Below, piece by piece: positions 1 to 64,000 of a DNA stretch of 64,000 nt; position 1 is the stretch's first letter; each line of letters begins with the position of its first letter. The translations under genes and the position numbers were made by a program. The stretch is from IMG/VR virus record IMGVR_UViG_3300022902_000007; one strand, given 5' to 3'. The notes beneath the pieces are model-generated. The model was not told the origin of the DNA. It made no database searches and saw only the letters and a program-made list of their open reading frames with translations. Origin of the DNA: a virus.

Positions 1-674
1 ATTCAAAAGAAGGTGCTGACGATGGAGAGACTAAAGAAATTCTGGATGCAGGTTCTGATCCTGCTGGCAAAGGTGCTTCCGCAAAAGTGGAAGACAAAGA
101 TCCTGATACTGGTAATAAGGCTGAAGACTCAGACGTAGATCCCAAACTGGTTGATGCTCTGTATGAGCTTCTCAAGGACAGACTTGAGGCTCAGCAGAAG
201 CCTGCTGAGCTTAAAACCTTCGAGCCAGCTGTGGACGAAGAGCTCCAGAAAGACTATGCAGAAGCTCTCAGACAGGTTCAGGAACTAAAAGATCGCCTAA
301 ATTCAGTACTTGAATACGTCTCTGATGACAAATCCAAAGTTTTTTCAGAAGATTGTGAGAACAAACTTGAAGAAATGTGGGACTGGTTTGGTACCATTGG
401 TTCTGAAGACAACTCAATTCTTGATAACGTAAACAAAGTAGACAATCCTTCCGAAGCCGGAGCAAGCGTCAAGTCTGAAGACTCAGGAGAAAAAGATCCT
501 GAGAAGAAAGACGCCAGCACTCTGAGTAGATTCGACAGGAAAGTCTTTGATCAATTTCACAATCTAAAAGATTCTCAAGGTGAAGCAGCAGCAGAGGCCT
601 ACCTCAACAGTGTGCTCAAATATGTACCACGCGGCTTCCACCCTTCAAATTACAAACTCTCCGAAGGAGAATAA
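1..674 (+). CDS. 5'-truncated head scaffold / prohead protease C-terminal region
   Basis: The frame of ORF 87..674 is open back to position 3, so the gene starts upstream of the window. Acidic, coiled-coil-rich sequence lying directly before the decoration and capsid genes. Confidence 0.55.
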   Translation, partial: SKEGADDGETKEILDAGSDPAGKGASAKVEDKDPDTGNKAEDSDVDPKLVDALYELLKDRLEAQQKPAELKTFEPAVDEELQKDYAEALRQVQELKDRLNSVLEYVSDDKSKVFSEDCENKLEEMWDWFGTIGSEDNSILDNVNKVDNPSEAGASVKSEDSGEKDPEKKDASTLSRFDRKVFDQFHNLKDSQGEAAAEAYLNSVLKYVPRGFHPSNYKLSEGE

Positions 675-677
675 CAA

Positions 678-2015
678 ATGGCTGTTAGTCGATATTCTTC
701 GGTGCTGAAGCGCCGTACTAACATTCTCGACAACATCACTCCTACCCCAGTGGTTCAGGATAACACTCGTGTTCCTGCTGGCGAATGGATGCCTGCTGCG
801 TGGCTACCCATTGAATGGAGTTCGACTGTTAGCGAAGATTCTTTCGTAATGTCCAGTGGTAAGGTCGTCTCTCTTGATGCAGAAGAGAGAGTATGCCCCT
901 CTGGTTACCGTCTCCGTACCACCATTGCCAGTACATTTCTCACTTATGCTACAGCTGATGTAAACGCTGGCGTAATTGACATCCGTACCGGCTCCACACT
1001 GCTTACCGCCGCAACCGGTGCTGTTGCTCCTGAAACAGTTGCCACTGCCCTTCTGGCTCGTGGTCTCGTTGAAGAGTCCAGCCTGGTCCTCGGGCACGAC
1101 TACAGTGCTGCTACTCAAGGTGACGTCACTGCCGTGATCGAGGCTTTCATTAGCCATCCTGTCGGTATCCTTGTTGGCGACACTTATGTTTGGGCCGGTG
1201 ACTGGCCCGACCTGACGATGTCCAACTATCAGAAGCAGCATCTCATTCAGTTTGTCACTGGCCTTCAGATGAAGGTTCCTCACCTCGCCGAAAGCACTGC
1301 TGCTACTTCTGCAGCTCTGAACGGTCTTGGTGCGTGGACTGCCGTTGGTGACGGTACCCAGTTCCCTGATGCTGATGCCGCTGGTGCCGAACTCTATGTG
1401 ACCACCACTCAGCTTTCTGGTCTCCAGCGTTACAGCGGCGTGATTGCTGCTACTGACACTGTTACTGGCTATGCTCTCCAGAACGCTCCTGGCTGCAAGA
1501 ACACTGATCGCACTCCACTGAGTGATTCTCTGGGTACTGCCCTGGTCAACGAGAAAACCTCAATTGCCTCGATCAGCTCTGCTGGTGATTATTACTGGGA
1601 TGCCGAAGTTGGCATGCTGCTGCTCTTCACTGCTGCTGACGTTCAGTTCGCTGGTGCCACTACGGTAACTTACTACTACTATGATGGTGGCAGCGCTGCT
1701 GCTCACCGTATGATTCACCTTTGCGACGAAGCCCGTCCTGGTCAGCATGTTACCTATGATGACGACAGTAACTTCGTAGCAGTGGACATCACTCCTGGTT
1801 CTACCAATATGGGTGGTATTCTCGGACGTATTTACAAGATTATCGCAGAGCCTCGTGGCCTCCTTGATCGAGTAGAGACTGCTTGGAGCGCCTCTAACAT
1901 GACTTCTGCTGAGCAGATGCCTGGTACCGCTACCAAGGGTTATACAGATCTCATCACCCGCTCTGGCGAGACGGTTGCTGATCAGATCGCTATCCTCAAC
2001 ATCAAGATCAACTAA
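678..2015 (+). CDS. head decoration / capsid-associated structural protein (445 aa)
   Basis: Lies between scaffold and MCP, has an RBS (AAGGAG) and the same strong GCT/GGT/ACT codon bias as the MCP. Rich in Ala/Thr/Ser. Confidence 0.6.
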   Translation: MAVSRYSSVLKRRTNILDNITPTPVVQDNTRVPAGEWMPAAWLPIEWSSTVSEDSFVMSSGKVVSLDAEERVCPSGYRLRTTIASTFLTYATADVNAGVIDIRTGSTLLTAATGAVAPETVATALLARGLVEESSLVLGHDYSAATQGDVTAVIEAFISHPVGILVGDTYVWAGDWPDLTMSNYQKQHLIQFVTGLQMKVPHLAESTAATSAALNGLGAWTAVGDGTQFPDADAAGAELYVTTTQLSGLQRYSGVIAATDTVTGYALQNAPGCKNTDRTPLSDSLGTALVNEKTSIASISSAGDYYWDAEVGMLLLFTAADVQFAGATTVTYYYYDGGSAAAHRMIHLCDEARPGQHVTYDDDSNFVAVDITPGSTNMGGILGRIYKIIAEPRGLLDRVETAWSASNMTSAEQMPGTATKGYTDLITRSGETVADQIAILNIKIN

Positions 2016-2029
2016 GTTAGGAGTTCTCA

Positions 2030-3325
2030 ATGTCTTTCAAGCTAGTTAAGAGTGGACGAACTCTCGATCTCCCCGGCGGCAAAGAGCAGGCAGCTCAATA
2101 TTTGGCCGACATGATCAGCAATCGTGGCTATCTGCCCGATTCTTCTGAACGGGTAGAGTGGGAAGATTTCGCTGAAACTATCACCTCTCGCGACGTTATC
2201 ACGACCAGTGAGATTACCCCCCTTCTGAATACCTCTCTGGAAATCATCATCCGTGAGCCTATTGAACCAATGCTGGTAATCACCAGCCTGTTCAATCGTG
2301 TCCAGTCCAAGGGCCTGAATACCAATATTCTGGCAGGCGCTCTCGGTGCTATCTATGCACAGGACGTCCAGGAGCATGGTACTTACCCGGAGGTTAGCTT
2401 CCAGATCGGCGGTGCTGTAAGCACTGCTTGGATCGGTAAGTCTGGTATCGCTGCCAAGTTCTCTGACGAAGCAATTCGTTACAGCACCTGGGATATCATG
2501 GCCATGAACCTGCGCCTCATGGGCGCTGCAATGGCTCGCCACAAGGAACAGAAGGCCGTAAACTTCCTCAGAAGTTTGGGCACCACTGTCTTTGACAACG
2601 CTACTCCAGCTGATTCTCTCTACGGTGTTTGCACCGGTCGCGGTATCGACATGCTTGCCAACGGTAGCATGGATATGGATGACCTGGTCAAGGCCTATGC
2701 TCACATGACTGAAGAGGGCTTCCCTCCAAGTACTCTGCTGGTTCACCCCATGACTTATCTCATGTGGCTCCGTGATCCTGTCATGCGCGTTATGATGCTG
2801 AACTTCGGCGGCGGGCAGTACTTCAATCCTTGGACTGGTAATACCGGCCCACAGAGCAATTGGAACAACGGTGCCATGGGCGCTATGGGCCCAAGTCGTG
2901 GTCACAAGCTGGTTCCTGGTGGCTCACCTTCTGGTGAGTCTGCAACAGCTCTTACCGGACGTAGCAATCAGGCCAACAGCACTCCTAACGTGCCTGGGTA
3001 CTTCCCCTTCAGCCTCAACATCATGGCCTCTCCATTCGTACCTTACGATCCTGATACCGACCTGACTGATGTATATCTGCTCAGTGCCGGCAACGTTGGC
3101 TTCCATCTCGTAGATGAAGACCTCACCAACGTCCAGTGGCGTGATGAAGATATCGAAGCTATCAAGGTCAAGCTGCGTGAACGTTATGGCTTCGCTGTCG
3201 CTCACGAAGGCCAGGGCGTAGGCGTCTTCAAGAACGTCAAGGTCGACCGCAACTACTTCGATGGTTCGGTTCCTGCCCTCGGTATCGCCGCCAACGCTAT
3301 CCCATCTGGTACTGCCGTAGTGTAA
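2030..3325 (+). CDS. major capsid protein (HK97-like fold, 431 aa)
   Basis: RBS AGGAG; MCP-type segments (KSGIAAKFSDEAIRYSTWDIM, MARHKEQK, LLVHPMTY, KLRERYGFAV); high-expression codon bias; followed by a terminator hairpin. Confidence 0.85.
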   Translation: MSFKLVKSGRTLDLPGGKEQAAQYLADMISNRGYLPDSSERVEWEDFAETITSRDVITTSEITPLLNTSLEIIIREPIEPMLVITSLFNRVQSKGLNTNILAGALGAIYAQDVQEHGTYPEVSFQIGGAVSTAWIGKSGIAAKFSDEAIRYSTWDIMAMNLRLMGAAMARHKEQKAVNFLRSLGTTVFDNATPADSLYGVCTGRGIDMLANGSMDMDDLVKAYAHMTEEGFPPSTLLVHPMTYLMWLRDPVMRVMMLNFGGGQYFNPWTGNTGPQSNWNNGAMGAMGPSRGHKLVPGGSPSGESATALTGRSNQANSTPNVPGYFPFSLNIMASPFVPYDPDTDLTDVYLLSAGNVGFHLVDEDLTNVQWRDEDIEAIKVKLRERYGFAVAHEGQGVGVFKNVKVDRNYFDGSVPALGIAANAIPSGTAVV

Positions 3326-3331
3326 TCGTTC

Positions 3332-3344
3332 TTTGTGATACAAT
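3332..3344 (+). promoter_or_regulatory. extended -10-like motif TTTGTGATACAAT
   Basis: TG-n-TACAAT, similar to motifs at 10138 and 11172 in the other intergenic gaps. Confidence 0.4.
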
Positions 3345-3346
3345 CC

Positions 3347-3376
3347 AGGGCGAGGCATTTGAGCCTCGCCCTTTTT
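3347..3376 (+). terminator. intrinsic terminator after MCP
   Basis: Stem AGGGCGAGGC, loop ATTTGA, stem GCCTCGCCCT, then a T tract. Confidence 0.8.
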
Positions 3377-3390
3377 CGTGAGGACAAAGA

Positions 3391-3567
3391 ATGGGTTGGT
3401 TTAAAGAAAGAATCGCAGACGCAGATCAGAACAATGCTTCTCAGCTGGATGCCGTTCGTGGCAGAATGCTAAACATACTCGATGTCGAAGTAGAAGATGA
3501 AGGAGAGTTCATTACTCTCGTTGGCTCTGTTGAGACTGAACCTGTCATTGAGGACAGCGAAGAATAG
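3391..3567 (+). CDS. small acidic hypothetical protein (58 aa; absent from the ORF track)
   Basis: ATG at 3391 preceded by GAGGA; translates as MGWFKERIADADQNNASQLDAVRGRMLNILDVEVEDEGEFITLVGSVETEPVIEDSEE*; fills the gap before 3580. Confidence 0.7.
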   Translation: MGWFKERIADADQNNASQLDAVRGRMLNILDVEVEDEGEFITLVGSVETEPVIEDSEE

Positions 3568-3579
3568 CGGAGGTTTTTG

Positions 3580-4689
3580 ATGGCAACTCCTACTGTGCAG
3601 TCCGTTTATCCAAATGATGGGGCCACTGGTACGCCTATTCGAGCCGACATAGAAATTACTTTTGATGTCGGTGTAGATCTGTCACTGGCTAAGTCAAACA
3701 TAGTCCTTTATGGAGCAGACACAGATAGAACTTCTGGTCCTGATAGCGCTTTGTGGATCGATGGAGACACTGGCAGAGATCCATATTTTCTCACGTCCCC
3801 AGGTCTCACTGGCTGGGTGCCTTGTAGTTATGAAACCATCTATGTAGAGACTGACGGTACCGTAGTAGATCCACAGCCAGAGTTCACGTCTCTGGCTCAA
3901 GAAGTTGCTTCTGGTTACTATCAAAAACTAGTGGTGACTCCTGATGCCCCGCTTGCTGCTGAGGTTGAGTATACTGCCTACATCATTGGAGACGCCGAGA
4001 CTGGTACTGATACCGCAACAGGAAGCAGGACTGTTTTTGATGTTGATGATGCGGGAGCTACCAGCGTTACTGCTGGAATTGAAGTATATGGAGGATACTC
4101 TGGAGATGCAGCAGACACCATTCGTGTCAAGATCACTACATCTGGAGATATTGGCACTGCGAAATACAAGTGGTGGTATGCAGATACAGAATTAGAAGCA
4201 GATGCAAGGACGGGGAAGAGGACTTCCAGGAGGTTCCGCAAGCTGGAGGACGGTGTTCAGATTCGCTTTACTGGCTCTGGACTCATCGCTACTGATTATT
4301 ACGACATCAAGGTCTATTCAGTAGATTATCTCGCGAGCTCATATAGCTTCTCTTTTACGACTGGTACGGGCTCTATTGAAGACGTCCCCAGTACTGCTTC
4401 AACTTCTGTCATCGGAACAGTCACGACTGTAGCGACCACTTATCTGGAAGTCGAAAGCATGACTCCAGAGGATGGTTCCTGGCACCAGACCTTTGGAGAC
4501 AGGACTATAACCATTGTCTTTTCTGAGGACCTGGATGCGACAACTGTTACTGACGATACTGTTACGGTGTATGGGTATCCAGTCTCTGGAGACTTTGACG
4601 ATGGGCCACTCACTACGAGCTTTGGCCCGTATGAAGAGTTGTTCAAGAAGCTCAGTATTTCTGACGACACTCTCACGATTGAGTTGTAG
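3580..4689 (+). CDS. virion protein with Ig-like (Big_5/SbsA-type) domains
   Basis: N-terminal PTVQSVYPNDGATG..I.ITFD and C-terminal VESMTPEDG..ITIVFSEDLD are Big_5-like; RBS GGAGG before ATG 3580. Confidence 0.6.
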   Translation: MATPTVQSVYPNDGATGTPIRADIEITFDVGVDLSLAKSNIVLYGADTDRTSGPDSALWIDGDTGRDPYFLTSPGLTGWVPCSYETIYVETDGTVVDPQPEFTSLAQEVASGYYQKLVVTPDAPLAAEVEYTAYIIGDAETGTDTATGSRTVFDVDDAGATSVTAGIEVYGGYSGDAADTIRVKITTSGDIGTAKYKWWYADTELEADARTGKRTSRRFRKLEDGVQIRFTGSGLIATDYYDIKVYSVDYLASSYSFSFTTGTGSIEDVPSTASTSVIGTVTTVATTYLEVESMTPEDGSWHQTFGDRTITIVFSEDLDATTVTDDTVTVYGYPVSGDFDDGPLTTSFGPYEELFKKLSISDDTLTIEL

Positions 4690-4697
4690 GAGTTGAC

Positions 4698-5711
4698 ATG
4701 GCTTTCATGAGAGACGCAGCCCCAGTCGGACAGACAGTAAGCCTACGAGCGATAATCAAGGACCCCACAGGAGAACCTGTGAGCCCGGACGGAGTCACTC
4801 TCACTCTTTATCTCTATGATGAAGACAATGAGACGACTGACCTCGATACAGCTATCGAGGACTCTGATTACACTGGCGCTACGCAGACTATTGCTTTCGC
4901 GTCCCTTACCGAGATCTCCACTGGGTTTTATGAATACCAGTGGGCTATTCCTGCTGGAACTGATGTGGGAACTTGGTATGATTTGTGGGTATGTGAAATT
5001 CAAGGAGTCGAAACTGCTGATTACTTTGAGATAGAAGTCATCGAGACAGGTGATATCGACGTTCAAGACATCTCAACCAATACACTGGTTATCATAGTTC
5101 TTTCTGAGACGATTGCTGCGGACTCTGGGAACACGCTCGAAGAGGAGACTCAGCTCTCGTTTTCCACGAGATACAGTCCCTACTATGCCTCTACAGATTT
5201 AGTAAGGTTAGAATGTGGTTCTTGGATAGATGGAATTCCAGGTGACACTCTGGCCTTGATGATTCACTGGTCGTCCTTGAGTGCGAATGCTTATTGTCCA
5301 GATTCTCCCGGCGGGAACTCACCCCGATTCGAGACAGCAAGAACCAAGTTCGTGATATTCGATGCAGCTCTCCGAGCTCTCATTCTGCCTGCCAATGTCG
5401 GCGGGAAAAAGAAAACTCTTGGTGACTTGATGATTGAAAACAGTTCTCAGTTTGGTGACATCATCGAAGAGCTGAAATGGGAGAGATCTCAGTGGGCTCG
5501 TGTCATGAACGCTGGTGGTGAGATTGTTCCTGGCCAAAGTCTCGAACCCACTTTCGGTGTCAAGGGCATCAAAGATCCTGACCGACGTAAAACTGGTAGG
5601 AGCTGGGCCAAGACTCACGAATACTCTTATCCTCAGCCTCTGGCCAATGGGAAGGTTCGGTTGTCGAGCAGGAACCGTCGTTACAAGCGGGCTTACGTGT
5701 ACGGGGGGTAA
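4698..5711 (+). CDS. putative head-tail adaptor / neck protein
   Basis: Position after the MCP; N-terminal Ig-like beta domain plus a helical connector-like C-terminal part (YASTDLVRLE...KKKTLGDLMIE). Confidence 0.5.
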   Translation: MAFMRDAAPVGQTVSLRAIIKDPTGEPVSPDGVTLTLYLYDEDNETTDLDTAIEDSDYTGATQTIAFASLTEISTGFYEYQWAIPAGTDVGTWYDLWVCEIQGVETADYFEIEVIETGDIDVQDISTNTLVIIVLSETIAADSGNTLEEETQLSFSTRYSPYYASTDLVRLECGSWIDGIPGDTLALMIHWSSLSANAYCPDSPGGNSPRFETARTKFVIFDAALRALILPANVGGKKKTLGDLMIENSSQFGDIIEELKWERSQWARVMNAGGEIVPGQSLEPTFGVKGIKDPDRRKTGRSWAKTHEYSYPQPLANGKVRLSSRNRRYKRAYVYGG

Positions 5712-5713
5712 AG

Positions 5714-6295
5714 ATGGTTTCTCGGACTCTGTTTCCCAGCGGAACTACTTATGCGCAGACTCGGGTTACTACTCATGGTAGGGAGATAGATCTTCGCCGG
5801 GAGTTTGACGAGATTGTATATGGCGGGCCAAGCTCAATTCCCCACGGAATGAAGCTATTGTTCAGAAAGATGAGGAGAGATACCTCCGACAATACTCTGG
5901 ACTGCGACTGTGTGGATGCCCTTACGAAAGAGCCTGATACTGAAAACAGCTGTCCATTCTGTTTGGGGGAAGGGAAGTATTGGGACGAGGACTGGCTTAT
6001 TGGTTTCGCGAGATACATCGGGGCAGATGGCGGAATGTCCAATCGCCAAAAGACCCTGTTCCCTGGCCCTATCAGAGTTGACTACAGAATCTTTTATCTC
6101 AGATACGACACGGACATTACTTATGCGGACAAGATTGTAGAGCTGCAGCTTGATACAGAAGGAGACCCGGTTGTACCATACAAAAGAGAAACAATCTATA
6201 AACCCCAGACAATCGTAAAATATCGTTCTGATTGGGGCCGGATTGAGTATATCGCAGTGTATTGCCGTGAAGAAGATGCCTTGAGGCCGGAGTAG
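5714..6295 (+). CDS. putative head-completion/neck protein with Zn-ribbon
   Basis: CDC-x13-CPFCLGEG motif typical of large-myovirus neck proteins; synteny. Confidence 0.55.
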   Translation: MVSRTLFPSGTTYAQTRVTTHGREIDLRREFDEIVYGGPSSIPHGMKLLFRKMRRDTSDNTLDCDCVDALTKEPDTENSCPFCLGEGKYWDEDWLIGFARYIGADGGMSNRQKTLFPGPIRVDYRIFYLRYDTDITYADKIVELQLDTEGDPVVPYKRETIYKPQTIVKYRSDWGRIEYIAVYCREEDALRPE

Positions 6296-6298
6296 TCA

Positions 6299-7078
6299 GT
6301 GAGTTCAGAAGAGTCCCATCTCCAAGAAGCTGTTCCAGAAGAACTGCTGGAGGCCAGCAATTTCCTTTCTTTGGTCATTGTCGAGGGGATGCAGGAGATT
6401 ACCTCAGCTGAAATTCCAGTTACAATAAACTCTCCATTCACTCTTGACCTCAGTCGATTCATTCCAAACATAGTTCCACTTACACTGCCTACATTCTTTG
6501 AAAACGTCGCTGATATTATCTCTGATGCCCAAGATCGAGCGGGGCTGTCTTCCAGTAAGTTCATAGAACTGACAGAAGAGTATCCTCCCGATTCGTTTGG
6601 TCATGACGAAGATGAACGTATCTGTTTCAGAGTGCTGAGTCGACATCCAGCCAAAATGGACAGGAAGGCCACCGGTCGCCCTCAGAGGGGTTTCACTCAC
6701 TACTATGAGTGTGTCCAGGGTAGGGACCCAAACAAGGTTCTTGTTATAGAATCTCGGCCTGTCGACCACAAGATCGAATTCACCTGCTGGGCCAAGTCCA
6801 ATAAGCTTGCGAATGCTCGGGCTTTGTGGCTGGAGACTCTTCTGACAAATCATTCCTGGGCAAACAAGATCAAAGGAGCCGAAAGGTTCCATTGGGAAGG
6901 CCGAGGGGCAGATGGGTACATGACAAGCGGCGGACAAAAACTTTTTTACAGGCCACTGAACTTCTTTCTGAGATTTAGAGAGTTTGCAGTAAGAGCTGCT
7001 CCTATCATCAGGAACTTCGAGATCAAATATGGCCTACAAAACTATCTCGTAAACACTTCTACCTATGAAGAAGATTAA
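6299..7078 (+). CDS. putative tail terminator/completion protein
   Basis: Immediately upstream of the sheath; the DHKIEFTCWAKSNKLANARALWLE pattern resembles tail-completion proteins. Confidence 0.5.
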   Translation: MSSEESHLQEAVPEELLEASNFLSLVIVEGMQEITSAEIPVTINSPFTLDLSRFIPNIVPLTLPTFFENVADIISDAQDRAGLSSSKFIELTEEYPPDSFGHDEDERICFRVLSRHPAKMDRKATGRPQRGFTHYYECVQGRDPNKVLVIESRPVDHKIEFTCWAKSNKLANARALWLETLLTNHSWANKIKGAERFHWEGRGADGYMTSGGQKLFYRPLNFFLRFREFAVRAAPIIRNFEIKYGLQNYLVNTSTYEED

Positions 7079-7095
7079 TTCTTCGGAGGTCCAAT

Positions 7096-9405
7096 ATGGG
7101 TTATGAAAACATCCCTTCGGTGACAGCAGAGCTTCCTGATGGAAACCTGCGCACTTCCATGACCTCGAGTCAACCCCGAATTCTCATTCTTGGTGCAGCC
7201 GCCAGTGGTATTACCTATGAACTTTATCAGGTAACCAACGTCGGTGCAGCCGAAACTGAATTTGGCAAGACTTCCGAGATCATCAAGAAGATGCATGAAG
7301 TCATCAATCAGAATGCAGACAACGTTGCGCTAATGCGTATCGGTGGACAGCAGGGCGTTTGCCGCCTGACCACTGCTTCTGGTGGAACCGTCACTTTTTA
7401 CACTCTTTACCGTGATGAAGATATCCTTGATCGCTATTCTCTCGTAATTACCAACGACGCAACCACTAACCGTTATCTTGTCTGGGACAACGAAGACAAT
7501 GAATGGGTTTTCGACACTAACGAAATCAAGGTTATTGATGATGGTATCATCCGTATCGTAGAGAGCGGTACAGTCGATATCATGACTGTTGGTGACATCG
7601 ATGCTCCTGACACTGCTGCTGACTCTCCAACACTTGGTGGCACGGATGTAATCATCGCTGGTGATGACTCAGAGGGGAACCTGGCCACCGTAGCTACTGT
7701 TGACGGTACTGACGGTACTTCGATGAGCATGATTCAGCGTTATGCTGCTCTGAACACTGCCTATCAGGTGATGGATTTCAGAGATGCAGATTATGTCATT
7801 CCTTGTGCGATTCACCTGGATGATGTGAACATCGTCGATAGTGGATCGGCCACGGAACAGTCTCTCTTCTGCTCTCCAGCTGTAACTGATACTTCTGCTA
7901 ATGACCAGCTCTGGTACGTGTGGCAGTACATCTACCGTGGTAAGCTCTACACCTACTTCGTTGAAAGTGCAGATTTCTTCACTCAATATGCCACTGCTGC
8001 TGCTTCAGTAGGCACGGCTACTTCGACTACCCTTACTTATACAGCTGTTAAGAAAAGTGCTGAAGGTGATGCTATCACTGTCCAGCATATTCAAGCTGCC
8101 AGTACTTCTGTCACCACTACGGTCTCTGAGACTGGTGTCGCGATTGTACTTAATATCGATATTGTTGGTGGTGCTACTCAAGCTGATGCTATTCAGGCAG
8201 TCAATGCTGATCTCAATGCTTCTAAGTGGGTCACTGCTGCTACTTCTGCTGGTGCTGTCGTCCTGATTGCCGAGGTTGTTACTTGTGCTGCTGGTGCAGG
8301 CGAGTCTTTCACTACACATGCTGAGCTCACTGGTGATGCAGAGCCAGCTGGTGTACTCACCAAATTCGTCGCAGGTGCTGACGCTGAAATTCGCGAAGTC
8401 AACTTCGTGCATCAGCTTGGTTCTTTCTGCTACACGGCCTCTACCAACTGGAAGTCCATGATCGGCTTCGTGACAACCAAGCCCCCCAGCGCTTTTGATC
8501 GCTATACCGTAGCAACTTGGGTTGGCGAGACTCCCACTTATACTGACAATGGAACCATTGAGTATATCGATAGCTCTGCTGACAATGGCACTGGTCTTCT
8601 TGGGATCAAGTTCATGGCTGGCAAGGCTGGCGCTGCAAGTGATGGCTATCGTGATGGTCTGGTAACTGACGGCGATGCAAATGACAGTTACGCTTACGGT
8701 GGATTCATCCTGACTGACGGTGCTTCGCTTCCTAACGAGCTGCCTTATGGTATCAATGATAGTGACGAAGCTACTGATGTTAATGGTGAGCCAGTTGATC
8801 TCGGCAAGCATCTCTTCGTAACCTACGATTACTGGGTGCATAACAACAGCTACAATGGTGGGACCCGCTATCGCGGTTCTATCGAAGGTATGGTTGCTGG
8901 TAAGTATGCCGTAACTGATGTCCGCAGAGAGCCCATTGGCCCTTCTAACGGACTGATTACTGGTGGATCTCGTCCTTGTCATATCAAGTATCCTCAGATG
9001 AATGACCTGGCTGGCCTCAGAATGATTGGCCTGCGCAGAGAAGACAATGTTGGCTACATCCTCGTGAGTGCCCACACTGCTGCAAACCCAGATTCTGATT
9101 ACACCAAGCTTTCTACCATCCGTAGCGTCAACCGCACTCTGAACAATGTTCGGACGATCTGCAAGCGCTACCTCGGTGAAGCATTCACTGCATCCGTACT
9201 TGCTTCCCTCAATCAGCAGATTGAAGCATACCTTCTTTCTGACAAGCAAGAGGGCTACAACAACGGTGCCGTACACTCGCTTTCCTACGACAACACTGAT
9301 AGAATTCTTGGCAGATTGACAGTTTACGTCAAGATGGTACCCCCAGGCTCTATCGAGTCGATCAATGTTTCCCTATCACTCGCCGCAAGCGAAAGTGATC
9401 TCTAA
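7096..9405 (+). CDS. tail sheath protein (769 aa)
   Basis: RBS GGAGG; N-terminus resembles sheath proteins (ILILGAAASG..YELYQV..AETEFG); C-terminal sheath domain SDYTKLSTIRSVN...YLGE...GRLTVYVKMVPPGSIESINV. Confidence 0.85.
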   Translation: MGYENIPSVTAELPDGNLRTSMTSSQPRILILGAAASGITYELYQVTNVGAAETEFGKTSEIIKKMHEVINQNADNVALMRIGGQQGVCRLTTASGGTVTFYTLYRDEDILDRYSLVITNDATTNRYLVWDNEDNEWVFDTNEIKVIDDGIIRIVESGTVDIMTVGDIDAPDTAADSPTLGGTDVIIAGDDSEGNLATVATVDGTDGTSMSMIQRYAALNTAYQVMDFRDADYVIPCAIHLDDVNIVDSGSATEQSLFCSPAVTDTSANDQLWYVWQYIYRGKLYTYFVESADFFTQYATAAASVGTATSTTLTYTAVKKSAEGDAITVQHIQAASTSVTTTVSETGVAIVLNIDIVGGATQADAIQAVNADLNASKWVTAATSAGAVVLIAEVVTCAAGAGESFTTHAELTGDAEPAGVLTKFVAGADAEIREVNFVHQLGSFCYTASTNWKSMIGFVTTKPPSAFDRYTVATWVGETPTYTDNGTIEYIDSSADNGTGLLGIKFMAGKAGAASDGYRDGLVTDGDANDSYAYGGFILTDGASLPNELPYGINDSDEATDVNGEPVDLGKHLFVTYDYWVHNNSYNGGTRYRGSIEGMVAGKYAVTDVRREPIGPSNGLITGGSRPCHIKYPQMNDLAGLRMIGLRREDNVGYILVSAHTAANPDSDYTKLSTIRSVNRTLNNVRTICKRYLGEAFTASVLASLNQQIEAYLLSDKQEGYNNGAVHSLSYDNTDRILGRLTVYVKMVPPGSIESINVSLSLAASESDL

Positions 9406-9415
9406 GGAGTAACGA

Positions 9416-10066
9416 ATGCCTACTTCCTCAGTGCAAATGTCCAGAACCTATACCAGCTTTTCTGGGGTTGACATCAAGGCAGTCGTAGATGGTGAGCCTA
9501 TCGGGCAACTACAGGCGATTTCCTATGCAATCCAGCGTGAAAAAGCTCCCATCTATGTGATGGGTCGAGTCGAGCCTCTGAGCTTCTCTCGTGGTAAGCG
9601 AGGTATCGCTGGGACTCTCATCTCTCTGATGCTTGATGAGCACATGCTTCTGAGCACCCCATGGAACTATCGTGGTTTTGTCGCTGACAATGATGAGGTC
9701 TATCCCTCTGTTGCAGATGCGAATGACGTCTCTATTAGTTCAAGCTCTGGTGGTCTCGCCGACCTCGAAGAGGTTGACGGCGCATCCAGCTTTGATGCTT
9801 CGAATGTCTCTGGTAGTTTTACTCTCACCAATGCCTGGTATGTTGATCAGCTCCCTCCATTCGACGTTGCAATTGTTGCAGTGAATGAGTATGGCAAGGC
9901 TGCTCAGATGCGTATCTATGGTATTGAGATTCTCAATGAGGGCTCAGGGTTCTCTATTGATGACATAGTGATTGAAAATCAAATGACTTACGTTGCAAGA
10001 TCTATATATCACTGGTCACCGATGGGAAGTTACAACATGTCTACCGGTGCCTTCACAAGCACTTAG
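9416..10066 (+). CDS. tail tube protein
   Basis: Follows the sheath; SFSGVDIKAV..LQAISY..QREKAPIY..G..SFSRGKRGIAGTL and DQLPPFDV..MRIYGIEILNEG motifs. Confidence 0.8.
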   Translation: MPTSSVQMSRTYTSFSGVDIKAVVDGEPIGQLQAISYAIQREKAPIYVMGRVEPLSFSRGKRGIAGTLISLMLDEHMLLSTPWNYRGFVADNDEVYPSVADANDVSISSSSGGLADLEEVDGASSFDASNVSGSFTLTNAWYVDQLPPFDVAIVAVNEYGKAAQMRIYGIEILNEGSGFSIDDIVIENQMTYVARSIYHWSPMGSYNMSTGAFTST

Positions 10067-10081
10067 AACCTGCCTTTTCGC

Positions 10082-10109
10082 AAGGAGCCATTTTTGTGGC
10101 TCCTTTTTT
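10082..10109 (+). terminator. intrinsic terminator after tail tube
   Basis: Stem AAGGAGCCA, loop TTTTTG, stem TGGCTCCTT, then a T tract. Confidence 0.8.
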
Positions 10110-10120
10110 GTGTGTCCATC

Positions 10121-10150
10121 TTGGTATTACCTATGCATTTGTGATATATT
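10121..10150 (+). promoter_or_regulatory. putative promoter for HNH gene (TTGGTA-18 bp-TATATT with TG extension)
   Basis: TTTGTGATATATT at 10138-10150, nearly identical to the 3332 motif. Confidence 0.4.
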
Positions 10151-10192
10151 ATAGGAAGTCAACTTACTTGATTCTCTATAGAAGGATACACA

Positions 10193-11146
10193 ATGAAGAA
10201 GATACCTGTTAATGACACCTACTTCTGCAAGCACTGCCAAGAAGAGAGGCCAGCTTCTGATTTCTATTCTCGGAACAAGTCTACATGCAAGAAGTGCATT
10301 GTCGCGAAAAAGAAAGCCCGTAGAACTTCTTGTCCAGTCGATGGCTGTGATGGGACTGTAGATCACCGCTCAAAGACGGGGTTATGTAAGCATCATACAA
10401 ATCTTGCCTGGCACAATGGTGTTGATTATTCAGATCTCGAAGCTATAGCGAGGCTTCAGGTAAAGGAATACAAGTGCAGGGCTTGTGGAGTCAGGGTAAA
10501 TTGTCAGTATGAATATTGTATGAGGTGCACTCAGATCAAACATCATTATCCTGAGTACTCTGATGAAGAGATTGCCATGCATGAAACAAGAGCTGTGAGA
10601 GTTAAGAAGCGCAAAGAGAAGAAGGCTGTATATGAATCTTACTTGGAAGAGAATGAGCTCCGGCTATGTCCGAGGTGCAAGAGTGAGAAGTCGAAAGAGG
10701 AGTGGTATAGTGATCAGAGTTATTGGTGTAAGGCCTGTTATCGTGAGGGGCAGAGGAACTATTATCATAGCTACTTGAAGCATGATCCTTGTCACAACAT
10801 CCGGCATTCTTGCAAGAGAATGGTGTCCAAGGCTCTAAAAAGAGTTGGACACTCTAAAGCTGGGAAATCTTTCTTTGAGCATGTCCCCTATACAGTCCAG
10901 GAGCTTAAGACCCACCTTGAAACCCAGTTCACGCCAAAAATGTCTTGGGATAATTATGGTAGTTATTGGGTCATTGATCACATTGTCCCCCAGGCTGTCT
11001 TTAGTTATACTTCCATGGATTCTGCAATGTTCGAAGCCTGCTGGTCTCTCAAGAATTTACAGCCATTGGAACGAACTGAGAATAATAAAAAATCTTCTAT
11101 CTTTAGAGGCAAACGCTGGAATTATGATCCCAGCCGATGGGAATAA
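10193..11146 (+). CDS. free-standing HNH-type (homing) endonuclease with multiple Zn-ribbons
   Basis: Several CxxC pairs in the N-terminal half; C-terminal HLETQFTPKMSWDNYG..WVIDHIVP...CWSLKNLQPL...N..K HNH core; composition differs from flanking structural genes. Confidence 0.8.
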   Translation: MKKIPVNDTYFCKHCQEERPASDFYSRNKSTCKKCIVAKKKARRTSCPVDGCDGTVDHRSKTGLCKHHTNLAWHNGVDYSDLEAIARLQVKEYKCRACGVRVNCQYEYCMRCTQIKHHYPEYSDEEIAMHETRAVRVKKRKEKKAVYESYLEENELRLCPRCKSEKSKEEWYSDQSYWCKACYREGQRNYYHSYLKHDPCHNIRHSCKRMVSKALKRVGHSKAGKSFFEHVPYTVQELKTHLETQFTPKMSWDNYGSYWVIDHIVPQAVFSYTSMDSAMFEACWSLKNLQPLERTENNKKSSIFRGKRWNYDPSRWE

Positions 11147-11171
11147 TCTTCAGCTCACTTTCCCTTCTTGC

Positions 11172-11183
11172 TTTTGCTACAAT
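11172..11183 (+). promoter_or_regulatory. extended -10-like motif TTTTGCTACAAT
   Basis: TG-n-TACAAT about 30 bp upstream of the gene at 11214. Confidence 0.4.
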
Positions 11184-11213
11184 ACGACTTGTACCATCTC
11201 TGTGAGGTAATTA

Positions 11214-12146
11214 GTGGCTTTCTCCAAGCGGTATAGATATTCATACTCTGGCGCTGACGTAAAGTGCTGGGCTTATTTTCCTCACTGGGCTGCGGGCTAC
11301 CCAATACAGGAGAATTGGCAAGTCGATCCTCAGAGTATTGGTCAACAGCCAGCTCCAGCTCCGATAGAACTGGAAGCACTGCATACCATATCTGTCTCTA
11401 TTCATGAGCCTCGTGGCCCCGCCAGAAGTCTTGGCTTCAGAAACGTGAAGGGCTTTGCTCGTTCTGTTCGGACGATAGCCGGCTCCATCATCATGACAAT
11501 CATAGAGGACCATCCTCTATTGACAATGATGCGTAAAGATCGTGAGTATGCTGAATACCACATGAAGGCCTCAGGCAGAGATAGACGAATGTGGTCTGCT
11601 GACCTCGATATGTTTGGTGTGGGCAGTATGTTCAGTGCGAATGATCTCAGTGTTCGGCTTCCCACCATGCTTGCTCCATTCAATCTGTTTTCCAGGTATG
11701 TCTCTGAGTCTGGAGTATCAGTCGCAGATGACTTGGTAACCGTGGACACGCTGGTTGGGAAAGGGTCTGGCTTCCAGCAGAATGCAGGGATCGCTCATGG
11801 AGGCTGGCTGCTGTCTGGAGTAGAGCTCGTAGGCGAAGGTGTCACGACCTCTGTGAATGACATGGTCACTGAAGTGATGTATCAATTTGTTGCTCGGGAC
11901 TACAAATCGTTCACTACTTCAGAAGCCGTAGTCAGCGGAAACATCACTAACTTCTTGTATGACCTGGACACTCCAGTGACAGTAGAAGAGAGTCTTCATG
12001 CGACCCTCATGGAAGCATTGGCGCTGCAAGAAGAACAGTCTTGGGCTCAACAGAGTGTATATGCTACTCCACCCGTAGAAGAGGGGCTGCCGTCTCGTGA
12101 ACAGAAATACATACCGACTACCTCTCGTGGTGTGGGGATGATGTAA
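11214..12146 (+). CDS. tail tube-like protein (paralogue 2)
   Basis: YSGADVK...LHTISVSIHE....RSLG....KGFARSVRTIAGSII aligns with the tube protein N-terminus. Confidence 0.65.
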   Translation: MAFSKRYRYSYSGADVKCWAYFPHWAAGYPIQENWQVDPQSIGQQPAPAPIELEALHTISVSIHEPRGPARSLGFRNVKGFARSVRTIAGSIIMTIIEDHPLLTMMRKDREYAEYHMKASGRDRRMWSADLDMFGVGSMFSANDLSVRLPTMLAPFNLFSRYVSESGVSVADDLVTVDTLVGKGSGFQQNAGIAHGGWLLSGVELVGEGVTTSVNDMVTEVMYQFVARDYKSFTTSEAVVSGNITNFLYDLDTPVTVEESLHATLMEALALQEEQSWAQQSVYATPPVEEGLPSREQKYIPTTSRGVGMM

Positions 12147-12772
12147 TGAGTATTAAAGAATATGGATATGCCTATTTCTGCGGTGCCAATGCCGTGGTCT
12201 CCGTAAATGACTTCCCGGTTCTGGAAGCAGCGGGCATCTCTTACAACGTCATTGATTCTACTACCCCAGTATATGGGTACTCTTCCAAGCTGTTTGATGG
12301 TGTCGCTGCAGGTCAGGTTATCGTTCAGGGTTCGCTTGTCACGAATTTCGTGCATCATGACTATCTGTTCGAGTGTATAAGCTGGGGGCTATCTGGAAAT
12401 CCCACTGTTGGCCAGGCCCAGTATCTTGAAGAACAGGGATTTACTCCTTACGACCCAATTGAGTATCAGAAGCTTACGGAGGATGGCATTCCGCTTTCTC
12501 AAGATGCGATTCGGAATGCCGAAGAACAGTTTTGGACTCTGCCTACTTTGAAGAAGGATACTGGATACGAACAACTCAGAAGCATGTCCCCTCTGGCTTT
12601 CTCGCCAATAAACATTAGCATTTCGTTCGGCAAACGTTATACAATCGATTTGCTTTCGGCTTTCTTCATTGGCAGAGGAAGTACCATCCAGATAGATGAA
12701 AACACAATAATGGAAGAATATCCATTTTTCGCTCGCCAGATGAAGACCAGATATCACAATGAAACGAGGTAG
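12146..12772 (+). CDS. tail tube-like / tube initiator protein (paralogue 3)
   Basis: YFCGANAVV...ISYNV....TPVYGYSSKLFDGVAAGQVIVQGSL aligns with the tube fold. Confidence 0.6.
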   Translation: MSIKEYGYAYFCGANAVVSVNDFPVLEAAGISYNVIDSTTPVYGYSSKLFDGVAAGQVIVQGSLVTNFVHHDYLFECISWGLSGNPTVGQAQYLEEQGFTPYDPIEYQKLTEDGIPLSQDAIRNAEEQFWTLPTLKKDTGYEQLRSMSPLAFSPINISISFGKRYTIDLLSAFFIGRGSTIQIDENTIMEEYPFFARQMKTRYHNETR

Positions 12773-12778
12773 TTATAC

Positions 12779-13540
12779 ATGGCAGTTCGAGTAAGTAAGG
12801 TTGATGACAAAACGACAAGAATTGGTCGGGCTCTTGGAGCCAGAGAGACTCAGCTCCTTGAATCAAAGTCTCCCACAGGCGCCGACATTTGGGACAATCT
12901 CGATGATCTCAACGAAGAAGTTGAGGAATCACATGGAGCATTCTTGAAAAATAGCAAGCAGGAGAAAACAGTGAGCAGCCCAGTAGCCCGTCCTACAGGA
13001 CGCAGAGTACCCAGAGCAGTGCAAGCCCAGAGAGAGCTTGCAGAAGAGATCCCCACACCAGCAGAGCCTGAAGAAGATTTTGATACCATGCTCAATAGTG
13101 TTGGCCAAAAGGAAGAGGCTCCTGGTGGAGTCTTCATGAATGAGGATGAGAGGAAGTCCAAGATCCTGGAATACTTGAACAAGCTTCCCAATGCTCCTTC
13201 CGCTGCTCAGATTGCTGAATGGAAAAGAAAGCGTGGTCAGAACGGAGTAAGTGTCATTGTCTTTGATGATGAGAACGTCTTTGTTTATACTTACCTTGAT
13301 AATGCCCAGTGGCGAAAACTACAAGAGAAGATCCAGAAGCTGGCTGAACAGGGTGATAGAGACGCTGAAGATTTGCTCAAGGAGAAGGTCGTGAAGTTCT
13401 GTACCCTGTGGCCAGTGCTTCCAACAGAGTTCTTCTATACTTCTCGGGCCGGCATCCTGGAGAGTCTCTATAACGCCATTTGGACAGAGTCTTATTTCTT
13501 GCGTCCAGAACAAGTTCAGATGCTGACTGTACAGTTGTAG
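12779..13540 (+). CDS. putative tail assembly chaperone 1
   Basis: Between tube genes and the tape-measure locus; disordered acidic N-terminus, C-terminal QIAEWKRKRG..FVYTYL..CTLWP..AGILESL domain. Confidence 0.55.
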   Translation: MAVRVSKVDDKTTRIGRALGARETQLLESKSPTGADIWDNLDDLNEEVEESHGAFLKNSKQEKTVSSPVARPTGRRVPRAVQAQRELAEEIPTPAEPEEDFDTMLNSVGQKEEAPGGVFMNEDERKSKILEYLNKLPNAPSAAQIAEWKRKRGQNGVSVIVFDDENVFVYTYLDNAQWRKLQEKIQKLAEQGDRDAEDLLKEKVVKFCTLWPVLPTEFFYTSRAGILESLYNAIWTESYFLRPEQVQMLTVQL

Positions 13541-14239
13541 ATGCTCGATATAAATGCAATCCTCGAAACTGCAGGGGGCATCTATCAGACCACTACTCCG
13601 GATGGTCACCAGACGTTCTCCTACAGACTCCTTTCCATGAAGGAGTATAGAGTTTTTGCAGCTTTGAGAGACGGCGGCATATTGCCGCCGCATGAGCTTT
13701 TCACACAAGTATTCGACAGATGTCACTTGGGCAGTTTTGTCCCCGATGCTACCAGGGCGGGAATGATCCCCTCTGTTGGCCAATGGATATTGTGGCTCTC
13801 TGGAGACTGTGAATCACAGACACTCAAACAAGACATTGACCACCTTAGAGAATTGCATCCAGCCGATTCTGTCAATGCATATCAGATGTCTATCATAACC
13901 TCTGTCTTCCCCTATAAGCTAAAAGAGATAGAGGCCTGGCCTCGTACAGAGTTCCATCGTCAGTTCGTAATTGCCGAGAATATCTTGGCGAAGCAAAACC
14001 CTGACTTCGAGCGATTCAATACTTCTCAGATTCTCTCACCCGAACAGGTCGAGAAGCTCAAGCAGAAGCAGAACCCTGCCAACATAGACTTTGCCGCCGA
14101 GAACATGTCGATTCGGAAGGGTATGGGCGCTGGTAACGTAGAGGATATGGAAACTGAAATGGGACAAAAGAGGGCACGGGTGAAAGCTTTGACTCGTGCT
14201 CAGGCAGCAAAAATGGATAGAATACGCCGAGGAGGTTAG
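13541..14239 (+). CDS. putative tail assembly chaperone 2
   Basis: In frame directly after the TAG of the previous gene; FSYRLLSMKEY..AGMIPSV resembles the chaperone 1 domain; precedes the tape-measure-like gene. Confidence 0.5.
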   Translation: MLDINAILETAGGIYQTTTPDGHQTFSYRLLSMKEYRVFAALRDGGILPPHELFTQVFDRCHLGSFVPDATRAGMIPSVGQWILWLSGDCESQTLKQDIDHLRELHPADSVNAYQMSIITSVFPYKLKEIEAWPRTEFHRQFVIAENILAKQNPDFERFNTSQILSPEQVEKLKQKQNPANIDFAAENMSIRKGMGAGNVEDMETEMGQKRARVKALTRAQAAKMDRIRRGG

Positions 14240-14242
14240 TTT

Positions 14243-17200
14243 ATGTCTCCAAAGCGTTGGGATTCCCAAGAGAACGTTCCGTGGAATCCTCCGAGTCATA
14301 GAGCTGGAAAGTTAGCTGTAGCCGCCGCCCTCACAGGCGGCGCTGGTTATGCTGCCATGAACTACCGGTTCTCCAGCGGTACGGCAATGGACTATGCCCA
14401 TGCCGTCATCAGACACACTGGTAACGTCTCACCCTACTCTATCCTAAATACGTTCAGAGGCGCTCAGTGGCTCTCTCCCTGGCTTTCGACAGAAGCCCAG
14501 GGGCTGTCATCGGCGAAGGACCTAAAGCTGTCTGGGAGCCTCCCAGGGGCTCCAGGAGCACGCTATCATCACTGGGCAGAGGAGATGATTGGGGACGATG
14601 CCTCCAAGGAGTGGATTCGCAAGGTAGCTGGTAGTAAGAGATTCCAGCAAGCGGGCTTGGATGTCCAGCCTTTCGAGATGCTGTATTCGAGGGGTGGAAA
14701 AGATACCACTGGTGCTGGCTCACTCTGGGCAAGAGTTCGGGGCGGTGATGCCTGGCAGAAGCTATCTGGCAGTGTTTCGCTATTCGAGGCTACTCCTGTA
14801 GATCCCAAGATAGCAGCGACCAGAGGTATTCAGCAGGAGGCGATGAATCCCGCCCTTACTGGCATCTGGGATGCCATGGGGATGAGTGAGATCTGGGGCA
14901 AGAAGAGCTACGGCAAGTTCAGTCGTGCTTTCAGGACAGTCACTGAAGAAGGCAAGCCTGGAGGGATGTCCAAGTACGTTCCTATCCCTGCATTGCTTGG
15001 CAAAGACATTGATGGGTGGCAAGGAGTCCATAGGAGATTCTCCACATATGTAGGCGGGCCTCTGGCACAGGGCATGGGCCGTATGAATCGTCTGCTCGAA
15101 CAGACGATGGACCAGTTACCGATACTCCGTAACGTGAACTATGCATTCGAGCAACAGTTCAAGACGGGTATGGGAGTTCAGCCAGGCCCTGCTTCGAAAA
15201 TGTTTGCTCGCTTCGGAACACGAGCTGCTGCCGTTGGAGCCATCGGCGTTGGTGTCGCTCAAAGCGATTGGATTCGTAGACACTATGGTGTTGGTGGGCA
15301 TCTTGCCGCGACGGGTCTTACGACTACGGCAATCACGTATGCTGCTCACAAGATGTTCAACAGAACTCCTCTGACCTTTGGAGTAGCTGCTGCTTCTGCT
15401 GTAGGCCAGTTGATTCTTCCAGGTTTCAGAGAAGGCTTGGTTCCCGGCGCGATAACGACTGCATCCAATCTTAGTATTGGCAAGTCGATGGTCGGATCTC
15501 TTACATTCATGAATACTTATAGGAGAACCCTTGAGGGGTTCTTGCCAGGTGCTTCTGATTGGAAGACTTCTGTACTGGCTGGTCTGGGTGTAGCTGGTTT
15601 CTCTTATATGGGCGGGTCCGCTGCGCTCATCAAGAAGCATGGTTATAGAGGAATACTCCCTGCCTCTCTTGAGAAATTCATCGGAGTGGAGGGTGCTGAC
15701 TTTGGCTTGCATGCAGACCCACCGCCAACTATCAGGAGTCTGTATAGAGATGAAGTTCATTCCATAGCTCAAAAGCGTCTCGGAACTGAGTACGGCTCCA
15801 TCATGAGTGAGCGTGGATGGGTAAGTTTCAAGAACCGAAAGATTGATCTGGCTCTACAAAGACAGGGCCAGTCGTCTGGCACTTGGCGTGGCCTCATGGA
15901 TGAGCTGGATCTCGCTTGGGAGACAGCATCTACCAAGTATGGTCAGTTCTTGAGCGGTGAGCTGGAGGGCTATCCTAACCTCAATAATTCTCTGCGTTCT
16001 CGCATTGCGAAGATCAATGGAGAATTCCAGGGAAGAACGGCTTCCGCGACCTCCAAGCGCTTTCTTGCGAAGAGTGGTACCAAAATCTGGCACTCATTCT
16101 TGGGAATGAACCCAGCTGTGGCCTCTCTCAGAGAAGACCTCGGTGTGCTCGGTGCGAAGAGTCATCTTGGCAGGCTTGGCTTGTTGTTTGGTGCTGGTGC
16201 TCTTGGCTGGAGCATGGTTACTGGTGGTCTGCTTGGGTCAATGGAGGACCCCTCTGAGCTTGCTGATATATATTCTGGTCGTCAACACGTTACTGTGAAA
16301 GAAGGTAGGGCCTGGGAAGCTGGCGGTGCGCCATTCGAAGGAAAGAAGCCTCTATATAGTCGTCCTCACAACTTCGCTTTGTTAATGAGCAGAGCAAGGC
16401 AGAAGGCCGTATGGGGAGATGACGAAGACGAGATTAGTCCAGTAAAGAAGTTTTTGCTAAAGAACTTCTCATATGAGCTTGAGAAGAGAACCTATTGGGA
16501 CAGGCCTCATGTTGTCTCCAGCGCTGCTTTCGAGGGCATCCCCGTAATTGGCGGGCTCCTGGCTTCTACAATTGGGCAGATCGTGAAGCCACCGAAGCTT
16601 ATGCATATCTCTGAGTGGGCTCGTCAGGGGCCCAATGGGGAGATCGAGTTTGCGCACAAGCCTGAGTATGGGAACATCTCTTACGAGATGGGAGGGTTGA
16701 CGCCTGGTGCTCCGCACTCCCCATACTCCTCTCCGTTCCAAGCTGGTTATGCTGCATACCAGTACAATGAATTGGCAGGTCTGTTTGGCTGGGCGCTGAA
16801 TACGGCTACCAAGGCTGTGACCGGCTCAGACATGTTTGCCACCCAGCGACCCGTATTGGCATCTGCTGGGGCTATCTCTTCAGCACAGAAGGCATTCTGG
16901 GACCTGGAGCTTGCTGGCGCTCTCGGATTATCAGAAGGTATAAGACGCTTTCTTCCAAGGGACCGGAGCGAAGTAGAAGAATATAATCCACTCATTAACA
17001 ACACTCCCTCATGGCTACCTGACAGATTTGCTTACGGTGATCCGTATCGCTCTGTGGACAGGGGACACGTTCGTCTGCCTGGCCCAGGCTATTCAGCTTT
17101 GCACCCTGAGCTGAAAGGCATGGATCCTGAGAACTATCCACGTATCTATCGCTACATGATTCTTGCTGATGTGGCCAATCAATCCAGAGAGTTCAAGCAG

Positions 17201-18370
17201 ACACGTCAGTCGATGTATCAAAAAAGGGCTTCTGGACAAACAACTGATTCTGAAAATCGGATGATGGACCTGGTTGATTCTCGTCTTGAGAAGATTCAGG
17301 CTTATGATACATTCCAATCCGTACATGACAATGCGATTCAAGTACCTGGGTTATCAAGGGTTAGCCAGGGGATGTGGGCTACTGCCCAGAGAGCTTTCAG
17401 AAAGACTGTCGCTCCAGTGGAGTATCTCACTCCGTTCCGTCCTGTTCAGAAACTTCTGTACGACAGAGACAAGATGGAGGCCTATGAGTGGGAAAGACTA
17501 TACGGCGGCCCCAATGCTTTCTGGGATGCACCTCAGCGTGACTTCCTCAGACCTGCAATGTATTCTGCGTTGCACAATTTAGGCTGGGATGGTAAGCCAC
17601 TATGGAGACAAGAAGTAGATAGAGACAAAGAGTATTTTGACAAGTTGGAATTCGTCAAATGGATGAGAGCTGCAGAGTCGGCCCCGACAGGCCAAGAGCG
17701 GCGGCGAGCGCTTCTCAATGCTCAGAAGACGAAGCATGGTGTGAATCCGCAAGGCAGTCCCCTTTCTATATATGCTTCTCTTCCAGAGTCGGAAAAGAGA
17801 TTCTTTGACGCTTTTACTTTCGCGCCTGAAAAAGACCGTGAGCGTATCAAGGAAATGGTTCCTGCTGATCAGGTTCATCTCTATGAAGCCATCTGGAACA
17901 GAGTTGATTCTGGAGATCGGTCTTTGCATCCGGCATCTCCGACCTCTATTGACGAGGCATATCTCAATGCTCGGTTCCATGATTTACAAGGCTACTTCCA
18001 GCAGAATCCATTGCCGCCAGAAGACTGGTCGGGTTGGAAGAGCAATGTCGAGCTTGATGATATCCAGCTTAGATATGTAGAGAGAATCGGTCGAGATATC
18101 CACGATTACGAGATGTGGGACAGACAGAGTCGGCAGCTCACGAGAAAGCCATACCTGGAAGGCTCCGAAGACTTTTTGTTCGAGGGCCACCCTCTAACTC
18201 GTGACTCCATTGCTTCTCAAATCCATGACATGGGTAGACGTCAATCTGGCCCAGCTCCACAGCTGTCTGTTCATTCAGTTCCCGGCAGCTTGTTTGATAC
18301 ACAGGCCAGGTTCTACCATGACGACAATAGAGAAGACGTGATAGGGAGGTTGTTGAATGCCCTCGAATAA
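14243..18370 (+). CDS. tape-measure-like / DNA-ejection protein with several hydrophobic helices (1375 aa)
   Basis: First large gene after the chaperones; Gly/Ala-rich helical sequence with several TM-like segments; RBS GGAGG. Confidence 0.55.
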   Translation: MSPKRWDSQENVPWNPPSHRAGKLAVAAALTGGAGYAAMNYRFSSGTAMDYAHAVIRHTGNVSPYSILNTFRGAQWLSPWLSTEAQGLSSAKDLKLSGSLPGAPGARYHHWAEEMIGDDASKEWIRKVAGSKRFQQAGLDVQPFEMLYSRGGKDTTGAGSLWARVRGGDAWQKLSGSVSLFEATPVDPKIAATRGIQQEAMNPALTGIWDAMGMSEIWGKKSYGKFSRAFRTVTEEGKPGGMSKYVPIPALLGKDIDGWQGVHRRFSTYVGGPLAQGMGRMNRLLEQTMDQLPILRNVNYAFEQQFKTGMGVQPGPASKMFARFGTRAAAVGAIGVGVAQSDWIRRHYGVGGHLAATGLTTTAITYAAHKMFNRTPLTFGVAAASAVGQLILPGFREGLVPGAITTASNLSIGKSMVGSLTFMNTYRRTLEGFLPGASDWKTSVLAGLGVAGFSYMGGSAALIKKHGYRGILPASLEKFIGVEGADFGLHADPPPTIRSLYRDEVHSIAQKRLGTEYGSIMSERGWVSFKNRKIDLALQRQGQSSGTWRGLMDELDLAWETASTKYGQFLSGELEGYPNLNNSLRSRIAKINGEFQGRTASATSKRFLAKSGTKIWHSFLGMNPAVASLREDLGVLGAKSHLGRLGLLFGAGALGWSMVTGGLLGSMEDPSELADIYSGRQHVTVKEGRAWEAGGAPFEGKKPLYSRPHNFALLMSRARQKAVWGDDEDEISPVKKFLLKNFSYELEKRTYWDRPHVVSSAAFEGIPVIGGLLASTIGQIVKPPKLMHISEWARQGPNGEIEFAHKPEYGNISYEMGGLTPGAPHSPYSSPFQAGYAAYQYNELAGLFGWALNTATKAVTGSDMFATQRPVLASAGAISSAQKAFWDLELAGALGLSEGIRRFLPRDRSEVEEYNPLINNTPSWLPDRFAYGDPYRSVDRGHVRLPGPGYSALHPELKGMDPENYPRIYRYMILADVANQSREFKQTRQSMYQKRASGQTTDSENRMMDLVDSRLEKIQAYDTFQSVHDNAIQVPGLSRVSQGMWATAQRAFRKTVAPVEYLTPFRPVQKLLYDRDKMEAYEWERLYGGPNAFWDAPQRDFLRPAMYSALHNLGWDGKPLWRQEVDRDKEYFDKLEFVKWMRAAESAPTGQERRRALLNAQKTKHGVNPQGSPLSIYASLPESEKRFFDAFTFAPEKDRERIKEMVPADQVHLYEAIWNRVDSGDRSLHPASPTSIDEAYLNARFHDLQGYFQQNPLPPEDWSGWKSNVELDDIQLRYVERIGRDIHDYEMWDRQSRQLTRKPYLEGSEDFLFEGHPLTRDSIASQIHDMGRRQSGPAPQLSVHSVPGSLFDTQARFYHDDNREDVIGRLLNALE

Positions 18371-21300
18371 CTTTGCATACCCGAGAGACACTCAGTCAGA
18401 TGTCTACACAGCCGCTTCATTTTTGAAGAGGGGTGCCAGCATTGTGCCTGCTGCAGTAGGTATCGGTATTGGTGTGAGAGCAGTACTGAGCAATACTCCA
18501 GAAGCCCTCCAGGGGCTTCCTACCAATCACTTAGGAGATGCTGGAGCTCATGTCGGCGGTGCTGTCAGAAAGATGCATCAGTACAAGACGGACAGAGGAA
18601 ACAAAATAGCCGACGAGATTATCGGAAATCTTAGAGAAGGTCTGAGAGACAAGGGGAATCTGAGGCAAGCTCTGCAGTCTTCCCACGAAGAACTAAATGC
18701 GAAGATATCAGCCATCGTTGCAGCCCTGGATGAGCCCAGTATTGCTGGGGACGGCGGAGAGCTTTTACAAAGGAGGAAGGAAGAGCTTCTGTCACTCATG
18801 AGGGAAGAGGGTGATGCAATAGATCAGAAGGCAGCCCAAATGATTGAGGACACTGTCAAGGATATCTATTCAACTGCAACGGCAGATGGTAAGAGAAGAT
18901 TTGGTGAGCATCTGACAAAGTACGAACGACTCCGTAGTCAGCTCGCTCCTCCAGATTTTGTTCACAAGTCTGGTCAATCGTTCTCGACAATAAGTGATAC
19001 AGCCAGTCTCAGCAGCAGAGCCCGTGGTCAGCTCGATTCACTGTCTGGTATGCTCAGAGGCCAAGGTCGTATTGACGTAGTCAAGCACAGTTCTGGTTCG
19101 ACTTACGCTCGTGTATACGCCTCGGATGCTGCGAATGCTCGACATATCATGGACTATCCTCTTCAGTATAGGACCATGGGTGGGGTTCCAATTATTCATA
19201 CAGGTGAGGGGCTTACGACTCCTCGTGCTGCAGATCTGCTTTACACTTCTGCAAGAAATGTGCAAGAAGCCTTTGGCGGCACAGCCAGGGGGGCAACTGT
19301 CACCCGTCAAATGGTACAGGAGAACTTACTGGGTACTGGAAAAGCCTATGATTACAGAGGCTTGCTCAGAGGAGAACTGAGAAGTCGCTTAGGAGCGGCA
19401 AGGGGGAATTTGTCAGCTGTTGAGAACATGAATGAGTTCTCTCGTCAGTATCTGGCCAACATCGACAAGGCTGCTTTCGGCCGAGGAGCTTTTGCCCAAC
19501 ACCTACAAGCCCAGACCGTAAGGACTCATTCCAGAATGACAATCACTGGCTATGAGCAGGTCTCCAAGTCTACAAGGCAGTCTCAAAGGGCAATGCTGAT
19601 GGCAGCCTCTCCTGAAGCTGAGTTGGCTCCTCATGGCTTTGGAGGAGCACGACCTTTCTTCGATCCTGCCGTTGGTCATGAGTTCACTGTGGACCCTACT
19701 GGTAGAATGTCTGCGCAGGTTGGTATCAGGCAATACAAAGGCACTGGAGCAGCGATTACTCGTATCCGGAATCCCTTCCAGACTCGTGCGATGTATCCAG
19801 CCACCATGCGTATCGATCAGGCTCTGAAGAGAACTGAGTCATTCGTCCCCGGAAACAATGTTCCTTCCACTCTTGGTAGCTCTGGTACTTATAGGCATTT
19901 CGGGCAAAACATCGAATGGGCTGATGACATGGTTCGCGGAGGGCTCAACAAGGTTGCTGTGCTGACTCCGGCGAACATGGCGATAGGTCTCGGAGAAGGA
20001 GAGTTCTACACTGGCGGACGATTCGTCGTCGAGTCTCCGATCACGAAGACTGTCTTTGATCCAGGTTCCATGAAGACCCCATCATCGAAGCTCCTCAATA
20101 GACTTGTCAGCGAGGGACAGATCAGCCTTACAAGCGGAGCAGATATCAATCAGTTCTTTGGCGAGACAAAGGGGTTTCTTGGGCTTGGCGGTTCTGGAGA
20201 AACCTATCTCACAAGGAAGCAGGGCCTAATTGGATTGAATCTGACTGCTACGCCGACACAGATTGGAGACAGAAAGGTGTGGGAGATTGTTGGTAGTGGA
20301 CGCTATCTCGAAGACCCAAAGATGTTTGGGATGCATGCGAAGGCTACCTCTCGGCGTATTGGCGCAGCAGGCTTCGGCCGTGTAAGCGGAATGGTTGGTG
20401 CTGATATACTTGGAGAGACAGGTGCACTCGGACTGGGCCGAAGTGATCTCATTGTCGGCCCTGGCAAGATGTTCAAGAAGGGGGCAGGAGGGCTCATTGA
20501 TCAGATGGCCGGAGCCATGGGACTAATGAAGAAGTTCGCTGGTCCCCAAGCTGCTTATCAGGCAGCCACCCAGGGCATGTATGATCCAGCTACTCAGATG
20601 TTCAACAAGTCTACTCTCAATGCGCTGGCTTCTGGCAACACGGGTGTGGTCCTGATGAAGACTGCTGAAAACGTTGCGAGACAGATGGCTCCTATGCAGG
20701 GGCAGATATCACCGAATGTGATGGGCCGAGTATTTGGGAGTCTTCATAGCTACGGTGGTAAGCATGGTGTCAGTCAAGACGCCCTGATGGGTATGCTTGG
20801 GCAACACTTCTCTGCTGATTACATGGCCAAGCTTGGTCCTGCTGTTCAGCAAGGTATCGGCATAACTCCTACGACTCTGTTCTCTGGGCCGACTCTCGGT
20901 TCTTGGGGCTCCACCAGAGCCTCCATGGAGCCTCGCTTTCTCGGCTTGATGCACAAGACGCTAACTGACAGCTTAGGTATGGACAGAAGCTCTGCCAATG
21001 ACATCCTCGCTGGATTCATGGCAAGGAAACCAGGTGCTGCAGATGCATTGAATGCTGCGAAATCTCTCACCAGAATGCAGGCTACCATCTCTGGTGCAAG
21101 ATCGATGCTGGATGAAGACTTGCTTCAGTCCATGAGGAGGGTCGGAGCTAAAGACTTTGCAATGGCTGGCGGCTCAGATGCGGCCATGGAGAAATTCTTG
21201 AGAAGTGTTGGCAGTGATTTTGTACTGGATTTCAGTGGCAATGAGTTTGTTGAGCGAGCCGCTCGCAAAGCTTTCCACAATAATACTTCGTTATTCATTC

Positions 21301-23546
21301 CTGGATCCGAAGCACTCAATCAGATGAACAAGGCCCTCATTAAAGGCCCCTCTGGCAATGTAGAAATCAAACCAGAATTCATCAGGAGAATGGAACGGCT
21401 CAGTGGTGTAGTCAGAGACCTCATGGGTCTCCAGGCAGGAGCCTCTGCGGATCAGATCTCCAGTCATGTCAGCAATCTCACTGGCTGGGCTCATGGAATG
21501 GATCGACTATACGGACAGACTGTTCACAACCTCGGACGTGGGAAGCTTGCTGGCTCGGCTTATGTCAGAGCACAGTCTCTCGTGTTTGGTGAGAATGGCT
21601 CTGCTGACTTCAACATGGAACAGCTGAAGAGAATGCAACAGCAATACACTGGCGCCAAGGGCCATGCTGTCTTCGTTGACTCTCAAGCGTTTCTGTCCAA
21701 GATGAGAGACTCCATATCAGCAGCTGAGAAGGAACTGCTTGGTGCTGGTGAGTTCACTGGGGGAAGAGCCAGAGGCGGAGCTGTCCGTAAGGCTGGCCTT
21801 GAGTATCGTAACTTCTTCCTCGGCTCAGAGAGAGGGATGAGAATGGGCTCAATGAGTCTCATTCAGCGGCACCCGACGTTGACGAATCCTCACATTGCTC
21901 CAACTCAAGTCTATCGTGTCGCTTCCGAGACTGGAACGACTGATGACATATTCAGGAAGTTCGTGCAGACCAGTGCCGGCAAGAAGGCCCTCGCTGAAGT
22001 ACAAGGCAAGGCTGGACAGGGGATCTCTCTTGGAAGTTTCAGTGACATGGCGAAAGTCTGGCAGACGAGGAATAGAGGAGCACGAATCAAGATCAACAAG
22101 TTCTTCCAGTCCATGGCTTCACACGTTACTGATTTCATGACCGAAGAAGGCGGTGGTAAGGTATTCTTCCCGGAGTTTGACGTCAACATTCACTATGCCG
22201 GCGGGAAACTCGAAGGTGTCAACTTCTCTCCTTGGGCTGCAGCTGGCGGTGACCACGATGCAGACATGGCAGGAATGATCTCTGTATTTTCCAAGAAAGG
22301 CCGGGAGCTCACAGGCTCTCCAGCAGCAAGAGAAAAACTTGCTCGTTCTGTCCACAGACAGACCGCCGAGGGCCTGGTCATGAGGAGTCAGATTAGTGAG
22401 GGTATTGCTCGATATGCTGGGGGACTAAGCTCTACTGCAGCCCTTTCGCCATGGGAGCAAGGGCTTGAGTCTGTCTTGAAAGAACAGGCTGGTAAGGATA
22501 TCGGTAAACTTTCTACGACTCTGGGCGCTGTTCGGCAAGGGATCTGGGCTGAAGCCAAGCCAGGCCAAGAACTCATGGCAAGACAAGCAGTCGCGTTTCT
22601 TGGTGGCGCCGAGGAAGCTACACAGATTGCCTCCAAGCACTTGAGTCGTGCTCTTGATGTTGGTAGCGTCTTGAAGGCCACACTCGATCACGCAATGCAA
22701 ACTGGAGAGATTGACAAGTTTGAAAGTCTTGTCAGGAACGTGCTACTCAAAGGCAGTCCTATTCTCGGAGAAGGAATTAGTATTGAAGGTGTCACTGCTG
22801 GGAAGGCTGGCGATATCTCTGCTCGCATGGCAGCAACAGCTGAAAGGAATCTGTCTGGCCAAGCCATTGGGTTCGGCGAAGAGTCCATTGATTTGATTCG
22901 TCGTGCTGCTGTTAGAGCTCAGCAAGAGGGATACAAGGCATCTGTCACGGCGAGGGGTATCGAGTCAGTGGTCGGTAGGCATTCTCCGCAGGCTCAAGTT
23001 GCTGCTGACGCTTTGAGAAATGACTGGAGGCTCATGGCAGCAATGGGTCCGCAGGCGGGGATAGAAGCTGTTGGAGAATTCGCGAGGCAGGTAGGGAATA
23101 GGATCAGTACCTTCAGTAGAGCCATGGACAAGCGTTTCCTCGGGCCTGCTATAGTTGGTATTGGTGCTGCAGTGGGTCTTGGGGCAATGGTCGGGAGTCC
23201 AGGTTACTCTGCTGAGCCATTGATTGCCCCGGGAGAGGTGGTCACTCCGAGAGTCAAAGATGCCGTTGCAGCTGGTAGCCTATTTGATCAAAGTGTCAAG
23301 GCTCCGATGGCAGAGAACTTTGCTTCAAGTGATCGGCTCAACATTACGGATCGTCCAATTAATCCAGGTACTGCATACTTTGAAAGACGAAACGCTTATC
23401 AAATCAGAGGTGGATTGAGGAATCGTTCTGCAATTGGTGAAGTCAGTAATTTCATTAGTGGTATCGGTGGCTCTGCTTCGATTAGAATCAATGATACTCG
23501 CAGGCCATTGACTCCGAATTACATTGACCGAATCACTTCAGAGTAA
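18357..23546 (+). CDS. putative virion-associated single-chain two-barrel DNA-dependent RNA polymerase (1729 aa)
   Basis: Collinear beta-like motifs (RAMYPATMRIDQAL, GGLNKVAVLTP..GEG, KMFGMHAK, DLIVGP, GSTRASME) followed by beta'-like motifs (HNLGRGKLAGSAY, IQRHPTL, GGDHDADM, bridge-helix-like LKEQAGKDIGKLSTTL, trigger-loop-like GAEEATQIASKH). Confidence 0.75.
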   Translation: MPSNNFAYPRDTQSDVYTAASFLKRGASIVPAAVGIGIGVRAVLSNTPEALQGLPTNHLGDAGAHVGGAVRKMHQYKTDRGNKIADEIIGNLREGLRDKGNLRQALQSSHEELNAKISAIVAALDEPSIAGDGGELLQRRKEELLSLMREEGDAIDQKAAQMIEDTVKDIYSTATADGKRRFGEHLTKYERLRSQLAPPDFVHKSGQSFSTISDTASLSSRARGQLDSLSGMLRGQGRIDVVKHSSGSTYARVYASDAANARHIMDYPLQYRTMGGVPIIHTGEGLTTPRAADLLYTSARNVQEAFGGTARGATVTRQMVQENLLGTGKAYDYRGLLRGELRSRLGAARGNLSAVENMNEFSRQYLANIDKAAFGRGAFAQHLQAQTVRTHSRMTITGYEQVSKSTRQSQRAMLMAASPEAELAPHGFGGARPFFDPAVGHEFTVDPTGRMSAQVGIRQYKGTGAAITRIRNPFQTRAMYPATMRIDQALKRTESFVPGNNVPSTLGSSGTYRHFGQNIEWADDMVRGGLNKVAVLTPANMAIGLGEGEFYTGGRFVVESPITKTVFDPGSMKTPSSKLLNRLVSEGQISLTSGADINQFFGETKGFLGLGGSGETYLTRKQGLIGLNLTATPTQIGDRKVWEIVGSGRYLEDPKMFGMHAKATSRRIGAAGFGRVSGMVGADILGETGALGLGRSDLIVGPGKMFKKGAGGLIDQMAGAMGLMKKFAGPQAAYQAATQGMYDPATQMFNKSTLNALASGNTGVVLMKTAENVARQMAPMQGQISPNVMGRVFGSLHSYGGKHGVSQDALMGMLGQHFSADYMAKLGPAVQQGIGITPTTLFSGPTLGSWGSTRASMEPRFLGLMHKTLTDSLGMDRSSANDILAGFMARKPGAADALNAAKSLTRMQATISGARSMLDEDLLQSMRRVGAKDFAMAGGSDAAMEKFLRSVGSDFVLDFSGNEFVERAARKAFHNNTSLFIPGSEALNQMNKALIKGPSGNVEIKPEFIRRMERLSGVVRDLMGLQAGASADQISSHVSNLTGWAHGMDRLYGQTVHNLGRGKLAGSAYVRAQSLVFGENGSADFNMEQLKRMQQQYTGAKGHAVFVDSQAFLSKMRDSISAAEKELLGAGEFTGGRARGGAVRKAGLEYRNFFLGSERGMRMGSMSLIQRHPTLTNPHIAPTQVYRVASETGTTDDIFRKFVQTSAGKKALAEVQGKAGQGISLGSFSDMAKVWQTRNRGARIKINKFFQSMASHVTDFMTEEGGGKVFFPEFDVNIHYAGGKLEGVNFSPWAAAGGDHDADMAGMISVFSKKGRELTGSPAAREKLARSVHRQTAEGLVMRSQISEGIARYAGGLSSTAALSPWEQGLESVLKEQAGKDIGKLSTTLGAVRQGIWAEAKPGQELMARQAVAFLGGAEEATQIASKHLSRALDVGSVLKATLDHAMQTGEIDKFESLVRNVLLKGSPILGEGISIEGVTAGKAGDISARMAATAERNLSGQAIGFGEESIDLIRRAAVRAQQEGYKASVTARGIESVVGRHSPQAQVAADALRNDWRLMAAMGPQAGIEAVGEFARQVGNRISTFSRAMDKRFLGPAIVGIGAAVGLGAMVGSPGYSAEPLIAPGEVVTPRVKDAVAAGSLFDQSVKAPMAENFASSDRLNITDRPINPGTAYFERRNAYQIRGGLRNRSAIGEVSNFISGIGGSASIRINDTRRPLTPNYIDRITSE

Positions 23547-23549
23547 TAT

Positions 23550-26500
23550 ATGACGCTTCCAATCGCCGGGGCAGTAGTTCTTCCTCGGGACATTTTTCGT
23601 GTTAACGATATAAATCTTTCCATTCCTCCCAGTCAGATCTCTGTCAGGAAGGAAGACCTCATTTGGTCATGGAAGACCCTGCGCACCAAGGCATCTACCA
23701 AGGTACCGAGTGGGCATGGAATGGTTCAGGCGTCTCTGTCAATCTATTTCACTCCAGACCTCTTGCTGGACTTGATAAGGCTGATAGTTCAGTTTAGGCA
23801 TTCTCCGTTCTGCTGGGTCGAGAATGAGTACCTGAGACAATCAATATGTCCTCACTGGCCCCTGTATCAGTCAATGGCTTTCACAATGTCGTCGATCCAT
23901 GTAGCCCCCTTTCGGGGGCATCCTGGGACTTTCATTTGTGAGATAGACCTCCGCTGGTTCAATTACTTCCCATATGCTTTCAACTATCTGTTCAGAAGAG
24001 AATGGCTCACTGAGCCTCTGAAGAATCAGAGCAACAATGTTCAGTTGTCCATTCCGACATATGGCAGAGTCGAAGGAATCGACCTTCCTGTCACTCAGAC
24101 AATCATCACGAGTCCTCAAGATCTCGCGAACGCAATAGAAGAGTATGATGTAATCTCTGGTGCAAAGAGAGATATTGTAGCAGGCTCCACAGTCCAAGAC
24201 ATGGAAGCACGGCATGGCGGCGTTGTCTTTGACAACATGCCTCTCCCGAATAGAATGGCCAAGTCAGAGGCTGTGCAAGACCCCGCTGCGTCCAACATCT
24301 ATGTCAGGTATATCAATTCTCTCATGCAAAAGAGATTGTGGGAAGGATTCGGTATTGATGCCGCCGGCGACATCATTGATGCTGTGGATGAAAGGTATTG
24401 GAGCAGATTCACTGCTGGTGAAGAACAGCCTTCGAGGACCTTCCGAATCGTCCGCCGCTTGAATGATATCTCACAGCTTCCTGCTGGAGTTGCTGATGAA
24501 TGGATAACCAAGATTCTTGCAACCACGAAGTACACTACATTCACTTGGCACCAGTATCTCTCTGTAGAGTTGCCTCCAAAACTACAGAAAGCAATGAAGG
24601 AGTTCCACACCAAGATAATTGAAGGAGAAGTGAAGAAGTTCCAATGGATGAGAGAAGAGACCCAGAAGACTCTGGATGAATGGGCCAGTAGGAAATACGG
24701 AGCATCGTATTCCTCTGGTGAGATTATTCCTGGAGCAAAGCCTGGAAACGAAGATTCTCTGAACCACTTGCCTTGGTATCCGCCCTGTAAGGCAGCTCCG
24801 GTAACATCAGTATTTACAATCACTCCTCCGTATAGGCTTCACCCAAAGCTCAACAAGTATCTTCCTCACTATGGACTTGATGTGGGTATCGCCGAAGGCA
24901 CTCCGCTGTACGCTACCAATGACGGTATTCTGTATAAGGAGGAATCCGAGGGCGGTGGACTTGGAGTCTACATCGTTCACAATCCACTTGATATGCGGAC
25001 CAGATATTTGCACATGTCTGGTTATGCTGATGAAGTGGAATCTGGAGAGACCGTGTCACGCGGGCAGTTGATTGGCTATTCGGGCAATACTGGCCGTTCC
25101 AGCGGCCCACATCTTCACTTCGAGATGAAGAAGATTTCGACTGGGCAGTTGCAAGACCCATTCATTCTGCTAACGAACCAGAGCTTCTGGAATAGCAATA
25201 CTGATTATCCTGAGGATGTCGAGGCTTCTGACTTCGGTACGGACATAGATACTGATCTGGATATAGATTCTGACGTAGACACCGATGCCCTCGGAAATGA
25301 TGTTCGAGATCCTGATGGCGACAGTCCCAATGTACCGAGTAACTCAGCAGACATAGAGAAAGGTCTTGGAGACGGCGGGGCTATCGGTCTGACAGATGAA
25401 GAGAAGCAGCTCGTAGCTGATACTTACGCTGAACTCATTGATGAGGGCTGGGTCTATTACGAGAAAGATCAGTCGGTAACCAATGTCTGGCAGCGAGCTG
25501 TATCAATAATGGTTGATACGGACTGGCTGCTTGAAAACAAGGAAGCTACTGGAGAGTTACTGTTCAAGGAAGGGGCTATTATTTCTTCCATGGCTGGTTC
25601 TCTGCAGCATGTCATTGCGAGCATCCCAATTCTCGGCCATGAGTTCCCGACTCATCAGCATCTGGGATCAATTGAGCCTAACTACATGATTGAGTTTGCT
25701 CTCCTGGATGACGGAGAGAAGAATACTGGGATCGGTACGATTGGTAAGATGTTAGAGACCATGAGAGCTTCTCTCCAGGAGAACGCTCGCACATTCAGAA
25801 TCATACCTGACTGCTGGACTCTTGCTACAGACCATTTCATCACTCGTCTCTTCGGTAGTTATTCGGAGACAGACATTCTGTTGGATGACGAAAATGGGCA
25901 AACAGAAATCAAGAAACGCTCAGCTATCTCTGCGTCTCAGACAGAGACGAAGCAGGGTAACCCCGGCTTGTCTGCGATGGTTTTTGAATTCTCGGAGACC
26001 AATCCTTACGAGACTGAGTTCATAGTAGCTGAGCCCAGCCTTGTAGACGATATAGAAGACAGAAGAAAAGAAGTACTCCATGCCTTGTATGACATGTCAC
26101 TATCGGATCCGGGCAAGACTGCAGCTATCCTCGCAATGGGGGAGATGCTCAGTGTAGACGAAATCGATTCATTCAGGCAGAATGATGAGTGGAAAGCAGC
26201 TAATGGAAGAGTGGGTGGAAAAGATCAGTCAGTAGTCACTTTCGACAATTTCTCTGTGGCCGCTGACCCGATGCTGCTGACAGCCGGAGCTGTAGGTCTG
26301 CCTCCATCGTCAACTGACCAGGTAGATCCTGTGCAAGCACTTATCGCCCAAGCTGCTGGGATCGGCACAATCGGTTATCAGGAACACCTGGACCTGATAG
26401 ACATAGATACTGCTTTGAGGAATTCTCCTGAGCTTGATCCTCTGTATGCAGAGGGAGCTGGTTTCGTTTCCGAGACACGGAACGGTGACTTCTATTTCAA

Positions 26501-29500
26501 AGCAGGAGAATATCCATCTACTACAGCTTATGATGCCACTGAGTTCTATAGACTCTATCCAGAGCTGGAAGGTGTGGATCTCGACGAATTGGCTGGGCTT
26601 TACAGTATCCTTCGGTCGCTCCTCAGAGCTACTCGCAGAATGCTGGTTGATGAGGGTGTCCCGAATGCTCATGGCGCTGATGAAGTCTGGAAGAGACTCT
26701 ATGAGATGCCAGACAAAGCTGCGGTCAAGCCTCAGATGTATTCCCAGTTCGTTTACTACCTCGCTCAATTGCTTGGAGGAGATACTGGAATTGAACGTCT
26801 TCATCTTGCAGGTATTGGAGACCGATATATCGATCTCGATGCGATCTCACAAGAAGACAAAGAAGAGCTCAGAGAAAGAGAGCTATTGAACTCAATGAAG
26901 AGTGGTATCTGGCAGCTCTGCTTTGACGCTCCAACTCAGTTGTTCTTGCACACTCTGGCTGCTTATTCATTCTTCAATGATGCTGGTATTCAGGTGCTGT
27001 CTGGTACTGATATTGGAGACATCCAGTGGGGGCAGCTGAACAAGAATCTCAAGCTCTCCTATCAGAGTGAGAAGGCCCAGGATGCTGTTGACGAGTATGT
27101 ATGGCTGCTTCCAATAGACGCCTCAGTTCCTGAACAACTTGCCAATTCGTTCCCCTTGTTGGGAGATGTGGTTTCTCGTGGCGGCGATCTAAGTCAGTCC
27201 TTCGGACTGCATGCGTCTTTCGACAAGTTCCTTCTCTCAAGCTGGCTGATCCATGCAAGGACTTCGGCATTCTGGCCAGAGATAATGAAAGCCAACAGAG
27301 GGAACATCCAGGCATACCAGACGTTGGTTGGAGCTGCAGAACGAGCCTTCCCAGATGACCCAAAAGTTCAAGCTGCTATCGAGCAGGCTGGCAAAGAGGC
27401 CAGCAGTGTGAAATGGACTGCTGATGCCCCTGGGGAAAGCAAAACACAAGAGATCTCAGAAGCCTACAAGGCTGCCGCCGAAGCTGTCATCGAAGCACTC
27501 CCTCAGTCTCACATCAGGTTCCCCTGCAGCACTTCCATAGAGTCCAACAAAATATCTTGGTTGAAGAAGCTGTACCAGACTCTTGCCGACAGAATCTTGG
27601 AAAGTCCTCGACTTCTCGCATTGTTCGGGCTTGAAGATCTCCTGAACTTTGATGCTGGTAGTCAACATCGTGGATCTGAATGCTACCCCGATCTTGACCT
27701 GCCCAAGCATCCTTACTATCCAGAAAACTTCAATGCCACCTCTCCTGATTTCTACATGTGGAACATGTACGAAGATGGCCCTGGTGCTCTAACACAGGAG
27801 ATGTTGCAGGTTGTAAGTGAGCAAGCTACTCAAGCAATTCAGGGCCCTTACGAGCATTTGAAAAGCATGATGGGGAACGGCATCAAGCCGTTTGCAGAGA
27901 GAGATGAATGGCTGACTGTATATGGTGATGACGGCTCTTCTGAACTTACGCCAAGACTTTCAGCATTACGGGCTTCATGGGAGGGATCTGATGAGAACCT
28001 CGTCAAGATGGGGTCTGAATACATCAGTATGCGAGAGATGCAGGCAGCTTTCCCAGACCCTGAAGCTCTGGAAGAATGGAGATCGAGGGGCGACGACGGG
28101 CTGAGGGAGCTTGGGAACAAGGTCAAGTCTTTGAAGGGCACTGCCCAGAGTGTAGAGGCTGTTGATACAGCTATCGGAATGCCTGGAATCAACGACCCAA
28201 AAAGTGATGAATACACGCAGGCCTATTCATTGGAGAACCTGTACAAGACCCTGGTTGATTTGCAACAGGATATCAGGCCTCTCTCTCCTCTCCTCTCTGC
28301 TTTTGATGGTAATCCGCAGTACACTCAGATTCCAAGAGCTGACCTCGACACTTACAAGGACCTCGTAAAGAAGGTCCAAGAGACAAAGACATTCTTTGGT
28401 TCACGAGCTGGTTATCTCGGCGACCGCATCACCAAGGACACAGCCAAGCTGATCACGGATTCTACTACAGACACTCGTGTAGCAGCGTTAGATGCTTACA
28501 CCCATGCTTTCGACCCAGCTTCTCTTTTGAGGCTTGCTCAGGATTCAGCTGCTGACATTCTCTCAGAGAAGATGACTCTACGTAGAGCATATCCTACTTT
28601 CAAGCTGATGTTTGTTGAAGAGGACGAGTTCGAAAGTCGCTGGCTGAACTTTGATGACTTCCACTCTTACAACTCTGTTAAGGAATTTACCATTGTAAGA
28701 AGTCGTGACATGGCTGCCTCTACGGCTCATATCACTCTTCAGAATGTATCTGGAACTCTGGATGGCACCAAGCGAAACGTAATCACTGATTTGGACTATT
28801 TCCAAGAAGCAGAGATAGAGCAGATTGAAGGTGACGCCAAGTATACGATGATGGATGCTCGATCAGAGTCTGCACCAAGAATTGATTCATCTCAAGACCA
28901 GCCGTTTGGAGCCCTGGTCCTTAGGCCAGGGCTGAATGTCCAACTCCGAGTAGGATTCAGCAATGATCCTGGGATGCTCGAAGTGATGCTCTCTGGCCGA
29001 GTCACAGATGTAACCTGGTCTACTAATGGAGACATGGCCGAGATAGTGGTTCAGTCTTTCGGGACCGAGCTCGTACAGGCCCTCAAGGGCAGAGATGAGT
29101 TCTATGACCAAAACGGCGAGCCTAACGCCGAACAGGAGATTTACGAGACTACCCATAAACTGCTGGGGTCAATGATGCTGAGTCCTGAACTCAGACATTT
29201 CGGTAGATGGGAATGGGGCCAGCTTTATCAGTACGGCGAATCCAAAGATTCGCGTCTTGATTTCTATGACTATGCGAGGGATTCTTTCCTGAACAAGTTC
29301 AAGGTGATGACTGGCGTTTCCAGATGGATTGCTCGTCACCCTGTGCTTACATGTGTGTCTGCTATTGGCTTGGCAGCGTTGGCGACCTTTACTCCGATCA
29401 GGGGTGGGGCCGGCTTCCTATCAAAAGGGTTAGCTGGATTCGGAAGGGTCGGCAGGTGGATCGGCCTTGGAAGAGCTGCTGCAACTGTTTCTGATGACGC

Positions 29501-31985
29501 TGCAAGAATTGCTTACAGGACTGCTACAGCGAGAACTGCTCAGAGGGTGACAAGAGCTACGGCAAGAGCCTTGAATAGATCCGGCGGGGCTTCTATCGGA
29601 CAAAAGCTGACGGCTCTCGAAGCTCGGTCGGTGGCTACAGCTGCGGCCTCGGCTGCAGAGAAAGTTGCAGTCGGCTCTGCTGGGAGAGTATCTGCTCGTC
29701 AGATATTCCAGGCTTCATCTGCTGGACGGAAGTTAGCGTTCATAGAGACTGCCGCTGCGTCTGGCACCAGTGTTGATGCCGCAGTTTCTGCGTCTCTGAC
29801 CTCAACAGAACGGCTGGCCTATATCTCTAAGCTCGTTGGTTTCAAGGGTGGACCTGCCCCAGTTAAGTTTGGTGTCTGGACTGCTGGCGGATTTAAACCA
29901 GCGGCTATCGGTGCTGGTAAGTTCGCTTTCGGCCGCCTTGGAGCCTTCACTGGAGCTGGTCTCAGACTTACTTCTCTCGGACTTGGTGTCGCCGGAGCGC
30001 TGGACCTTTCCCGTTATCTCCTATTCACCCCTCTGTATCACAAGACAATTGGCAACTTGAAGAAGTGGTATGCGAGAAACAAAGTCTCTCTGATGCTGTC
30101 GCCGCAGGACGATAACCTCTATCCTCCCTCTCCTAAAGACTATATGCGTATCAAGCCTCCTGGCTTCAAAGAAGCTGTCGGCCGAGTAGCGTGGGGGGCT
30201 GGGAACTCCCTCTTCTCTGTCGCTACACTTACTGGCAATACAGATGATACCGTAGAGAATTGGTGGAAGGCATGGCACAAGTCAGACTGGATGTTGGATA
30301 AGCGAGTTGAGCCTCAGCAGTGTGTCTACCGGCCTCAGAACTCTACTATTTGGGATATCTTCCATGAGATGTCCTTGAGACATCCCGGCTGGATTTATGG
30401 TGCTGTTCCCTATGGAAATAGCTTCCGTTACACCATGTTCTTCGGTGTCCCATCTCAGAGATATTGGAGCAAGCCAGCTGGCAACGACTTCATCTTCAGA
30501 ATGAACATGCTTAGAGATATGCTGGATAAGGGAGAGATTACGAATGAGCAATACAAGAGACTGTATGGTACGCCTGCTTTAGACAAGTTGGCTCGGGAGG
30601 TTGATGATTCCCACAGGTTCGTTACAGATATTGTGGGTGCTGATTATCCTAACGCTGAAGCTTTCGATGACAGCTCTGTAAAGACTGCTCTCACAATCAA
30701 GATGACCAACCAGGCAATGGATGAGTATCTGAAGGGCTTGGAGGCAAGGTTCGTTCCTTTCCGCCGCTATCACATGCTTACTTCCGAGCAGGATATCGTA
30801 GCTAATAACATCATGTCTTCTGAACACAATGTGGCGAATGCTGTCTCTGCCATGTACATGAATGTCGAAGACAAGGATGTTCCTGCTGGCTCTGTCACTG
30901 TAAAAGCCAACACGATGCTTCCTGAGCACAATGTCCGTACTCAAGCAATCAGCTATCCCAACTGCCGTGGTTACACCATGGGCTTGCGCTATGCCATGGG
31001 TCAGCTGATGTACGAGATGAAGCAGATGTATCGTGGTGAGCTACTCGTACTGGGGAATCCAAGGATCCGGCCATGGGATCAGTGCATCTTGATGGACCGC
31101 TACACAGATATGTTTGGTCCGATTGAGGTTGAGCAGGTTGTGGATATGTTCTCTCATGAGACTGGCTACTTGACTGAAATCAAGCCGAATGCTGTTGTGT
31201 TCGCAAACGAGATTGCCACCTGGCCAATCATAGAAGCCCTCAAGCTATTCGTCATGGCTGTGAAGGACAATGAGTCGGGCAGAACCCCGATGGACCCCGA
31301 CCAGATCATCGAGAAGGCCTGGGGTGACTCTGTCTCTGATGAGTTCAAAGAGCATATGTCTCGAAGATATGGTGAGCTTTTTGCTGAAGGTTTCAGGCTT
31401 GAAGACATCTATCCAAATCAGAATCCCGATGCGCTGGGCATCAGAGAAGGAACTGGAGGACTTGCTGCCGCTGCTGACTCTGTCGGGACGCTTGCTCTGA
31501 CTGGGGCTGTTGCGCTGGTTGCTGGTGCTACCACTCTTGCTGGGGTGAAAGTAGCAGGTACTCTTGGCCGTAGCAGCTCTATGCTTACCAAGGTCTTTGG
31601 TGGAATGGCTCTTGGAGCCGTGAGTGGAGGTGTCGTAGCTCAGACCGCCGAAACTGGAATTGCAGCAAAGGGTTTCCTCATAGACAGGCTCGCTGACCCA
31701 CTTGGAATGACCTGGTTGATTGCTGGACCTATCCTCTTCAACAAATGTCTTGAAGAGGATGTGATTGCCGTGATTCCGCTTTTGAAGAATGGACAGCCTG
31801 TTGTCTCTGGCCTCACCTATAAGGATCCTCTTGCTTTCTGGACAAGCATTCGCGGACGTGTTTCCAATATAGTGGATGATACTTACGAAGGTACTCGTGA
31901 TCAACTCACGGATTGGAAGATGTATGGCTTTGAATGGTGGCGTCGTTACAAAGATGAAGACAAAGATGCTCTGTTAGGATGTTAG
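23550..31985 (+). CDS. giant baseplate hub / tail-associated lysin with M23 peptidase (2811 aa)
   Basis: M23 motifs HYGLD (~24867), TRYLHM and GNTGRSSGPHLHFE (~25085-25125). C-terminal gp27/hub-like segments LRPGLNVQLRVGF..LSGRVTDV and YRGELLVLGNPRIRPWD..VEQVVDMFSHETGYLTEI. Confidence 0.75.
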   Translation: MTLPIAGAVVLPRDIFRVNDINLSIPPSQISVRKEDLIWSWKTLRTKASTKVPSGHGMVQASLSIYFTPDLLLDLIRLIVQFRHSPFCWVENEYLRQSICPHWPLYQSMAFTMSSIHVAPFRGHPGTFICEIDLRWFNYFPYAFNYLFRREWLTEPLKNQSNNVQLSIPTYGRVEGIDLPVTQTIITSPQDLANAIEEYDVISGAKRDIVAGSTVQDMEARHGGVVFDNMPLPNRMAKSEAVQDPAASNIYVRYINSLMQKRLWEGFGIDAAGDIIDAVDERYWSRFTAGEEQPSRTFRIVRRLNDISQLPAGVADEWITKILATTKYTTFTWHQYLSVELPPKLQKAMKEFHTKIIEGEVKKFQWMREETQKTLDEWASRKYGASYSSGEIIPGAKPGNEDSLNHLPWYPPCKAAPVTSVFTITPPYRLHPKLNKYLPHYGLDVGIAEGTPLYATNDGILYKEESEGGGLGVYIVHNPLDMRTRYLHMSGYADEVESGETVSRGQLIGYSGNTGRSSGPHLHFEMKKISTGQLQDPFILLTNQSFWNSNTDYPEDVEASDFGTDIDTDLDIDSDVDTDALGNDVRDPDGDSPNVPSNSADIEKGLGDGGAIGLTDEEKQLVADTYAELIDEGWVYYEKDQSVTNVWQRAVSIMVDTDWLLENKEATGELLFKEGAIISSMAGSLQHVIASIPILGHEFPTHQHLGSIEPNYMIEFALLDDGEKNTGIGTIGKMLETMRASLQENARTFRIIPDCWTLATDHFITRLFGSYSETDILLDDENGQTEIKKRSAISASQTETKQGNPGLSAMVFEFSETNPYETEFIVAEPSLVDDIEDRRKEVLHALYDMSLSDPGKTAAILAMGEMLSVDEIDSFRQNDEWKAANGRVGGKDQSVVTFDNFSVAADPMLLTAGAVGLPPSSTDQVDPVQALIAQAAGIGTIGYQEHLDLIDIDTALRNSPELDPLYAEGAGFVSETRNGDFYFKAGEYPSTTAYDATEFYRLYPELEGVDLDELAGLYSILRSLLRATRRMLVDEGVPNAHGADEVWKRLYEMPDKAAVKPQMYSQFVYYLAQLLGGDTGIERLHLAGIGDRYIDLDAISQEDKEELRERELLNSMKSGIWQLCFDAPTQLFLHTLAAYSFFNDAGIQVLSGTDIGDIQWGQLNKNLKLSYQSEKAQDAVDEYVWLLPIDASVPEQLANSFPLLGDVVSRGGDLSQSFGLHASFDKFLLSSWLIHARTSAFWPEIMKANRGNIQAYQTLVGAAERAFPDDPKVQAAIEQAGKEASSVKWTADAPGESKTQEISEAYKAAAEAVIEALPQSHIRFPCSTSIESNKISWLKKLYQTLADRILESPRLLALFGLEDLLNFDAGSQHRGSECYPDLDLPKHPYYPENFNATSPDFYMWNMYEDGPGALTQEMLQVVSEQATQAIQGPYEHLKSMMGNGIKPFAERDEWLTVYGDDGSSELTPRLSALRASWEGSDENLVKMGSEYISMREMQAAFPDPEALEEWRSRGDDGLRELGNKVKSLKGTAQSVEAVDTAIGMPGINDPKSDEYTQAYSLENLYKTLVDLQQDIRPLSPLLSAFDGNPQYTQIPRADLDTYKDLVKKVQETKTFFGSRAGYLGDRITKDTAKLITDSTTDTRVAALDAYTHAFDPASLLRLAQDSAADILSEKMTLRRAYPTFKLMFVEEDEFESRWLNFDDFHSYNSVKEFTIVRSRDMAASTAHITLQNVSGTLDGTKRNVITDLDYFQEAEIEQIEGDAKYTMMDARSESAPRIDSSQDQPFGALVLRPGLNVQLRVGFSNDPGMLEVMLSGRVTDVTWSTNGDMAEIVVQSFGTELVQALKGRDEFYDQNGEPNAEQEIYETTHKLLGSMMLSPELRHFGRWEWGQLYQYGESKDSRLDFYDYARDSFLNKFKVMTGVSRWIARHPVLTCVSAIGLAALATFTPIRGGAGFLSKGLAGFGRVGRWIGLGRAAATVSDDAARIAYRTATARTAQRVTRATARALNRSGGASIGQKLTALEARSVATAAASAAEKVAVGSAGRVSARQIFQASSAGRKLAFIETAAASGTSVDAAVSASLTSTERLAYISKLVGFKGGPAPVKFGVWTAGGFKPAAIGAGKFAFGRLGAFTGAGLRLTSLGLGVAGALDLSRYLLFTPLYHKTIGNLKKWYARNKVSLMLSPQDDNLYPPSPKDYMRIKPPGFKEAVGRVAWGAGNSLFSVATLTGNTDDTVENWWKAWHKSDWMLDKRVEPQQCVYRPQNSTIWDIFHEMSLRHPGWIYGAVPYGNSFRYTMFFGVPSQRYWSKPAGNDFIFRMNMLRDMLDKGEITNEQYKRLYGTPALDKLAREVDDSHRFVTDIVGADYPNAEAFDDSSVKTALTIKMTNQAMDEYLKGLEARFVPFRRYHMLTSEQDIVANNIMSSEHNVANAVSAMYMNVEDKDVPAGSVTVKANTMLPEHNVRTQAISYPNCRGYTMGLRYAMGQLMYEMKQMYRGELLVLGNPRIRPWDQCILMDRYTDMFGPIEVEQVVDMFSHETGYLTEIKPNAVVFANEIATWPIIEALKLFVMAVKDNESGRTPMDPDQIIEKAWGDSVSDEFKEHMSRRYGELFAEGFRLEDIYPNQNPDALGIREGTGGLAAAADSVGTLALTGAVALVAGATTLAGVKVAGTLGRSSSMLTKVFGGMALGAVSGGVVAQTAETGIAAKGFLIDRLADPLGMTWLIAGPILFNKCLEEDVIAVIPLLKNGQPVVSGLTYKDPLAFWTSIRGRVSNIVDDTYEGTRDQLTDWKMYGFEWWRRYKDEDKDALLGC

Positions 31986-31986
31986 A

Positions 31987-32460
31987 ATGTTCAAGCGTGG
32001 AAAAGCAGCAAGAGAGCGGGAATCTCTGAGGAGAGACCAGGTCTATCCCAACAAGAGTTTCATTAGGACTATTCGCAATTGTGAAATCATAAATGTGATT
32101 GGTCCTGAGGACGGGACAAAAGATCCTGAAGCCCCCAGAGAGCAGTACCACCTGTATGTTCATGTCAGGACTCCTACTGACGCAGAGCTCATTGTGCCTC
32201 TGGCTGGGACACATCACGAGATCTATACGATTTATGGGACTCCAAAAGCTCTCATTGGCAAGAGGTGTACTGTAGAATACTTAGGAAGCTCGATCAAAGA
32301 TGCTGAGCAAAGAGGCACCGCGAGGATTGAAAGGGACATGACTGCACGTTTTCCAGAATCCCGTCCAGTCTTCTCGATAATGGGCCTGTTGGGTATTGGA
32401 TCTGGAGCCGACCATTCCAAACTGGGCTCTGAGTCCGACTTTGAAGGGAGCAAGTACTAA
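31987..32460 (+). CDS. putative baseplate/spike-associated protein
   Basis: Between hub and wedge genes; beta-rich, OB-like. Confidence 0.4.
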   Translation: MFKRGKAARERESLRRDQVYPNKSFIRTIRNCEIINVIGPEDGTKDPEAPREQYHLYVHVRTPTDAELIVPLAGTHHEIYTIYGTPKALIGKRCTVEYLGSSIKDAEQRGTARIERDMTARFPESRPVFSIMGLLGIGSGADHSKLGSESDFEGSKY

Positions 32461-32801
32461 TGAGTAGCGAAGCCAAACACTGGAAGTATGCATATAACAA
32501 AGAGAAGACTGGCTACATGATGGTCTCTCCTCAGGAAGCACGCATTGGAGTTGGTGACAAAGCCTATATCTCTGTCACGGAAGACGGAGTGAATATCGGT
32601 GGAGGCCAGCCCAGCAAGGTTGTTCTCAACACCATGTCCCCTATATATGGGGGTATCTGCAAAGACACTCCTTTCCCGATGTCCATGATTCCGGGGCCGA
32701 TGAGTCCCCCCAAACAGCTCCCCAACATCCCTCTTGAACAGCTGTTACCCTTGATAAAGAACATCTCTTCAATGCTTAGTGCAATGCAAGGCCTGATGTA
32801 G
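32460..32801 (+). CDS. putative baseplate spike-related protein
   Basis: Short beta-repeat segment (ARIGVGDKAYISVTEDGVNIGG) before the gp25-like gene. Confidence 0.4.
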   Translation: MSSEAKHWKYAYNKEKTGYMMVSPQEARIGVGDKAYISVTEDGVNIGGGQPSKVVLNTMSPIYGGICKDTPFPMSMIPGPMSPPKQLPNIPLEQLLPLIKNISSMLSAMQGLM

Positions 32802-32810
32802 GAGTTCAAG

Positions 32811-33266
32811 ATGAGCAGTAGAACTCGCCAAAGTGGAGTACGGACCAATGAAGCTGTGCAGGATTTGTTCTTTTCCAGCAATGGAGACTTCCGGCTTGGA
32901 GAAGCTGGGGTCATGGAGAGGACTGTGGGCTATGACCATAGAGCGCTTGTCCAAGCGATAGTCAAGAGGCTGTCCAGTACAAAAGGTGACTGGGTCATGC
33001 AGCCTCACATAGGCGCCAGTGTTGGTGATTTTCTTGGGCAGGATAACTCAGCAGATACCGCTCGGCTTATCAAAAGCCGAATCGTTTCCGAGCTAACCAG
33101 AGATCGTCTTGTATCTGGCCAAAGTTTGAATGTACAGATCGTTCCTACATCCAAGACTGCTATAATGATTTTGGTCTTCGTGAAGACAGATGATCCTTCA
33201 CAGCCGATTGCCATTCAGCTCACGTATGACATGCGTGACAACAAATTAATCCCTCGTAATCTTTAG
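32811..33266 (+). CDS. baseplate wedge subunit, gp25/GpW-like
   Basis: DLFFSSNGDF...QAIVKRLSSTKGDWVMQPHIGASVGDFLGQDN gp25-type signature. Confidence 0.75.
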   Translation: MSSRTRQSGVRTNEAVQDLFFSSNGDFRLGEAGVMERTVGYDHRALVQAIVKRLSSTKGDWVMQPHIGASVGDFLGQDNSADTARLIKSRIVSELTRDRLVSGQSLNVQIVPTSKTAIMILVFVKTDDPSQPIAIQLTYDMRDNKLIPRNL

Positions 33267-33274
33267 GTGCATAG

Positions 33275-34513
33275 ATGGCTGATTTACCGTCTCTCAAAAA
33301 TCCTGTTTCGCTCTACAAGAGTATGCGAGAAAAGCTTGCTCGTAGAACTGGACTGACATATCTCGGTGCAGATTCTGCTACCCGTGCGATGATGGATGGG
33401 TTCATTTCTGAAGAGCTGGCTTTGCGCAAAGACAGTCGTGAAGCTATTCTCGCCAATCAGATTGGGAGTGCAAGAGAAGGAGATCTTGATGCACTTGGAG
33501 GAGAGCGTTTACCCAGACTAATGCCGACCTACGCTTCTGTAACTGTTTCGGAAGAAAATCTGATGTGGTATACAGACACTACCTTTGGGGGGATCAACGG
33601 CGGTGGCAGCTTTACGCTTGGGGCTGGGGAGATAGTCAGCGTACCTGCTTCTCCCAGCGGAGATGTGACGATTCAATACCTCTTGACATCCTCTTGTACT
33701 TGTGCAGCTGGTAGCAACATCGCTTATTGCTCTGCCAGAGCTCAGTCGATGGGGGCGAATCAGAATGTCAGAGCCAACTCTTTGACAGTTCACAGCTTTA
33801 CCGGTTACACCGATCATTCAAACAACAGTCTAAAGGTCACAAATGTGTATCCTATTCTTAATGGACGTAACAGAGAACTGGATGACAACTACAGATATAG
33901 GCTTAGTAATTACTTTCCCGTATTGGCTGGAGCAAATACTGACAAGCTGAAGCTGTCTTCTCTCAAGGTTCCTGGAGTCATGGAAGTCAGGGTAATTCCT
34001 GGATATTATGGAGTGGGCACTGTTGCCGTTGCGGTGTTCGGGGCTGAAGGTGAATCGAGTACCCCTCTTGTCTCTGAGGTTCAGAGGCGGCTTTCTTCGA
34101 TTCAGACCGGCGGTCATAAGGCCTTGGCGATTCCAGGGGTGCGTGTAGAGTTCGACTTTGATGTGAACCTGATTGTGTCTGAGCAACCTTCTGCAGAGTT
34201 GCGAAGGAACCTCACAGCAAATATCAGGAGAAGCATTCAGTCTGTTCTCAAAGATGCTGACTCGAAGTCTTTTGTAGATTTCGAAGCCATACGAAGAACC
34301 GTCATATCTCAGAACCAAGCACTCGTTGGCATTACGACTCGGAGTGCTCGAAACCGTGGGAACCTTTTTGACAAGGTCTACGTAAGAAGGTCTGCTGCTA
34401 CCTCTCTGTATTCTTCAGAAAGGGAGACGGTTACAACTTCTACCTACACGCTGGAACAAGACGAGTTTGCCACAGCCGGAACCATCAACATTACATTTGA
34501 GGTCAGGACTTAA
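33275..34513 (+). CDS. baseplate J-like wedge protein
   Basis: AREGDLDALG, GANQNVRANSL, VTN...NGRNRELDDNYRYRL, VPGV...GVGTVAV baseplate-J motifs. Confidence 0.85.
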   Translation: MADLPSLKNPVSLYKSMREKLARRTGLTYLGADSATRAMMDGFISEELALRKDSREAILANQIGSAREGDLDALGGERLPRLMPTYASVTVSEENLMWYTDTTFGGINGGGSFTLGAGEIVSVPASPSGDVTIQYLLTSSCTCAAGSNIAYCSARAQSMGANQNVRANSLTVHSFTGYTDHSNNSLKVTNVYPILNGRNRELDDNYRYRLSNYFPVLAGANTDKLKLSSLKVPGVMEVRVIPGYYGVGTVAVAVFGAEGESSTPLVSEVQRRLSSIQTGGHKALAIPGVRVEFDFDVNLIVSEQPSAELRRNLTANIRRSIQSVLKDADSKSFVDFEAIRRTVISQNQALVGITTRSARNRGNLFDKVYVRRSAATSLYSSERETVTTSTYTLEQDEFATAGTINITFEVRT

Positions 34514-36090
34514 TGGCCGCTCCTTTCATCACTCAGCGTTTAGGTAACAAGTTTCCTCTGTGGACGAAGCTGCGCAGTGATCCATCCTCGTTTGGGCAGC
34601 GCTTCTACTCGACCCCTGCGGAAGAATTTGAATCCTTCAGGGCAAGTCTCGTCAAGTCCAGAGAGATGCTAAGATTGCTTTCTTTCTGTAACGAGCCAGA
34701 GGATGCCTGGGCAATACATCTTGATTCTGATGATGAATACCCCATCTCCCATAGCTTTGGGAAAAGAAGTGTCACATATCCGACAGTGACTGGAACTCTC
34801 TCTGGCACCGATTATACTTTGGTCAGAGCGTCTTACTCTGAGGATCTGTTTTATTCTTTTCCTACCAGACTGTCAGAAGGTGCTGCGGTATCTGTTAGTT
34901 TCGATGTCTGGGACAGCTCTGCTCCTTCTACATATGGAAGCTTCACGAGGCCAGAGCGTCTGTCTGTCTACATCAATAACAGTACTGACTACAAGGCTAC
35001 GGCTTTAGATGCTGGCTTTGGCGGGCAGTCTGGAGTGTTACTGACAGGCGAAGACCCAAATCATGTGGAGATACAAGAGTTTGTCCAAGTAGATGACGAC
35101 GGGGTTTATTTGACCAGGGAAATCCTGGATGCTTTGACAGATGTTCAGTACGATGGGTTTGACGGAGACATAGTAATATCTGCGGGAGCTCCTAATCGAG
35201 AGTATGTTGAAGACATGTTCCGAGTAGCTGTCCTCCCAGAGCTTGAGGGTCCTCTCAGGTACTCTCTCTACAACAGGTCTGGAGAGAACTATCTCAAGAT
35301 ATGGACTCCAATATACCTGGATGGAAGCGAGTACAGAAGAGACAATGGGATAGATGAGGCCAACGAAGAAATAATTGCCATACAGCGACTTCTTGACTCT
35401 GATGAAAATCCGATTGATGCCGTGGATCTCTGTGTGTCTCCATATGACACCCGTCTATACGTGTGTGATTCCAGTGGTGACATTCATGTTTATGATCCTG
35501 GCCTCTCGGAATTCACTCCTCCAGACACAGAAGAATCTTATCAGACTTACATAGAGTTGATTCCGCTATACAACCGTGTCGCTCTCAACGAGACCCTCAC
35601 TGTCTTCACTTGGTTTAGGGTTATGAGGGCGCCTGTTGGAAACGTGAGAATCTCTCGTGTTGATCCTGCTGGCACCACGACTTATTTACAGAGTGATCAT
35701 TCTTGGGGAGCGGCTTCATACTATTTCGCAAACACTGGTGAGCTTACTTTGCCAGAAGACTCTTGGAAAGACAAAACTTTCACAAGCACTTTCGATCAGC
35801 TTGGACAGTGGGACCTTTACCTCGAAGTGAACTTCATAGGCATGGGCGGCACTACTTATACGAGCCATACGGCGATAGTGTGTGAGAGTCTAATAGCTGG
35901 TGTTTCTCTTGAGACTTCCATCTCTTCCCCAACAGGATTGTTCTTCTCCCACACTGGAGAGCTCTGTGTGTGTGAGACTAACAGCTATACTCCCATCACT
36001 CTACATTCTGATTACTGGTATGCGGATGTGGATACTCAGAGAATGTTTCTGAAAGAGCAATATGATTCTGTAGAGGTTACATATGGGTAG
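34513..36090 (+). CDS. baseplate structural protein
   Basis: Translationally coupled to baseplate J; acidic and beta-rich. Confidence 0.5.
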   Translation: MAAPFITQRLGNKFPLWTKLRSDPSSFGQRFYSTPAEEFESFRASLVKSREMLRLLSFCNEPEDAWAIHLDSDDEYPISHSFGKRSVTYPTVTGTLSGTDYTLVRASYSEDLFYSFPTRLSEGAAVSVSFDVWDSSAPSTYGSFTRPERLSVYINNSTDYKATALDAGFGGQSGVLLTGEDPNHVEIQEFVQVDDDGVYLTREILDALTDVQYDGFDGDIVISAGAPNREYVEDMFRVAVLPELEGPLRYSLYNRSGENYLKIWTPIYLDGSEYRRDNGIDEANEEIIAIQRLLDSDENPIDAVDLCVSPYDTRLYVCDSSGDIHVYDPGLSEFTPPDTEESYQTYIELIPLYNRVALNETLTVFTWFRVMRAPVGNVRISRVDPAGTTTYLQSDHSWGAASYYFANTGELTLPEDSWKDKTFTSTFDQLGQWDLYLEVNFIGMGGTTYTSHTAIVCESLIAGVSLETSISSPTGLFFSHTGELCVCETNSYTPITLHSDYWYADVDTQRMFLKEQYDSVEVTYG

Positions 36091-36964
36091 TTATACGCCA
36101 GATAGATATGGGCTGCCGAGAGGGCTTGACGAAGTTGGGCTGCGCCTTGGGCTGCCAAGACTGCCGGCCGAAAACAATACTGACTACAGAAGAAGACTTC
36201 TTCTTCAGCCACGACGACCTCCAGGCCCAGACTGGGATAGCATCTTCAGATCCATTGCACGGACAGTGGGGGAATTCGACAAGCGTGTACTCAAGATCGT
36301 TTTTGATACCGACTCTGATGGGGCGACCGTTGCTGCAGATCCAAATATCATAGTGTCTTCTACCAGACTATATGTCTATTCCGATTTTACGAGCTTGACT
36401 CTGGCTGCTACTCTGGATATCTGGGACAGCGATGGGTCTTACTTCTTGAAGGACGTATATGACAGTCTCTCTGCTTTGTCTTTTCTGACAGTTACTCAGG
36501 AGGATGACTACTCTGACTATCTTCTCTCCAGGAATCTGATGATCTCGCATGCAGAAGGCCACGTATATCGTGAGCTTTTGAGGACATCTGCTTGTAACAG
36601 ACTCCAGAACGGCTTGCTCAGAACCATTTCGTTTGACAACTACAATGCTTTTAGTAGTCAGAAAGATCTAAAGGCCGACATCTCTGATGATGGAGATTTC
36701 TATGTAGATATGGTCAATGGCGTTGTGTTCAGTCAGTCTGCACAGAGGGGTGGGGCTTATTATTCTTATGTCAAAAATCCATTCTACCTCTGGTGGCAGC
36801 CGATAAGAACAGAGCCTGCTAATGATCCGACTCTAATGCATGCCCTGATGGACAGCAGAATCGATCAGAGCGACGGCTCTTCCGAACCGTCTGTACTAAA
36901 TGGCTATGGAACTGATATAGTGAACAGAATTTCATCCACTCACCCACTTGGATGGGGAGAATAA
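36083..36964 (+). CDS. baseplate wedge protein (gpI/gp7-like N-terminus)
   Basis: LDEVGLRLGLPRLPAENNTDYRRRL motif. Confidence 0.55.
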   Translation: MGSYTPDRYGLPRGLDEVGLRLGLPRLPAENNTDYRRRLLLQPRRPPGPDWDSIFRSIARTVGEFDKRVLKIVFDTDSDGATVAADPNIIVSSTRLYVYSDFTSLTLAATLDIWDSDGSYFLKDVYDSLSALSFLTVTQEDDYSDYLLSRNLMISHAEGHVYRELLRTSACNRLQNGLLRTISFDNYNAFSSQKDLKADISDDGDFYVDMVNGVVFSQSAQRGGAYYSYVKNPFYLWWQPIRTEPANDPTLMHALMDSRIDQSDGSSEPSVLNGYGTDIVNRISSTHPLGWGE

Positions 36965-39480
36965 TGTCCACTTATGAAGAGTTGTCTTTTGAGTTCGAAG
37001 CAGTTGTTGTCAATTCCAATGATGGCGAGCTGCTCACTGGAATATATTCTTCCGAACACGACATTCCTGGCTGGCGCTGGGATAGACGCATTGTTGAAGA
37101 CCCCGCTACACCGTCTGCTTTCTATGGAGAGTACATTGGCGGGCACTCGATTGGTTTAAAAGATGGCCTGAGGCAATCCTGGTGGAGGAGTGGGACTCTT
37201 GGGAGCCTTGATTACTCTGGTTTGCAAAGCTACAGGTCATTTGATTCTTTTACTTGGACTCCAGTTTTTACGATAGGTCCATACAGTGTTCTTGCTGAAG
37301 ACAGGATCCTGTTTTCAGACTTCTCACATACAGCTCGTTTTAATACAGAAGACAATACAAACGGAGTAAATTACATAGAGCTCAGAGATGACTGTCTGGA
37401 CAGCACGATTTCTATCAATCTTTACGCCAGAGATACAAATCTCATCAATCGCTTGAGGTATGGTTTTGACTATGTAGATAGTTTTACAGGCGCTCTCCAA
37501 TATGGTGCTGATTCCAGACTCTCTACGGGCTCTGGTGATACTGTCTTGTGGAGTAATCTCTGCGACCGAGTCCAAGAGTATCGAGTTATTGATGGAGGCG
37601 TGTATCTGAACGGTGACTGGACTGTCACTGTCGGCGGATACTCTGGTGCGATCACGAATGACATCTTGGAAGATTCCTATGAAGACGCGGGCAGCGGAAA
37701 CTCCACTGGCAGGAGAGTCTATACAGAACTCTTCCCCATCCAGGATAGTTCTGTTAGCCTCTATGTCTCTGACGGGAGTTCAGTCGAGGAGTGGACAGAA
37801 GTCTCAAACCTGAATTTCAGCACTGCATCTGACAATCATTTCTGTGTGGATGAAGACCTTGGCATCATAACTGTGGGCGGCTATCAAGCCCCTGGCCTCG
37901 TACTAAAGGAAGATATTGATGAAGATGACGACGAGATCTTGGTTTTCCGATCCGAAGACATTGAGAGCTACCCTTCTCAGGGTATTATTGTCATTGGGGA
38001 TGAACAGATTTACTATGGCGAAAGAGGCGGAAACGGCTTTTATGACTGTATCCGTGGATACGGTGGAACAATTGCGGATCCACACATAGCCTATTCTGCT
38101 GTTGCTGATGTACAGCATGGAGCCTCTGTCCCCTCGACTTCTACTATATATGTAGGCTATGTTGCTGTTCCGAGAATCGAATACGAAGTGACTGATTATG
38201 AGCTCAGAAGCGCATGTCCGTCACTATCTCCGCTCAATTTGAAGCCTGCGAGCCGACTGAACTCGATAGGCATTGTCCAGGTGTCTGCTTCGACAGCAGA
38301 TCTGGCGGAGATAGTTCTTGAAGTAGACAGAGAGACAATCAGTTCCAATCTGTATGGGCCTCTGTACTTCGGAACAGATACTGCTCGCCTCACTGCTACG
38401 GCTTACGACTCCAGCGGGAACCCCGTTGAAGGAGTGGATCTAACAATCGATTTGGATTCTGGTCCGGGATACTTGGCCGGTGGTTTGTCCAGTTACTCTT
38501 TTGAGAGTAACTCAGATGGTCAGATATACGCCCTGTATTATTCTCCATATGACTGGGATAGCATTGGGCAAACGGTAACTTCGATAACCCATAGCGGCAG
38601 TGATACCCTCATTGAGGCTTTGAACCTACCCTCCGGGCTGTCTCCTTCTGATATTACTCTGTATCAGATCCTCAAGCATGATGCTTCTTCTGGAACTCAG
38701 GGCGAGAAGACTGAAGTATCTTCGGGATCCAACGACGGTACGCTTGATGACGGGACTATAGTCGGGGCATCTTCGATAATAATCGAGAATGTCTATACTG
38801 ATGCTGTCAGCAGATTCAATGGTGGATATGTCTACCTGCTTTGTGATGACAACGTCACTTACTATCGTGAGATAGTTCATGTGACTAATGAGTATGCCGC
38901 TGATGGAATGATAGACGGCCACAAGCTGTACCTGGATTCTTCCGTTCCAGGATTGGGGACGGGGCTTCCTGTTCGGGCTTGGCTAATGACTGCAAATGCA
39001 GAAGAGTTTAGCACGAGTTCTCTCAGCGGACTGCCTGTCTTGATGTATGAATGGAACGACAATGTTCAGCATCCCCTCACTGGGGCTTCGGGTGCTTTCT
39101 ATCCTCTCCTGCCTGACAGCATAGCTTCTGGTACCTTGACATACTCAGGACGGAGTCTGGCTGAGCCGGCTCCCTCCGACAGAACATCAAACTTGGGCGC
39201 TTATCTTTTGGTGACTTCTTCGATTGCTTCTTTCAGTGCCTGGGGGAAAGACCCAGTGTCTGGTAGAATAATTACTTCCAATACGGTTAGACTCAGGATT
39301 GATCTTCCTGAATATTTACGAGGCGTAGACTATTCAGGAGCCTTGCCAATCCCATATGGATTCACATTTATTTCTGAGTCGCACAATGTCGGGACTGGTC
39401 TTGGTGGGGCAAACTTCTTGACCATCAATCCAAAAGCTGAATATGTTAGCTTCTTCACACTCAACACGAATTTCGGTTAG
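36964..39480 (+). CDS. baseplate/tail protein with Big_1-like Ig domain
   Basis: The TAATG overlap suggests a start at 36964; ARLTATAYDSSGNPVEGVDLTI..SNSDGQ is Ig-like; contains a CIRGYGGTIADPH tail-protein motif. Confidence 0.55.
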   Translation: MSTYEELSFEFEAVVVNSNDGELLTGIYSSEHDIPGWRWDRRIVEDPATPSAFYGEYIGGHSIGLKDGLRQSWWRSGTLGSLDYSGLQSYRSFDSFTWTPVFTIGPYSVLAEDRILFSDFSHTARFNTEDNTNGVNYIELRDDCLDSTISINLYARDTNLINRLRYGFDYVDSFTGALQYGADSRLSTGSGDTVLWSNLCDRVQEYRVIDGGVYLNGDWTVTVGGYSGAITNDILEDSYEDAGSGNSTGRRVYTELFPIQDSSVSLYVSDGSSVEEWTEVSNLNFSTASDNHFCVDEDLGIITVGGYQAPGLVLKEDIDEDDDEILVFRSEDIESYPSQGIIVIGDEQIYYGERGGNGFYDCIRGYGGTIADPHIAYSAVADVQHGASVPSTSTIYVGYVAVPRIEYEVTDYELRSACPSLSPLNLKPASRLNSIGIVQVSASTADLAEIVLEVDRETISSNLYGPLYFGTDTARLTATAYDSSGNPVEGVDLTIDLDSGPGYLAGGLSSYSFESNSDGQIYALYYSPYDWDSIGQTVTSITHSGSDTLIEALNLPSGLSPSDITLYQILKHDASSGTQGEKTEVSSGSNDGTLDDGTIVGASSIIIENVYTDAVSRFNGGYVYLLCDDNVTYYREIVHVTNEYAADGMIDGHKLYLDSSVPGLGTGLPVRAWLMTANAEEFSTSSLSGLPVLMYEWNDNVQHPLTGASGAFYPLLPDSIASGTLTYSGRSLAEPAPSDRTSNLGAYLLVTSSIASFSAWGKDPVSGRIITSNTVRLRIDLPEYLRGVDYSGALPIPYGFTFISESHNVGTGLGGANFLTINPKAEYVSFFTLNTNFG

Positions 39481-39485
39481 AAAAC

Positions 39486-41279
39486 ATGGCAGACAAATTA
39501 AAGAGCGGGATCGTAGCACTTCCAGACTTCTCTGATGGTACTCAGCCCACCGCCAAGATGCTCAATTCGTTGGGTGATCAAGTTGAAAATGGGCTACAAG
39601 AAGTAGAGAAGGCGATCGGTGACATTCACAGTGAGTCCTATCCTTACAGTGGCAGTACAGGGACACACCTGACGCAAGTATGGGGCAAGAACCCTGCGAG
39701 TGGCAATGATCTGAGTAACGCGATTGAGCGTAGGCTGGACATTGTAAACTTAGCAAGACTGATTGGTCCTGCAGCGAACCTCAATCCAACTACTCTGGAT
39801 ATCGTTGGAAGCATTACGAATGAGGTCGTTCCTGTGAACTGTCATGAGTATCAGCTTAGGTACTTGCCGAGTAATACTCCCACATTCAGTGATGCTGCGG
39901 TGTTCGCCAATCCCGTGGCTGATCCTACTGACATCAGTGCTGCTGGTGACTACGCAGTAGATGGACGCAGTGTTCACGCTGGTTCTCTCATTGTCTTGGG
40001 GACGACTATTAGTTATGAGACGACCCCAACGCAATGGGGTCAGGGATCTTCGTATTCTCATGGCCGTTTCAATGTCATTCCGGATCCTAACCAGATAGAA
40101 GCTGGTAGCTCTGAGGTTTTGGGTATCGTCGGCCCAGATGCAAACAGCCGTTATACTCTGTCGCTTCCTGCAGTGAGAGTACAGCAGACTAACTATGATG
40201 GAGACAGCACTGCTCTCTTGGCTGCTGAGGACTCCAGCTATGACGTGCAGCTACAGCTGCCGCATGTTCTGACTGAGAATCTCAGTTCTGGTGATGTGAT
40301 ACCTGAGGGCTTCCTGTATCTGCGAAACCATACGAGTGGCGAGCTGTACACAGAGGCAACTTACTATTACAACTCCGAAACCTCTGTGCAGATAGGCGGC
40401 GTAGACCTCAGCGGAGCCGCCGCTTATGACTACTATTTGATAACTGTTGGCTCTGATATTACCACTGCCATTGATGACCTGCGGCAGAAGCAATTCAAAC
40501 ATTCTCACGATGGCACTTTCGGAGAAGCTCCAATAAGTATATTCTCTGTTACTGGCTTCACTCAGTATGCAGGATTCAGCGGAGCTTTCTGTTCATCGAA
40601 CATGCCAAGCAACTTTGCTCCTCAGTATCTGCACAGGGATGGTATCAGTGCTCTGGATAGCAACCTCAATGACCGAAATGGCATGAGGGGTTGGCTGGGA
40701 TTCATCTTCCAGGGTCAAGGGGCGGGTGAAGGTTTTGGTCCGGCAGCTCCTGGTCTCACAGCTACTTATGGTCTTTCTTTCGGTGACCCTACGGACACTG
40801 ATTTCAGAGGCCGAATCTACAAGAACACTGCAAACGAGATGCAGTATGAGGCTCCTGTATCTAACTTGCCAACGCTCGGTGTAAACCATAGATTCTCTGA
40901 TGGTCCTGTACTAACAGAGGAAGGCGTGGTAGCGACTGAACTTACTGGGCAGACGGCGTGGAAAATATGGACCGGAGAAGTAGAATTCATAAGTGTGTCG
41001 ACTGCTGTTGTCAGGACACAGTCGATTGCTGAGCTCTATGGCAAAGAGATTTATGAAATTAGTGTCATAGTTGATATTGACCCTGCAGTTGGGGCTGCAG
41101 GAACACCAGTGTGGCTCAGTCAAGGTAGTGGTTCAGCAATTGGCCTTGATTTCGCTTTCAGTGTATACGGATATGATCAGTCTATAGGCACGACTTGGGA
41201 TCTTGAAGTTGAGTTTGATGGTGCCGCCTGGAACGGCAGCACGCATGACGTCCGCTATGTAATTCGCTACAAGGACTAA
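39486..41279 (+). CDS. tail fibre / baseplate appendage protein
   Basis: FSDGTQPTAKMLN N-terminus; HSHDG and QYLHRDG His motifs typical of fibre shafts. Confidence 0.5.
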   Translation: MADKLKSGIVALPDFSDGTQPTAKMLNSLGDQVENGLQEVEKAIGDIHSESYPYSGSTGTHLTQVWGKNPASGNDLSNAIERRLDIVNLARLIGPAANLNPTTLDIVGSITNEVVPVNCHEYQLRYLPSNTPTFSDAAVFANPVADPTDISAAGDYAVDGRSVHAGSLIVLGTTISYETTPTQWGQGSSYSHGRFNVIPDPNQIEAGSSEVLGIVGPDANSRYTLSLPAVRVQQTNYDGDSTALLAAEDSSYDVQLQLPHVLTENLSSGDVIPEGFLYLRNHTSGELYTEATYYYNSETSVQIGGVDLSGAAAYDYYLITVGSDITTAIDDLRQKQFKHSHDGTFGEAPISIFSVTGFTQYAGFSGAFCSSNMPSNFAPQYLHRDGISALDSNLNDRNGMRGWLGFIFQGQGAGEGFGPAAPGLTATYGLSFGDPTDTDFRGRIYKNTANEMQYEAPVSNLPTLGVNHRFSDGPVLTEEGVVATELTGQTAWKIWTGEVEFISVSTAVVRTQSIAELYGKEIYEISVIVDIDPAVGAAGTPVWLSQGSGSAIGLDFAFSVYGYDQSIGTTWDLEVEFDGAAWNGSTHDVRYVIRYKD

Positions 41280-41282
41280 CCT

Positions 41283-43364
41283 ATGTCCTATTTCTCGTTA
41301 GAGCTCATTGCCCATGGTGTTCCTCATGTTCACTATCTGCCCCTGTCTGCGCATGCCCACAAGTACACTGAAAGATTCATCTATACAGACAGAGTAGACA
41401 ATAGCTCTGTTCCTCTTGTGTATTTCGAGAGCGAAGAGCTGGACAGTCATAGGAATCTACAGGTCGTTGATTATTCGTGGTCCGTTCCAGAGAACGATGT
41501 TGAGTTCTCTGGCGGCAAGGACAACTGGGTAAAGACTGAGAGTGTAAGCTACAGCTGTGCGTATAAAGACATAGCTGCTACAGACGTAGTGATTACAGAT
41601 GTCCACGGCAAAGAGAGACCGCTATTCTTTGTACACGAGCTTCCGGATGACACTGTTGAGGCTTCGATCTTCGTGTCGGAAAACGGAAAGATCGTTGACA
41701 GGGAGTCAGGCTATTACATAAATCTTGACATGGGAATCATCTATACGAACTATCGGAACAGCTACAGCCCAGTAACTGGAGCATACAAGTTACACTATGT
41801 AGTCTCTGTGGACTCTTCTGGAGAATCCACTACGAAGCTTCTCAATCCTCGACCTGCTGCAAAGCTGGCTACTTGGGAAGATGTGGGCTCCGATGGAAAA
41901 CTGACATCTGCCTATCCTGTTTTTTCAAGAGAGAGCTCTGGTTCCGGCTACACTTTCTATTTCAATTCTACCGGCCCTTGGTATATCCGTAAGATATCCA
42001 CTTCTATTATAAAGCCGTTCTTGCCAACTGGTAGAACTTCAGAAGACTCTTGGTATCTGAGGTTCTCTGCTGGTGAGTGCAACGCTCTTGTAAATAGCAG
42101 GATCAGAAACTATCGACTTCCTGAGTTTGATGCACAACCGTTCTTTCCATACAAACCATATGTTTTTTCTTCATATCGCCGTTTGAGTTGGGTAAACTCA
42201 AGAACTTTGTATGCAAATCGTGACAAAATTTCTGTGAATCCCAATTCTTCCATGCATTTCCAATTGTTTGTCTATGATGAAGACGAAAACCTGACACGAG
42301 TATGGAGCACTGACTCCAGCAAAGATGGAAGCAGATACTCAGATACTGATATTTTCATTGAGGCGGACAAGGTCCTGGCTTGGGACAATCAGAATGGTTT
42401 CGTGAGTTTCTCTGCTGACTTGGACTCTGCATGGAGCTACAAGGCTTCGATGTATCTTGAGATGAATGATATTGAGTGCACCCATCAATCATTGAACCCA
42501 TTGCACAACTCTAATGCTTTGGATTACATGTGGGTATATTACATTGTCCCAGACGTTCATGATAACGATCGTGCGCTGCATCTGATTAGTGTTGATCGAG
42601 ATGGCAAGATTGCGTATTGTTCGCAATCAGCTGGGACCAACGTACCAAATCTGCAGATGTTCGAGGCAGACGGCTCTGTTAACAGTGATACTGTTATTGG
42701 AATGGACTATATTTCTTCTGATAGCTCTGTAGTGACTTTTACTACTGAGTATTGCTCGGGTCAGGCTAATGATGTTGCTTATTTCGTGGTAGCAGAGGCT
42801 CTCTGCTTGGACAGAAGTCTGGAAGGTGACGTCTTTGTGGCTGACGTAAGAAGAAAGCCTGGGATAGATCCTTCTGAATTCGATTCTGCTATTTTGGCGA
42901 ATTCAAGACTGCTGCAATCCGAGTATGGCTTTGGTGATCAGGGTCAGCAGGTTCCACTCAGCAGTGTCATGGTTGTAAGACCTCCTCTCTCTCTCCTTGA
43001 AGACTATGGCGGTGAGCTCACCCAGCTACAAGCCGAAGCCTTGATGCGGACATACACTCCAGCTGCTGTCGCTACAATTTTCAAATGGGACTGGCCCAAG
43101 GCTGCTTTGTCTGGTGAGCCTCTATCGACATACAACAAGCTCATAGCTGATTGGCAGGGGATCTACACTTATAAAATGTATAGAAGAACGAATCCAGTAG
43201 GAGACTGGTCTCTGATTTATTCAGTTGACAGTGTTTCTCAGGCTGACATCGAGTATCATGACACTGACATAGACTCTGAAGAGATCTATTATTATTGTGT
43301 AAGGGTAGAAGACAATGGCGTCGAGTATCCACGTTCCAATGAACTCTCCATGAAAGCGAGGTAG
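41283..43364 (+). CDS. virion structural protein with C-terminal FN3-like domain
   Basis: C-terminal W..YKMYR..W..I...Y.DTD....YYYCVRV...S FN3 pattern. Confidence 0.5.
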   Translation: MSYFSLELIAHGVPHVHYLPLSAHAHKYTERFIYTDRVDNSSVPLVYFESEELDSHRNLQVVDYSWSVPENDVEFSGGKDNWVKTESVSYSCAYKDIAATDVVITDVHGKERPLFFVHELPDDTVEASIFVSENGKIVDRESGYYINLDMGIIYTNYRNSYSPVTGAYKLHYVVSVDSSGESTTKLLNPRPAAKLATWEDVGSDGKLTSAYPVFSRESSGSGYTFYFNSTGPWYIRKISTSIIKPFLPTGRTSEDSWYLRFSAGECNALVNSRIRNYRLPEFDAQPFFPYKPYVFSSYRRLSWVNSRTLYANRDKISVNPNSSMHFQLFVYDEDENLTRVWSTDSSKDGSRYSDTDIFIEADKVLAWDNQNGFVSFSADLDSAWSYKASMYLEMNDIECTHQSLNPLHNSNALDYMWVYYIVPDVHDNDRALHLISVDRDGKIAYCSQSAGTNVPNLQMFEADGSVNSDTVIGMDYISSDSSVVTFTTEYCSGQANDVAYFVVAEALCLDRSLEGDVFVADVRRKPGIDPSEFDSAILANSRLLQSEYGFGDQGQQVPLSSVMVVRPPLSLLEDYGGELTQLQAEALMRTYTPAAVATIFKWDWPKAALSGEPLSTYNKLIADWQGIYTYKMYRRTNPVGDWSLIYSVDSVSQADIEYHDTDIDSEEIYYYCVRVEDNGVEYPRSNELSMKAR

Positions 43365-43366
43365 CC

Positions 43367-43828
43367 ATGGACCTACAATTTGCCGATGGCCTGACTGCCG
43401 AAGTCATTTACGATCCCAAGACAATTCATGGTGGGGCCACATCTACTGGTCCAATAGTAATTACTGTGAGTAATCTCTCTACTTCCGATCATGATAATCT
43501 GGGCTTCTATGTTCGACAAGCCTCCAGTGTAGGTGATGTTGACAATCCAGCTACGTACCCTCCAGCTACTGATTATCAGGACTTGCTCACTTGGGGAACA
43601 GAAACCTATCGAGGAGCCCAGCCAAGAGGAGGGCTGATTGTCTCTTTTACTGACGCCGATGGAAATGCTGTGAGCCAGTACATTCGACGAGGCGTCGGTG
43701 CCTCTTATCTCACACGGATCTCCTATGGGACTCTGGCTTCAGGCAGCTCCTTCCAGGTTTCCTTTGAATTGGAAGTGCCTCCAGCTGTAACGGTGAGAAG
43801 GCTCTTCGTAGATGTGGTGGCTGAATAA
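43367..43828 (+). CDS. small virion protein (beta-sandwich-like)
   Basis: 153-aa ORF coupled to its neighbours within the tail module. Confidence 0.45.
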   Translation: MDLQFADGLTAEVIYDPKTIHGGATSTGPIVITVSNLSTSDHDNLGFYVRQASSVGDVDNPATYPPATDYQDLLTWGTETYRGAQPRGGLIVSFTDADGNAVSQYIRRGVGASYLTRISYGTLASGSSFQVSFELEVPPAVTVRRLFVDVVAE

Positions 43829-46023
43829 TGCCTGTCTTCAAAGACCACGTTAGCTTTGGAGACGAGCTGCTCAAAGCAGCTCGAAGAAGGGTTGCAGACA
43901 TTGGCTCTCACGATCTCTCTGACTTTGAGATAGACGAGCTTGCCGCCAGGTACCTCCAGACTCACCCTTCTTCTTTGAACGCAAAGCCGATAGCTGCTGC
44001 TGCTCCCTTGGGCTCTCTCGAATGGACTGAACTTTATCGTGACACTAAATTCTCTGTTGAATCGGTTAACAGGAAGCTGGGAGTCATGGAGGGGAAGGTG
44101 GCTGCGCTCAGTCGTAACATGATGGGCTCCTTGTTAGAGATGCAGAGAGAAACTGACTCTCTTCTCTCGGAGGTTTCGGAGCAGAGTATTCGCATCAATG
44201 GCAACTATGACCTGGTGCACCTGAATTCAGCTGTCAGAGGGATGGATATGCCCCTCCCTCAGAATGATGATTCCTGGAACAAAGACTTCAAGACTGAATA
44301 CGAGTTGCCGGCAGAAAGTGGAATGGCGGTCATGCCAAGTAATGGCTTCACCCTTCCAATTAGAGAATCAGTCAGTGTTCCAATCGTGGATGCTGTGGTG
44401 ATTGATGAGAAGACTGATGTGGGTGAAAGTGTTCAGCCGCTGGTGTCGAACTCTCCAAAAAACGTATTTCTTCCTAACAGAGTCTTTCGTCATGTGATCG
44501 CGAGAGCCAGTCATGATGACTCTGCGAGATTGTACAAGGAGAAGACGTCTCAGGATGAGTATCCATACAGCTGTACTGCGTCTTGCACTGTTCAGATAGA
44601 GCTGCCAGGATCGATCGCCGTCAACCGTGTTGACATCGTTCCGGCCGGGGCCTCGGCTCTCTCTGTCTCCAAGATCGAATATGTGAACCAGGCTGGCGAA
44701 GAGGTTGAGCTCACTACTTCTGTTCTTTCTTCTGACACCGGACTTGTTGTTTTGTTCAGTCCTATCTTCGCTAAATATTTGAGTGTTACATTTGAGCAAT
44801 ATGCTCCAGTTACGAGAGAGCCTGTTGACATCGAGGATCCGAGAGAGTCTTTCATGGTCTCCTTCTTGGAAGGCGCCGGCTTTAGTACGAGGCTTGCGTC
44901 TTCCAGTCAGAATGTTTCTGGGCGAGTCTATGATTTCTCGATAGAGAGTATCTCTGTTTCTTTTGTCAAGTATCGAAACTTTGGAGCGTTTAGATCCCAC
45001 GCTCTCTCTGTGAACTCTCCTCTTGGTTTGGATCTCTCTGTAGATGTCGAGGCTATCTTACCTCCTTCTGAAAGAGACGCTTACGGCAATGTCGTGACCC
45101 TTCCAGAGGGACGAGTACTGTACGAGAGCTATATCGGGGCAGAACTCAAAGCGAGTGATGGCAGAGACAGACTGAATACTCTGATACCCGTGCCTGATAC
45201 ATATCCTTGGCAGGTTGAATTCTTGGCCCCCATAGGGGCCGAAGCCAAGGTCAAGCTATTCCCTGATCTGAGATGGGAGATTGACAAGTCCTTCTTGAAC
45301 TACGCTGCTGACCGTTTTGGCAGCTGGGTGATCTTCAACACGAAGGAAGCGCACGGGCTCTCAGTGGGAGACACGATTCAGATTGTAGCACCTCTCGACT
45401 CTGGCGTCTCTGGGAGTTACGAGGTTGCACAGGTTCTTGCTGACGACTCTTTCACAGTGTTGATAACAGCTTTTGATTCACCGCCAACATACTATGTCTT
45501 TGATGACAGTCAGGCTTACTTTTTTACTGAAGTTCCTGATGATCCAATTGAAGTGTATGATGGAACGAGTCTTTTGATCTTCGGCAGTGACTATGAGATA
45601 AGTCTGGATGCCGGTACCACATGGCACTCTGTCTGGCCAGTCAGCGGCTCTTATGAATATTTGTATAGGAGTGCTCTTGCAGGGAACTTCCGTATCAAGT
45701 TTGCAGACAAGAATCCTGCCTCTCTATACTGGATAAAATACCGAGTACTCCCCAACCAAAAATTAATACCTGATGGAAAGTGTTTCTTGAAGAATGGCCA
45801 TGTCATGTTTGCTCCATGGACTGAAGCTGTCCAGGGTACCTTCAGTACCGTGATTCTGTTCAGGACGAATACGTTGCACCCTTATGTGACTTCAATTCTC
45901 AGAGAGTATTCTTTGAGAGTTCAGGAGTACAAAGCCAACAAGAGGTTTTTCTCCTTACCTATGAAGAGAAGACTCATTGCTCGGAAAACGAGAAGGGGGC
46001 TGAATGTCACTCAACGCCATTAG
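43828..46023 (+). CDS. tail/baseplate appendage protein, paralogue A
   Basis: N-terminal coiled coil, G-x-TLP linker and a jelly-roll/discoidin-like region shared with the next two genes. Confidence 0.5.
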   Translation: MPVFKDHVSFGDELLKAARRRVADIGSHDLSDFEIDELAARYLQTHPSSLNAKPIAAAAPLGSLEWTELYRDTKFSVESVNRKLGVMEGKVAALSRNMMGSLLEMQRETDSLLSEVSEQSIRINGNYDLVHLNSAVRGMDMPLPQNDDSWNKDFKTEYELPAESGMAVMPSNGFTLPIRESVSVPIVDAVVIDEKTDVGESVQPLVSNSPKNVFLPNRVFRHVIARASHDDSARLYKEKTSQDEYPYSCTASCTVQIELPGSIAVNRVDIVPAGASALSVSKIEYVNQAGEEVELTTSVLSSDTGLVVLFSPIFAKYLSVTFEQYAPVTREPVDIEDPRESFMVSFLEGAGFSTRLASSSQNVSGRVYDFSIESISVSFVKYRNFGAFRSHALSVNSPLGLDLSVDVEAILPPSERDAYGNVVTLPEGRVLYESYIGAELKASDGRDRLNTLIPVPDTYPWQVEFLAPIGAEAKVKLFPDLRWEIDKSFLNYAADRFGSWVIFNTKEAHGLSVGDTIQIVAPLDSGVSGSYEVAQVLADDSFTVLITAFDSPPTYYVFDDSQAYFFTEVPDDPIEVYDGTSLLIFGSDYEISLDAGTTWHSVWPVSGSYEYLYRSALAGNFRIKFADKNPASLYWIKYRVLPNQKLIPDGKCFLKNGHVMFAPWTEAVQGTFSTVILFRTNTLHPYVTSILREYSLRVQEYKANKRFFSLPMKRRLIARKTRRGLNVTQRH

Positions 46024-48946
46024 GGACAAGAAGTATCAGATTCAGATTGAGGCAGCCAAGAAAGTCTTGGCCTTGTATGGTACTGGTCTTGGTACGCTCA
46101 GGCAGACCTTGCTCAATACGAGAAGTGAAGAAGAGAAAGCCGTAGTCGAAGCAGAGATCATCGATACACTCGAAAAGCTTTTCGCTCAGACCTTCTCTCT
46201 CTCTGGTATTGAGGGGCAAGAGCTGTCTTATACGGATGTCCAGGCCTTTACGAATGGGTTGGCGATTCTTGATACTTACCGGTCGGAATGTCTGAATGCT
46301 CTCGGTCGGCTGTATGTCGATTACTACAATGCTCATCAAATGGCAATGATGGATCTGTCTGGAAAGCATAAACGCATACGGCAGAAAAAGGCAGTCCTCG
46401 ATCTCTGGACCGACACTGAGGACAAGTGGGCTATCGCTGAGAAGTTTCTCAATGGAGACGTAATAGACTCTTCATTGATTTCACAACCCATGTGCTCTGT
46501 CGATACCAATCAGGGTTATTTGACTCTGCCCGTGAGTTCAACAAGATCTCTTGGAATAGGAAGCCTCTCCATATCTGCTGGAAGCAATGGGCAACCAGGC
46601 AATTCCGATCAGGCCGTTGACTTCTCCATCAATGACATCACAAATGTAATTGCAGACAATGAGCTGTGGTTCGAATATGAGAAGCTGGACAATGGTCCGG
46701 TTGATCTCGTACTTAATTTCCAGTTGTCGAAAGAAGACATCGTCAACAATATCGAGATCGTACCAGCCGACGTTTCACTGCCCCCCTTCCAGGTTGTGGA
46801 TATCAGCCTGGTGAGTTCTTCCAGCAATTTCAGTATCAGGGATTTCCTCCCCTCCAGCTTGAGTCAAGACTTTTTCTCTGTTCGTGGGAAATCTGCTGCT
46901 CCTGTTTGGTCAATCACAATCCCGCCTGTGCCAGCTCGTAACATCATTGTTCGTCTGCGTCAAACGGCGTCGGTGATTGTCAAAACTTGGTCCAGGGACT
47001 TGGTCGAAGTAGAGAGGAATAGATTCGGTCTTGCGCTGGAACAAATAAGATTTAATTGTAAATCATATGGCAGCAAGGGAGCCATCAACAGCAAGAATCT
47101 CAAACTTCCTGGTGATCTTTATGTGTGCACAGGAAGCGTGACAGTCTCTCCTCCACAAGAGAGTTTCCACTCAATTGGTCTTGATGTCACGACTGATGAC
47201 GGGCAGGCATGGTCTTCTGATCTCCTCACCGGAGACGGATGGCTCATGGAGGGGACTGAGGAGAAGCTAAATTGGCGTCTGAACGTAGAGCTAAAGAATG
47301 ATTACAACTTGGCGACATTAAAGAATGACTCATCTCTCTTCGAGGTTGAGAGTCTCACGAAGCTCATCTCCGGAACAGTTTCTCCTCAGGTCTGTGTTAT
47401 TAGTTCTGATGCAGATGGAGACGAGGTTTTTTGTCAGCGCAAGGTTCTCAGGAGAACCGATAATCCTCACAAGGTTTTTTCCTTGGGTAAAGGCAAGGGG
47501 ATCGAGACCCTGTTCCCCCTCCCCTTCGACATAGATGAATTTGGTGTCACTCCTGATGAGTGCAAGGTTTATGTGAACAAAAGAGAGTGGACGGAAGTTT
47601 CGGATTCTTCCCTGCTTGCCTCTGGTACTTTCATGTTCTCAGAGGATCACAACAGTCTCGTATTCGGGGCGGCTTTGCCAGACAAAGCTTCTGTTGGGAT
47701 TGCGCTCTCTGAAGAGAAGTGCTTATTTACAGAGAAGTCAGATGGTTTCTATGTGGCTCCAAAGCTTGGTTTCAATCCCCAAAGATGCGTATTCACTCAC
47801 ATCCCTTCGGCTTTCAGTCGAAAGGTCAATGTTCTCCCCAGAGGAAAGACACGTATTGTCCTCGGGCCGACAGGAATAGACTCCACGAGTTTCGTTCTTT
47901 CGTCTGTTGGAGGAGCGAGCTATACGGCGAAGAGCGATCGTAGCTCTCTTGCTGTTGCTGGAGATTACTACATAGACACAGTGAATGGTATTCTCTATTT
48001 ATATGAATCAATAGATGATGACATTGTTCGTTGTCAATACCGGTACCAGTCCAGAAGCCTTTTGGGAGCCAGTGAATACGATGTTGTATATGAAGATTTG
48101 AGGCCAACATGGCTTCGTTTGCCGAAGTCGTTAGTAGCTACTCATCAGATCACTGATATTGTTGGTGGGAGTCTCTATGGACGGATCGATATCCTGACGG
48201 GAAGTTATGGTTCAAGAAGTAATCTGTTCCCGTCTTCTACTACGGCAATGACTCTCTCTCATGACTACGTGGTGAAGGGATCTGTTGTTGTTGGCCCCGG
48301 CCTCATGGGCTATTCTGGTGATGAGCTCACACCTGTAGAGGTCGATTATGTTGATGGCTACAGTGAATTTCTTGGTCTGATTCCCATAGAAAAGGAGATC
48401 ACCACTGCTATCTCTGCTGATGGGACTGGACGATCCAGTTTTACTTTGGCTGCTGGAGCTTTGTGGTATTCCACTCTCGGGGTCTCTTTCTCTGACACTT
48501 CTGTCTTTGCCACAGAGAAGTCCTCTCTTTCAGGGGTCACAGCTGCTGGCGATTACCATGTGGACTCAGGTACCGGAGGGATTACGCTGTACGGAGACAT
48601 TCCCCAGGGCATCGAACTGTCTTATTTCTATCGTGATGTGGAGTGGGATTCTTCGAATCGGTACTCTGTTGACTATGTCAATGGAACTCTCTACACTTCT
48701 CAGGCCATGGTCAATGATGCTACGGTCCAATACAAGGCCACGAGCTATAAGCTTGCCTATGATGTTTGTGAAGACTTACCAGCAGAGTACTCTGCTGGTA
48801 CACGCTCAGTAAAGATCGATACGTCTGATTTCGAAGGGATGTCTTTCGTCTCCATCTTCTGGAAAAAGGGAGAGGCTATTTCTGAATTTGACTTCTCCAG
48901 GTGCTACTCTCCAGTGATTTATTCACTTGGTCTAAGGTTTGAATAA
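46004..48946 (+). CDS. tail/baseplate appendage protein, paralogue B (980 aa)
   Basis: Same architecture, plus repeated GDY.VD...G modules. Confidence 0.5.
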   Translation: MSLNAIRDKKYQIQIEAAKKVLALYGTGLGTLRQTLLNTRSEEEKAVVEAEIIDTLEKLFAQTFSLSGIEGQELSYTDVQAFTNGLAILDTYRSECLNALGRLYVDYYNAHQMAMMDLSGKHKRIRQKKAVLDLWTDTEDKWAIAEKFLNGDVIDSSLISQPMCSVDTNQGYLTLPVSSTRSLGIGSLSISAGSNGQPGNSDQAVDFSINDITNVIADNELWFEYEKLDNGPVDLVLNFQLSKEDIVNNIEIVPADVSLPPFQVVDISLVSSSSNFSIRDFLPSSLSQDFFSVRGKSAAPVWSITIPPVPARNIIVRLRQTASVIVKTWSRDLVEVERNRFGLALEQIRFNCKSYGSKGAINSKNLKLPGDLYVCTGSVTVSPPQESFHSIGLDVTTDDGQAWSSDLLTGDGWLMEGTEEKLNWRLNVELKNDYNLATLKNDSSLFEVESLTKLISGTVSPQVCVISSDADGDEVFCQRKVLRRTDNPHKVFSLGKGKGIETLFPLPFDIDEFGVTPDECKVYVNKREWTEVSDSSLLASGTFMFSEDHNSLVFGAALPDKASVGIALSEEKCLFTEKSDGFYVAPKLGFNPQRCVFTHIPSAFSRKVNVLPRGKTRIVLGPTGIDSTSFVLSSVGGASYTAKSDRSSLAVAGDYYIDTVNGILYLYESIDDDIVRCQYRYQSRSLLGASEYDVVYEDLRPTWLRLPKSLVATHQITDIVGGSLYGRIDILTGSYGSRSNLFPSSTTAMTLSHDYVVKGSVVVGPGLMGYSGDELTPVEVDYVDGYSEFLGLIPIEKEITTAISADGTGRSSFTLAAGALWYSTLGVSFSDTSVFATEKSSLSGVTAAGDYHVDSGTGGITLYGDIPQGIELSYFYRDVEWDSSNRYSVDYVNGTLYTSQAMVNDATVQYKATSYKLAYDVCEDLPAEYSAGTRSVKIDTSDFEGMSFVSIFWKKGEAISEFDFSRCYSPVIYSLGLRFE

Positions 48947-50937
48947 TGAACAAGTTCTATTCTGAAGCCCTAAAGAGAAGAGTCGTTACGGAGTATATCT
49001 CCGAGAACGGTCGTAGCCCATCTAAAGAAAAACTCTTCGAGTTGTTGAGAGACGAAGAGGCTCGGCGAGCCGAGCTTGATATCGTCGGTTTTTCTTCACT
49101 TGATTTAGACAAGCCATCATTCGGAGGAACGAGCTCTCTTGCCAGTGAGCAGATGAATAGGAGTAGCATCTCCGATGATTTCACCGTGAGTCAGAAAAGG
49201 ATTGACAGTGCTGCTACATTGCTGGAAGAGTCGTTCCGTGGTGCAAAGGCTACGGCTATAAGAATCAACAAGTCTTTTGCGTCCATTGAGAGGGTATTGA
49301 ACAATCTGCTATTGCTCAAAGGGCGAGCAGATGTTTTTACTCATGGAGTAGAAGAAGGCTTCGAAGGACAAGAACTGGTAGATCAGGAGCAGACGACTGC
49401 TACTGTAGAGCCGGGATCCGTGACTCTGCGGAGAGCTGGTGAGACCCGAGTCTCTCTCGAAACAGCCAAGCTGTCTTTCAGTGCTATCTCAAAAGCAGGA
49501 GTCATATCTGCCCGAGCAAATACTCCGATATCCTCTCTGAAGTCTCCGGATGGAAGCTTCTGGGAATACAGGGTTGTCACTGCTGCAGCAACTGGCAGGA
49601 CCTCCTGTATTATTGACGTAGTTTTTGACGAGCCACAATATGTCTCTGAAGTGAAGATCACCGGCCTTGCTCTCGATGCCGGCTCCAAAGTTTCTCTCAA
49701 TGTATTTTACAGTACTGATGGGACCGCTTATTCTACTGGCCAAAGTCAAGAGCTGGCCATGAACAGTGGAGAGAACAGAGTTGGAATCGGGATTGACGAA
49801 GTAAAGAAATTGCGCATCCTGGTATCAAAGACTCACTCGGATTACGAGGACGCAGGGTCGCATGTGTATCTTTTCAGTTTTGATGCACTGGAGGTCTATT
49901 CGGACCATTACACATCAGATTTGAAGTCTACTGTTTTCCTTGGCCCCTATGAAGTTCTTGATGATGATCTGTCTGTTGTCAATTTTTCCATGGCCACTTT
50001 GTCCAGTGGTACGTGCTGTACGATCCCCGATGGAACGCAGGTTGCGTTCTGGCTCTCCAAAGATGGAGAGAATTGGTATTCTGCCAGTTGTTCAGGTGAC
50101 ACGCCTTCGGTTGTCTCTTTCGACAACTTGAATCCTTCTGGGAGTGAGTCGTGGATTGATGACTCTATTTCCGAGAACTCATTGACAGACCAGAAGATCT
50201 TGGACTCTGACTTGGAGTTTGGGAAGGAAGCATTCACGAATCTGTATTTAGATTCTGATTACGCGGACAAAATCGTAAGAGACAATATCCGCGTAAAGAG
50301 AAATTTGCCAAATGGCAGTGACCTATATGGAACTGAAAGCGGATGGTTCTACGATGACAGAGGGAGTGAGTACTCTTGCCACTTCTATGTGGACTCCATG
50401 GAAGGAGTCTATATGAGTTTCGGCAATACCAGTGCCATGGTTGACGGCAGGCAGGTTACAGGCACCACGCACCTCGCGCAAGGCTATCACTCCTTCAGGA
50501 CAAGCAAGCACAACTGGCTTGGTGTCTCAGAGGACTTGACGTCTTTGGATTCGCTGAAAAAGGAAGACAAGCTGTATCCTTTCAACCATAAGCTCATGAT
50601 TGAGGGATATGGTTATCTGAACGAGTTCGCTGGAGAAAGGATATACAATGGAACTGATTCTTACTTCGGGGTCTTGTGCAAGTACGTGTCACCAGAAAGA
50701 TTCTATGCAGAGCATGACGGCGATCTGTCTGTCTATACGATTGAAGACTTCGATGGCAATCTGTTCTTCAAGGTAAAGACCGATCCCTCTGATTTGTCTT
50801 GGAAACAAGAAGATGTAGAAGTTGAATATATGCTAAGATCCAGTGATAGCAATACTCTGTACGTCAAGGCAGAATTGACTACAAGCAATACGAGAATCTC
50901 CCCAAGGGTACATTCGATCAAGGTTAGGGTTTTATAA
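48946..50937 (+). CDS. tail/baseplate appendage protein, paralogue C
   Basis: Same architecture; C-terminal LYVKAEL....SPRVHSIKV motif seen in baseplate proteins. Confidence 0.5.
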   Translation: MNKFYSEALKRRVVTEYISENGRSPSKEKLFELLRDEEARRAELDIVGFSSLDLDKPSFGGTSSLASEQMNRSSISDDFTVSQKRIDSAATLLEESFRGAKATAIRINKSFASIERVLNNLLLLKGRADVFTHGVEEGFEGQELVDQEQTTATVEPGSVTLRRAGETRVSLETAKLSFSAISKAGVISARANTPISSLKSPDGSFWEYRVVTAAATGRTSCIIDVVFDEPQYVSEVKITGLALDAGSKVSLNVFYSTDGTAYSTGQSQELAMNSGENRVGIGIDEVKKLRILVSKTHSDYEDAGSHVYLFSFDALEVYSDHYTSDLKSTVFLGPYEVLDDDLSVVNFSMATLSSGTCCTIPDGTQVAFWLSKDGENWYSASCSGDTPSVVSFDNLNPSGSESWIDDSISENSLTDQKILDSDLEFGKEAFTNLYLDSDYADKIVRDNIRVKRNLPNGSDLYGTESGWFYDDRGSEYSCHFYVDSMEGVYMSFGNTSAMVDGRQVTGTTHLAQGYHSFRTSKHNWLGVSEDLTSLDSLKKEDKLYPFNHKLMIEGYGYLNEFAGERIYNGTDSYFGVLCKYVSPERFYAEHDGDLSVYTIEDFDGNLFFKVKTDPSDLSWKQEDVEVEYMLRSSDSNTLYVKAELTTSNTRISPRVHSIKVRVL

Positions 50938-52650
50938 ATGTCTCAGTATTTTGATAAACTGATTGATACTGTCGTTCAGTCGACTGGTGCGAACACTGGC
51001 TCACTGACAACTACGGCAGACAGGGCTTCCTTTCAGACGAATGTGAAAGCTGACATTGCTCGTCTTGTTCAACAGTACAACAACGTGGTTTATCCAGCCA
51101 TTTCGGTCTTGAGATCTGGCCCCACTAAAGACGATGTACTTGAGCATGGTATTGAGGGACGAACTGTCACGACTTTTGGAGATGCGACAGAGGATGCGGC
51201 AGAGTGTTATTGGAACACGGCTATAGGCCAGCCTGCCTCTATCAAAGAGACTATTGATTATCTCTTGAGTGATTTGGCTCGTCTTGAAAACCTGATCGCT
51301 GCCTTTGCAGTCGCTACTGTCTTTGATGATACTTCTATCCTATCAGCAATTAATTGTTTGCAGCTTGATCGTTCGCAAATGGCCAAGGATGCTTTCGGGA
51401 CCTCTTATAGCGTGGACTGCGACGGCAATGCGGACCTGACTTATTCTCTGGCCCATCATGTCGATGCTCTTGGAGCCATGTTCTCTGGATTCCCTGGAAC
51501 GGGGCTCAGTCATTCTGGTACTTACCCGACTCTTTCTTTGTCTATTCTGTCTTCCAACATTACTTGGAACAGTATAATTCCTCAAACAGTCGTTGCTTCG
51601 CTCCCACCGAACTTGGCTGCGATCAGAACGTTTGTCGGGATGGATGCACCAAATGACTCTACTCCAGATTACAGTGCTCATGTCGGCAGTCCGCTTGTCT
51701 GGATCTCTGACGCTGACTCGCTCGAAAAGGCCATTGCCCTTCTTGACCAGGCAGTAGGCCCTACTCTCGGCGCCAATGTTGGTGGGGGGCGTCAGGTCTA
51801 CAAGAACAAGACTGCCAACACACTGAACTTCAGAACATTCGGGTCAGCCTCGGGCCTTATCGGTGTCACTCAGGGTTTGAACCTAATCGATCTTGACCTG
51901 AATGCAGATTTGAATGATCTGGGTGATGCAGTCATAGCTGCTCCCGCCAATGGAGATTTGCTCACGTATGAGACGGCTACGGCGAAGTGGAAGAACAAAC
52001 CTGATCCGAACGTCCTTGGAGCGGATTGGGTTCCTCCAAAAGATTTTATTGCTGTCAGCGATGCGCCAGCTACTCTTCAAGTAAGGCCTGGTAATCCAAT
52101 CATAGTGAATTACTACGATCACAGTGCTCTTGGTGCTGATGAGCTAAGTCTTTATTATCTCAAGTTCACTGGCGGAGCTCCTGCTGCCGACGCTCAGAGA
52201 ATTAACTGGACGCTTGGTGCGCCTCATACAAATACTGCTGCTACAGACCCTCATGCGAGGAATTGCAGGGTGCTGGCTTATTTCATGCTCCCAGATGATT
52301 TTGCCGGCTGGGGTGGAGCTGGGGGCACTATCACGTTTGAGTTACAGCTTGGTCAGTCTACAGCTGCTCCAAGTGCTGGTATCATCCCTGATGGCCAATT
52401 AATTGATTTTGCTGGCAATACCTGGGGAACTGTTCTTCAGCGAACTATCACAGCTCCTGTAGCGGCTCCTGCCCTTACTCATTATGTTCTGGATTTCGGA
52501 ATTACCACTCTCAATCCGTACAATGTTGACGGTGTTGTACACTTCCGACTTCTTTTGGATGATGACGTTGCAGATGTGCCTACTGGAGACTTTGCTGATG
52601 GCAACGCTCACATCTGGCTGCTTGGTACACGAGTCGTTTGGCTGAGATAG
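50938..52650 (+). CDS. tail fibre / receptor-binding protein
   Basis: Fibre motifs GANVGGG..VYKNK....LNFRT and LNDLGD..IAAPANGDLLTY....KWKN before a C-terminal globular domain. Confidence 0.6.
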   Translation: MSQYFDKLIDTVVQSTGANTGSLTTTADRASFQTNVKADIARLVQQYNNVVYPAISVLRSGPTKDDVLEHGIEGRTVTTFGDATEDAAECYWNTAIGQPASIKETIDYLLSDLARLENLIAAFAVATVFDDTSILSAINCLQLDRSQMAKDAFGTSYSVDCDGNADLTYSLAHHVDALGAMFSGFPGTGLSHSGTYPTLSLSILSSNITWNSIIPQTVVASLPPNLAAIRTFVGMDAPNDSTPDYSAHVGSPLVWISDADSLEKAIALLDQAVGPTLGANVGGGRQVYKNKTANTLNFRTFGSASGLIGVTQGLNLIDLDLNADLNDLGDAVIAAPANGDLLTYETATAKWKNKPDPNVLGADWVPPKDFIAVSDAPATLQVRPGNPIIVNYYDHSALGADELSLYYLKFTGGAPAADAQRINWTLGAPHTNTAATDPHARNCRVLAYFMLPDDFAGWGGAGGTITFELQLGQSTAAPSAGIIPDGQLIDFAGNTWGTVLQRTITAPVAAPALTHYVLDFGITTLNPYNVDGVVHFRLLLDDDVADVPTGDFADGNAHIWLLGTRVVWLR

Positions 52651-52652
52651 GT

Positions 52653-54716
52653 ATGCGGAGCAAGAGAAAGCAAAGAGTAATCGCCCAGAAGCAAGAATCG
52701 GTATGCCGTGGTAAGCGAGTCATCACTGCGGTTCCAAAGAGATCAGCTACTGTTCGGAAGGTTCTGAAGGAGCACTCTGCGCAACGTATATGTGTAATTC
52801 GTTCAGTGGGTGGGCTGGGCGATGTACTCATGGCTACTCCGGCGTTACGAGAATTGAAGCACCGGTACCCAGATGCTCATCTCACCTTTGCAATCGATAG
52901 ACACAGGACTTTTGATGACTCTTATTACGAGCTTGTCAAGAATGCTTTGTTTATTGATGAAATCGTAGATGCTCGATATGTCATCAGAGCCAAGTACGAT
53001 AAAGTCGTAGACATCTCTTCTGTGTGTCTTCCATATGAGAGGGCAGACCTACCGCCAATCAACAGGATAGATCTGTTTGCAAAGAAGCTGGGATTCAACA
53101 AGCTCCATGACTCTCTGCCTTTCTATGAGGTGTCTCCGGAAGAAGTTTTCTGGGCTCGCAAGATCATTGGTGCCGGACTACAACCAGTGGTCTGTATTCA
53201 TACAGCTTCTCACGATGCTCAAAGGTCTCTGCCTTTTGACAAACATCATGAGATCGTTCGGATGTTGAATGAACGAGTCTCTGGAGTCCGAATTGTCTTG
53301 TTCGACTTCAACAATCGCAACAAGAAGTTAGCTACCGCCGAGGGAGTCATTGACTGTAGCAAGTGCAGCACTCGTGAGAAGGCTGCTCTCATCCAGCAAT
53401 GTGACGTATTCTTCGGTCCTGACTCAGGACCGATGCATTTGGCTGGTGCCTTGAAGATCCCCTCAGTGGTGGCTTTTGGCTCGATTCCTCCAGTGGCTCG
53501 GCTCAATCACTACCCCACTCACGAGGCCATCGTCTCAGGACTGTCATGCGCTCCTTGCTGGTATCAGCATTGTCCCCGCTCCTTTAAATGCATGAAGGAG
53601 ATCTCCCCGAGAGAGATAGTCAACAGGATTGTCTCTAAAATTCCTTCTTACAGGAACAAGATAGTCTTCCATTCCATCTTGAATCCTTGTGATGGCTATG
53701 GTGGCTCTGCAGAACAGATGGCTCTTGCCATGAGTGATATCGACTCAAGAATTAGGTACACAGCTTATACGAAATCAAATGACTGGAAGGCCCTCTCCGA
53801 GAAACCCACTCAGAAGCTCTACGAGAGATCTGGAGACGCTTTGGCATATCTGGGGTACTTCCCCCCTGCAGAAGCCGAGAAGCCCAGCAGGATGGCCCTG
53901 AGGGCTCGTATGAGATTCTTTTACACAACGTTTGAGTCGACCAGACCTCCCAAGGATTGGGCTGGTTTTATAAATCAGTTCGATAAACTGTTTGTTAGCT
54001 GTGATATGTGCAGAGATGGCTTCCATGATATTGGTGTTGAAGTACCTATCTCCATAGTTCCCTTGGGTGTAAAAGAAAGTCTTTGGCCTGTGGTGAAACG
54101 TACAGGTTCTGGACCTTTTAGATTCTTGCTGTTCGCCAACGCGAACATGAATGACAGGCGTAAGAATTACATGGCTGCTTTCACTGCTTTTAAAAAGGCT
54201 TTTGGGAATAGCAAGCACGTAGAACTGATGGTCAAGATCTCTGGCGGGGATGTCCCTCGATTCATTTCGAGGGAAAAGAATGTTCGTGTGGTGTCTGGAA
54301 GATTCTCTCAGGAGAGACTCTATCAGATGGTCAGCCATGCTGACTGCTTGCTCAGTCCTACGAGGGGTGAAGGCTATGGCCTTTGTCAGCGTGAGATGAT
54401 GGCTACTGGAATGCCCGTGGTTGCTGCCAATTTTGGCGGGTTGAAGAGCATCATGGAACAGTCATTCAATTACTCGGTTCCCTATCAGATGTCCAAGGCT
54501 TCATACGGAAATCTCTACGTAAGCAGGAATGGCATGAGTAGGGACTTTGGTCTTTGGGCAGAGCCAGACGTCGATGCAATGACTGATATCATTGCCGATC
54601 TGCCTGGCAGAGTACAAGAAGTGAGAAGCAAGGGACTCGCTGGTGCTCAATGGATCCGAGAGAATGAGACTTATGATATCTGCGCTACCAGGCTTTTCAA
54701 GGAGATGGGGTTTTGA
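52653..54716 (+). CDS. bifunctional glycosyltransferase: GT9 (heptosyltransferase-like) fused to GT4
   Basis: GT9: GGLGDVLMATPALRELK and DSGPMHLAGAL. GT4: FEST, PLGV, RKN and the EGYGLCQRE (EX7E) motif. Confidence 0.85.
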   Translation: MRSKRKQRVIAQKQESVCRGKRVITAVPKRSATVRKVLKEHSAQRICVIRSVGGLGDVLMATPALRELKHRYPDAHLTFAIDRHRTFDDSYYELVKNALFIDEIVDARYVIRAKYDKVVDISSVCLPYERADLPPINRIDLFAKKLGFNKLHDSLPFYEVSPEEVFWARKIIGAGLQPVVCIHTASHDAQRSLPFDKHHEIVRMLNERVSGVRIVLFDFNNRNKKLATAEGVIDCSKCSTREKAALIQQCDVFFGPDSGPMHLAGALKIPSVVAFGSIPPVARLNHYPTHEAIVSGLSCAPCWYQHCPRSFKCMKEISPREIVNRIVSKIPSYRNKIVFHSILNPCDGYGGSAEQMALAMSDIDSRIRYTAYTKSNDWKALSEKPTQKLYERSGDALAYLGYFPPAEAEKPSRMALRARMRFFYTTFESTRPPKDWAGFINQFDKLFVSCDMCRDGFHDIGVEVPISIVPLGVKESLWPVVKRTGSGPFRFLLFANANMNDRRKNYMAAFTAFKKAFGNSKHVELMVKISGGDVPRFISREKNVRVVSGRFSQERLYQMVSHADCLLSPTRGEGYGLCQREMMATGMPVVAANFGGLKSIMEQSFNYSVPYQMSKASYGNLYVSRNGMSRDFGLWAEPDVDAMTDIIADLPGRVQEVRSKGLAGAQWIRENETYDICATRLFKEMGF

Positions 54717-55084
54717 AAATAGCTTTTGATCTTGACGGCATTTTGTGTCACGGGTATCCTTATACAGAGGCCAAGCCGTTTGACGGAGCCGCAGAGCTTT
54801 TAGTTCGGCTCAAGAAAGCTGGGCATCATGTAACCATCTTCACAGCCAGAGGCATGGGCCGCAACAAGAATGATGTTGGCTCTGCCCAGGGACAACTCGC
54901 TCTCCTCACTCTCAATCAACTTAGGGATTGGGGATTCACTTATGATGCTTTTCTCATGGGTAAGCCAAGCTATGATCTTTTTATAGACGACAAAGCTTAT
55001 GGATATAGCTCAATAATTGATGGCAGAGTAGTACAAGTGTTATCATTCGACCAAGTCAAGATTGGTCTTGAGTCTCTCTTGTGA
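54713..55084 (+). CDS. HAD-superfamily phosphatase (capsule-biosynthesis EcbF/BcbF-like)
   Basis: FDLDG, FTARGM and GKP..DLFIDDKA motifs. Confidence 0.8.
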   Translation: MKIAFDLDGILCHGYPYTEAKPFDGAAELLVRLKKAGHHVTIFTARGMGRNKNDVGSAQGQLALLTLNQLRDWGFTYDAFLMGKPSYDLFIDDKAYGYSSIIDGRVVQVLSFDQVKIGLESLL

Positions 55085-55096
55085 TGAGGGCATCCC

Positions 55097-55672
55097 ATGG
55101 TACGAGTTGGCAGCCACATTCCGGACATTGAATATCTAAAGGTACTTCTAATTGAAGATGACCTGGATGATGTTCTTTTGGTCGAAGAGGCCTTAGAAGA
55201 TTCTCTGTCTCTTGAAGTTGATATGAATTGTGTTGGAAGCCTGCGAGAAGGTCTCGAACTACTTTCTCAAAATGATTATGATGTCATTATTAGTGATCTT
55301 GGACTGCCTGATACTTCAGGACTCGAAGCAATCCAGACTCTTGTAGAGGCTGATAGTTCTACTCCGATATTATGTCTGACTGGCAATAGCGGACCCGGCT
55401 GGCCAGAAAGACTAATGTCTTCTGGCGCTGATGAATATCTCGATAAAGGACACATGGCAGGCTCGCTTGGAAGAGCGATGATCAATACCGTGATTAGGGC
55501 AAAGCTGGTTTCTCAGTTGCATGATGCCCTCCTGGAACGAGATGCAGCTCTTGAAGTAGCAGCTAACAAGATCGAAGAGTTGTCAGATAGAGTCGCCGAG
55601 ATAGAAATGAATCTCTGTGATCTGAAAGACTGCCTCGCTTGTGAACGCATAGATTGTGACAGGAGAAGATAA
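55097..55672 (+). CDS. response-regulator receiver domain + coiled coil + Cys-rich tail
   Basis: VLLIEDD, DVIISDLGLPDTSG (phospho-acceptor Asp), LCLTG and GADEYLDK: all CheY-family catalytic residues are present. Confidence 0.85.
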   Translation: MVRVGSHIPDIEYLKVLLIEDDLDDVLLVEEALEDSLSLEVDMNCVGSLREGLELLSQNDYDVIISDLGLPDTSGLEAIQTLVEADSSTPILCLTGNSGPGWPERLMSSGADEYLDKGHMAGSLGRAMINTVIRAKLVSQLHDALLERDAALEVAANKIEELSDRVAEIEMNLCDLKDCLACERIDCDRRR

Positions 55673-56052
55673 TGTCAATTGATCCCTCCATACGACTTGC
55701 TGTAATAGATGCCACTCGCGAAGAACTGGGAAGAGCCCTGGGCCCTGTCGTTGACCAGCTAAAGCATACGCTCGGCAATATTGAAAACAAGCTTGAGAAG
55801 ATTGAGCAAGCAGAGAGAGACAGCGACCGGAACCACCTATTGACGGATGGCAAGATCATCATTCTTGAGACTGCAGTTAGAGGATTACAAAAAACTGTAG
55901 ACGAACTACAAAACAAAGCGGATGCACTCACTGAGACACAGACTGGGATTAGTACCAGAATGGCGATATTCGGGGCAGTCACCATGGTGGTTGTGAACGG
56001 TGTCATCGCCGCCTTGGTCGTTGCCGGCATGGCCGCAGTAGGAGTCGGATAA
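55672..56052 (+). CDS. coiled-coil protein with C-terminal transmembrane helix (holin/XhlA-like)
   Basis: Heptad repeats followed by MAIFGAVTMVVVNGVIAALVVAGMAAV. Confidence 0.45.
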   Translation: MSIDPSIRLAVIDATREELGRALGPVVDQLKHTLGNIENKLEKIEQAERDSDRNHLLTDGKIIILETAVRGLQKTVDELQNKADALTETQTGISTRMAIFGAVTMVVVNGVIAALVVAGMAAVGVG

Positions 56053-56237
56053 TGCCTCGTTCAGATAACACTCTGGAATTCGTACTGGCTCAGTGTGCGG
56101 CGATAGAAGCTCGTATAGATAAATTAAATAGGGGCAGAGAAGAAGACTTGGAAGAGCAGGATACAGTGGTCATCAAGAATGATCAGGTTAGCGGCAAGAA
56201 AAAGCTTGTTGACAGTCTCAATACGCAGGAGCAATAA
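56052..56237 (+). CDS. small hypothetical protein
   Basis: TAATG-coupled 61-aa ORF with RBS. Confidence 0.55.
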   Translation: MPRSDNTLEFVLAQCAAIEARIDKLNRGREEDLEEQDTVVIKNDQVSGKKKLVDSLNTQEQ

Positions 56238-56462
56238 ATGGCCTGGACAATGACAGAAGCTCGGTACGACCGAATCAACAATAGACTCACTCGGATAGAA
56301 GAAGTACTGAACGACATCATCGTGGGGATGGAAAGCTACGTGACTACTTCTCAAGTTCAGAGCCTGCTGGCCATACTGACAGCCCAGATTGGTGAGATCA
56401 GTAGCACGGTAGACACACTGGAAGATCGCGTAGAAGATATTGAAGCTGAGCCGGTAAGCTAA
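56238..56462 (+). CDS. small coiled-coil protein
   Basis: RBS AGGAG; heptad pattern; last gene of the + arm. Confidence 0.6.
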   Translation: MAWTMTEARYDRINNRLTRIEEVLNDIIVGMESYVTTSQVQSLLAILTAQIGEISSTVDTLEDRVEDIEAEPVS

Positions 56463-56986
56463 GTTCTTAGTTCTTTTCGGCTTTGAGAGTTGAGCCAGGG
56501 GAACGGAACTCCTGGAATATTTTTCCCTGTGAAGCTACAAAGTTGTCTCCACAACAATTCGTCTTCAGTTTCTGTCACACTTGCGATTAGTATTTGTTGT
56601 GCGGGGACCAGTGCCTTACAAGCATTCTTGTGGGAGTAGTACTTCTCAGTAAAAACTGCTTTGTCGAAGTTGGTGATGCCGAAGATAGCTCGACGCCAAT
56701 GGGGGCATCCCCTTCTGTTGTCCCACCAGTATTCGCATGATTTGAGCCACTCTTCAAGAGGCCTTTCTGTGTAAATGAACTTCCCATTTGGATAGGTCTT
56801 TAGAAGCTTGGCGTAGATCGCTGAACAGAACGCACCGCTGATAAAGTCTACTTTGTTGGCTTGGTTGATAGTGTGCCCCGGTGTTGAAGCTCTTTTGTCA
56901 TGAGAAACAGTGTACCCAAGTATCTTCATTGCCCTGGATACAGAGCTTGTGCAGGTCTTTGGTAGGCCTATTCCAAATATTTTCAC
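56459..56986 (-). CDS. sulfotransferase-family protein (Sulfotransfer_4-like)
   Basis: KIFGIGLPKTCTSS (5'-PSB loop), YPNGKFIYTERPLEEWLKS and W.QLCSF.G...P.VPFPWLN. Confidence 0.75.
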   Translation of the reverse strand: MKIFGIGLPKTCTSSVSRAMKILGYTVSHDKRASTPGHTINQANKVDFISGAFCSAIYAKLLKTYPNGKFIYTERPLEEWLKSCEYWWDNRRGCPHWRRAIFGITNFDKAVFTEKYYSHKNACKALVPAQQILIASVTETEDELLWRQLCSFTGKNIPGVPFPWLNSQSRKELRT

Positions 56987-58311
56987 TTCTTCCTACCGAG
57001 AAAAGTTATCACGGCGAAGCCTTTGCCCACTCTGTGATTGTCAACTGCTGTATCCAGGTGATACTCGACAGACAGGTCATACCTGCTCTTCCACCCTTTG
57101 ATATATTTTTGTTCTATCTCTGTTCTCGCTGCGTCATGGAGTATGATCGTTGTTCCTCGCTTGAGGACAGAATCCATGTCGTATAGTACTTGTTCTCTCC
57201 CCTTCCTGGTTCCATCAATGAATATCAGGTCTGCCCAGCGTGGTAGTTTCGCGTCGTCTATTCTATAGATTCCATTGTGGGTTTCGCACTGTTGATACTC
57301 TATTTCCAGGTTCTGTCTTTTTATTTCTGTGCTGACTGTTTCGTACCAGTGATCTGAGTCTTCAATCGAGAATATCCGCAAATTTTCATAGTGGTCTTTT
57401 TTGATATGACCAAGCATCAGAGTAGTCGCTCCGGAGCCGATCTCGACGACACTTGCTGGACGACTCAGAAGCACAAATCTTTTTAATTGTCTCATCTCCA
57501 GTTTAGTTGGGCTCCATTTCGTCCATGCATTTCTTACATACCTGGGCAAGTGCACCAGGCTGTCTGACTCTTGGAAGAATTTTGGAGCTATATCATCTTC
57601 TTTCATTTTCGCAAGCATTATGTCTGGTTCTCGAATTGCTGCATAGTGAATGACGAAGGCATCCTCTCTGGCGCACCTCTTGTTACAGAAGTGCATCCAG
57701 TTCCAGTTACGAGCAAGGTCGTGGATCTTGAATTTGTTAGCCTGCAAGTTGTAATTCAACTGTGTCTGATCCTGGAATAGCTGAGACCAATACCTATCTG
57801 GATCTATTTGGAACATTTTGTGATGTTCTCGTGATGCAACCATGACTCCAGAGTTGAAGAAAAATCCTTTACCTCTTTCTTTGAGTTCCCAGCCTATGTC
57901 TCCTAAGTGGCTTTGGGCTCTCTTTGCATCTCGCCTGATGGCTCCAGAGTTGCCATTGTTGTTTGTATATTCATTATATACTCCGACACTATGTACTGGG
58001 ATTTCTTTGAAGATGTTTGGAGCCCAGCTGCGTATCAGGATGTCTATGTCGAAGTAGGCCACTCTCTCATACATTTGTAGGAGATCTTCTATCTGTGCTT
58101 TTTCGAAGTGGGGAGTACCACCTTTGATGTTTTTGATGACCTTATCAATGACCACGAAGTCTGCATTGATTTTTTTGGCATAGACTGCCATATGTTTTTT
58201 GGCTACTTCAGCCACCTCTTGATACTTGTCTCCAATGGAGAGTGTCACGATAGCATTGTCTTCCGTAGGATACAGATCTTCTATGCATGTTGTTTCATTG
58301 TTCAAGATCAT
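56983..58311 (-). CDS. GT8-like glycosyltransferase fused to class I SAM methyltransferase
   Basis: YFDIDILI (DxD), FNSGVMV, DQTQLN, WN..IHYA; C-terminal VVEIGSGATT..SIED..DLIFIDG..ILHDA. Confidence 0.8.
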   Translation of the reverse strand: MILNNETTCIEDLYPTEDNAIVTLSIGDKYQEVAEVAKKHMAVYAKKINADFVVIDKVIKNIKGGTPHFEKAQIEDLLQMYERVAYFDIDILIRSWAPNIFKEIPVHSVGVYNEYTNNNGNSGAIRRDAKRAQSHLGDIGWELKERGKGFFFNSGVMVASREHHKMFQIDPDRYWSQLFQDQTQLNYNLQANKFKIHDLARNWNWMHFCNKRCAREDAFVIHYAAIREPDIMLAKMKEDDIAPKFFQESDSLVHLPRYVRNAWTKWSPTKLEMRQLKRFVLLSRPASVVEIGSGATTLMLGHIKKDHYENLRIFSIEDSDHWYETVSTEIKRQNLEIEYQQCETHNGIYRIDDAKLPRWADLIFIDGTRKGREQVLYDMDSVLKRGTTIILHDAARTEIEQKYIKGWKSRYDLSVEYHLDTAVDNHRVGKGFAVITFLGRKK

Positions 58312-58898
58312 TTGAGCTTCCTATGCTTTTGTGTAGCGATGATTCTTGTTGAGGGAGCTGAAGTACTTATGGCGAGATGGTAGCTTCTGTTGCTATTTTT
58401 GATACTTCTGATGGGAACTGGCGGCGTTATCAAGCCTCGCGCCCACGCCCATGTGTCAGTCAATTGTCCAGGGTCTCCCTGATTCGTTGCGAGTCTCATG
58501 AATTCCTGAGCTCCTGCCTGGCTTACCAGTAGTGCATAGTCCCACCTCCCAAGTCTGCACATCAGATAATCTGATTTTATGTGCTTTTTTATCTTGGCTA
58601 CTTTTGGCATAAAGTTTCTTTCTATTCTTACATCGTCCTGAAAGATTATGGTTTCTTTGATCTTGGTGTCTATCATGAATTGATAGAATGTCAAGTAAGA
58701 AGCCCAGAGCCCGGCAGCTCCACCAGACGTGCAGTGCATCCCATATCGAGATAGTACGTTGTCAGCTTTATTTTTCAAAGCACCGTCAATACCAAGCCAG
58801 ATTTGTAGACTTGGCAATCGTCTCATCATATGGTGTTTGATGTGACGCAATCTGTTCTTATCTCTTTCTAAGTGAAGGACATAGAGAGGAGCGTTCAT
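58308..58898 (-). CDS. GT25-like glycosyltransferase (divergent)
   Basis: YVLHLERDKNR, GIDG, GAAGLWASY and IIFQDD match the GT25 pattern, with substitutions. Confidence 0.6.
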   Translation of the reverse strand: MNAPLYVLHLERDKNRLRHIKHHMMRRLPSLQIWLGIDGALKNKADNVLSRYGMHCTSGGAAGLWASYLTFYQFMIDTKIKETIIFQDDVRIERNFMPKVAKIKKHIKSDYLMCRLGRWDYALLVSQAGAQEFMRLATNQGDPGQLTDTWAWARGLITPPVPIRSIKNSNRSYHLAISTSAPSTRIIATQKHRKLK

Positions 58899-59584
58899 TT
58901 TGATTCCTTGAACAATTTGTCGATTCTTTTCCAGTATGGAGTTTTTCTATTATCGAAACGATTTGTACGAGTGGCCTTGAATCTTTTTGTGACGTAGTTC
59001 ACTTGTTTTGATTGGTATCCCATTTCTCTAAGTGTTTTAGGGATCGCGTCTTCATTCTTCGTGATTGAGTGAAACGTAACTTTTGGTAGTCTGTCATAAC
59101 AGGTAGCAGCCTCTCGCAGGCTATTGATAAAAGCTGTCAGTAGCTTGTCATCAATCCCATTGCTCTTCTCTGCTTCTTTTATCAAATCTTCATCTACAGC
59201 TCTTAGTGGGTACCACCATTCTCTCATTGTCATTGCGTAGGTGACATCTTGAATCATTCTGTCTATTCTCAGTATGTTGAATGCTTCAGGATGACGTTCT
59301 CTCAGAGCTTTTATTACGAATGGTTGTACTACGTCCTTCACGATGTAGTTGTTTCTAAACTCCATTATGTATTCTATTTGACTGTCTATTAACTTCGGAT
59401 CCTGACTATAGAATGGTCCAGTTGTTTCTAACGTCATTCCACTGGGGCTCTTTGGCTGGTAGTTCAAAATCTCTCCAGCATTGGCACCGCATGGGGTGAG
59501 TACGTTTTCCAGTGATTCGCAAGCGATCTTATAGCTTTTACTCGTAAGGCTTCGCGGCAGGCCGACGATCAGAAGGCTTTTCAT
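58895..59584 (-). CDS. sulfotransferase-like protein
   Basis: LLIVGLPRSLTS loop, IVKD and I.R...DV..A; likely start ATG 59584 after GAGGA. Confidence 0.55.
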   Translation of the reverse strand: MKSLLIVGLPRSLTSKSYKIACESLENVLTPCGANAGEILNYQPKSPSGMTLETTGPFYSQDPKLIDSQIEYIMEFRNNYIVKDVVQPFVIKALRERHPEAFNILRIDRMIQDVTYAMTMREWWYPLRAVDEDLIKEAEKSNGIDDKLLTAFINSLREAATCYDRLPKVTFHSITKNEDAIPKTLREMGYQSKQVNYVTKRFKATRTNRFDNRKTPYWKRIDKLFKESK

Positions 59585-59594
59585 TCTTTTCCTC

Positions 59595-59627
59595 AAAAGG
59601 GTTGGCCCTCCGAAGAGGGCCTCTTTT
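59595..59627. terminator. GC-rich hairpin (C-UUCG-G tetraloop on - strand), possibly bidirectional terminator
   Basis: GGCCCTC-CGAA-GAGGGCC at 59604-59621, flanked by AAAAG and TCTTTT. Confidence 0.55.
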
Positions 59628-59799
59628 AGTCTATCACCGTGACTTCTCGTCCTTCTATCAGGATGGTTGGCTGCTTTTTGTTCAGCTCCAGGAGGAGTTC
59701 GGTATTTTGTTTGGTAAGTTCTTCGTTTCGTTCTTGAAGTCTCTCGTTTTCGCGCTGAAGACGACAGACTTTTTCTTCAAGGGACCTCTCTTGGCACAT
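59626..59799 (-). CDS. 57-aa coiled-coil protein (absent from the ORF track)
   Basis: GGAG RBS; translates as MCQERSLEEKVCRLQRENERLQERNEELTKQNTELLLELNKKQPTILIEGREVTVID*. Confidence 0.7.
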   Translation of the reverse strand: MCQERSLEEKVCRLQRENERLQERNEELTKQNTELLLELNKKQPTILIEGREVTVID

Positions 59800-59826
59800 G
59801 ATTCACTCCAAAGCCCCTACTGTCTA

Positions 59827-60315
59827 CTAAAAGACAGGTGGGCGGAATGGGGTTAGCTCTATGTAGGGCTCCCAATCTTCGGAGCCGGGTTCCAGGTTAT
59901 CGTCACTGGTAAGAGTGTAGATCCCTTCTTTTTCGATCTTCACTGCAACCAGTTTGTCTGTGTTGTTGATTACATCTCCGACCATGATCCCGAGAGGACG
60001 TTTACCATGCTGTTCCCAGTGTGGAACTGGGGTCTTTGCATCGAAATCTATGACGCGGGTCTCACGGGTATTCATCATCTGTGGTTCTTTTGCAAACGAG
60101 ATGATTGCACTTGTCCAGTGTCTGTGGTGGCAAAGCCAGGTGTATACTGCTTTCTTGATATCACTGGCGTCCAGATCTTCTACCAGGGTCTTTCCGCCAG
60201 CAATGACATACTTGATGGGCTTCACTGTCTTGGTGCCCATGATCTTCTTGACCAGTGCCTTCTGATCGCTTCTTGGGGGCATTTGTTTTAGGGCTTCTGC
60301 TTTAGTTGGTGCCAT
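59827..60315 (-). CDS. hypothetical protein
   Basis: 162-aa ORF in the - strand operon. Confidence 0.6.
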   Translation of the reverse strand: MAPTKAEALKQMPPRSDQKALVKKIMGTKTVKPIKYVIAGGKTLVEDLDASDIKKAVYTWLCHHRHWTSAIISFAKEPQMMNTRETRVIDFDAKTPVPHWEQHGKRPLGIMVGDVINNTDKLVAVKIEKEGIYTLTSDDNLEPGSEDWEPYIELTPFRPPVF

Positions 60316-60911
60316 AGTTCTTGTAAATCCTCATAGATTGTCCTGCCTGTCAGATGACTTATTTTGGCAATCTCTTGCCGCTCATAGCCTAAAAGCTTCA
60401 TGATAGCCATGTGCCAGATCCACGGACTGTTTTGCTTGATGTTATTCAATAACATGAAGTCTGTTTCAAGGGCTGGTCCTTCATGTATATCAATAACTGG
60501 TCTTGGTGTTCTACTCTTTCGATACGTCTTTCTTATTTGTCTGACTACGCAGCCGTTGAACTCTTGAAGTATCGCCACCATGTATCCCCAGTGATACTCA
60601 CCAGGTCTGGGAGGTCCTATGCGAGCGAGGGTTCTCCAAAGCCAATACTCCATGTCTTCGTATGGGCTTCCTGCTTCCCTCCACGCGTTTAGCATGGAGA
60701 CAGCTTTTGTTACACTTCCTCTTGAAGCTATTCCTCCCAAGTACATAACTGGATCAGACAGATATTTTCCTGATGATATTTCTTTTGCTATTAGTTTCAG
60801 TAGTGGACTGAATATCCAGAAGATCTCTTCCAGTGTTGAGTCTGTTGAGATCCTCTTCCAGTCTATCAGCTTCGTGCTATTTGTTATCTTGGGCTCTCTG
60901 AGTATCAACAT
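60288..60911 (-). CDS. protein with C-terminal helix-turn-helix (sigma region 4/LuxR-like)
   Basis: LLGYERQEIAKISHLTGRTIYEDL HTH pattern. The start is uncertain because the track's 61226 start overlaps the resolvase. Confidence 0.45.
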   Translation of the reverse strand: MLILREPKITNSTKLIDWKRISTDSTLEEIFWIFSPLLKLIAKEISSGKYLSDPVMYLGGIASRGSVTKAVSMLNAWREAGSPYEDMEYWLWRTLARIGPPRPGEYHWGYMVAILQEFNGCVVRQIRKTYRKSRTPRPVIDIHEGPALETDFMLLNNIKQNSPWIWHMAIMKLLGYERQEIAKISHLTGRTIYEDLQELWHQLKQKP

Positions 60912-61269
60912 GGTCCATGTATACTTTGGCAATGGTGAGGAAGTCGTCAAGGAGCATGGTAACATATATAGGCTTGTAGTCGTCTTTGGTGATGGCCACG
61001 GGGACCTTGTTGGACAGACCTTCTTCAATGTCAGAAACGGCTTGACGCATGGCTGCCTTGATGTCTGAGCGTTTATGTCTTTTGAGCTCGAAGTGGAATA
61101 GGTCTTCTGAGTCCTGTCCAATTTCAACATCCGCGACTTCTGCACCGCCTCCTCTAGTTTGCCCCAGGCCACGCTTGAAAGGTCTGTCGAGCCTTTCAGA
61201 AAATAGCTTGGCGATTTCGCGTTCAAAGTTTGCTCCTTTCTGTCTCGCCCCTTTTCCTCTACTTGCCAT
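60877..61269 (-). CDS. Holliday junction resolvase (Hjc-like PD-(D/E)XK)
   Basis: ARQKGANFEREIA...ADV...FELKR signature. Confidence 0.8.
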   Translation of the reverse strand: MASRGKGARQKGANFEREIAKLFSERLDRPFKRGLGQTRGGGAEVADVEIGQDSEDLFHFELKRHKRSDIKAAMRQAVSDIEEGLSNKVPVAITKDDYKPIYVTMLLDDFLTIAKVYMDHVDTQRAQDNK

Positions 61270-61945
61270 GTTTTTCTATCCTTACTGGCTTGGTGATGTC
61301 ATCGAGGAGACCCAGCTCTTTGGCTTCTCCTGCGAAGAAGTATTTCATGGTTACGTCTTCGAAATGTTTACGCCACTTGCGCTGGTTCAGTCCGAAGCCT
61401 TCACGGAAGCACTCCATGTATCTGGCCATGGACTCTGTATATGCTTTGTGTGTAGCTTCGTTCTGTTCCTTGGATCCTACCTGTGGATGATACCACTGGA
61501 CTGGATGATAAAAGAACATGGAGTTGGGGAAGGAGAGCTTCACATCAGCGGCGGCGAGAACAAGGAGTCCGCCGGAGGCGCATTGACCAGTAACAGTCAC
61601 TACGATTGGAGTCGGTAGCATCACCATGGTATCGTACATCGCCAGGGCATCATGGAGTGACCCACCAGGAGTATTCAGGTGTACGTGTATCTGTTCCATC
61701 GGTGCCTGAGATACGAGTTCTAATAGCTGAGAGATGTACACCAGCGATGATCGTTCATTGATGGGGCCATTCATGGCAATGGTCCGTGAACCCTGACCAT
61801 AGAATCGAAGATCATTGGGCCCCCAGTATCCAGAGAGATCAGACAGAGGCTCTTCCTCTTCTTCTCCCTCTTCTTCATTCTCTGTGTTTTCGAGTTCTTC
61901 TGGAGCTGCTTCATCCGAAGAGAAGATTTTTGAGAAGCGATGCAT
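61259..61945 (-). CDS. clpP: ClpP-like serine protease
   Basis: LNTPGGS...MYDTM, GQCASGG (Ser), NSMFFYHP (His), EAKELGLLD. Confidence 0.8.
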   Translation of the reverse strand: MHRFSKIFSSDEAAPEELENTENEEEGEEEEEPLSDLSGYWGPNDLRFYGQGSRTIAMNGPINERSSLVYISQLLELVSQAPMEQIHVHLNTPGGSLHDALAMYDTMVMLPTPIVVTVTGQCASGGLLVLAAADVKLSFPNSMFFYHPVQWYHPQVGSKEQNEATHKAYTESMARYMECFREGFGLNQRKWRKHFEDVTMKYFFAGEAKELGLLDDITKPVRIEKHGK

Positions 61946-62324
61946 CTATCTTTCCTTTCATTGTATATGGGATTATATGGAAGTCGTATCCAGCCTTTTC
62001 CAAGGTCATTTGTTTCAAACTATCTCTATATTGGATCTCCCTAAAGTCTCGCATTGCATCTGAGTACGATTTGTTTCCAAAGTTGACCATATCATAGTGT
62101 TGCTTCCCATGCAGTTCGAGCACGGCCTGGAGCTCATGTAGATACCAATCAACAAAAAGACTTCCAGAAGAAAAACCATCACAAAGATCGGCCAGCGGAA
62201 CCTCTTGATAGCATCCGAGATTCCTGAAAAATGGGTCATTTATGAATACCTTTCTGACTGCATTGTGAAAATTAGAAGCCGAGTCTATCAACTCGAACTG
62301 ATTTTTCCATTTAAGTTTTGGCAA
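61911..62324 (-). CDS. DUF559/Vsr-like endonuclease
   Basis: FVDWY...LELHGKQHY...RDSLK...G...IPY pattern. Confidence 0.65.
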   Translation of the reverse strand: MPKLKWKNQFELIDSASNFHNAVRKVFINDPFFRNLGCYQEVPLADLCDGFSSGSLFVDWYLHELQAVLELHGKQHYDMVNFGNKSYSDAMRDFREIQYRDSLKQMTLEKAGYDFHIIPYTMKGKIDASLLKNLLFG

Positions 62325-62652
62325 TCTTCATCTCCCTGTCTGAGCAGATGGCGAGAAGCAGTCCTTTTGAAAAGAGGAATTTATATAAGTCTTCATATTC
62401 TGCTTCTGACTTGACCTCTTTGAATTGGCCAGTAGATGAGTCCCATTCTTCTATGTAGATGTGTCCACCAGGGACATAATGTTTGAATGCCATGTATTCT
62501 TTGAGACCGCGAGCCACTGTGGCAAGATGAAGCCAAGGGCCACCTTTGAATACTTTTGAATCGAGTACCTGACGGACGTCATTTAGCACGATGAATTTAG
62601 TTCCGAATGCTTTGGCCATTTTGTCTACTCCTTGGCTGACAGGATGTTGCAT
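62311..62652 (-). CDS. hypothetical protein
   Basis: ORF within the - strand operon; the start may be the internal ATG of MAKAFG. Confidence 0.55.
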   Translation of the reverse strand: MQHPVSQGVDKMAKAFGTKFIVLNDVRQVLDSKVFKGGPWLHLATVARGLKEYMAFKHYVPGGHIYIEEWDSSTGQFKEVKSEAEYEDLYKFLFSKGLLLAICSDREMKIAKT

Positions 62653-63365
62653 CTGTTGAATAGTTTACATGATCTGTCTGGACAGGGTAGAGTCGGCATC
62701 GAGTAGCCATTTTGTAGAAGTGTAGCCGCTGCTGCGATCTGTCTTTCGAAATTTTTGTTTAGGCGGGTAGTATCATATGTCTGATAGGTAAGGTTGTGTT
62801 TTTCCGTCATTCCAAAGATGTGAGCCCTTGCCTTTGTGTTCCATCCACCCCAATGAAGTCTGACTACCGGGTCCAATTCCTTTAGTTTTAGATAAGTGCA
62901 TGGATCATTTAACAGGTAGTGTGGATCGGCATATGGTGAGAACAGCAGTACGTGAAGAGTTTTGTTGTCTCTGGTTTTTAGAACGCCGGAGAATTCCAGC
63001 TCAACAGTTGCTCGGCCTGCCTTGACACGATGTCTAAAAGGCCCGATGATGGGGTAGTACCTATGCATCGGCAGATATTGGAGGTATTCATCTATCCACA
63101 TGGTGCAATGCCTATGAGCCTCTTCCAACTGTTGTTCGAGGAGGTGCTCTGACTTGTTCAGTACCGTGAGAGATCGCAAGAGACAGCTTTGCAGGGACCT
63201 CAGTGGGTCGTGCAGCTCGTTCCGAAGTGTCTTTACGATAATTGCTTCAACGGTTCTTTTTACGACTCTTAGATGGAATCTTGGTTCTCTTAGATTTCCT
63301 CTTTGATACTTTCGGGCGCATTGAAGGAAGGTTCTGAGTTCGTCTTCCTTTAGATGTTTTTTCAA
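62625..63365 (-). CDS. Cas4/AddB-like PD-(D/E)XK-fold protein, probably degenerate
   Basis: LRTFLQCARKY N-terminus and C-terminal CPDRSCKLFNRC give the 1+3 Cys layout; catalytic acidic residues not evident. Confidence 0.5.
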   Translation of the reverse strand: MKKHLKEDELRTFLQCARKYQRGNLREPRFHLRVVKRTVEAIIVKTLRNELHDPLRSLQSCLLRSLTVLNKSEHLLEQQLEEAHRHCTMWIDEYLQYLPMHRYYPIIGPFRHRVKAGRATVELEFSGVLKTRDNKTLHVLLFSPYADPHYLLNDPCTYLKLKELDPVVRLHWGGWNTKARAHIFGMTEKHNLTYQTYDTTRLNKNFERQIAAAATLLQNGYSMPTLPCPDRSCKLFNRCNILSAKE

Positions 63366-63756
63366 TTCTCTTCCCCCTTCTTCTTATTCTTTCTACGAGG
63401 TCTCTTGCCATGGAGATTCTGTTGGATCTGAACATTCTTCTTAGTTCGCCGATCCATTTGTTCTTGGGTATCGCACCGCCATGTACTCCCCGTCTTGATA
63501 TATGACAAGACTTACAGAGAGTTATCCCCTGAGAAGTGTCGTAGGCATGTTGCGGTCTATAGAACTTGGACAATACGTGATGGGCTTGTGGATTTTTCTT
63601 TGAGCCGCAAAGCTGACATCGGAATCCATCTCTTTCTCTAACGGCCATACTGAATGCTTGAAGAGCAGTTGGTGACAGCTTGGGCCTCAGTCTTGGTGGC
63701 TTCGGTTTCCAAGGTTTCCTCTTGCGTACATTCTTTGTATAGCCGCGCCTAATCAA
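63247..63756 (-). CDS. HNH endonuclease
   Basis: VRERDGFRCQLCG....AHH.......GITLCKSCH. Confidence 0.8.
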   Translation of the reverse strand: MIRRGYTKNVRKRKPWKPKPPRLRPKLSPTALQAFSMAVRERDGFRCQLCGSKKNPQAHHVLSKFYRPQHAYDTSQGITLCKSCHISRRGVHGGAIPKNKWIGELRRMFRSNRISMARDLVERIRRRGKRIEKTSKGRRTQNLPSMRPKVSKRKSKRTKIPSKSRKKNR

Positions 63757-64000
63757 AACTTTGTACTCACCGTGAGATCTATTGTCTTGTCAAGACTGGT
63801 TGAGAAGGATGCTCCTGTCCCTATCCACAGATCATCTATTATAGGCAGAGGTTTTCCAACATTGTAGGAGATCAGATCTATACCTGCATAGAGTTTCCCA
63901 TTACCAATAGTTAGCCGTGGAGACAGATTGTCCATTGTGGGCAGTGGATGTAACCAGGGGGCCGAGGCTCCAACCGAGGCATCGAGCGTAGGCAGTGAGA
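63753..64000 (-). CDS. 5'-truncated protein with beta-strand-rich C-terminus ending in Phe
   Basis: The frame of ORF 63753..63935 stays open to the window end. Confidence 0.55.
   Translation of the reverse strand, partial: SLPTLDASVGASAPWLHPLPTMDNLSPRLTIGNGKLYAGIDLISYNVGKPLPIIDDLWIGTGASFSTSLDKTIDLTVSTKF

What the first reader, a model, noticed from the sequence alone, without database searches (positions are those of the whole stretch)
18357..23546. Hidden single-chain two-barrel RNA polymerase in the tail tape-measure locus, with a non-canonical DHDAD catalytic loop
Seen in sequence: the 1729-aa ORF looks like a second tape-measure protein, but it has ten motifs in the order of bacterial RNAP beta then beta'. 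Beta-like: R477 RAMYPATMRIDQAL ~ RALMGANMQRQAV; G528 GGLNKVAVLTP..GLGEGEF ~ GQNMRVAFMPWNGYNFED; K655-MFGMHA-K662 ~ KMAGRHGNK (the two catalytic lysines); D697 DLIVGP ~ DIVLNP; R854 GSTRASME ~ GGQRFGEME. Beta'-like: H1057 HNLGRGKLAGSAY ~ QNLLGKRVDYSGR; R1171 IQRHPTL ~ LNRAPTL; D1299-H-D-A-D1303 (nt 22251-22265) ~ DFDGD; K1375 LKEQAGKDIGKLSTTL ~ bridge helix; E1419 EEATQIASKH ~ trigger loop EPGTQLTMRTFH. Established knowledge: virion-delivered single-chain two-barrel RNAPs occur in crAss-like phages and, fused to the tape measure, in Thermus phage P23-45. Inference: this myovirus injects its own highly divergent RNAP through the tail to transcribe early genes. Here it is a stand-alone gene with its own GGAGG RBS, sitting between the tape-measure-like gene and the hub.
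Basis: partly seen in the sequence, partly recalled or inferred. Interest (0 to 1): 0.95.

Follow-up and report, generated by a model that had tools for sequence, protein, structure and literature searches.

The report
RNA polymerase in myovirus tail operon
A 1729-residue gene that no annotation library recognises, lying among the contractile-tail genes of an uncultured 132-kb phage, is predicted to fold as a one-chain version of the cell's RNA polymerase with its catalytic residues intact; the phage probably carries it in the particle to switch on its first genes, and cultured phages with a similar gene make this testable.

Summary
Observation confirmed; interpretation supported except for two details. 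The ORF and all quoted motifs are where stated. In 48 homologues about 20-45% identical, D1299/D1301/D1303, K655, K662 and R1171 are invariant. Two confident AlphaFold models (pLDDT 87-89) match RNAP beta (aa 220-852) and beta' (aa 913-1548); the 18 best structural hits are all two-barrel RNAPs. 'DHDAD' is only a minor variant: the family consensus is DFDGD. The gene sits in the slot of the presumed tape measure of Bacillus phage 0305phi8-36 (gp146, a virion protein by mass spectrometry) and shares its C-terminal module. That module also occurs alone (193 aa), so the polymerase looks like cargo on a virion module rather than the tail ruler. The same genome encodes a second, YonO-type RNAP between terminators followed by a conserved AT-rich motif with almost no sigma70 promoters, the layout expected if a virion RNAP starts transcription. 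Cultured phages ME3, WH1 and KLEB27-3 have motif-bearing genes in this slot. Activity, packaging and injection are inferred, not shown. No paper found describes the family; this scan has noted it in at least 23 other genomes.

The parts
18357..23546 (+). Gene for the 1729-aa single-chain two-barrel RNA polymerase (candidate virion RNAP)
18345..18349 (+). Shine-Dalgarno-like GGAGG, 7 nt before the ATG; the start overlaps the last 14 nt of the upstream gene
   Evidence: sequence
18432..18491 (+). aa 26-45, hydrophobic segment in the low-confidence N-terminus (aa 1-55); also seen in several homologues and ME3 gp036
18522..18941 (+). aa 56-195, helical accessory domain, only generic helical-bundle matches
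19014..20912 (+). aa 220-852, beta-like half: aligns to second-largest RNAP subunits from their N-terminus through the first barrel; 107-aa strand-rich insert between G548 and K655 is a probable reduced flap (inferred)
20319..20342 (+). Invariant K655 and K662, the two basic residues of the beta-type barrel
21093..23000 (+). aa 913-1548, compact beta'-like half (helical clamp-like part, second barrel, bridge and trigger helices)
21552..22361 (+). aa 1066-1335, second double-psi beta-barrel with a helical insert; invariant R1171 and P1173
   Evidence: DPBB hits 7dww, 7dbo, 1cz5
22251..22265 (+). Catalytic loop D1299-x-D1301-x-D1303; family consensus DFDGD
22449..22646 (+). aa 1365-1430, probable bridge helix (K1375, E1376, G1383) and trigger helix (E1420, K1427); assignment inferred from order, conservation and helical state
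23034..23546 (+). aa 1560-1729, C-terminal virion module: hydrophobic segment 1593-1616 plus small conserved end domain shared with 0305phi8-36 gp146, with a 193-aa stand-alone gene and, weakly, with the upstream protein
14243..18370 (+). Upstream 1375-aa gene, homologue of 0305phi8-36 gp145 (virion protein by MS), ME3 gp035, WH1 gp096; directly after the chaperone-position genes; best tape-measure candidate but unproven
23550..31985 (+). 2811-aa baseplate-hub-type gene with M23 peptidase domain (slot of gp147)
12779..14239 (+). Two genes (253, 232 aa) in the position of the tail chaperones gp143/gp144; assigned by synteny only
7096..9405 (+). Tail sheath gene (contractile tail)

Best explanation
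The gene encodes an active, DNA-dependent, single-chain two-barrel RNA polymerase that is made late with the tail proteins, built into the virion through its conserved C-terminal module, and delivered to the host at infection. It then transcribes a small pre-early region that includes the phage's second, YonO-type RNAP. Shown here computationally: fold, catalytic residues, conserved position in the tail operon, shared C-terminal module, second RNAP, conserved intergenic elements. Inferred: catalysis (about 0.9), DNA template and RNA product (about 0.9), packaging (about 0.8), passage through the tail tube rather than from the head (about 0.55; a folded enzyme of this size cannot pass a tube a few nm wide, so it would have to travel partly unfolded and refold), and recognition of the AT-rich element as promoter (about 0.5).
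For: Invariant DxDxD, two lysines and RxP in 48 diverged homologues; the query keeps 46 of 49 highly conserved columns, within the family range of 43-49. Models at pLDDT 89/pTM 0.89 and 87/0.84. The 18 best of 48,161 chains are two-barrel RNAPs: beta-type Z 9.3-11.1, beta'-type Z 7.8-9.1, QDE-1 Z 10.0 (366 aligned, rmsd 4.3), P74-26 gp62 Z 8.3; gp96 Z 6.4; all 50 Foldseek PDB rows are RNAPs. In loci chosen only by the upstream gene, all 38 full-length large genes in this slot carry DxDxD. The slot is that of 0305phi8-36 gp146, a virion protein by MS, whose C-terminus the family profile hits at E 3e-7 among 159 C-termini. Own genome: PF05183 RNAP of 1087 aa flanked by strong terminators, with 2 sigma70-like sites against 6.4 expected in 11.6 kb; terminator plus TTTTARYGG element recurs beside the orthologous gene in two relatives. 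Precedent: P23-45 gp96/gp64 (10.1101/2022.12.01.518664).
Against: Foldseek E-values against solved structures are only 1e-3 or weaker and there is no significant sequence or profile similarity to E. coli RpoB/RpoC. The MS-confirmed gp146 itself has no DxDxD, so virion evidence concerns the slot and end module, not an RNAP-bearing protein. A second RNAP was found in only 5 of 20 related records, 4 of 13 near-complete, plus one motif-only candidate; the AT-rich element was not seen within the short flanks of three of those five. Homology to ME3, WH1 and KLEB27-3 slot proteins rests on synteny, motifs and predicted-structure hits, not on significant sequence scores.
Confidence: 0.72

Rival explanations
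1. It is a true tape-measure-RNAP fusion like P23-45 gp96: the whole chain is the tail ruler and ejection-channel protein, with the polymerase built in.
For: Occupies the slot assigned as tape measure in 0305phi8-36 (PMC2147016); hydrophobic segments near both ends; sits just before the hub.
Against: About 1500 of 1729 aa are a compact folded enzyme. The slot gene ranges from 1546 to 3222 aa through internal inserts while the upstream gene is far less variable, and in L051 the slot holds only the 193-aa end module. In Moorella phage MTATph1 the slot is split by a transposase insertion. The gp146 assignment rested mainly on length.
Confidence: 0.12
2. It is an active two-barrel RNAP but not a virion protein: a middle/late polymerase that happens to lie in the late operon, or one packaged in the head like crAss-type cargo.
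For: No direct virion data. A clamp-like helical part (beta'-type N-terminal matches; clamp domain 3qqc Z 5.8) makes it bulkier than the flat gp96.
Against: Position between chaperone-slot, gp145-like and hub genes is fixed in every locus examined; it ends in a module shared with a virion protein; a separate YonO-type enzyme is available for later transcription.
Confidence: 0.09
3. It is a two-barrel nucleotidyltransferase with another job: primer synthesis, RNA-templated synthesis, or a motor that pulls DNA in by transcription.
For: QDE-1 and RDR2 are among the best whole-chain matches; some members carry a 3'-5' exonuclease or helix-hairpin-helix insert. A DNA-pulling role is compatible with the main reading.
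Against: The beta half follows DNA-dependent cellular beta subunits from their N-terminus; the genome has its own DnaG primase; all characterised phage two-barrel enzymes are DNA-dependent (PMC7824862; own knowledge).
Confidence: 0.05
4. This copy is a dead enzyme kept as a structural protein.
For: H1300 and A1302 differ from the consensus; K1425 of the family is Ala here; RNAP-less forms of the slot exist.
Against: All three aspartates, both lysines and RxP are kept; Ala at position 4 occurs in 19 of 85 members; overall conservation is typical for the family.
Confidence: 0.03

Closest known systems
Thermus phage P23-45 gp96 (tape-measure-fused virion RNAP; PDB 8h2m/8h2n; 10.1101/2022.12.01.518664, PMC10770324)
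   Same: Single chain, two barrels, DxDxD, encoded in the tail operon, paired with a second single-chain RNAP in the same genome; AT-rich motif near the early genes. Structural match Z 6.4, 311 aligned, rmsd 3.9.
   Different: gp96 is the N-terminal part of a 5002-aa tape measure of a non-contractile tail and is flat and clamp-less. Here the tail is contractile, the enzyme fills most of a 1729-aa chain, has a full beta-like N-terminal part and a probable clamp, and the second RNAP is of the unrelated PF05183 type rather than a paralogue. No sequence similarity.
Cellular, poxvirus/ASFV and phiKZ/AR9 multisubunit RNAP beta and beta' subunits
   Same: Best structural matches: beta 350-438 residues aligned from near its N-terminus, Z 8-11; beta' Z 8-9; same order of catalytic motifs; probable flap-like insert.
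   Different: One polypeptide; beta' half very compact (about 75 aa from the aspartate loop to the bridge helix); lysines 7 apart rather than 8; no significant sequence similarity; fused to a virion module.
crAss-like phage virion RNAP (phi14:2 gp66), QDE-1/RDR2 and YonO
   Same: Single-chain two-barrel enzymes; QDE-1 Z 10.0 and RDR2 Z 9.8 over both barrels; crAss enzymes are virion-delivered (own knowledge; PMC10770324).
   Different: No PF05183 match; QDE-1-type chains do not appear among the best hits of the aa 1-860 model; crAss phages are podoviruses. gp66 was not listed in the fold searches, which is inconclusive.
Bacillus phage 0305phi8-36 gp146 ('hypothetical tape measure', virion protein by MS; PMC2147016)
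   Same: Same slot between gp145 and the hub gp147; homologous C-terminal domain (E 3e-7).
   Different: gp146 (2537 aa) has no DxDxD or RxP-type motif: same anchor, different cargo.

Membership tests
Two-barrel (double-psi beta-barrel) polymerase superfamily | Two DPBB domains | tested here: met
   aa 457-854 match beta-type barrels (Z 9-12), aa 1066-1335 match isolated DPBBs and beta' (Z 6-9)
Two-barrel (double-psi beta-barrel) polymerase superfamily | DxDxD metal-binding triad in the second barrel | tested here: met
   D1299/D1301/D1303 invariant in 48/48; consensus DFDGD
Two-barrel (double-psi beta-barrel) polymerase superfamily | Two basic residues from the first barrel | tested here: met
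   K655 and K662 invariant in 48/48
Two-barrel (double-psi beta-barrel) polymerase superfamily | Barrels juxtaposed so that lysines face the aspartate loop | tested here: inconclusive
   Coordinates not available; pTM 0.89 and single superpositions spanning both barrels on QDE-1, RDR2, gp62, gp96 are consistent
Two-barrel (double-psi beta-barrel) polymerase superfamily | Template-dependent RNA synthesis | not testable with these tools
   needs in vitro assay
Virion RNA polymerases (functional class) | Present in the particle and active before phage protein synthesis | not testable with these tools
   Indirect only: tail-operon synteny and end module shared with MS-confirmed gp146
P23-45 gp96-type tape-measure-fused vRNAP | RNAP is part of a long tape-measure chain | tested here: not met
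   Enzyme covers about aa 56-1550 of 1729; the slot can hold a 193-aa gene
P23-45 gp96-type tape-measure-fused vRNAP | Flat, clamp-less structure | tested here: inconclusive
   aa 913-1548 align with clamp-bearing beta' chains (Z 8-9) and the clamp domain 3qqc (Z 5.8, middling); a clamp is probable, not shown
P23-45 gp96-type tape-measure-fused vRNAP | Detectable sequence homology to gp96 | tested here: not met
   No hit in PDB sequences or in 50,697 phage records
YonO / RdRP (PF05183) single-subunit RNAPs | Match to PF05183 | tested here: not met
   No Pfam hit at E 0.1; the genome's other RNAP does match
crAss-like gp66 vRNAP | Structural or sequence similarity to phi14:2 gp66 | tested here: inconclusive
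   Not listed in fold searches; no sequence hit
Cellular-type (multisubunit clade) RNAP beta | SBHM flap inserted in the beta barrel (PMC7824862) | tested here: inconclusive
   107-aa strand-rich insert between G548 and K655 at the flap position; not folded or searched alone
Tape measure proteins | Long, mainly helical, non-globular chain matching TMP profiles | tested here: not met
   Globular alpha/beta models; no Pfam, PHROG or NCBIfam hit; language-model TMP look-alikes score only 0.80-0.82

The most novel reading that the evidence does not exclude
In 0305phi8-36/ME3-like myoviruses the presumed tape-measure slot is an exchangeable cargo slot: a small C-terminal module, shared with the upstream protein, loads whatever is fused to it into the contractile tail. 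The usual cargo is a distinct clade of fused RNAP with a nearly complete cellular-type beta half and a compact beta' half, which is injected unfolded, refolds, and starts at AT-rich promoters built into the ends of terminators.
Probability: 0.33. Interest if true: 0.87.

Novelty: new variant of a known kind. Interest (0 to 1): 0.72.

Why it matters
Virion-borne two-barrel RNAPs are known from phiKZ-like jumbo phages (multisubunit), crAss-like podoviruses and one Thermus siphovirus. This adds a large, unannotated clade in contractile-tailed phages of 130-235 kb. [quoted passage not shown] It would revise the tape-measure annotation of this lineage, raise the question of how a ~180-kDa enzyme passes a tail tube, give a new point in the evolution between multisubunit and single-chain RNAPs, and offer small sigma-independent polymerases with candidate promoters.

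Tried and rejected
Pfam, PHROGs, NCBIfam, PDB-sequence, GenBank-phage tblastn and ESM-Atlas searches gave nothing useful for the protein. hhalign to E. coli RpoB/RpoC was not significant, although the best RpoC segment is the aspartate loop. Direct pattern scans for relatives in IMG/VR failed. The first, narrow C-terminal profile did not hit gp146 significantly (E 2.2; hhalign E 0.023); only the broader profile did. Family profiles do not significantly hit ME3, WH1 or KLEB27-3 slot proteins. PF05183 rang in only 2 of 27 related records. phi14:2 gp66 did not appear in any fold list (absence not informative). A search for an RNAP elsewhere in the L049/L051 genomes was empty but uninformative (35-50% complete). 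The atlas fold library and the sequencing-run finder were unavailable. A large re-alignment timed out. PMC2171028 (0305phi8-36 proteomics) is not held; no papers on WH1 or KLEB27-3 virions were found. Ten literature searches found no description of this family; PMC12619734 and PMC10638138 concern other lineages. Rejected: that DHDAD signals special chemistry or a dead enzyme; that the protein is a plain second tape measure. No complex prediction was run.

Full report
Setting. The window is nt 8007-72006 of a complete 132,519-nt virus record. It holds the virion operon: major head protein at 2030-3325, tail sheath at 7096-9405, baseplate J at 33275-34513 and a 2811-aa hub-type protein with an M23 peptidase. 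Three large genes follow two chaperone-position genes: 1375 aa (14243-18370), the 1729-aa gene in question, and the hub.

Observation. The ORF is open and all quoted motifs are in place; its only DxDxD is at 1299-1303. No Pfam, PHROG, NCBIfam, PDB-sequence or GenBank-phage search names it.

Family. An exhaustive search found 73 representatives at E up to 0.001, mostly 1600-2100 aa. In a 48-sequence alignment with 20% mean column identity only 15 columns are invariant, and they include D1299, D1301, D1303, K655, K662, R1171, P1173, E1376, E1420 and K1427. The consensus loop is DFDGD; Ala at the fourth position occurs in 19 of 85 members and His at the second in 2, and the two closest homologues have DxDGD. 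The query keeps 46 of 49 highly conserved columns, typical for the family, so there is no sign of decay.

Structure. aa 450-1550 fold at pLDDT 89, pTM 0.89 as a globular alpha/beta protein, which excludes a plain tape measure. Against 48,161 solved chains the 18 best hits are all two-barrel RNAPs: aa 457-854 match second-largest subunits (Z 9.3-11.1), aa 913-1548 largest subunits (Z 7.8-9.1), and QDE-1 (Z 10.0, 366 aligned, rmsd 4.3), RDR2, P74-26 gp62 (8.3) and P23-45 gp96 (6.4) align across both halves; isolated double-psi barrels match aa 1066-1335. Foldseek agrees, with weak E-values of 1e-3 or more. A second model, aa 1-860 (pLDDT 87, pTM 0.84), shows aa 1-55 unconfident, aa 56-195 a helical bundle, and aa 220-852 aligning with beta subunits from residue 24-47 onward, 350-438 residues aligned. 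So the chain holds a nearly whole beta homologue. Between G548 and K655 lies a 107-aa strand-rich insert where cellular beta has its flap; PMC7824862 says this insert is absent from YonO and RdRP types, which would set the family apart from them, but I did not test the insert alone. The lysine-to-aspartate distance could not be measured.

Context in relatives. Synteny is fixed in every homologue locus read. To avoid selecting on the answer I fetched 55 loci by the upstream gene alone: all 38 full-length large genes in the next position carry DxDxD about 430-520 aa from the end, including members too distant for the profile; some of these loci are duplicates. They range from 1546 to 3222 aa; one has a helix-hairpin-helix insert and one a 3'-5' exonuclease. 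In two loci the hub is the next large gene, and in L051 the slot holds a 193-aa protein that is just the C-terminal module, hydrophobic segment plus end domain (E 9e-5). That argues against this gene being the tail ruler.

Cultured phages. The upstream gene is homologous to 0305phi8-36 gp145, ME3 gp035, WH1 gp096, KLEB27-3 and MTATph1 genes. The next gene in 0305phi8-36 is gp146, annotated hypothetical tape measure and identified in virions by mass spectrometry; the assignment rested mainly on length (PMC2147016). gp146 has no DxDxD, but its last ~70 residues match the family's end domain at E 3e-7 among 159 C-termini. The upstream family's C-terminus is weakly similar to the same domain (hhalign 61%, E 8e-5, internal controls at most 1%). 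In WH1 gp095, KLEB27-3 gp034 and ME3 gp036 the slot protein has DxDxD 390-520 aa from the end, preceded by RYP in the two Bacillus phages; hhalign places the lysine pair on a matching ME3 motif, without significance. Among predicted viral structures, the models hit an ME3 protein in two halves of 801 and 802 aa (E 1e-6 and 9e-6), which by length is gp036, and a 1258-aa half-protein that by length is probably WH1 gp095 (identification by length is my inference).

A second polymerase and candidate promoters. Outside the window, G000 118909-122172 (minus strand) encodes a 1087-aa PF05183 (YonO/RdRP-type) protein with DDDGD. It lies in a G+C-rich island (0.55-0.56 against 0.46) cut into short units by five UUCG hairpins with T runs, each followed by an AT-rich motif ending in ARYGG. 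One such terminator lies about 80 nt before its start codon, so it needs its own promoter, yet the 11.6-kb region has 2 sigma70-like sites against 6.4 in shuffles. The pattern was derived from these sites, but it recurs independently: five times around the orthologous gene in G011, whose slot RNAP is about 30% identical, twice in G001, and in a related form before a candidate second RNAP in G012. An orthologue of the second RNAP was found in 5 of 20 related records, so the cascade is common but not shown to be general. This mirrors P23-45, where the virion enzyme uses AT-rich promoters to transcribe pre-early genes including the non-virion RNAP (10.1101/2022.12.01.518664).

Mechanism. Most likely the protein is made late, attached to the tail or baseplate through its end module together with the gp145-like protein, ejected on contraction, probably partly unfolded, perhaps held at the membrane by its hydrophobic segments, and then transcribes the pre-early cassettes. 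The fold, residues, synteny and module are computed results; catalysis, packaging, route and promoter use are inference.

Novelty. It works like P23-45 gp96 and crAss gp66 but is not a member of either family by the tests that could be run. Ten literature searches found no description; the survey in PMC10770324 does not list ME3, WH1 or Microcystis phages. This scan has already noted the family in at least 23 other genomes; those notes are not independent support. Verdict: real, a new variant of a known kind, interest 0.72.

Noticed in passing
G000 118909-122172 (-) = L007:6390-9653, outside the window: Second RNAP, 1087 aa, PF05183 (YonO/RdRP type) with DDDGD; orthologues in G001, G004, G005, G009, G011.
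   Followed up: yes
G000 118866, 122242, 123654, 124242, about 125680 (-): Five UUCG terminator hairpins each followed by an AT-rich ARYGG motif; the same element in G011 and G001. Candidate virion-RNAP promoters. G011's record begins exactly with one copy.
   Followed up: partly
L007:2830-5240 (-): Further G+C hairpins downstream lack the T run and are followed by a short CTTATGA-like motif; possibly a different terminator class. Two tRNA-like sequences lie nearby (about L007:4790-4865 and 3745-3820), not scanned.
   Followed up: no
window 14243-18370: The gp145-like protein has a C-terminal half far more conserved (45-60%) than the RNAP, no known domain, and inteins or homing endonucleases in several homologues, which is odd for a tape measure; its function is unexplained.
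   Followed up: partly
L051:12402-12983: 193-aa slot gene made only of the C-terminal module, without RNAP.
   Followed up: yes
L013:17285-24641 (Moorella phage MTATph1): Slot gene lacks DxDxD and appears split by a transposase insertion; CDS0031 looks by eye like the C-terminal module.
   Followed up: partly
ME3 (NC_041884), 798-aa ORF near record 224.5-226.8 kb (-): A 798-aa ME3 protein matches both models structurally (E about 1e-6), but the only ORF of that length found has no DxDxD: possible degenerate or variant second RNAP.
   Followed up: partly
BFVD hits: Large proteins of Microcystis phages MaMV-DC and Ma-LMM01, a Siphoviridae 'minor tail protein' and an uncultured-phage protein (E 1e-15) also resemble the model: more hidden RNAPs are likely.
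   Followed up: no
L047:6361-11823; L026:12358-19800; L035:12206-21874: Family members with a 3'-5' exonuclease domain (aa 234-389), a helix-hairpin-helix insert, or up to about 1400 extra residues inside the second barrel.
   Followed up: partly
G012 12974-19501 (-): 2175-aa protein with RxP and DNDGD, preceded by terminator-plus-ARYGG elements: candidate second RNAP not matched by PF05183 or by this genome's enzyme.
   Followed up: partly
window 10193-11146: HNH endonuclease-like gene inserted among the tail tube genes.
   Followed up: no
G000 77469-82348 and 102494-103725 (-): At least nine short ORFs begin with a near-identical N-terminal motif ending in a serine run (paralogous family of unknown function).
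   Followed up: no
G000 108146-110245 and 113290-113850 (-): Paralogous genes built of 69-nt (23-aa) tandem repeats.
   Followed up: no
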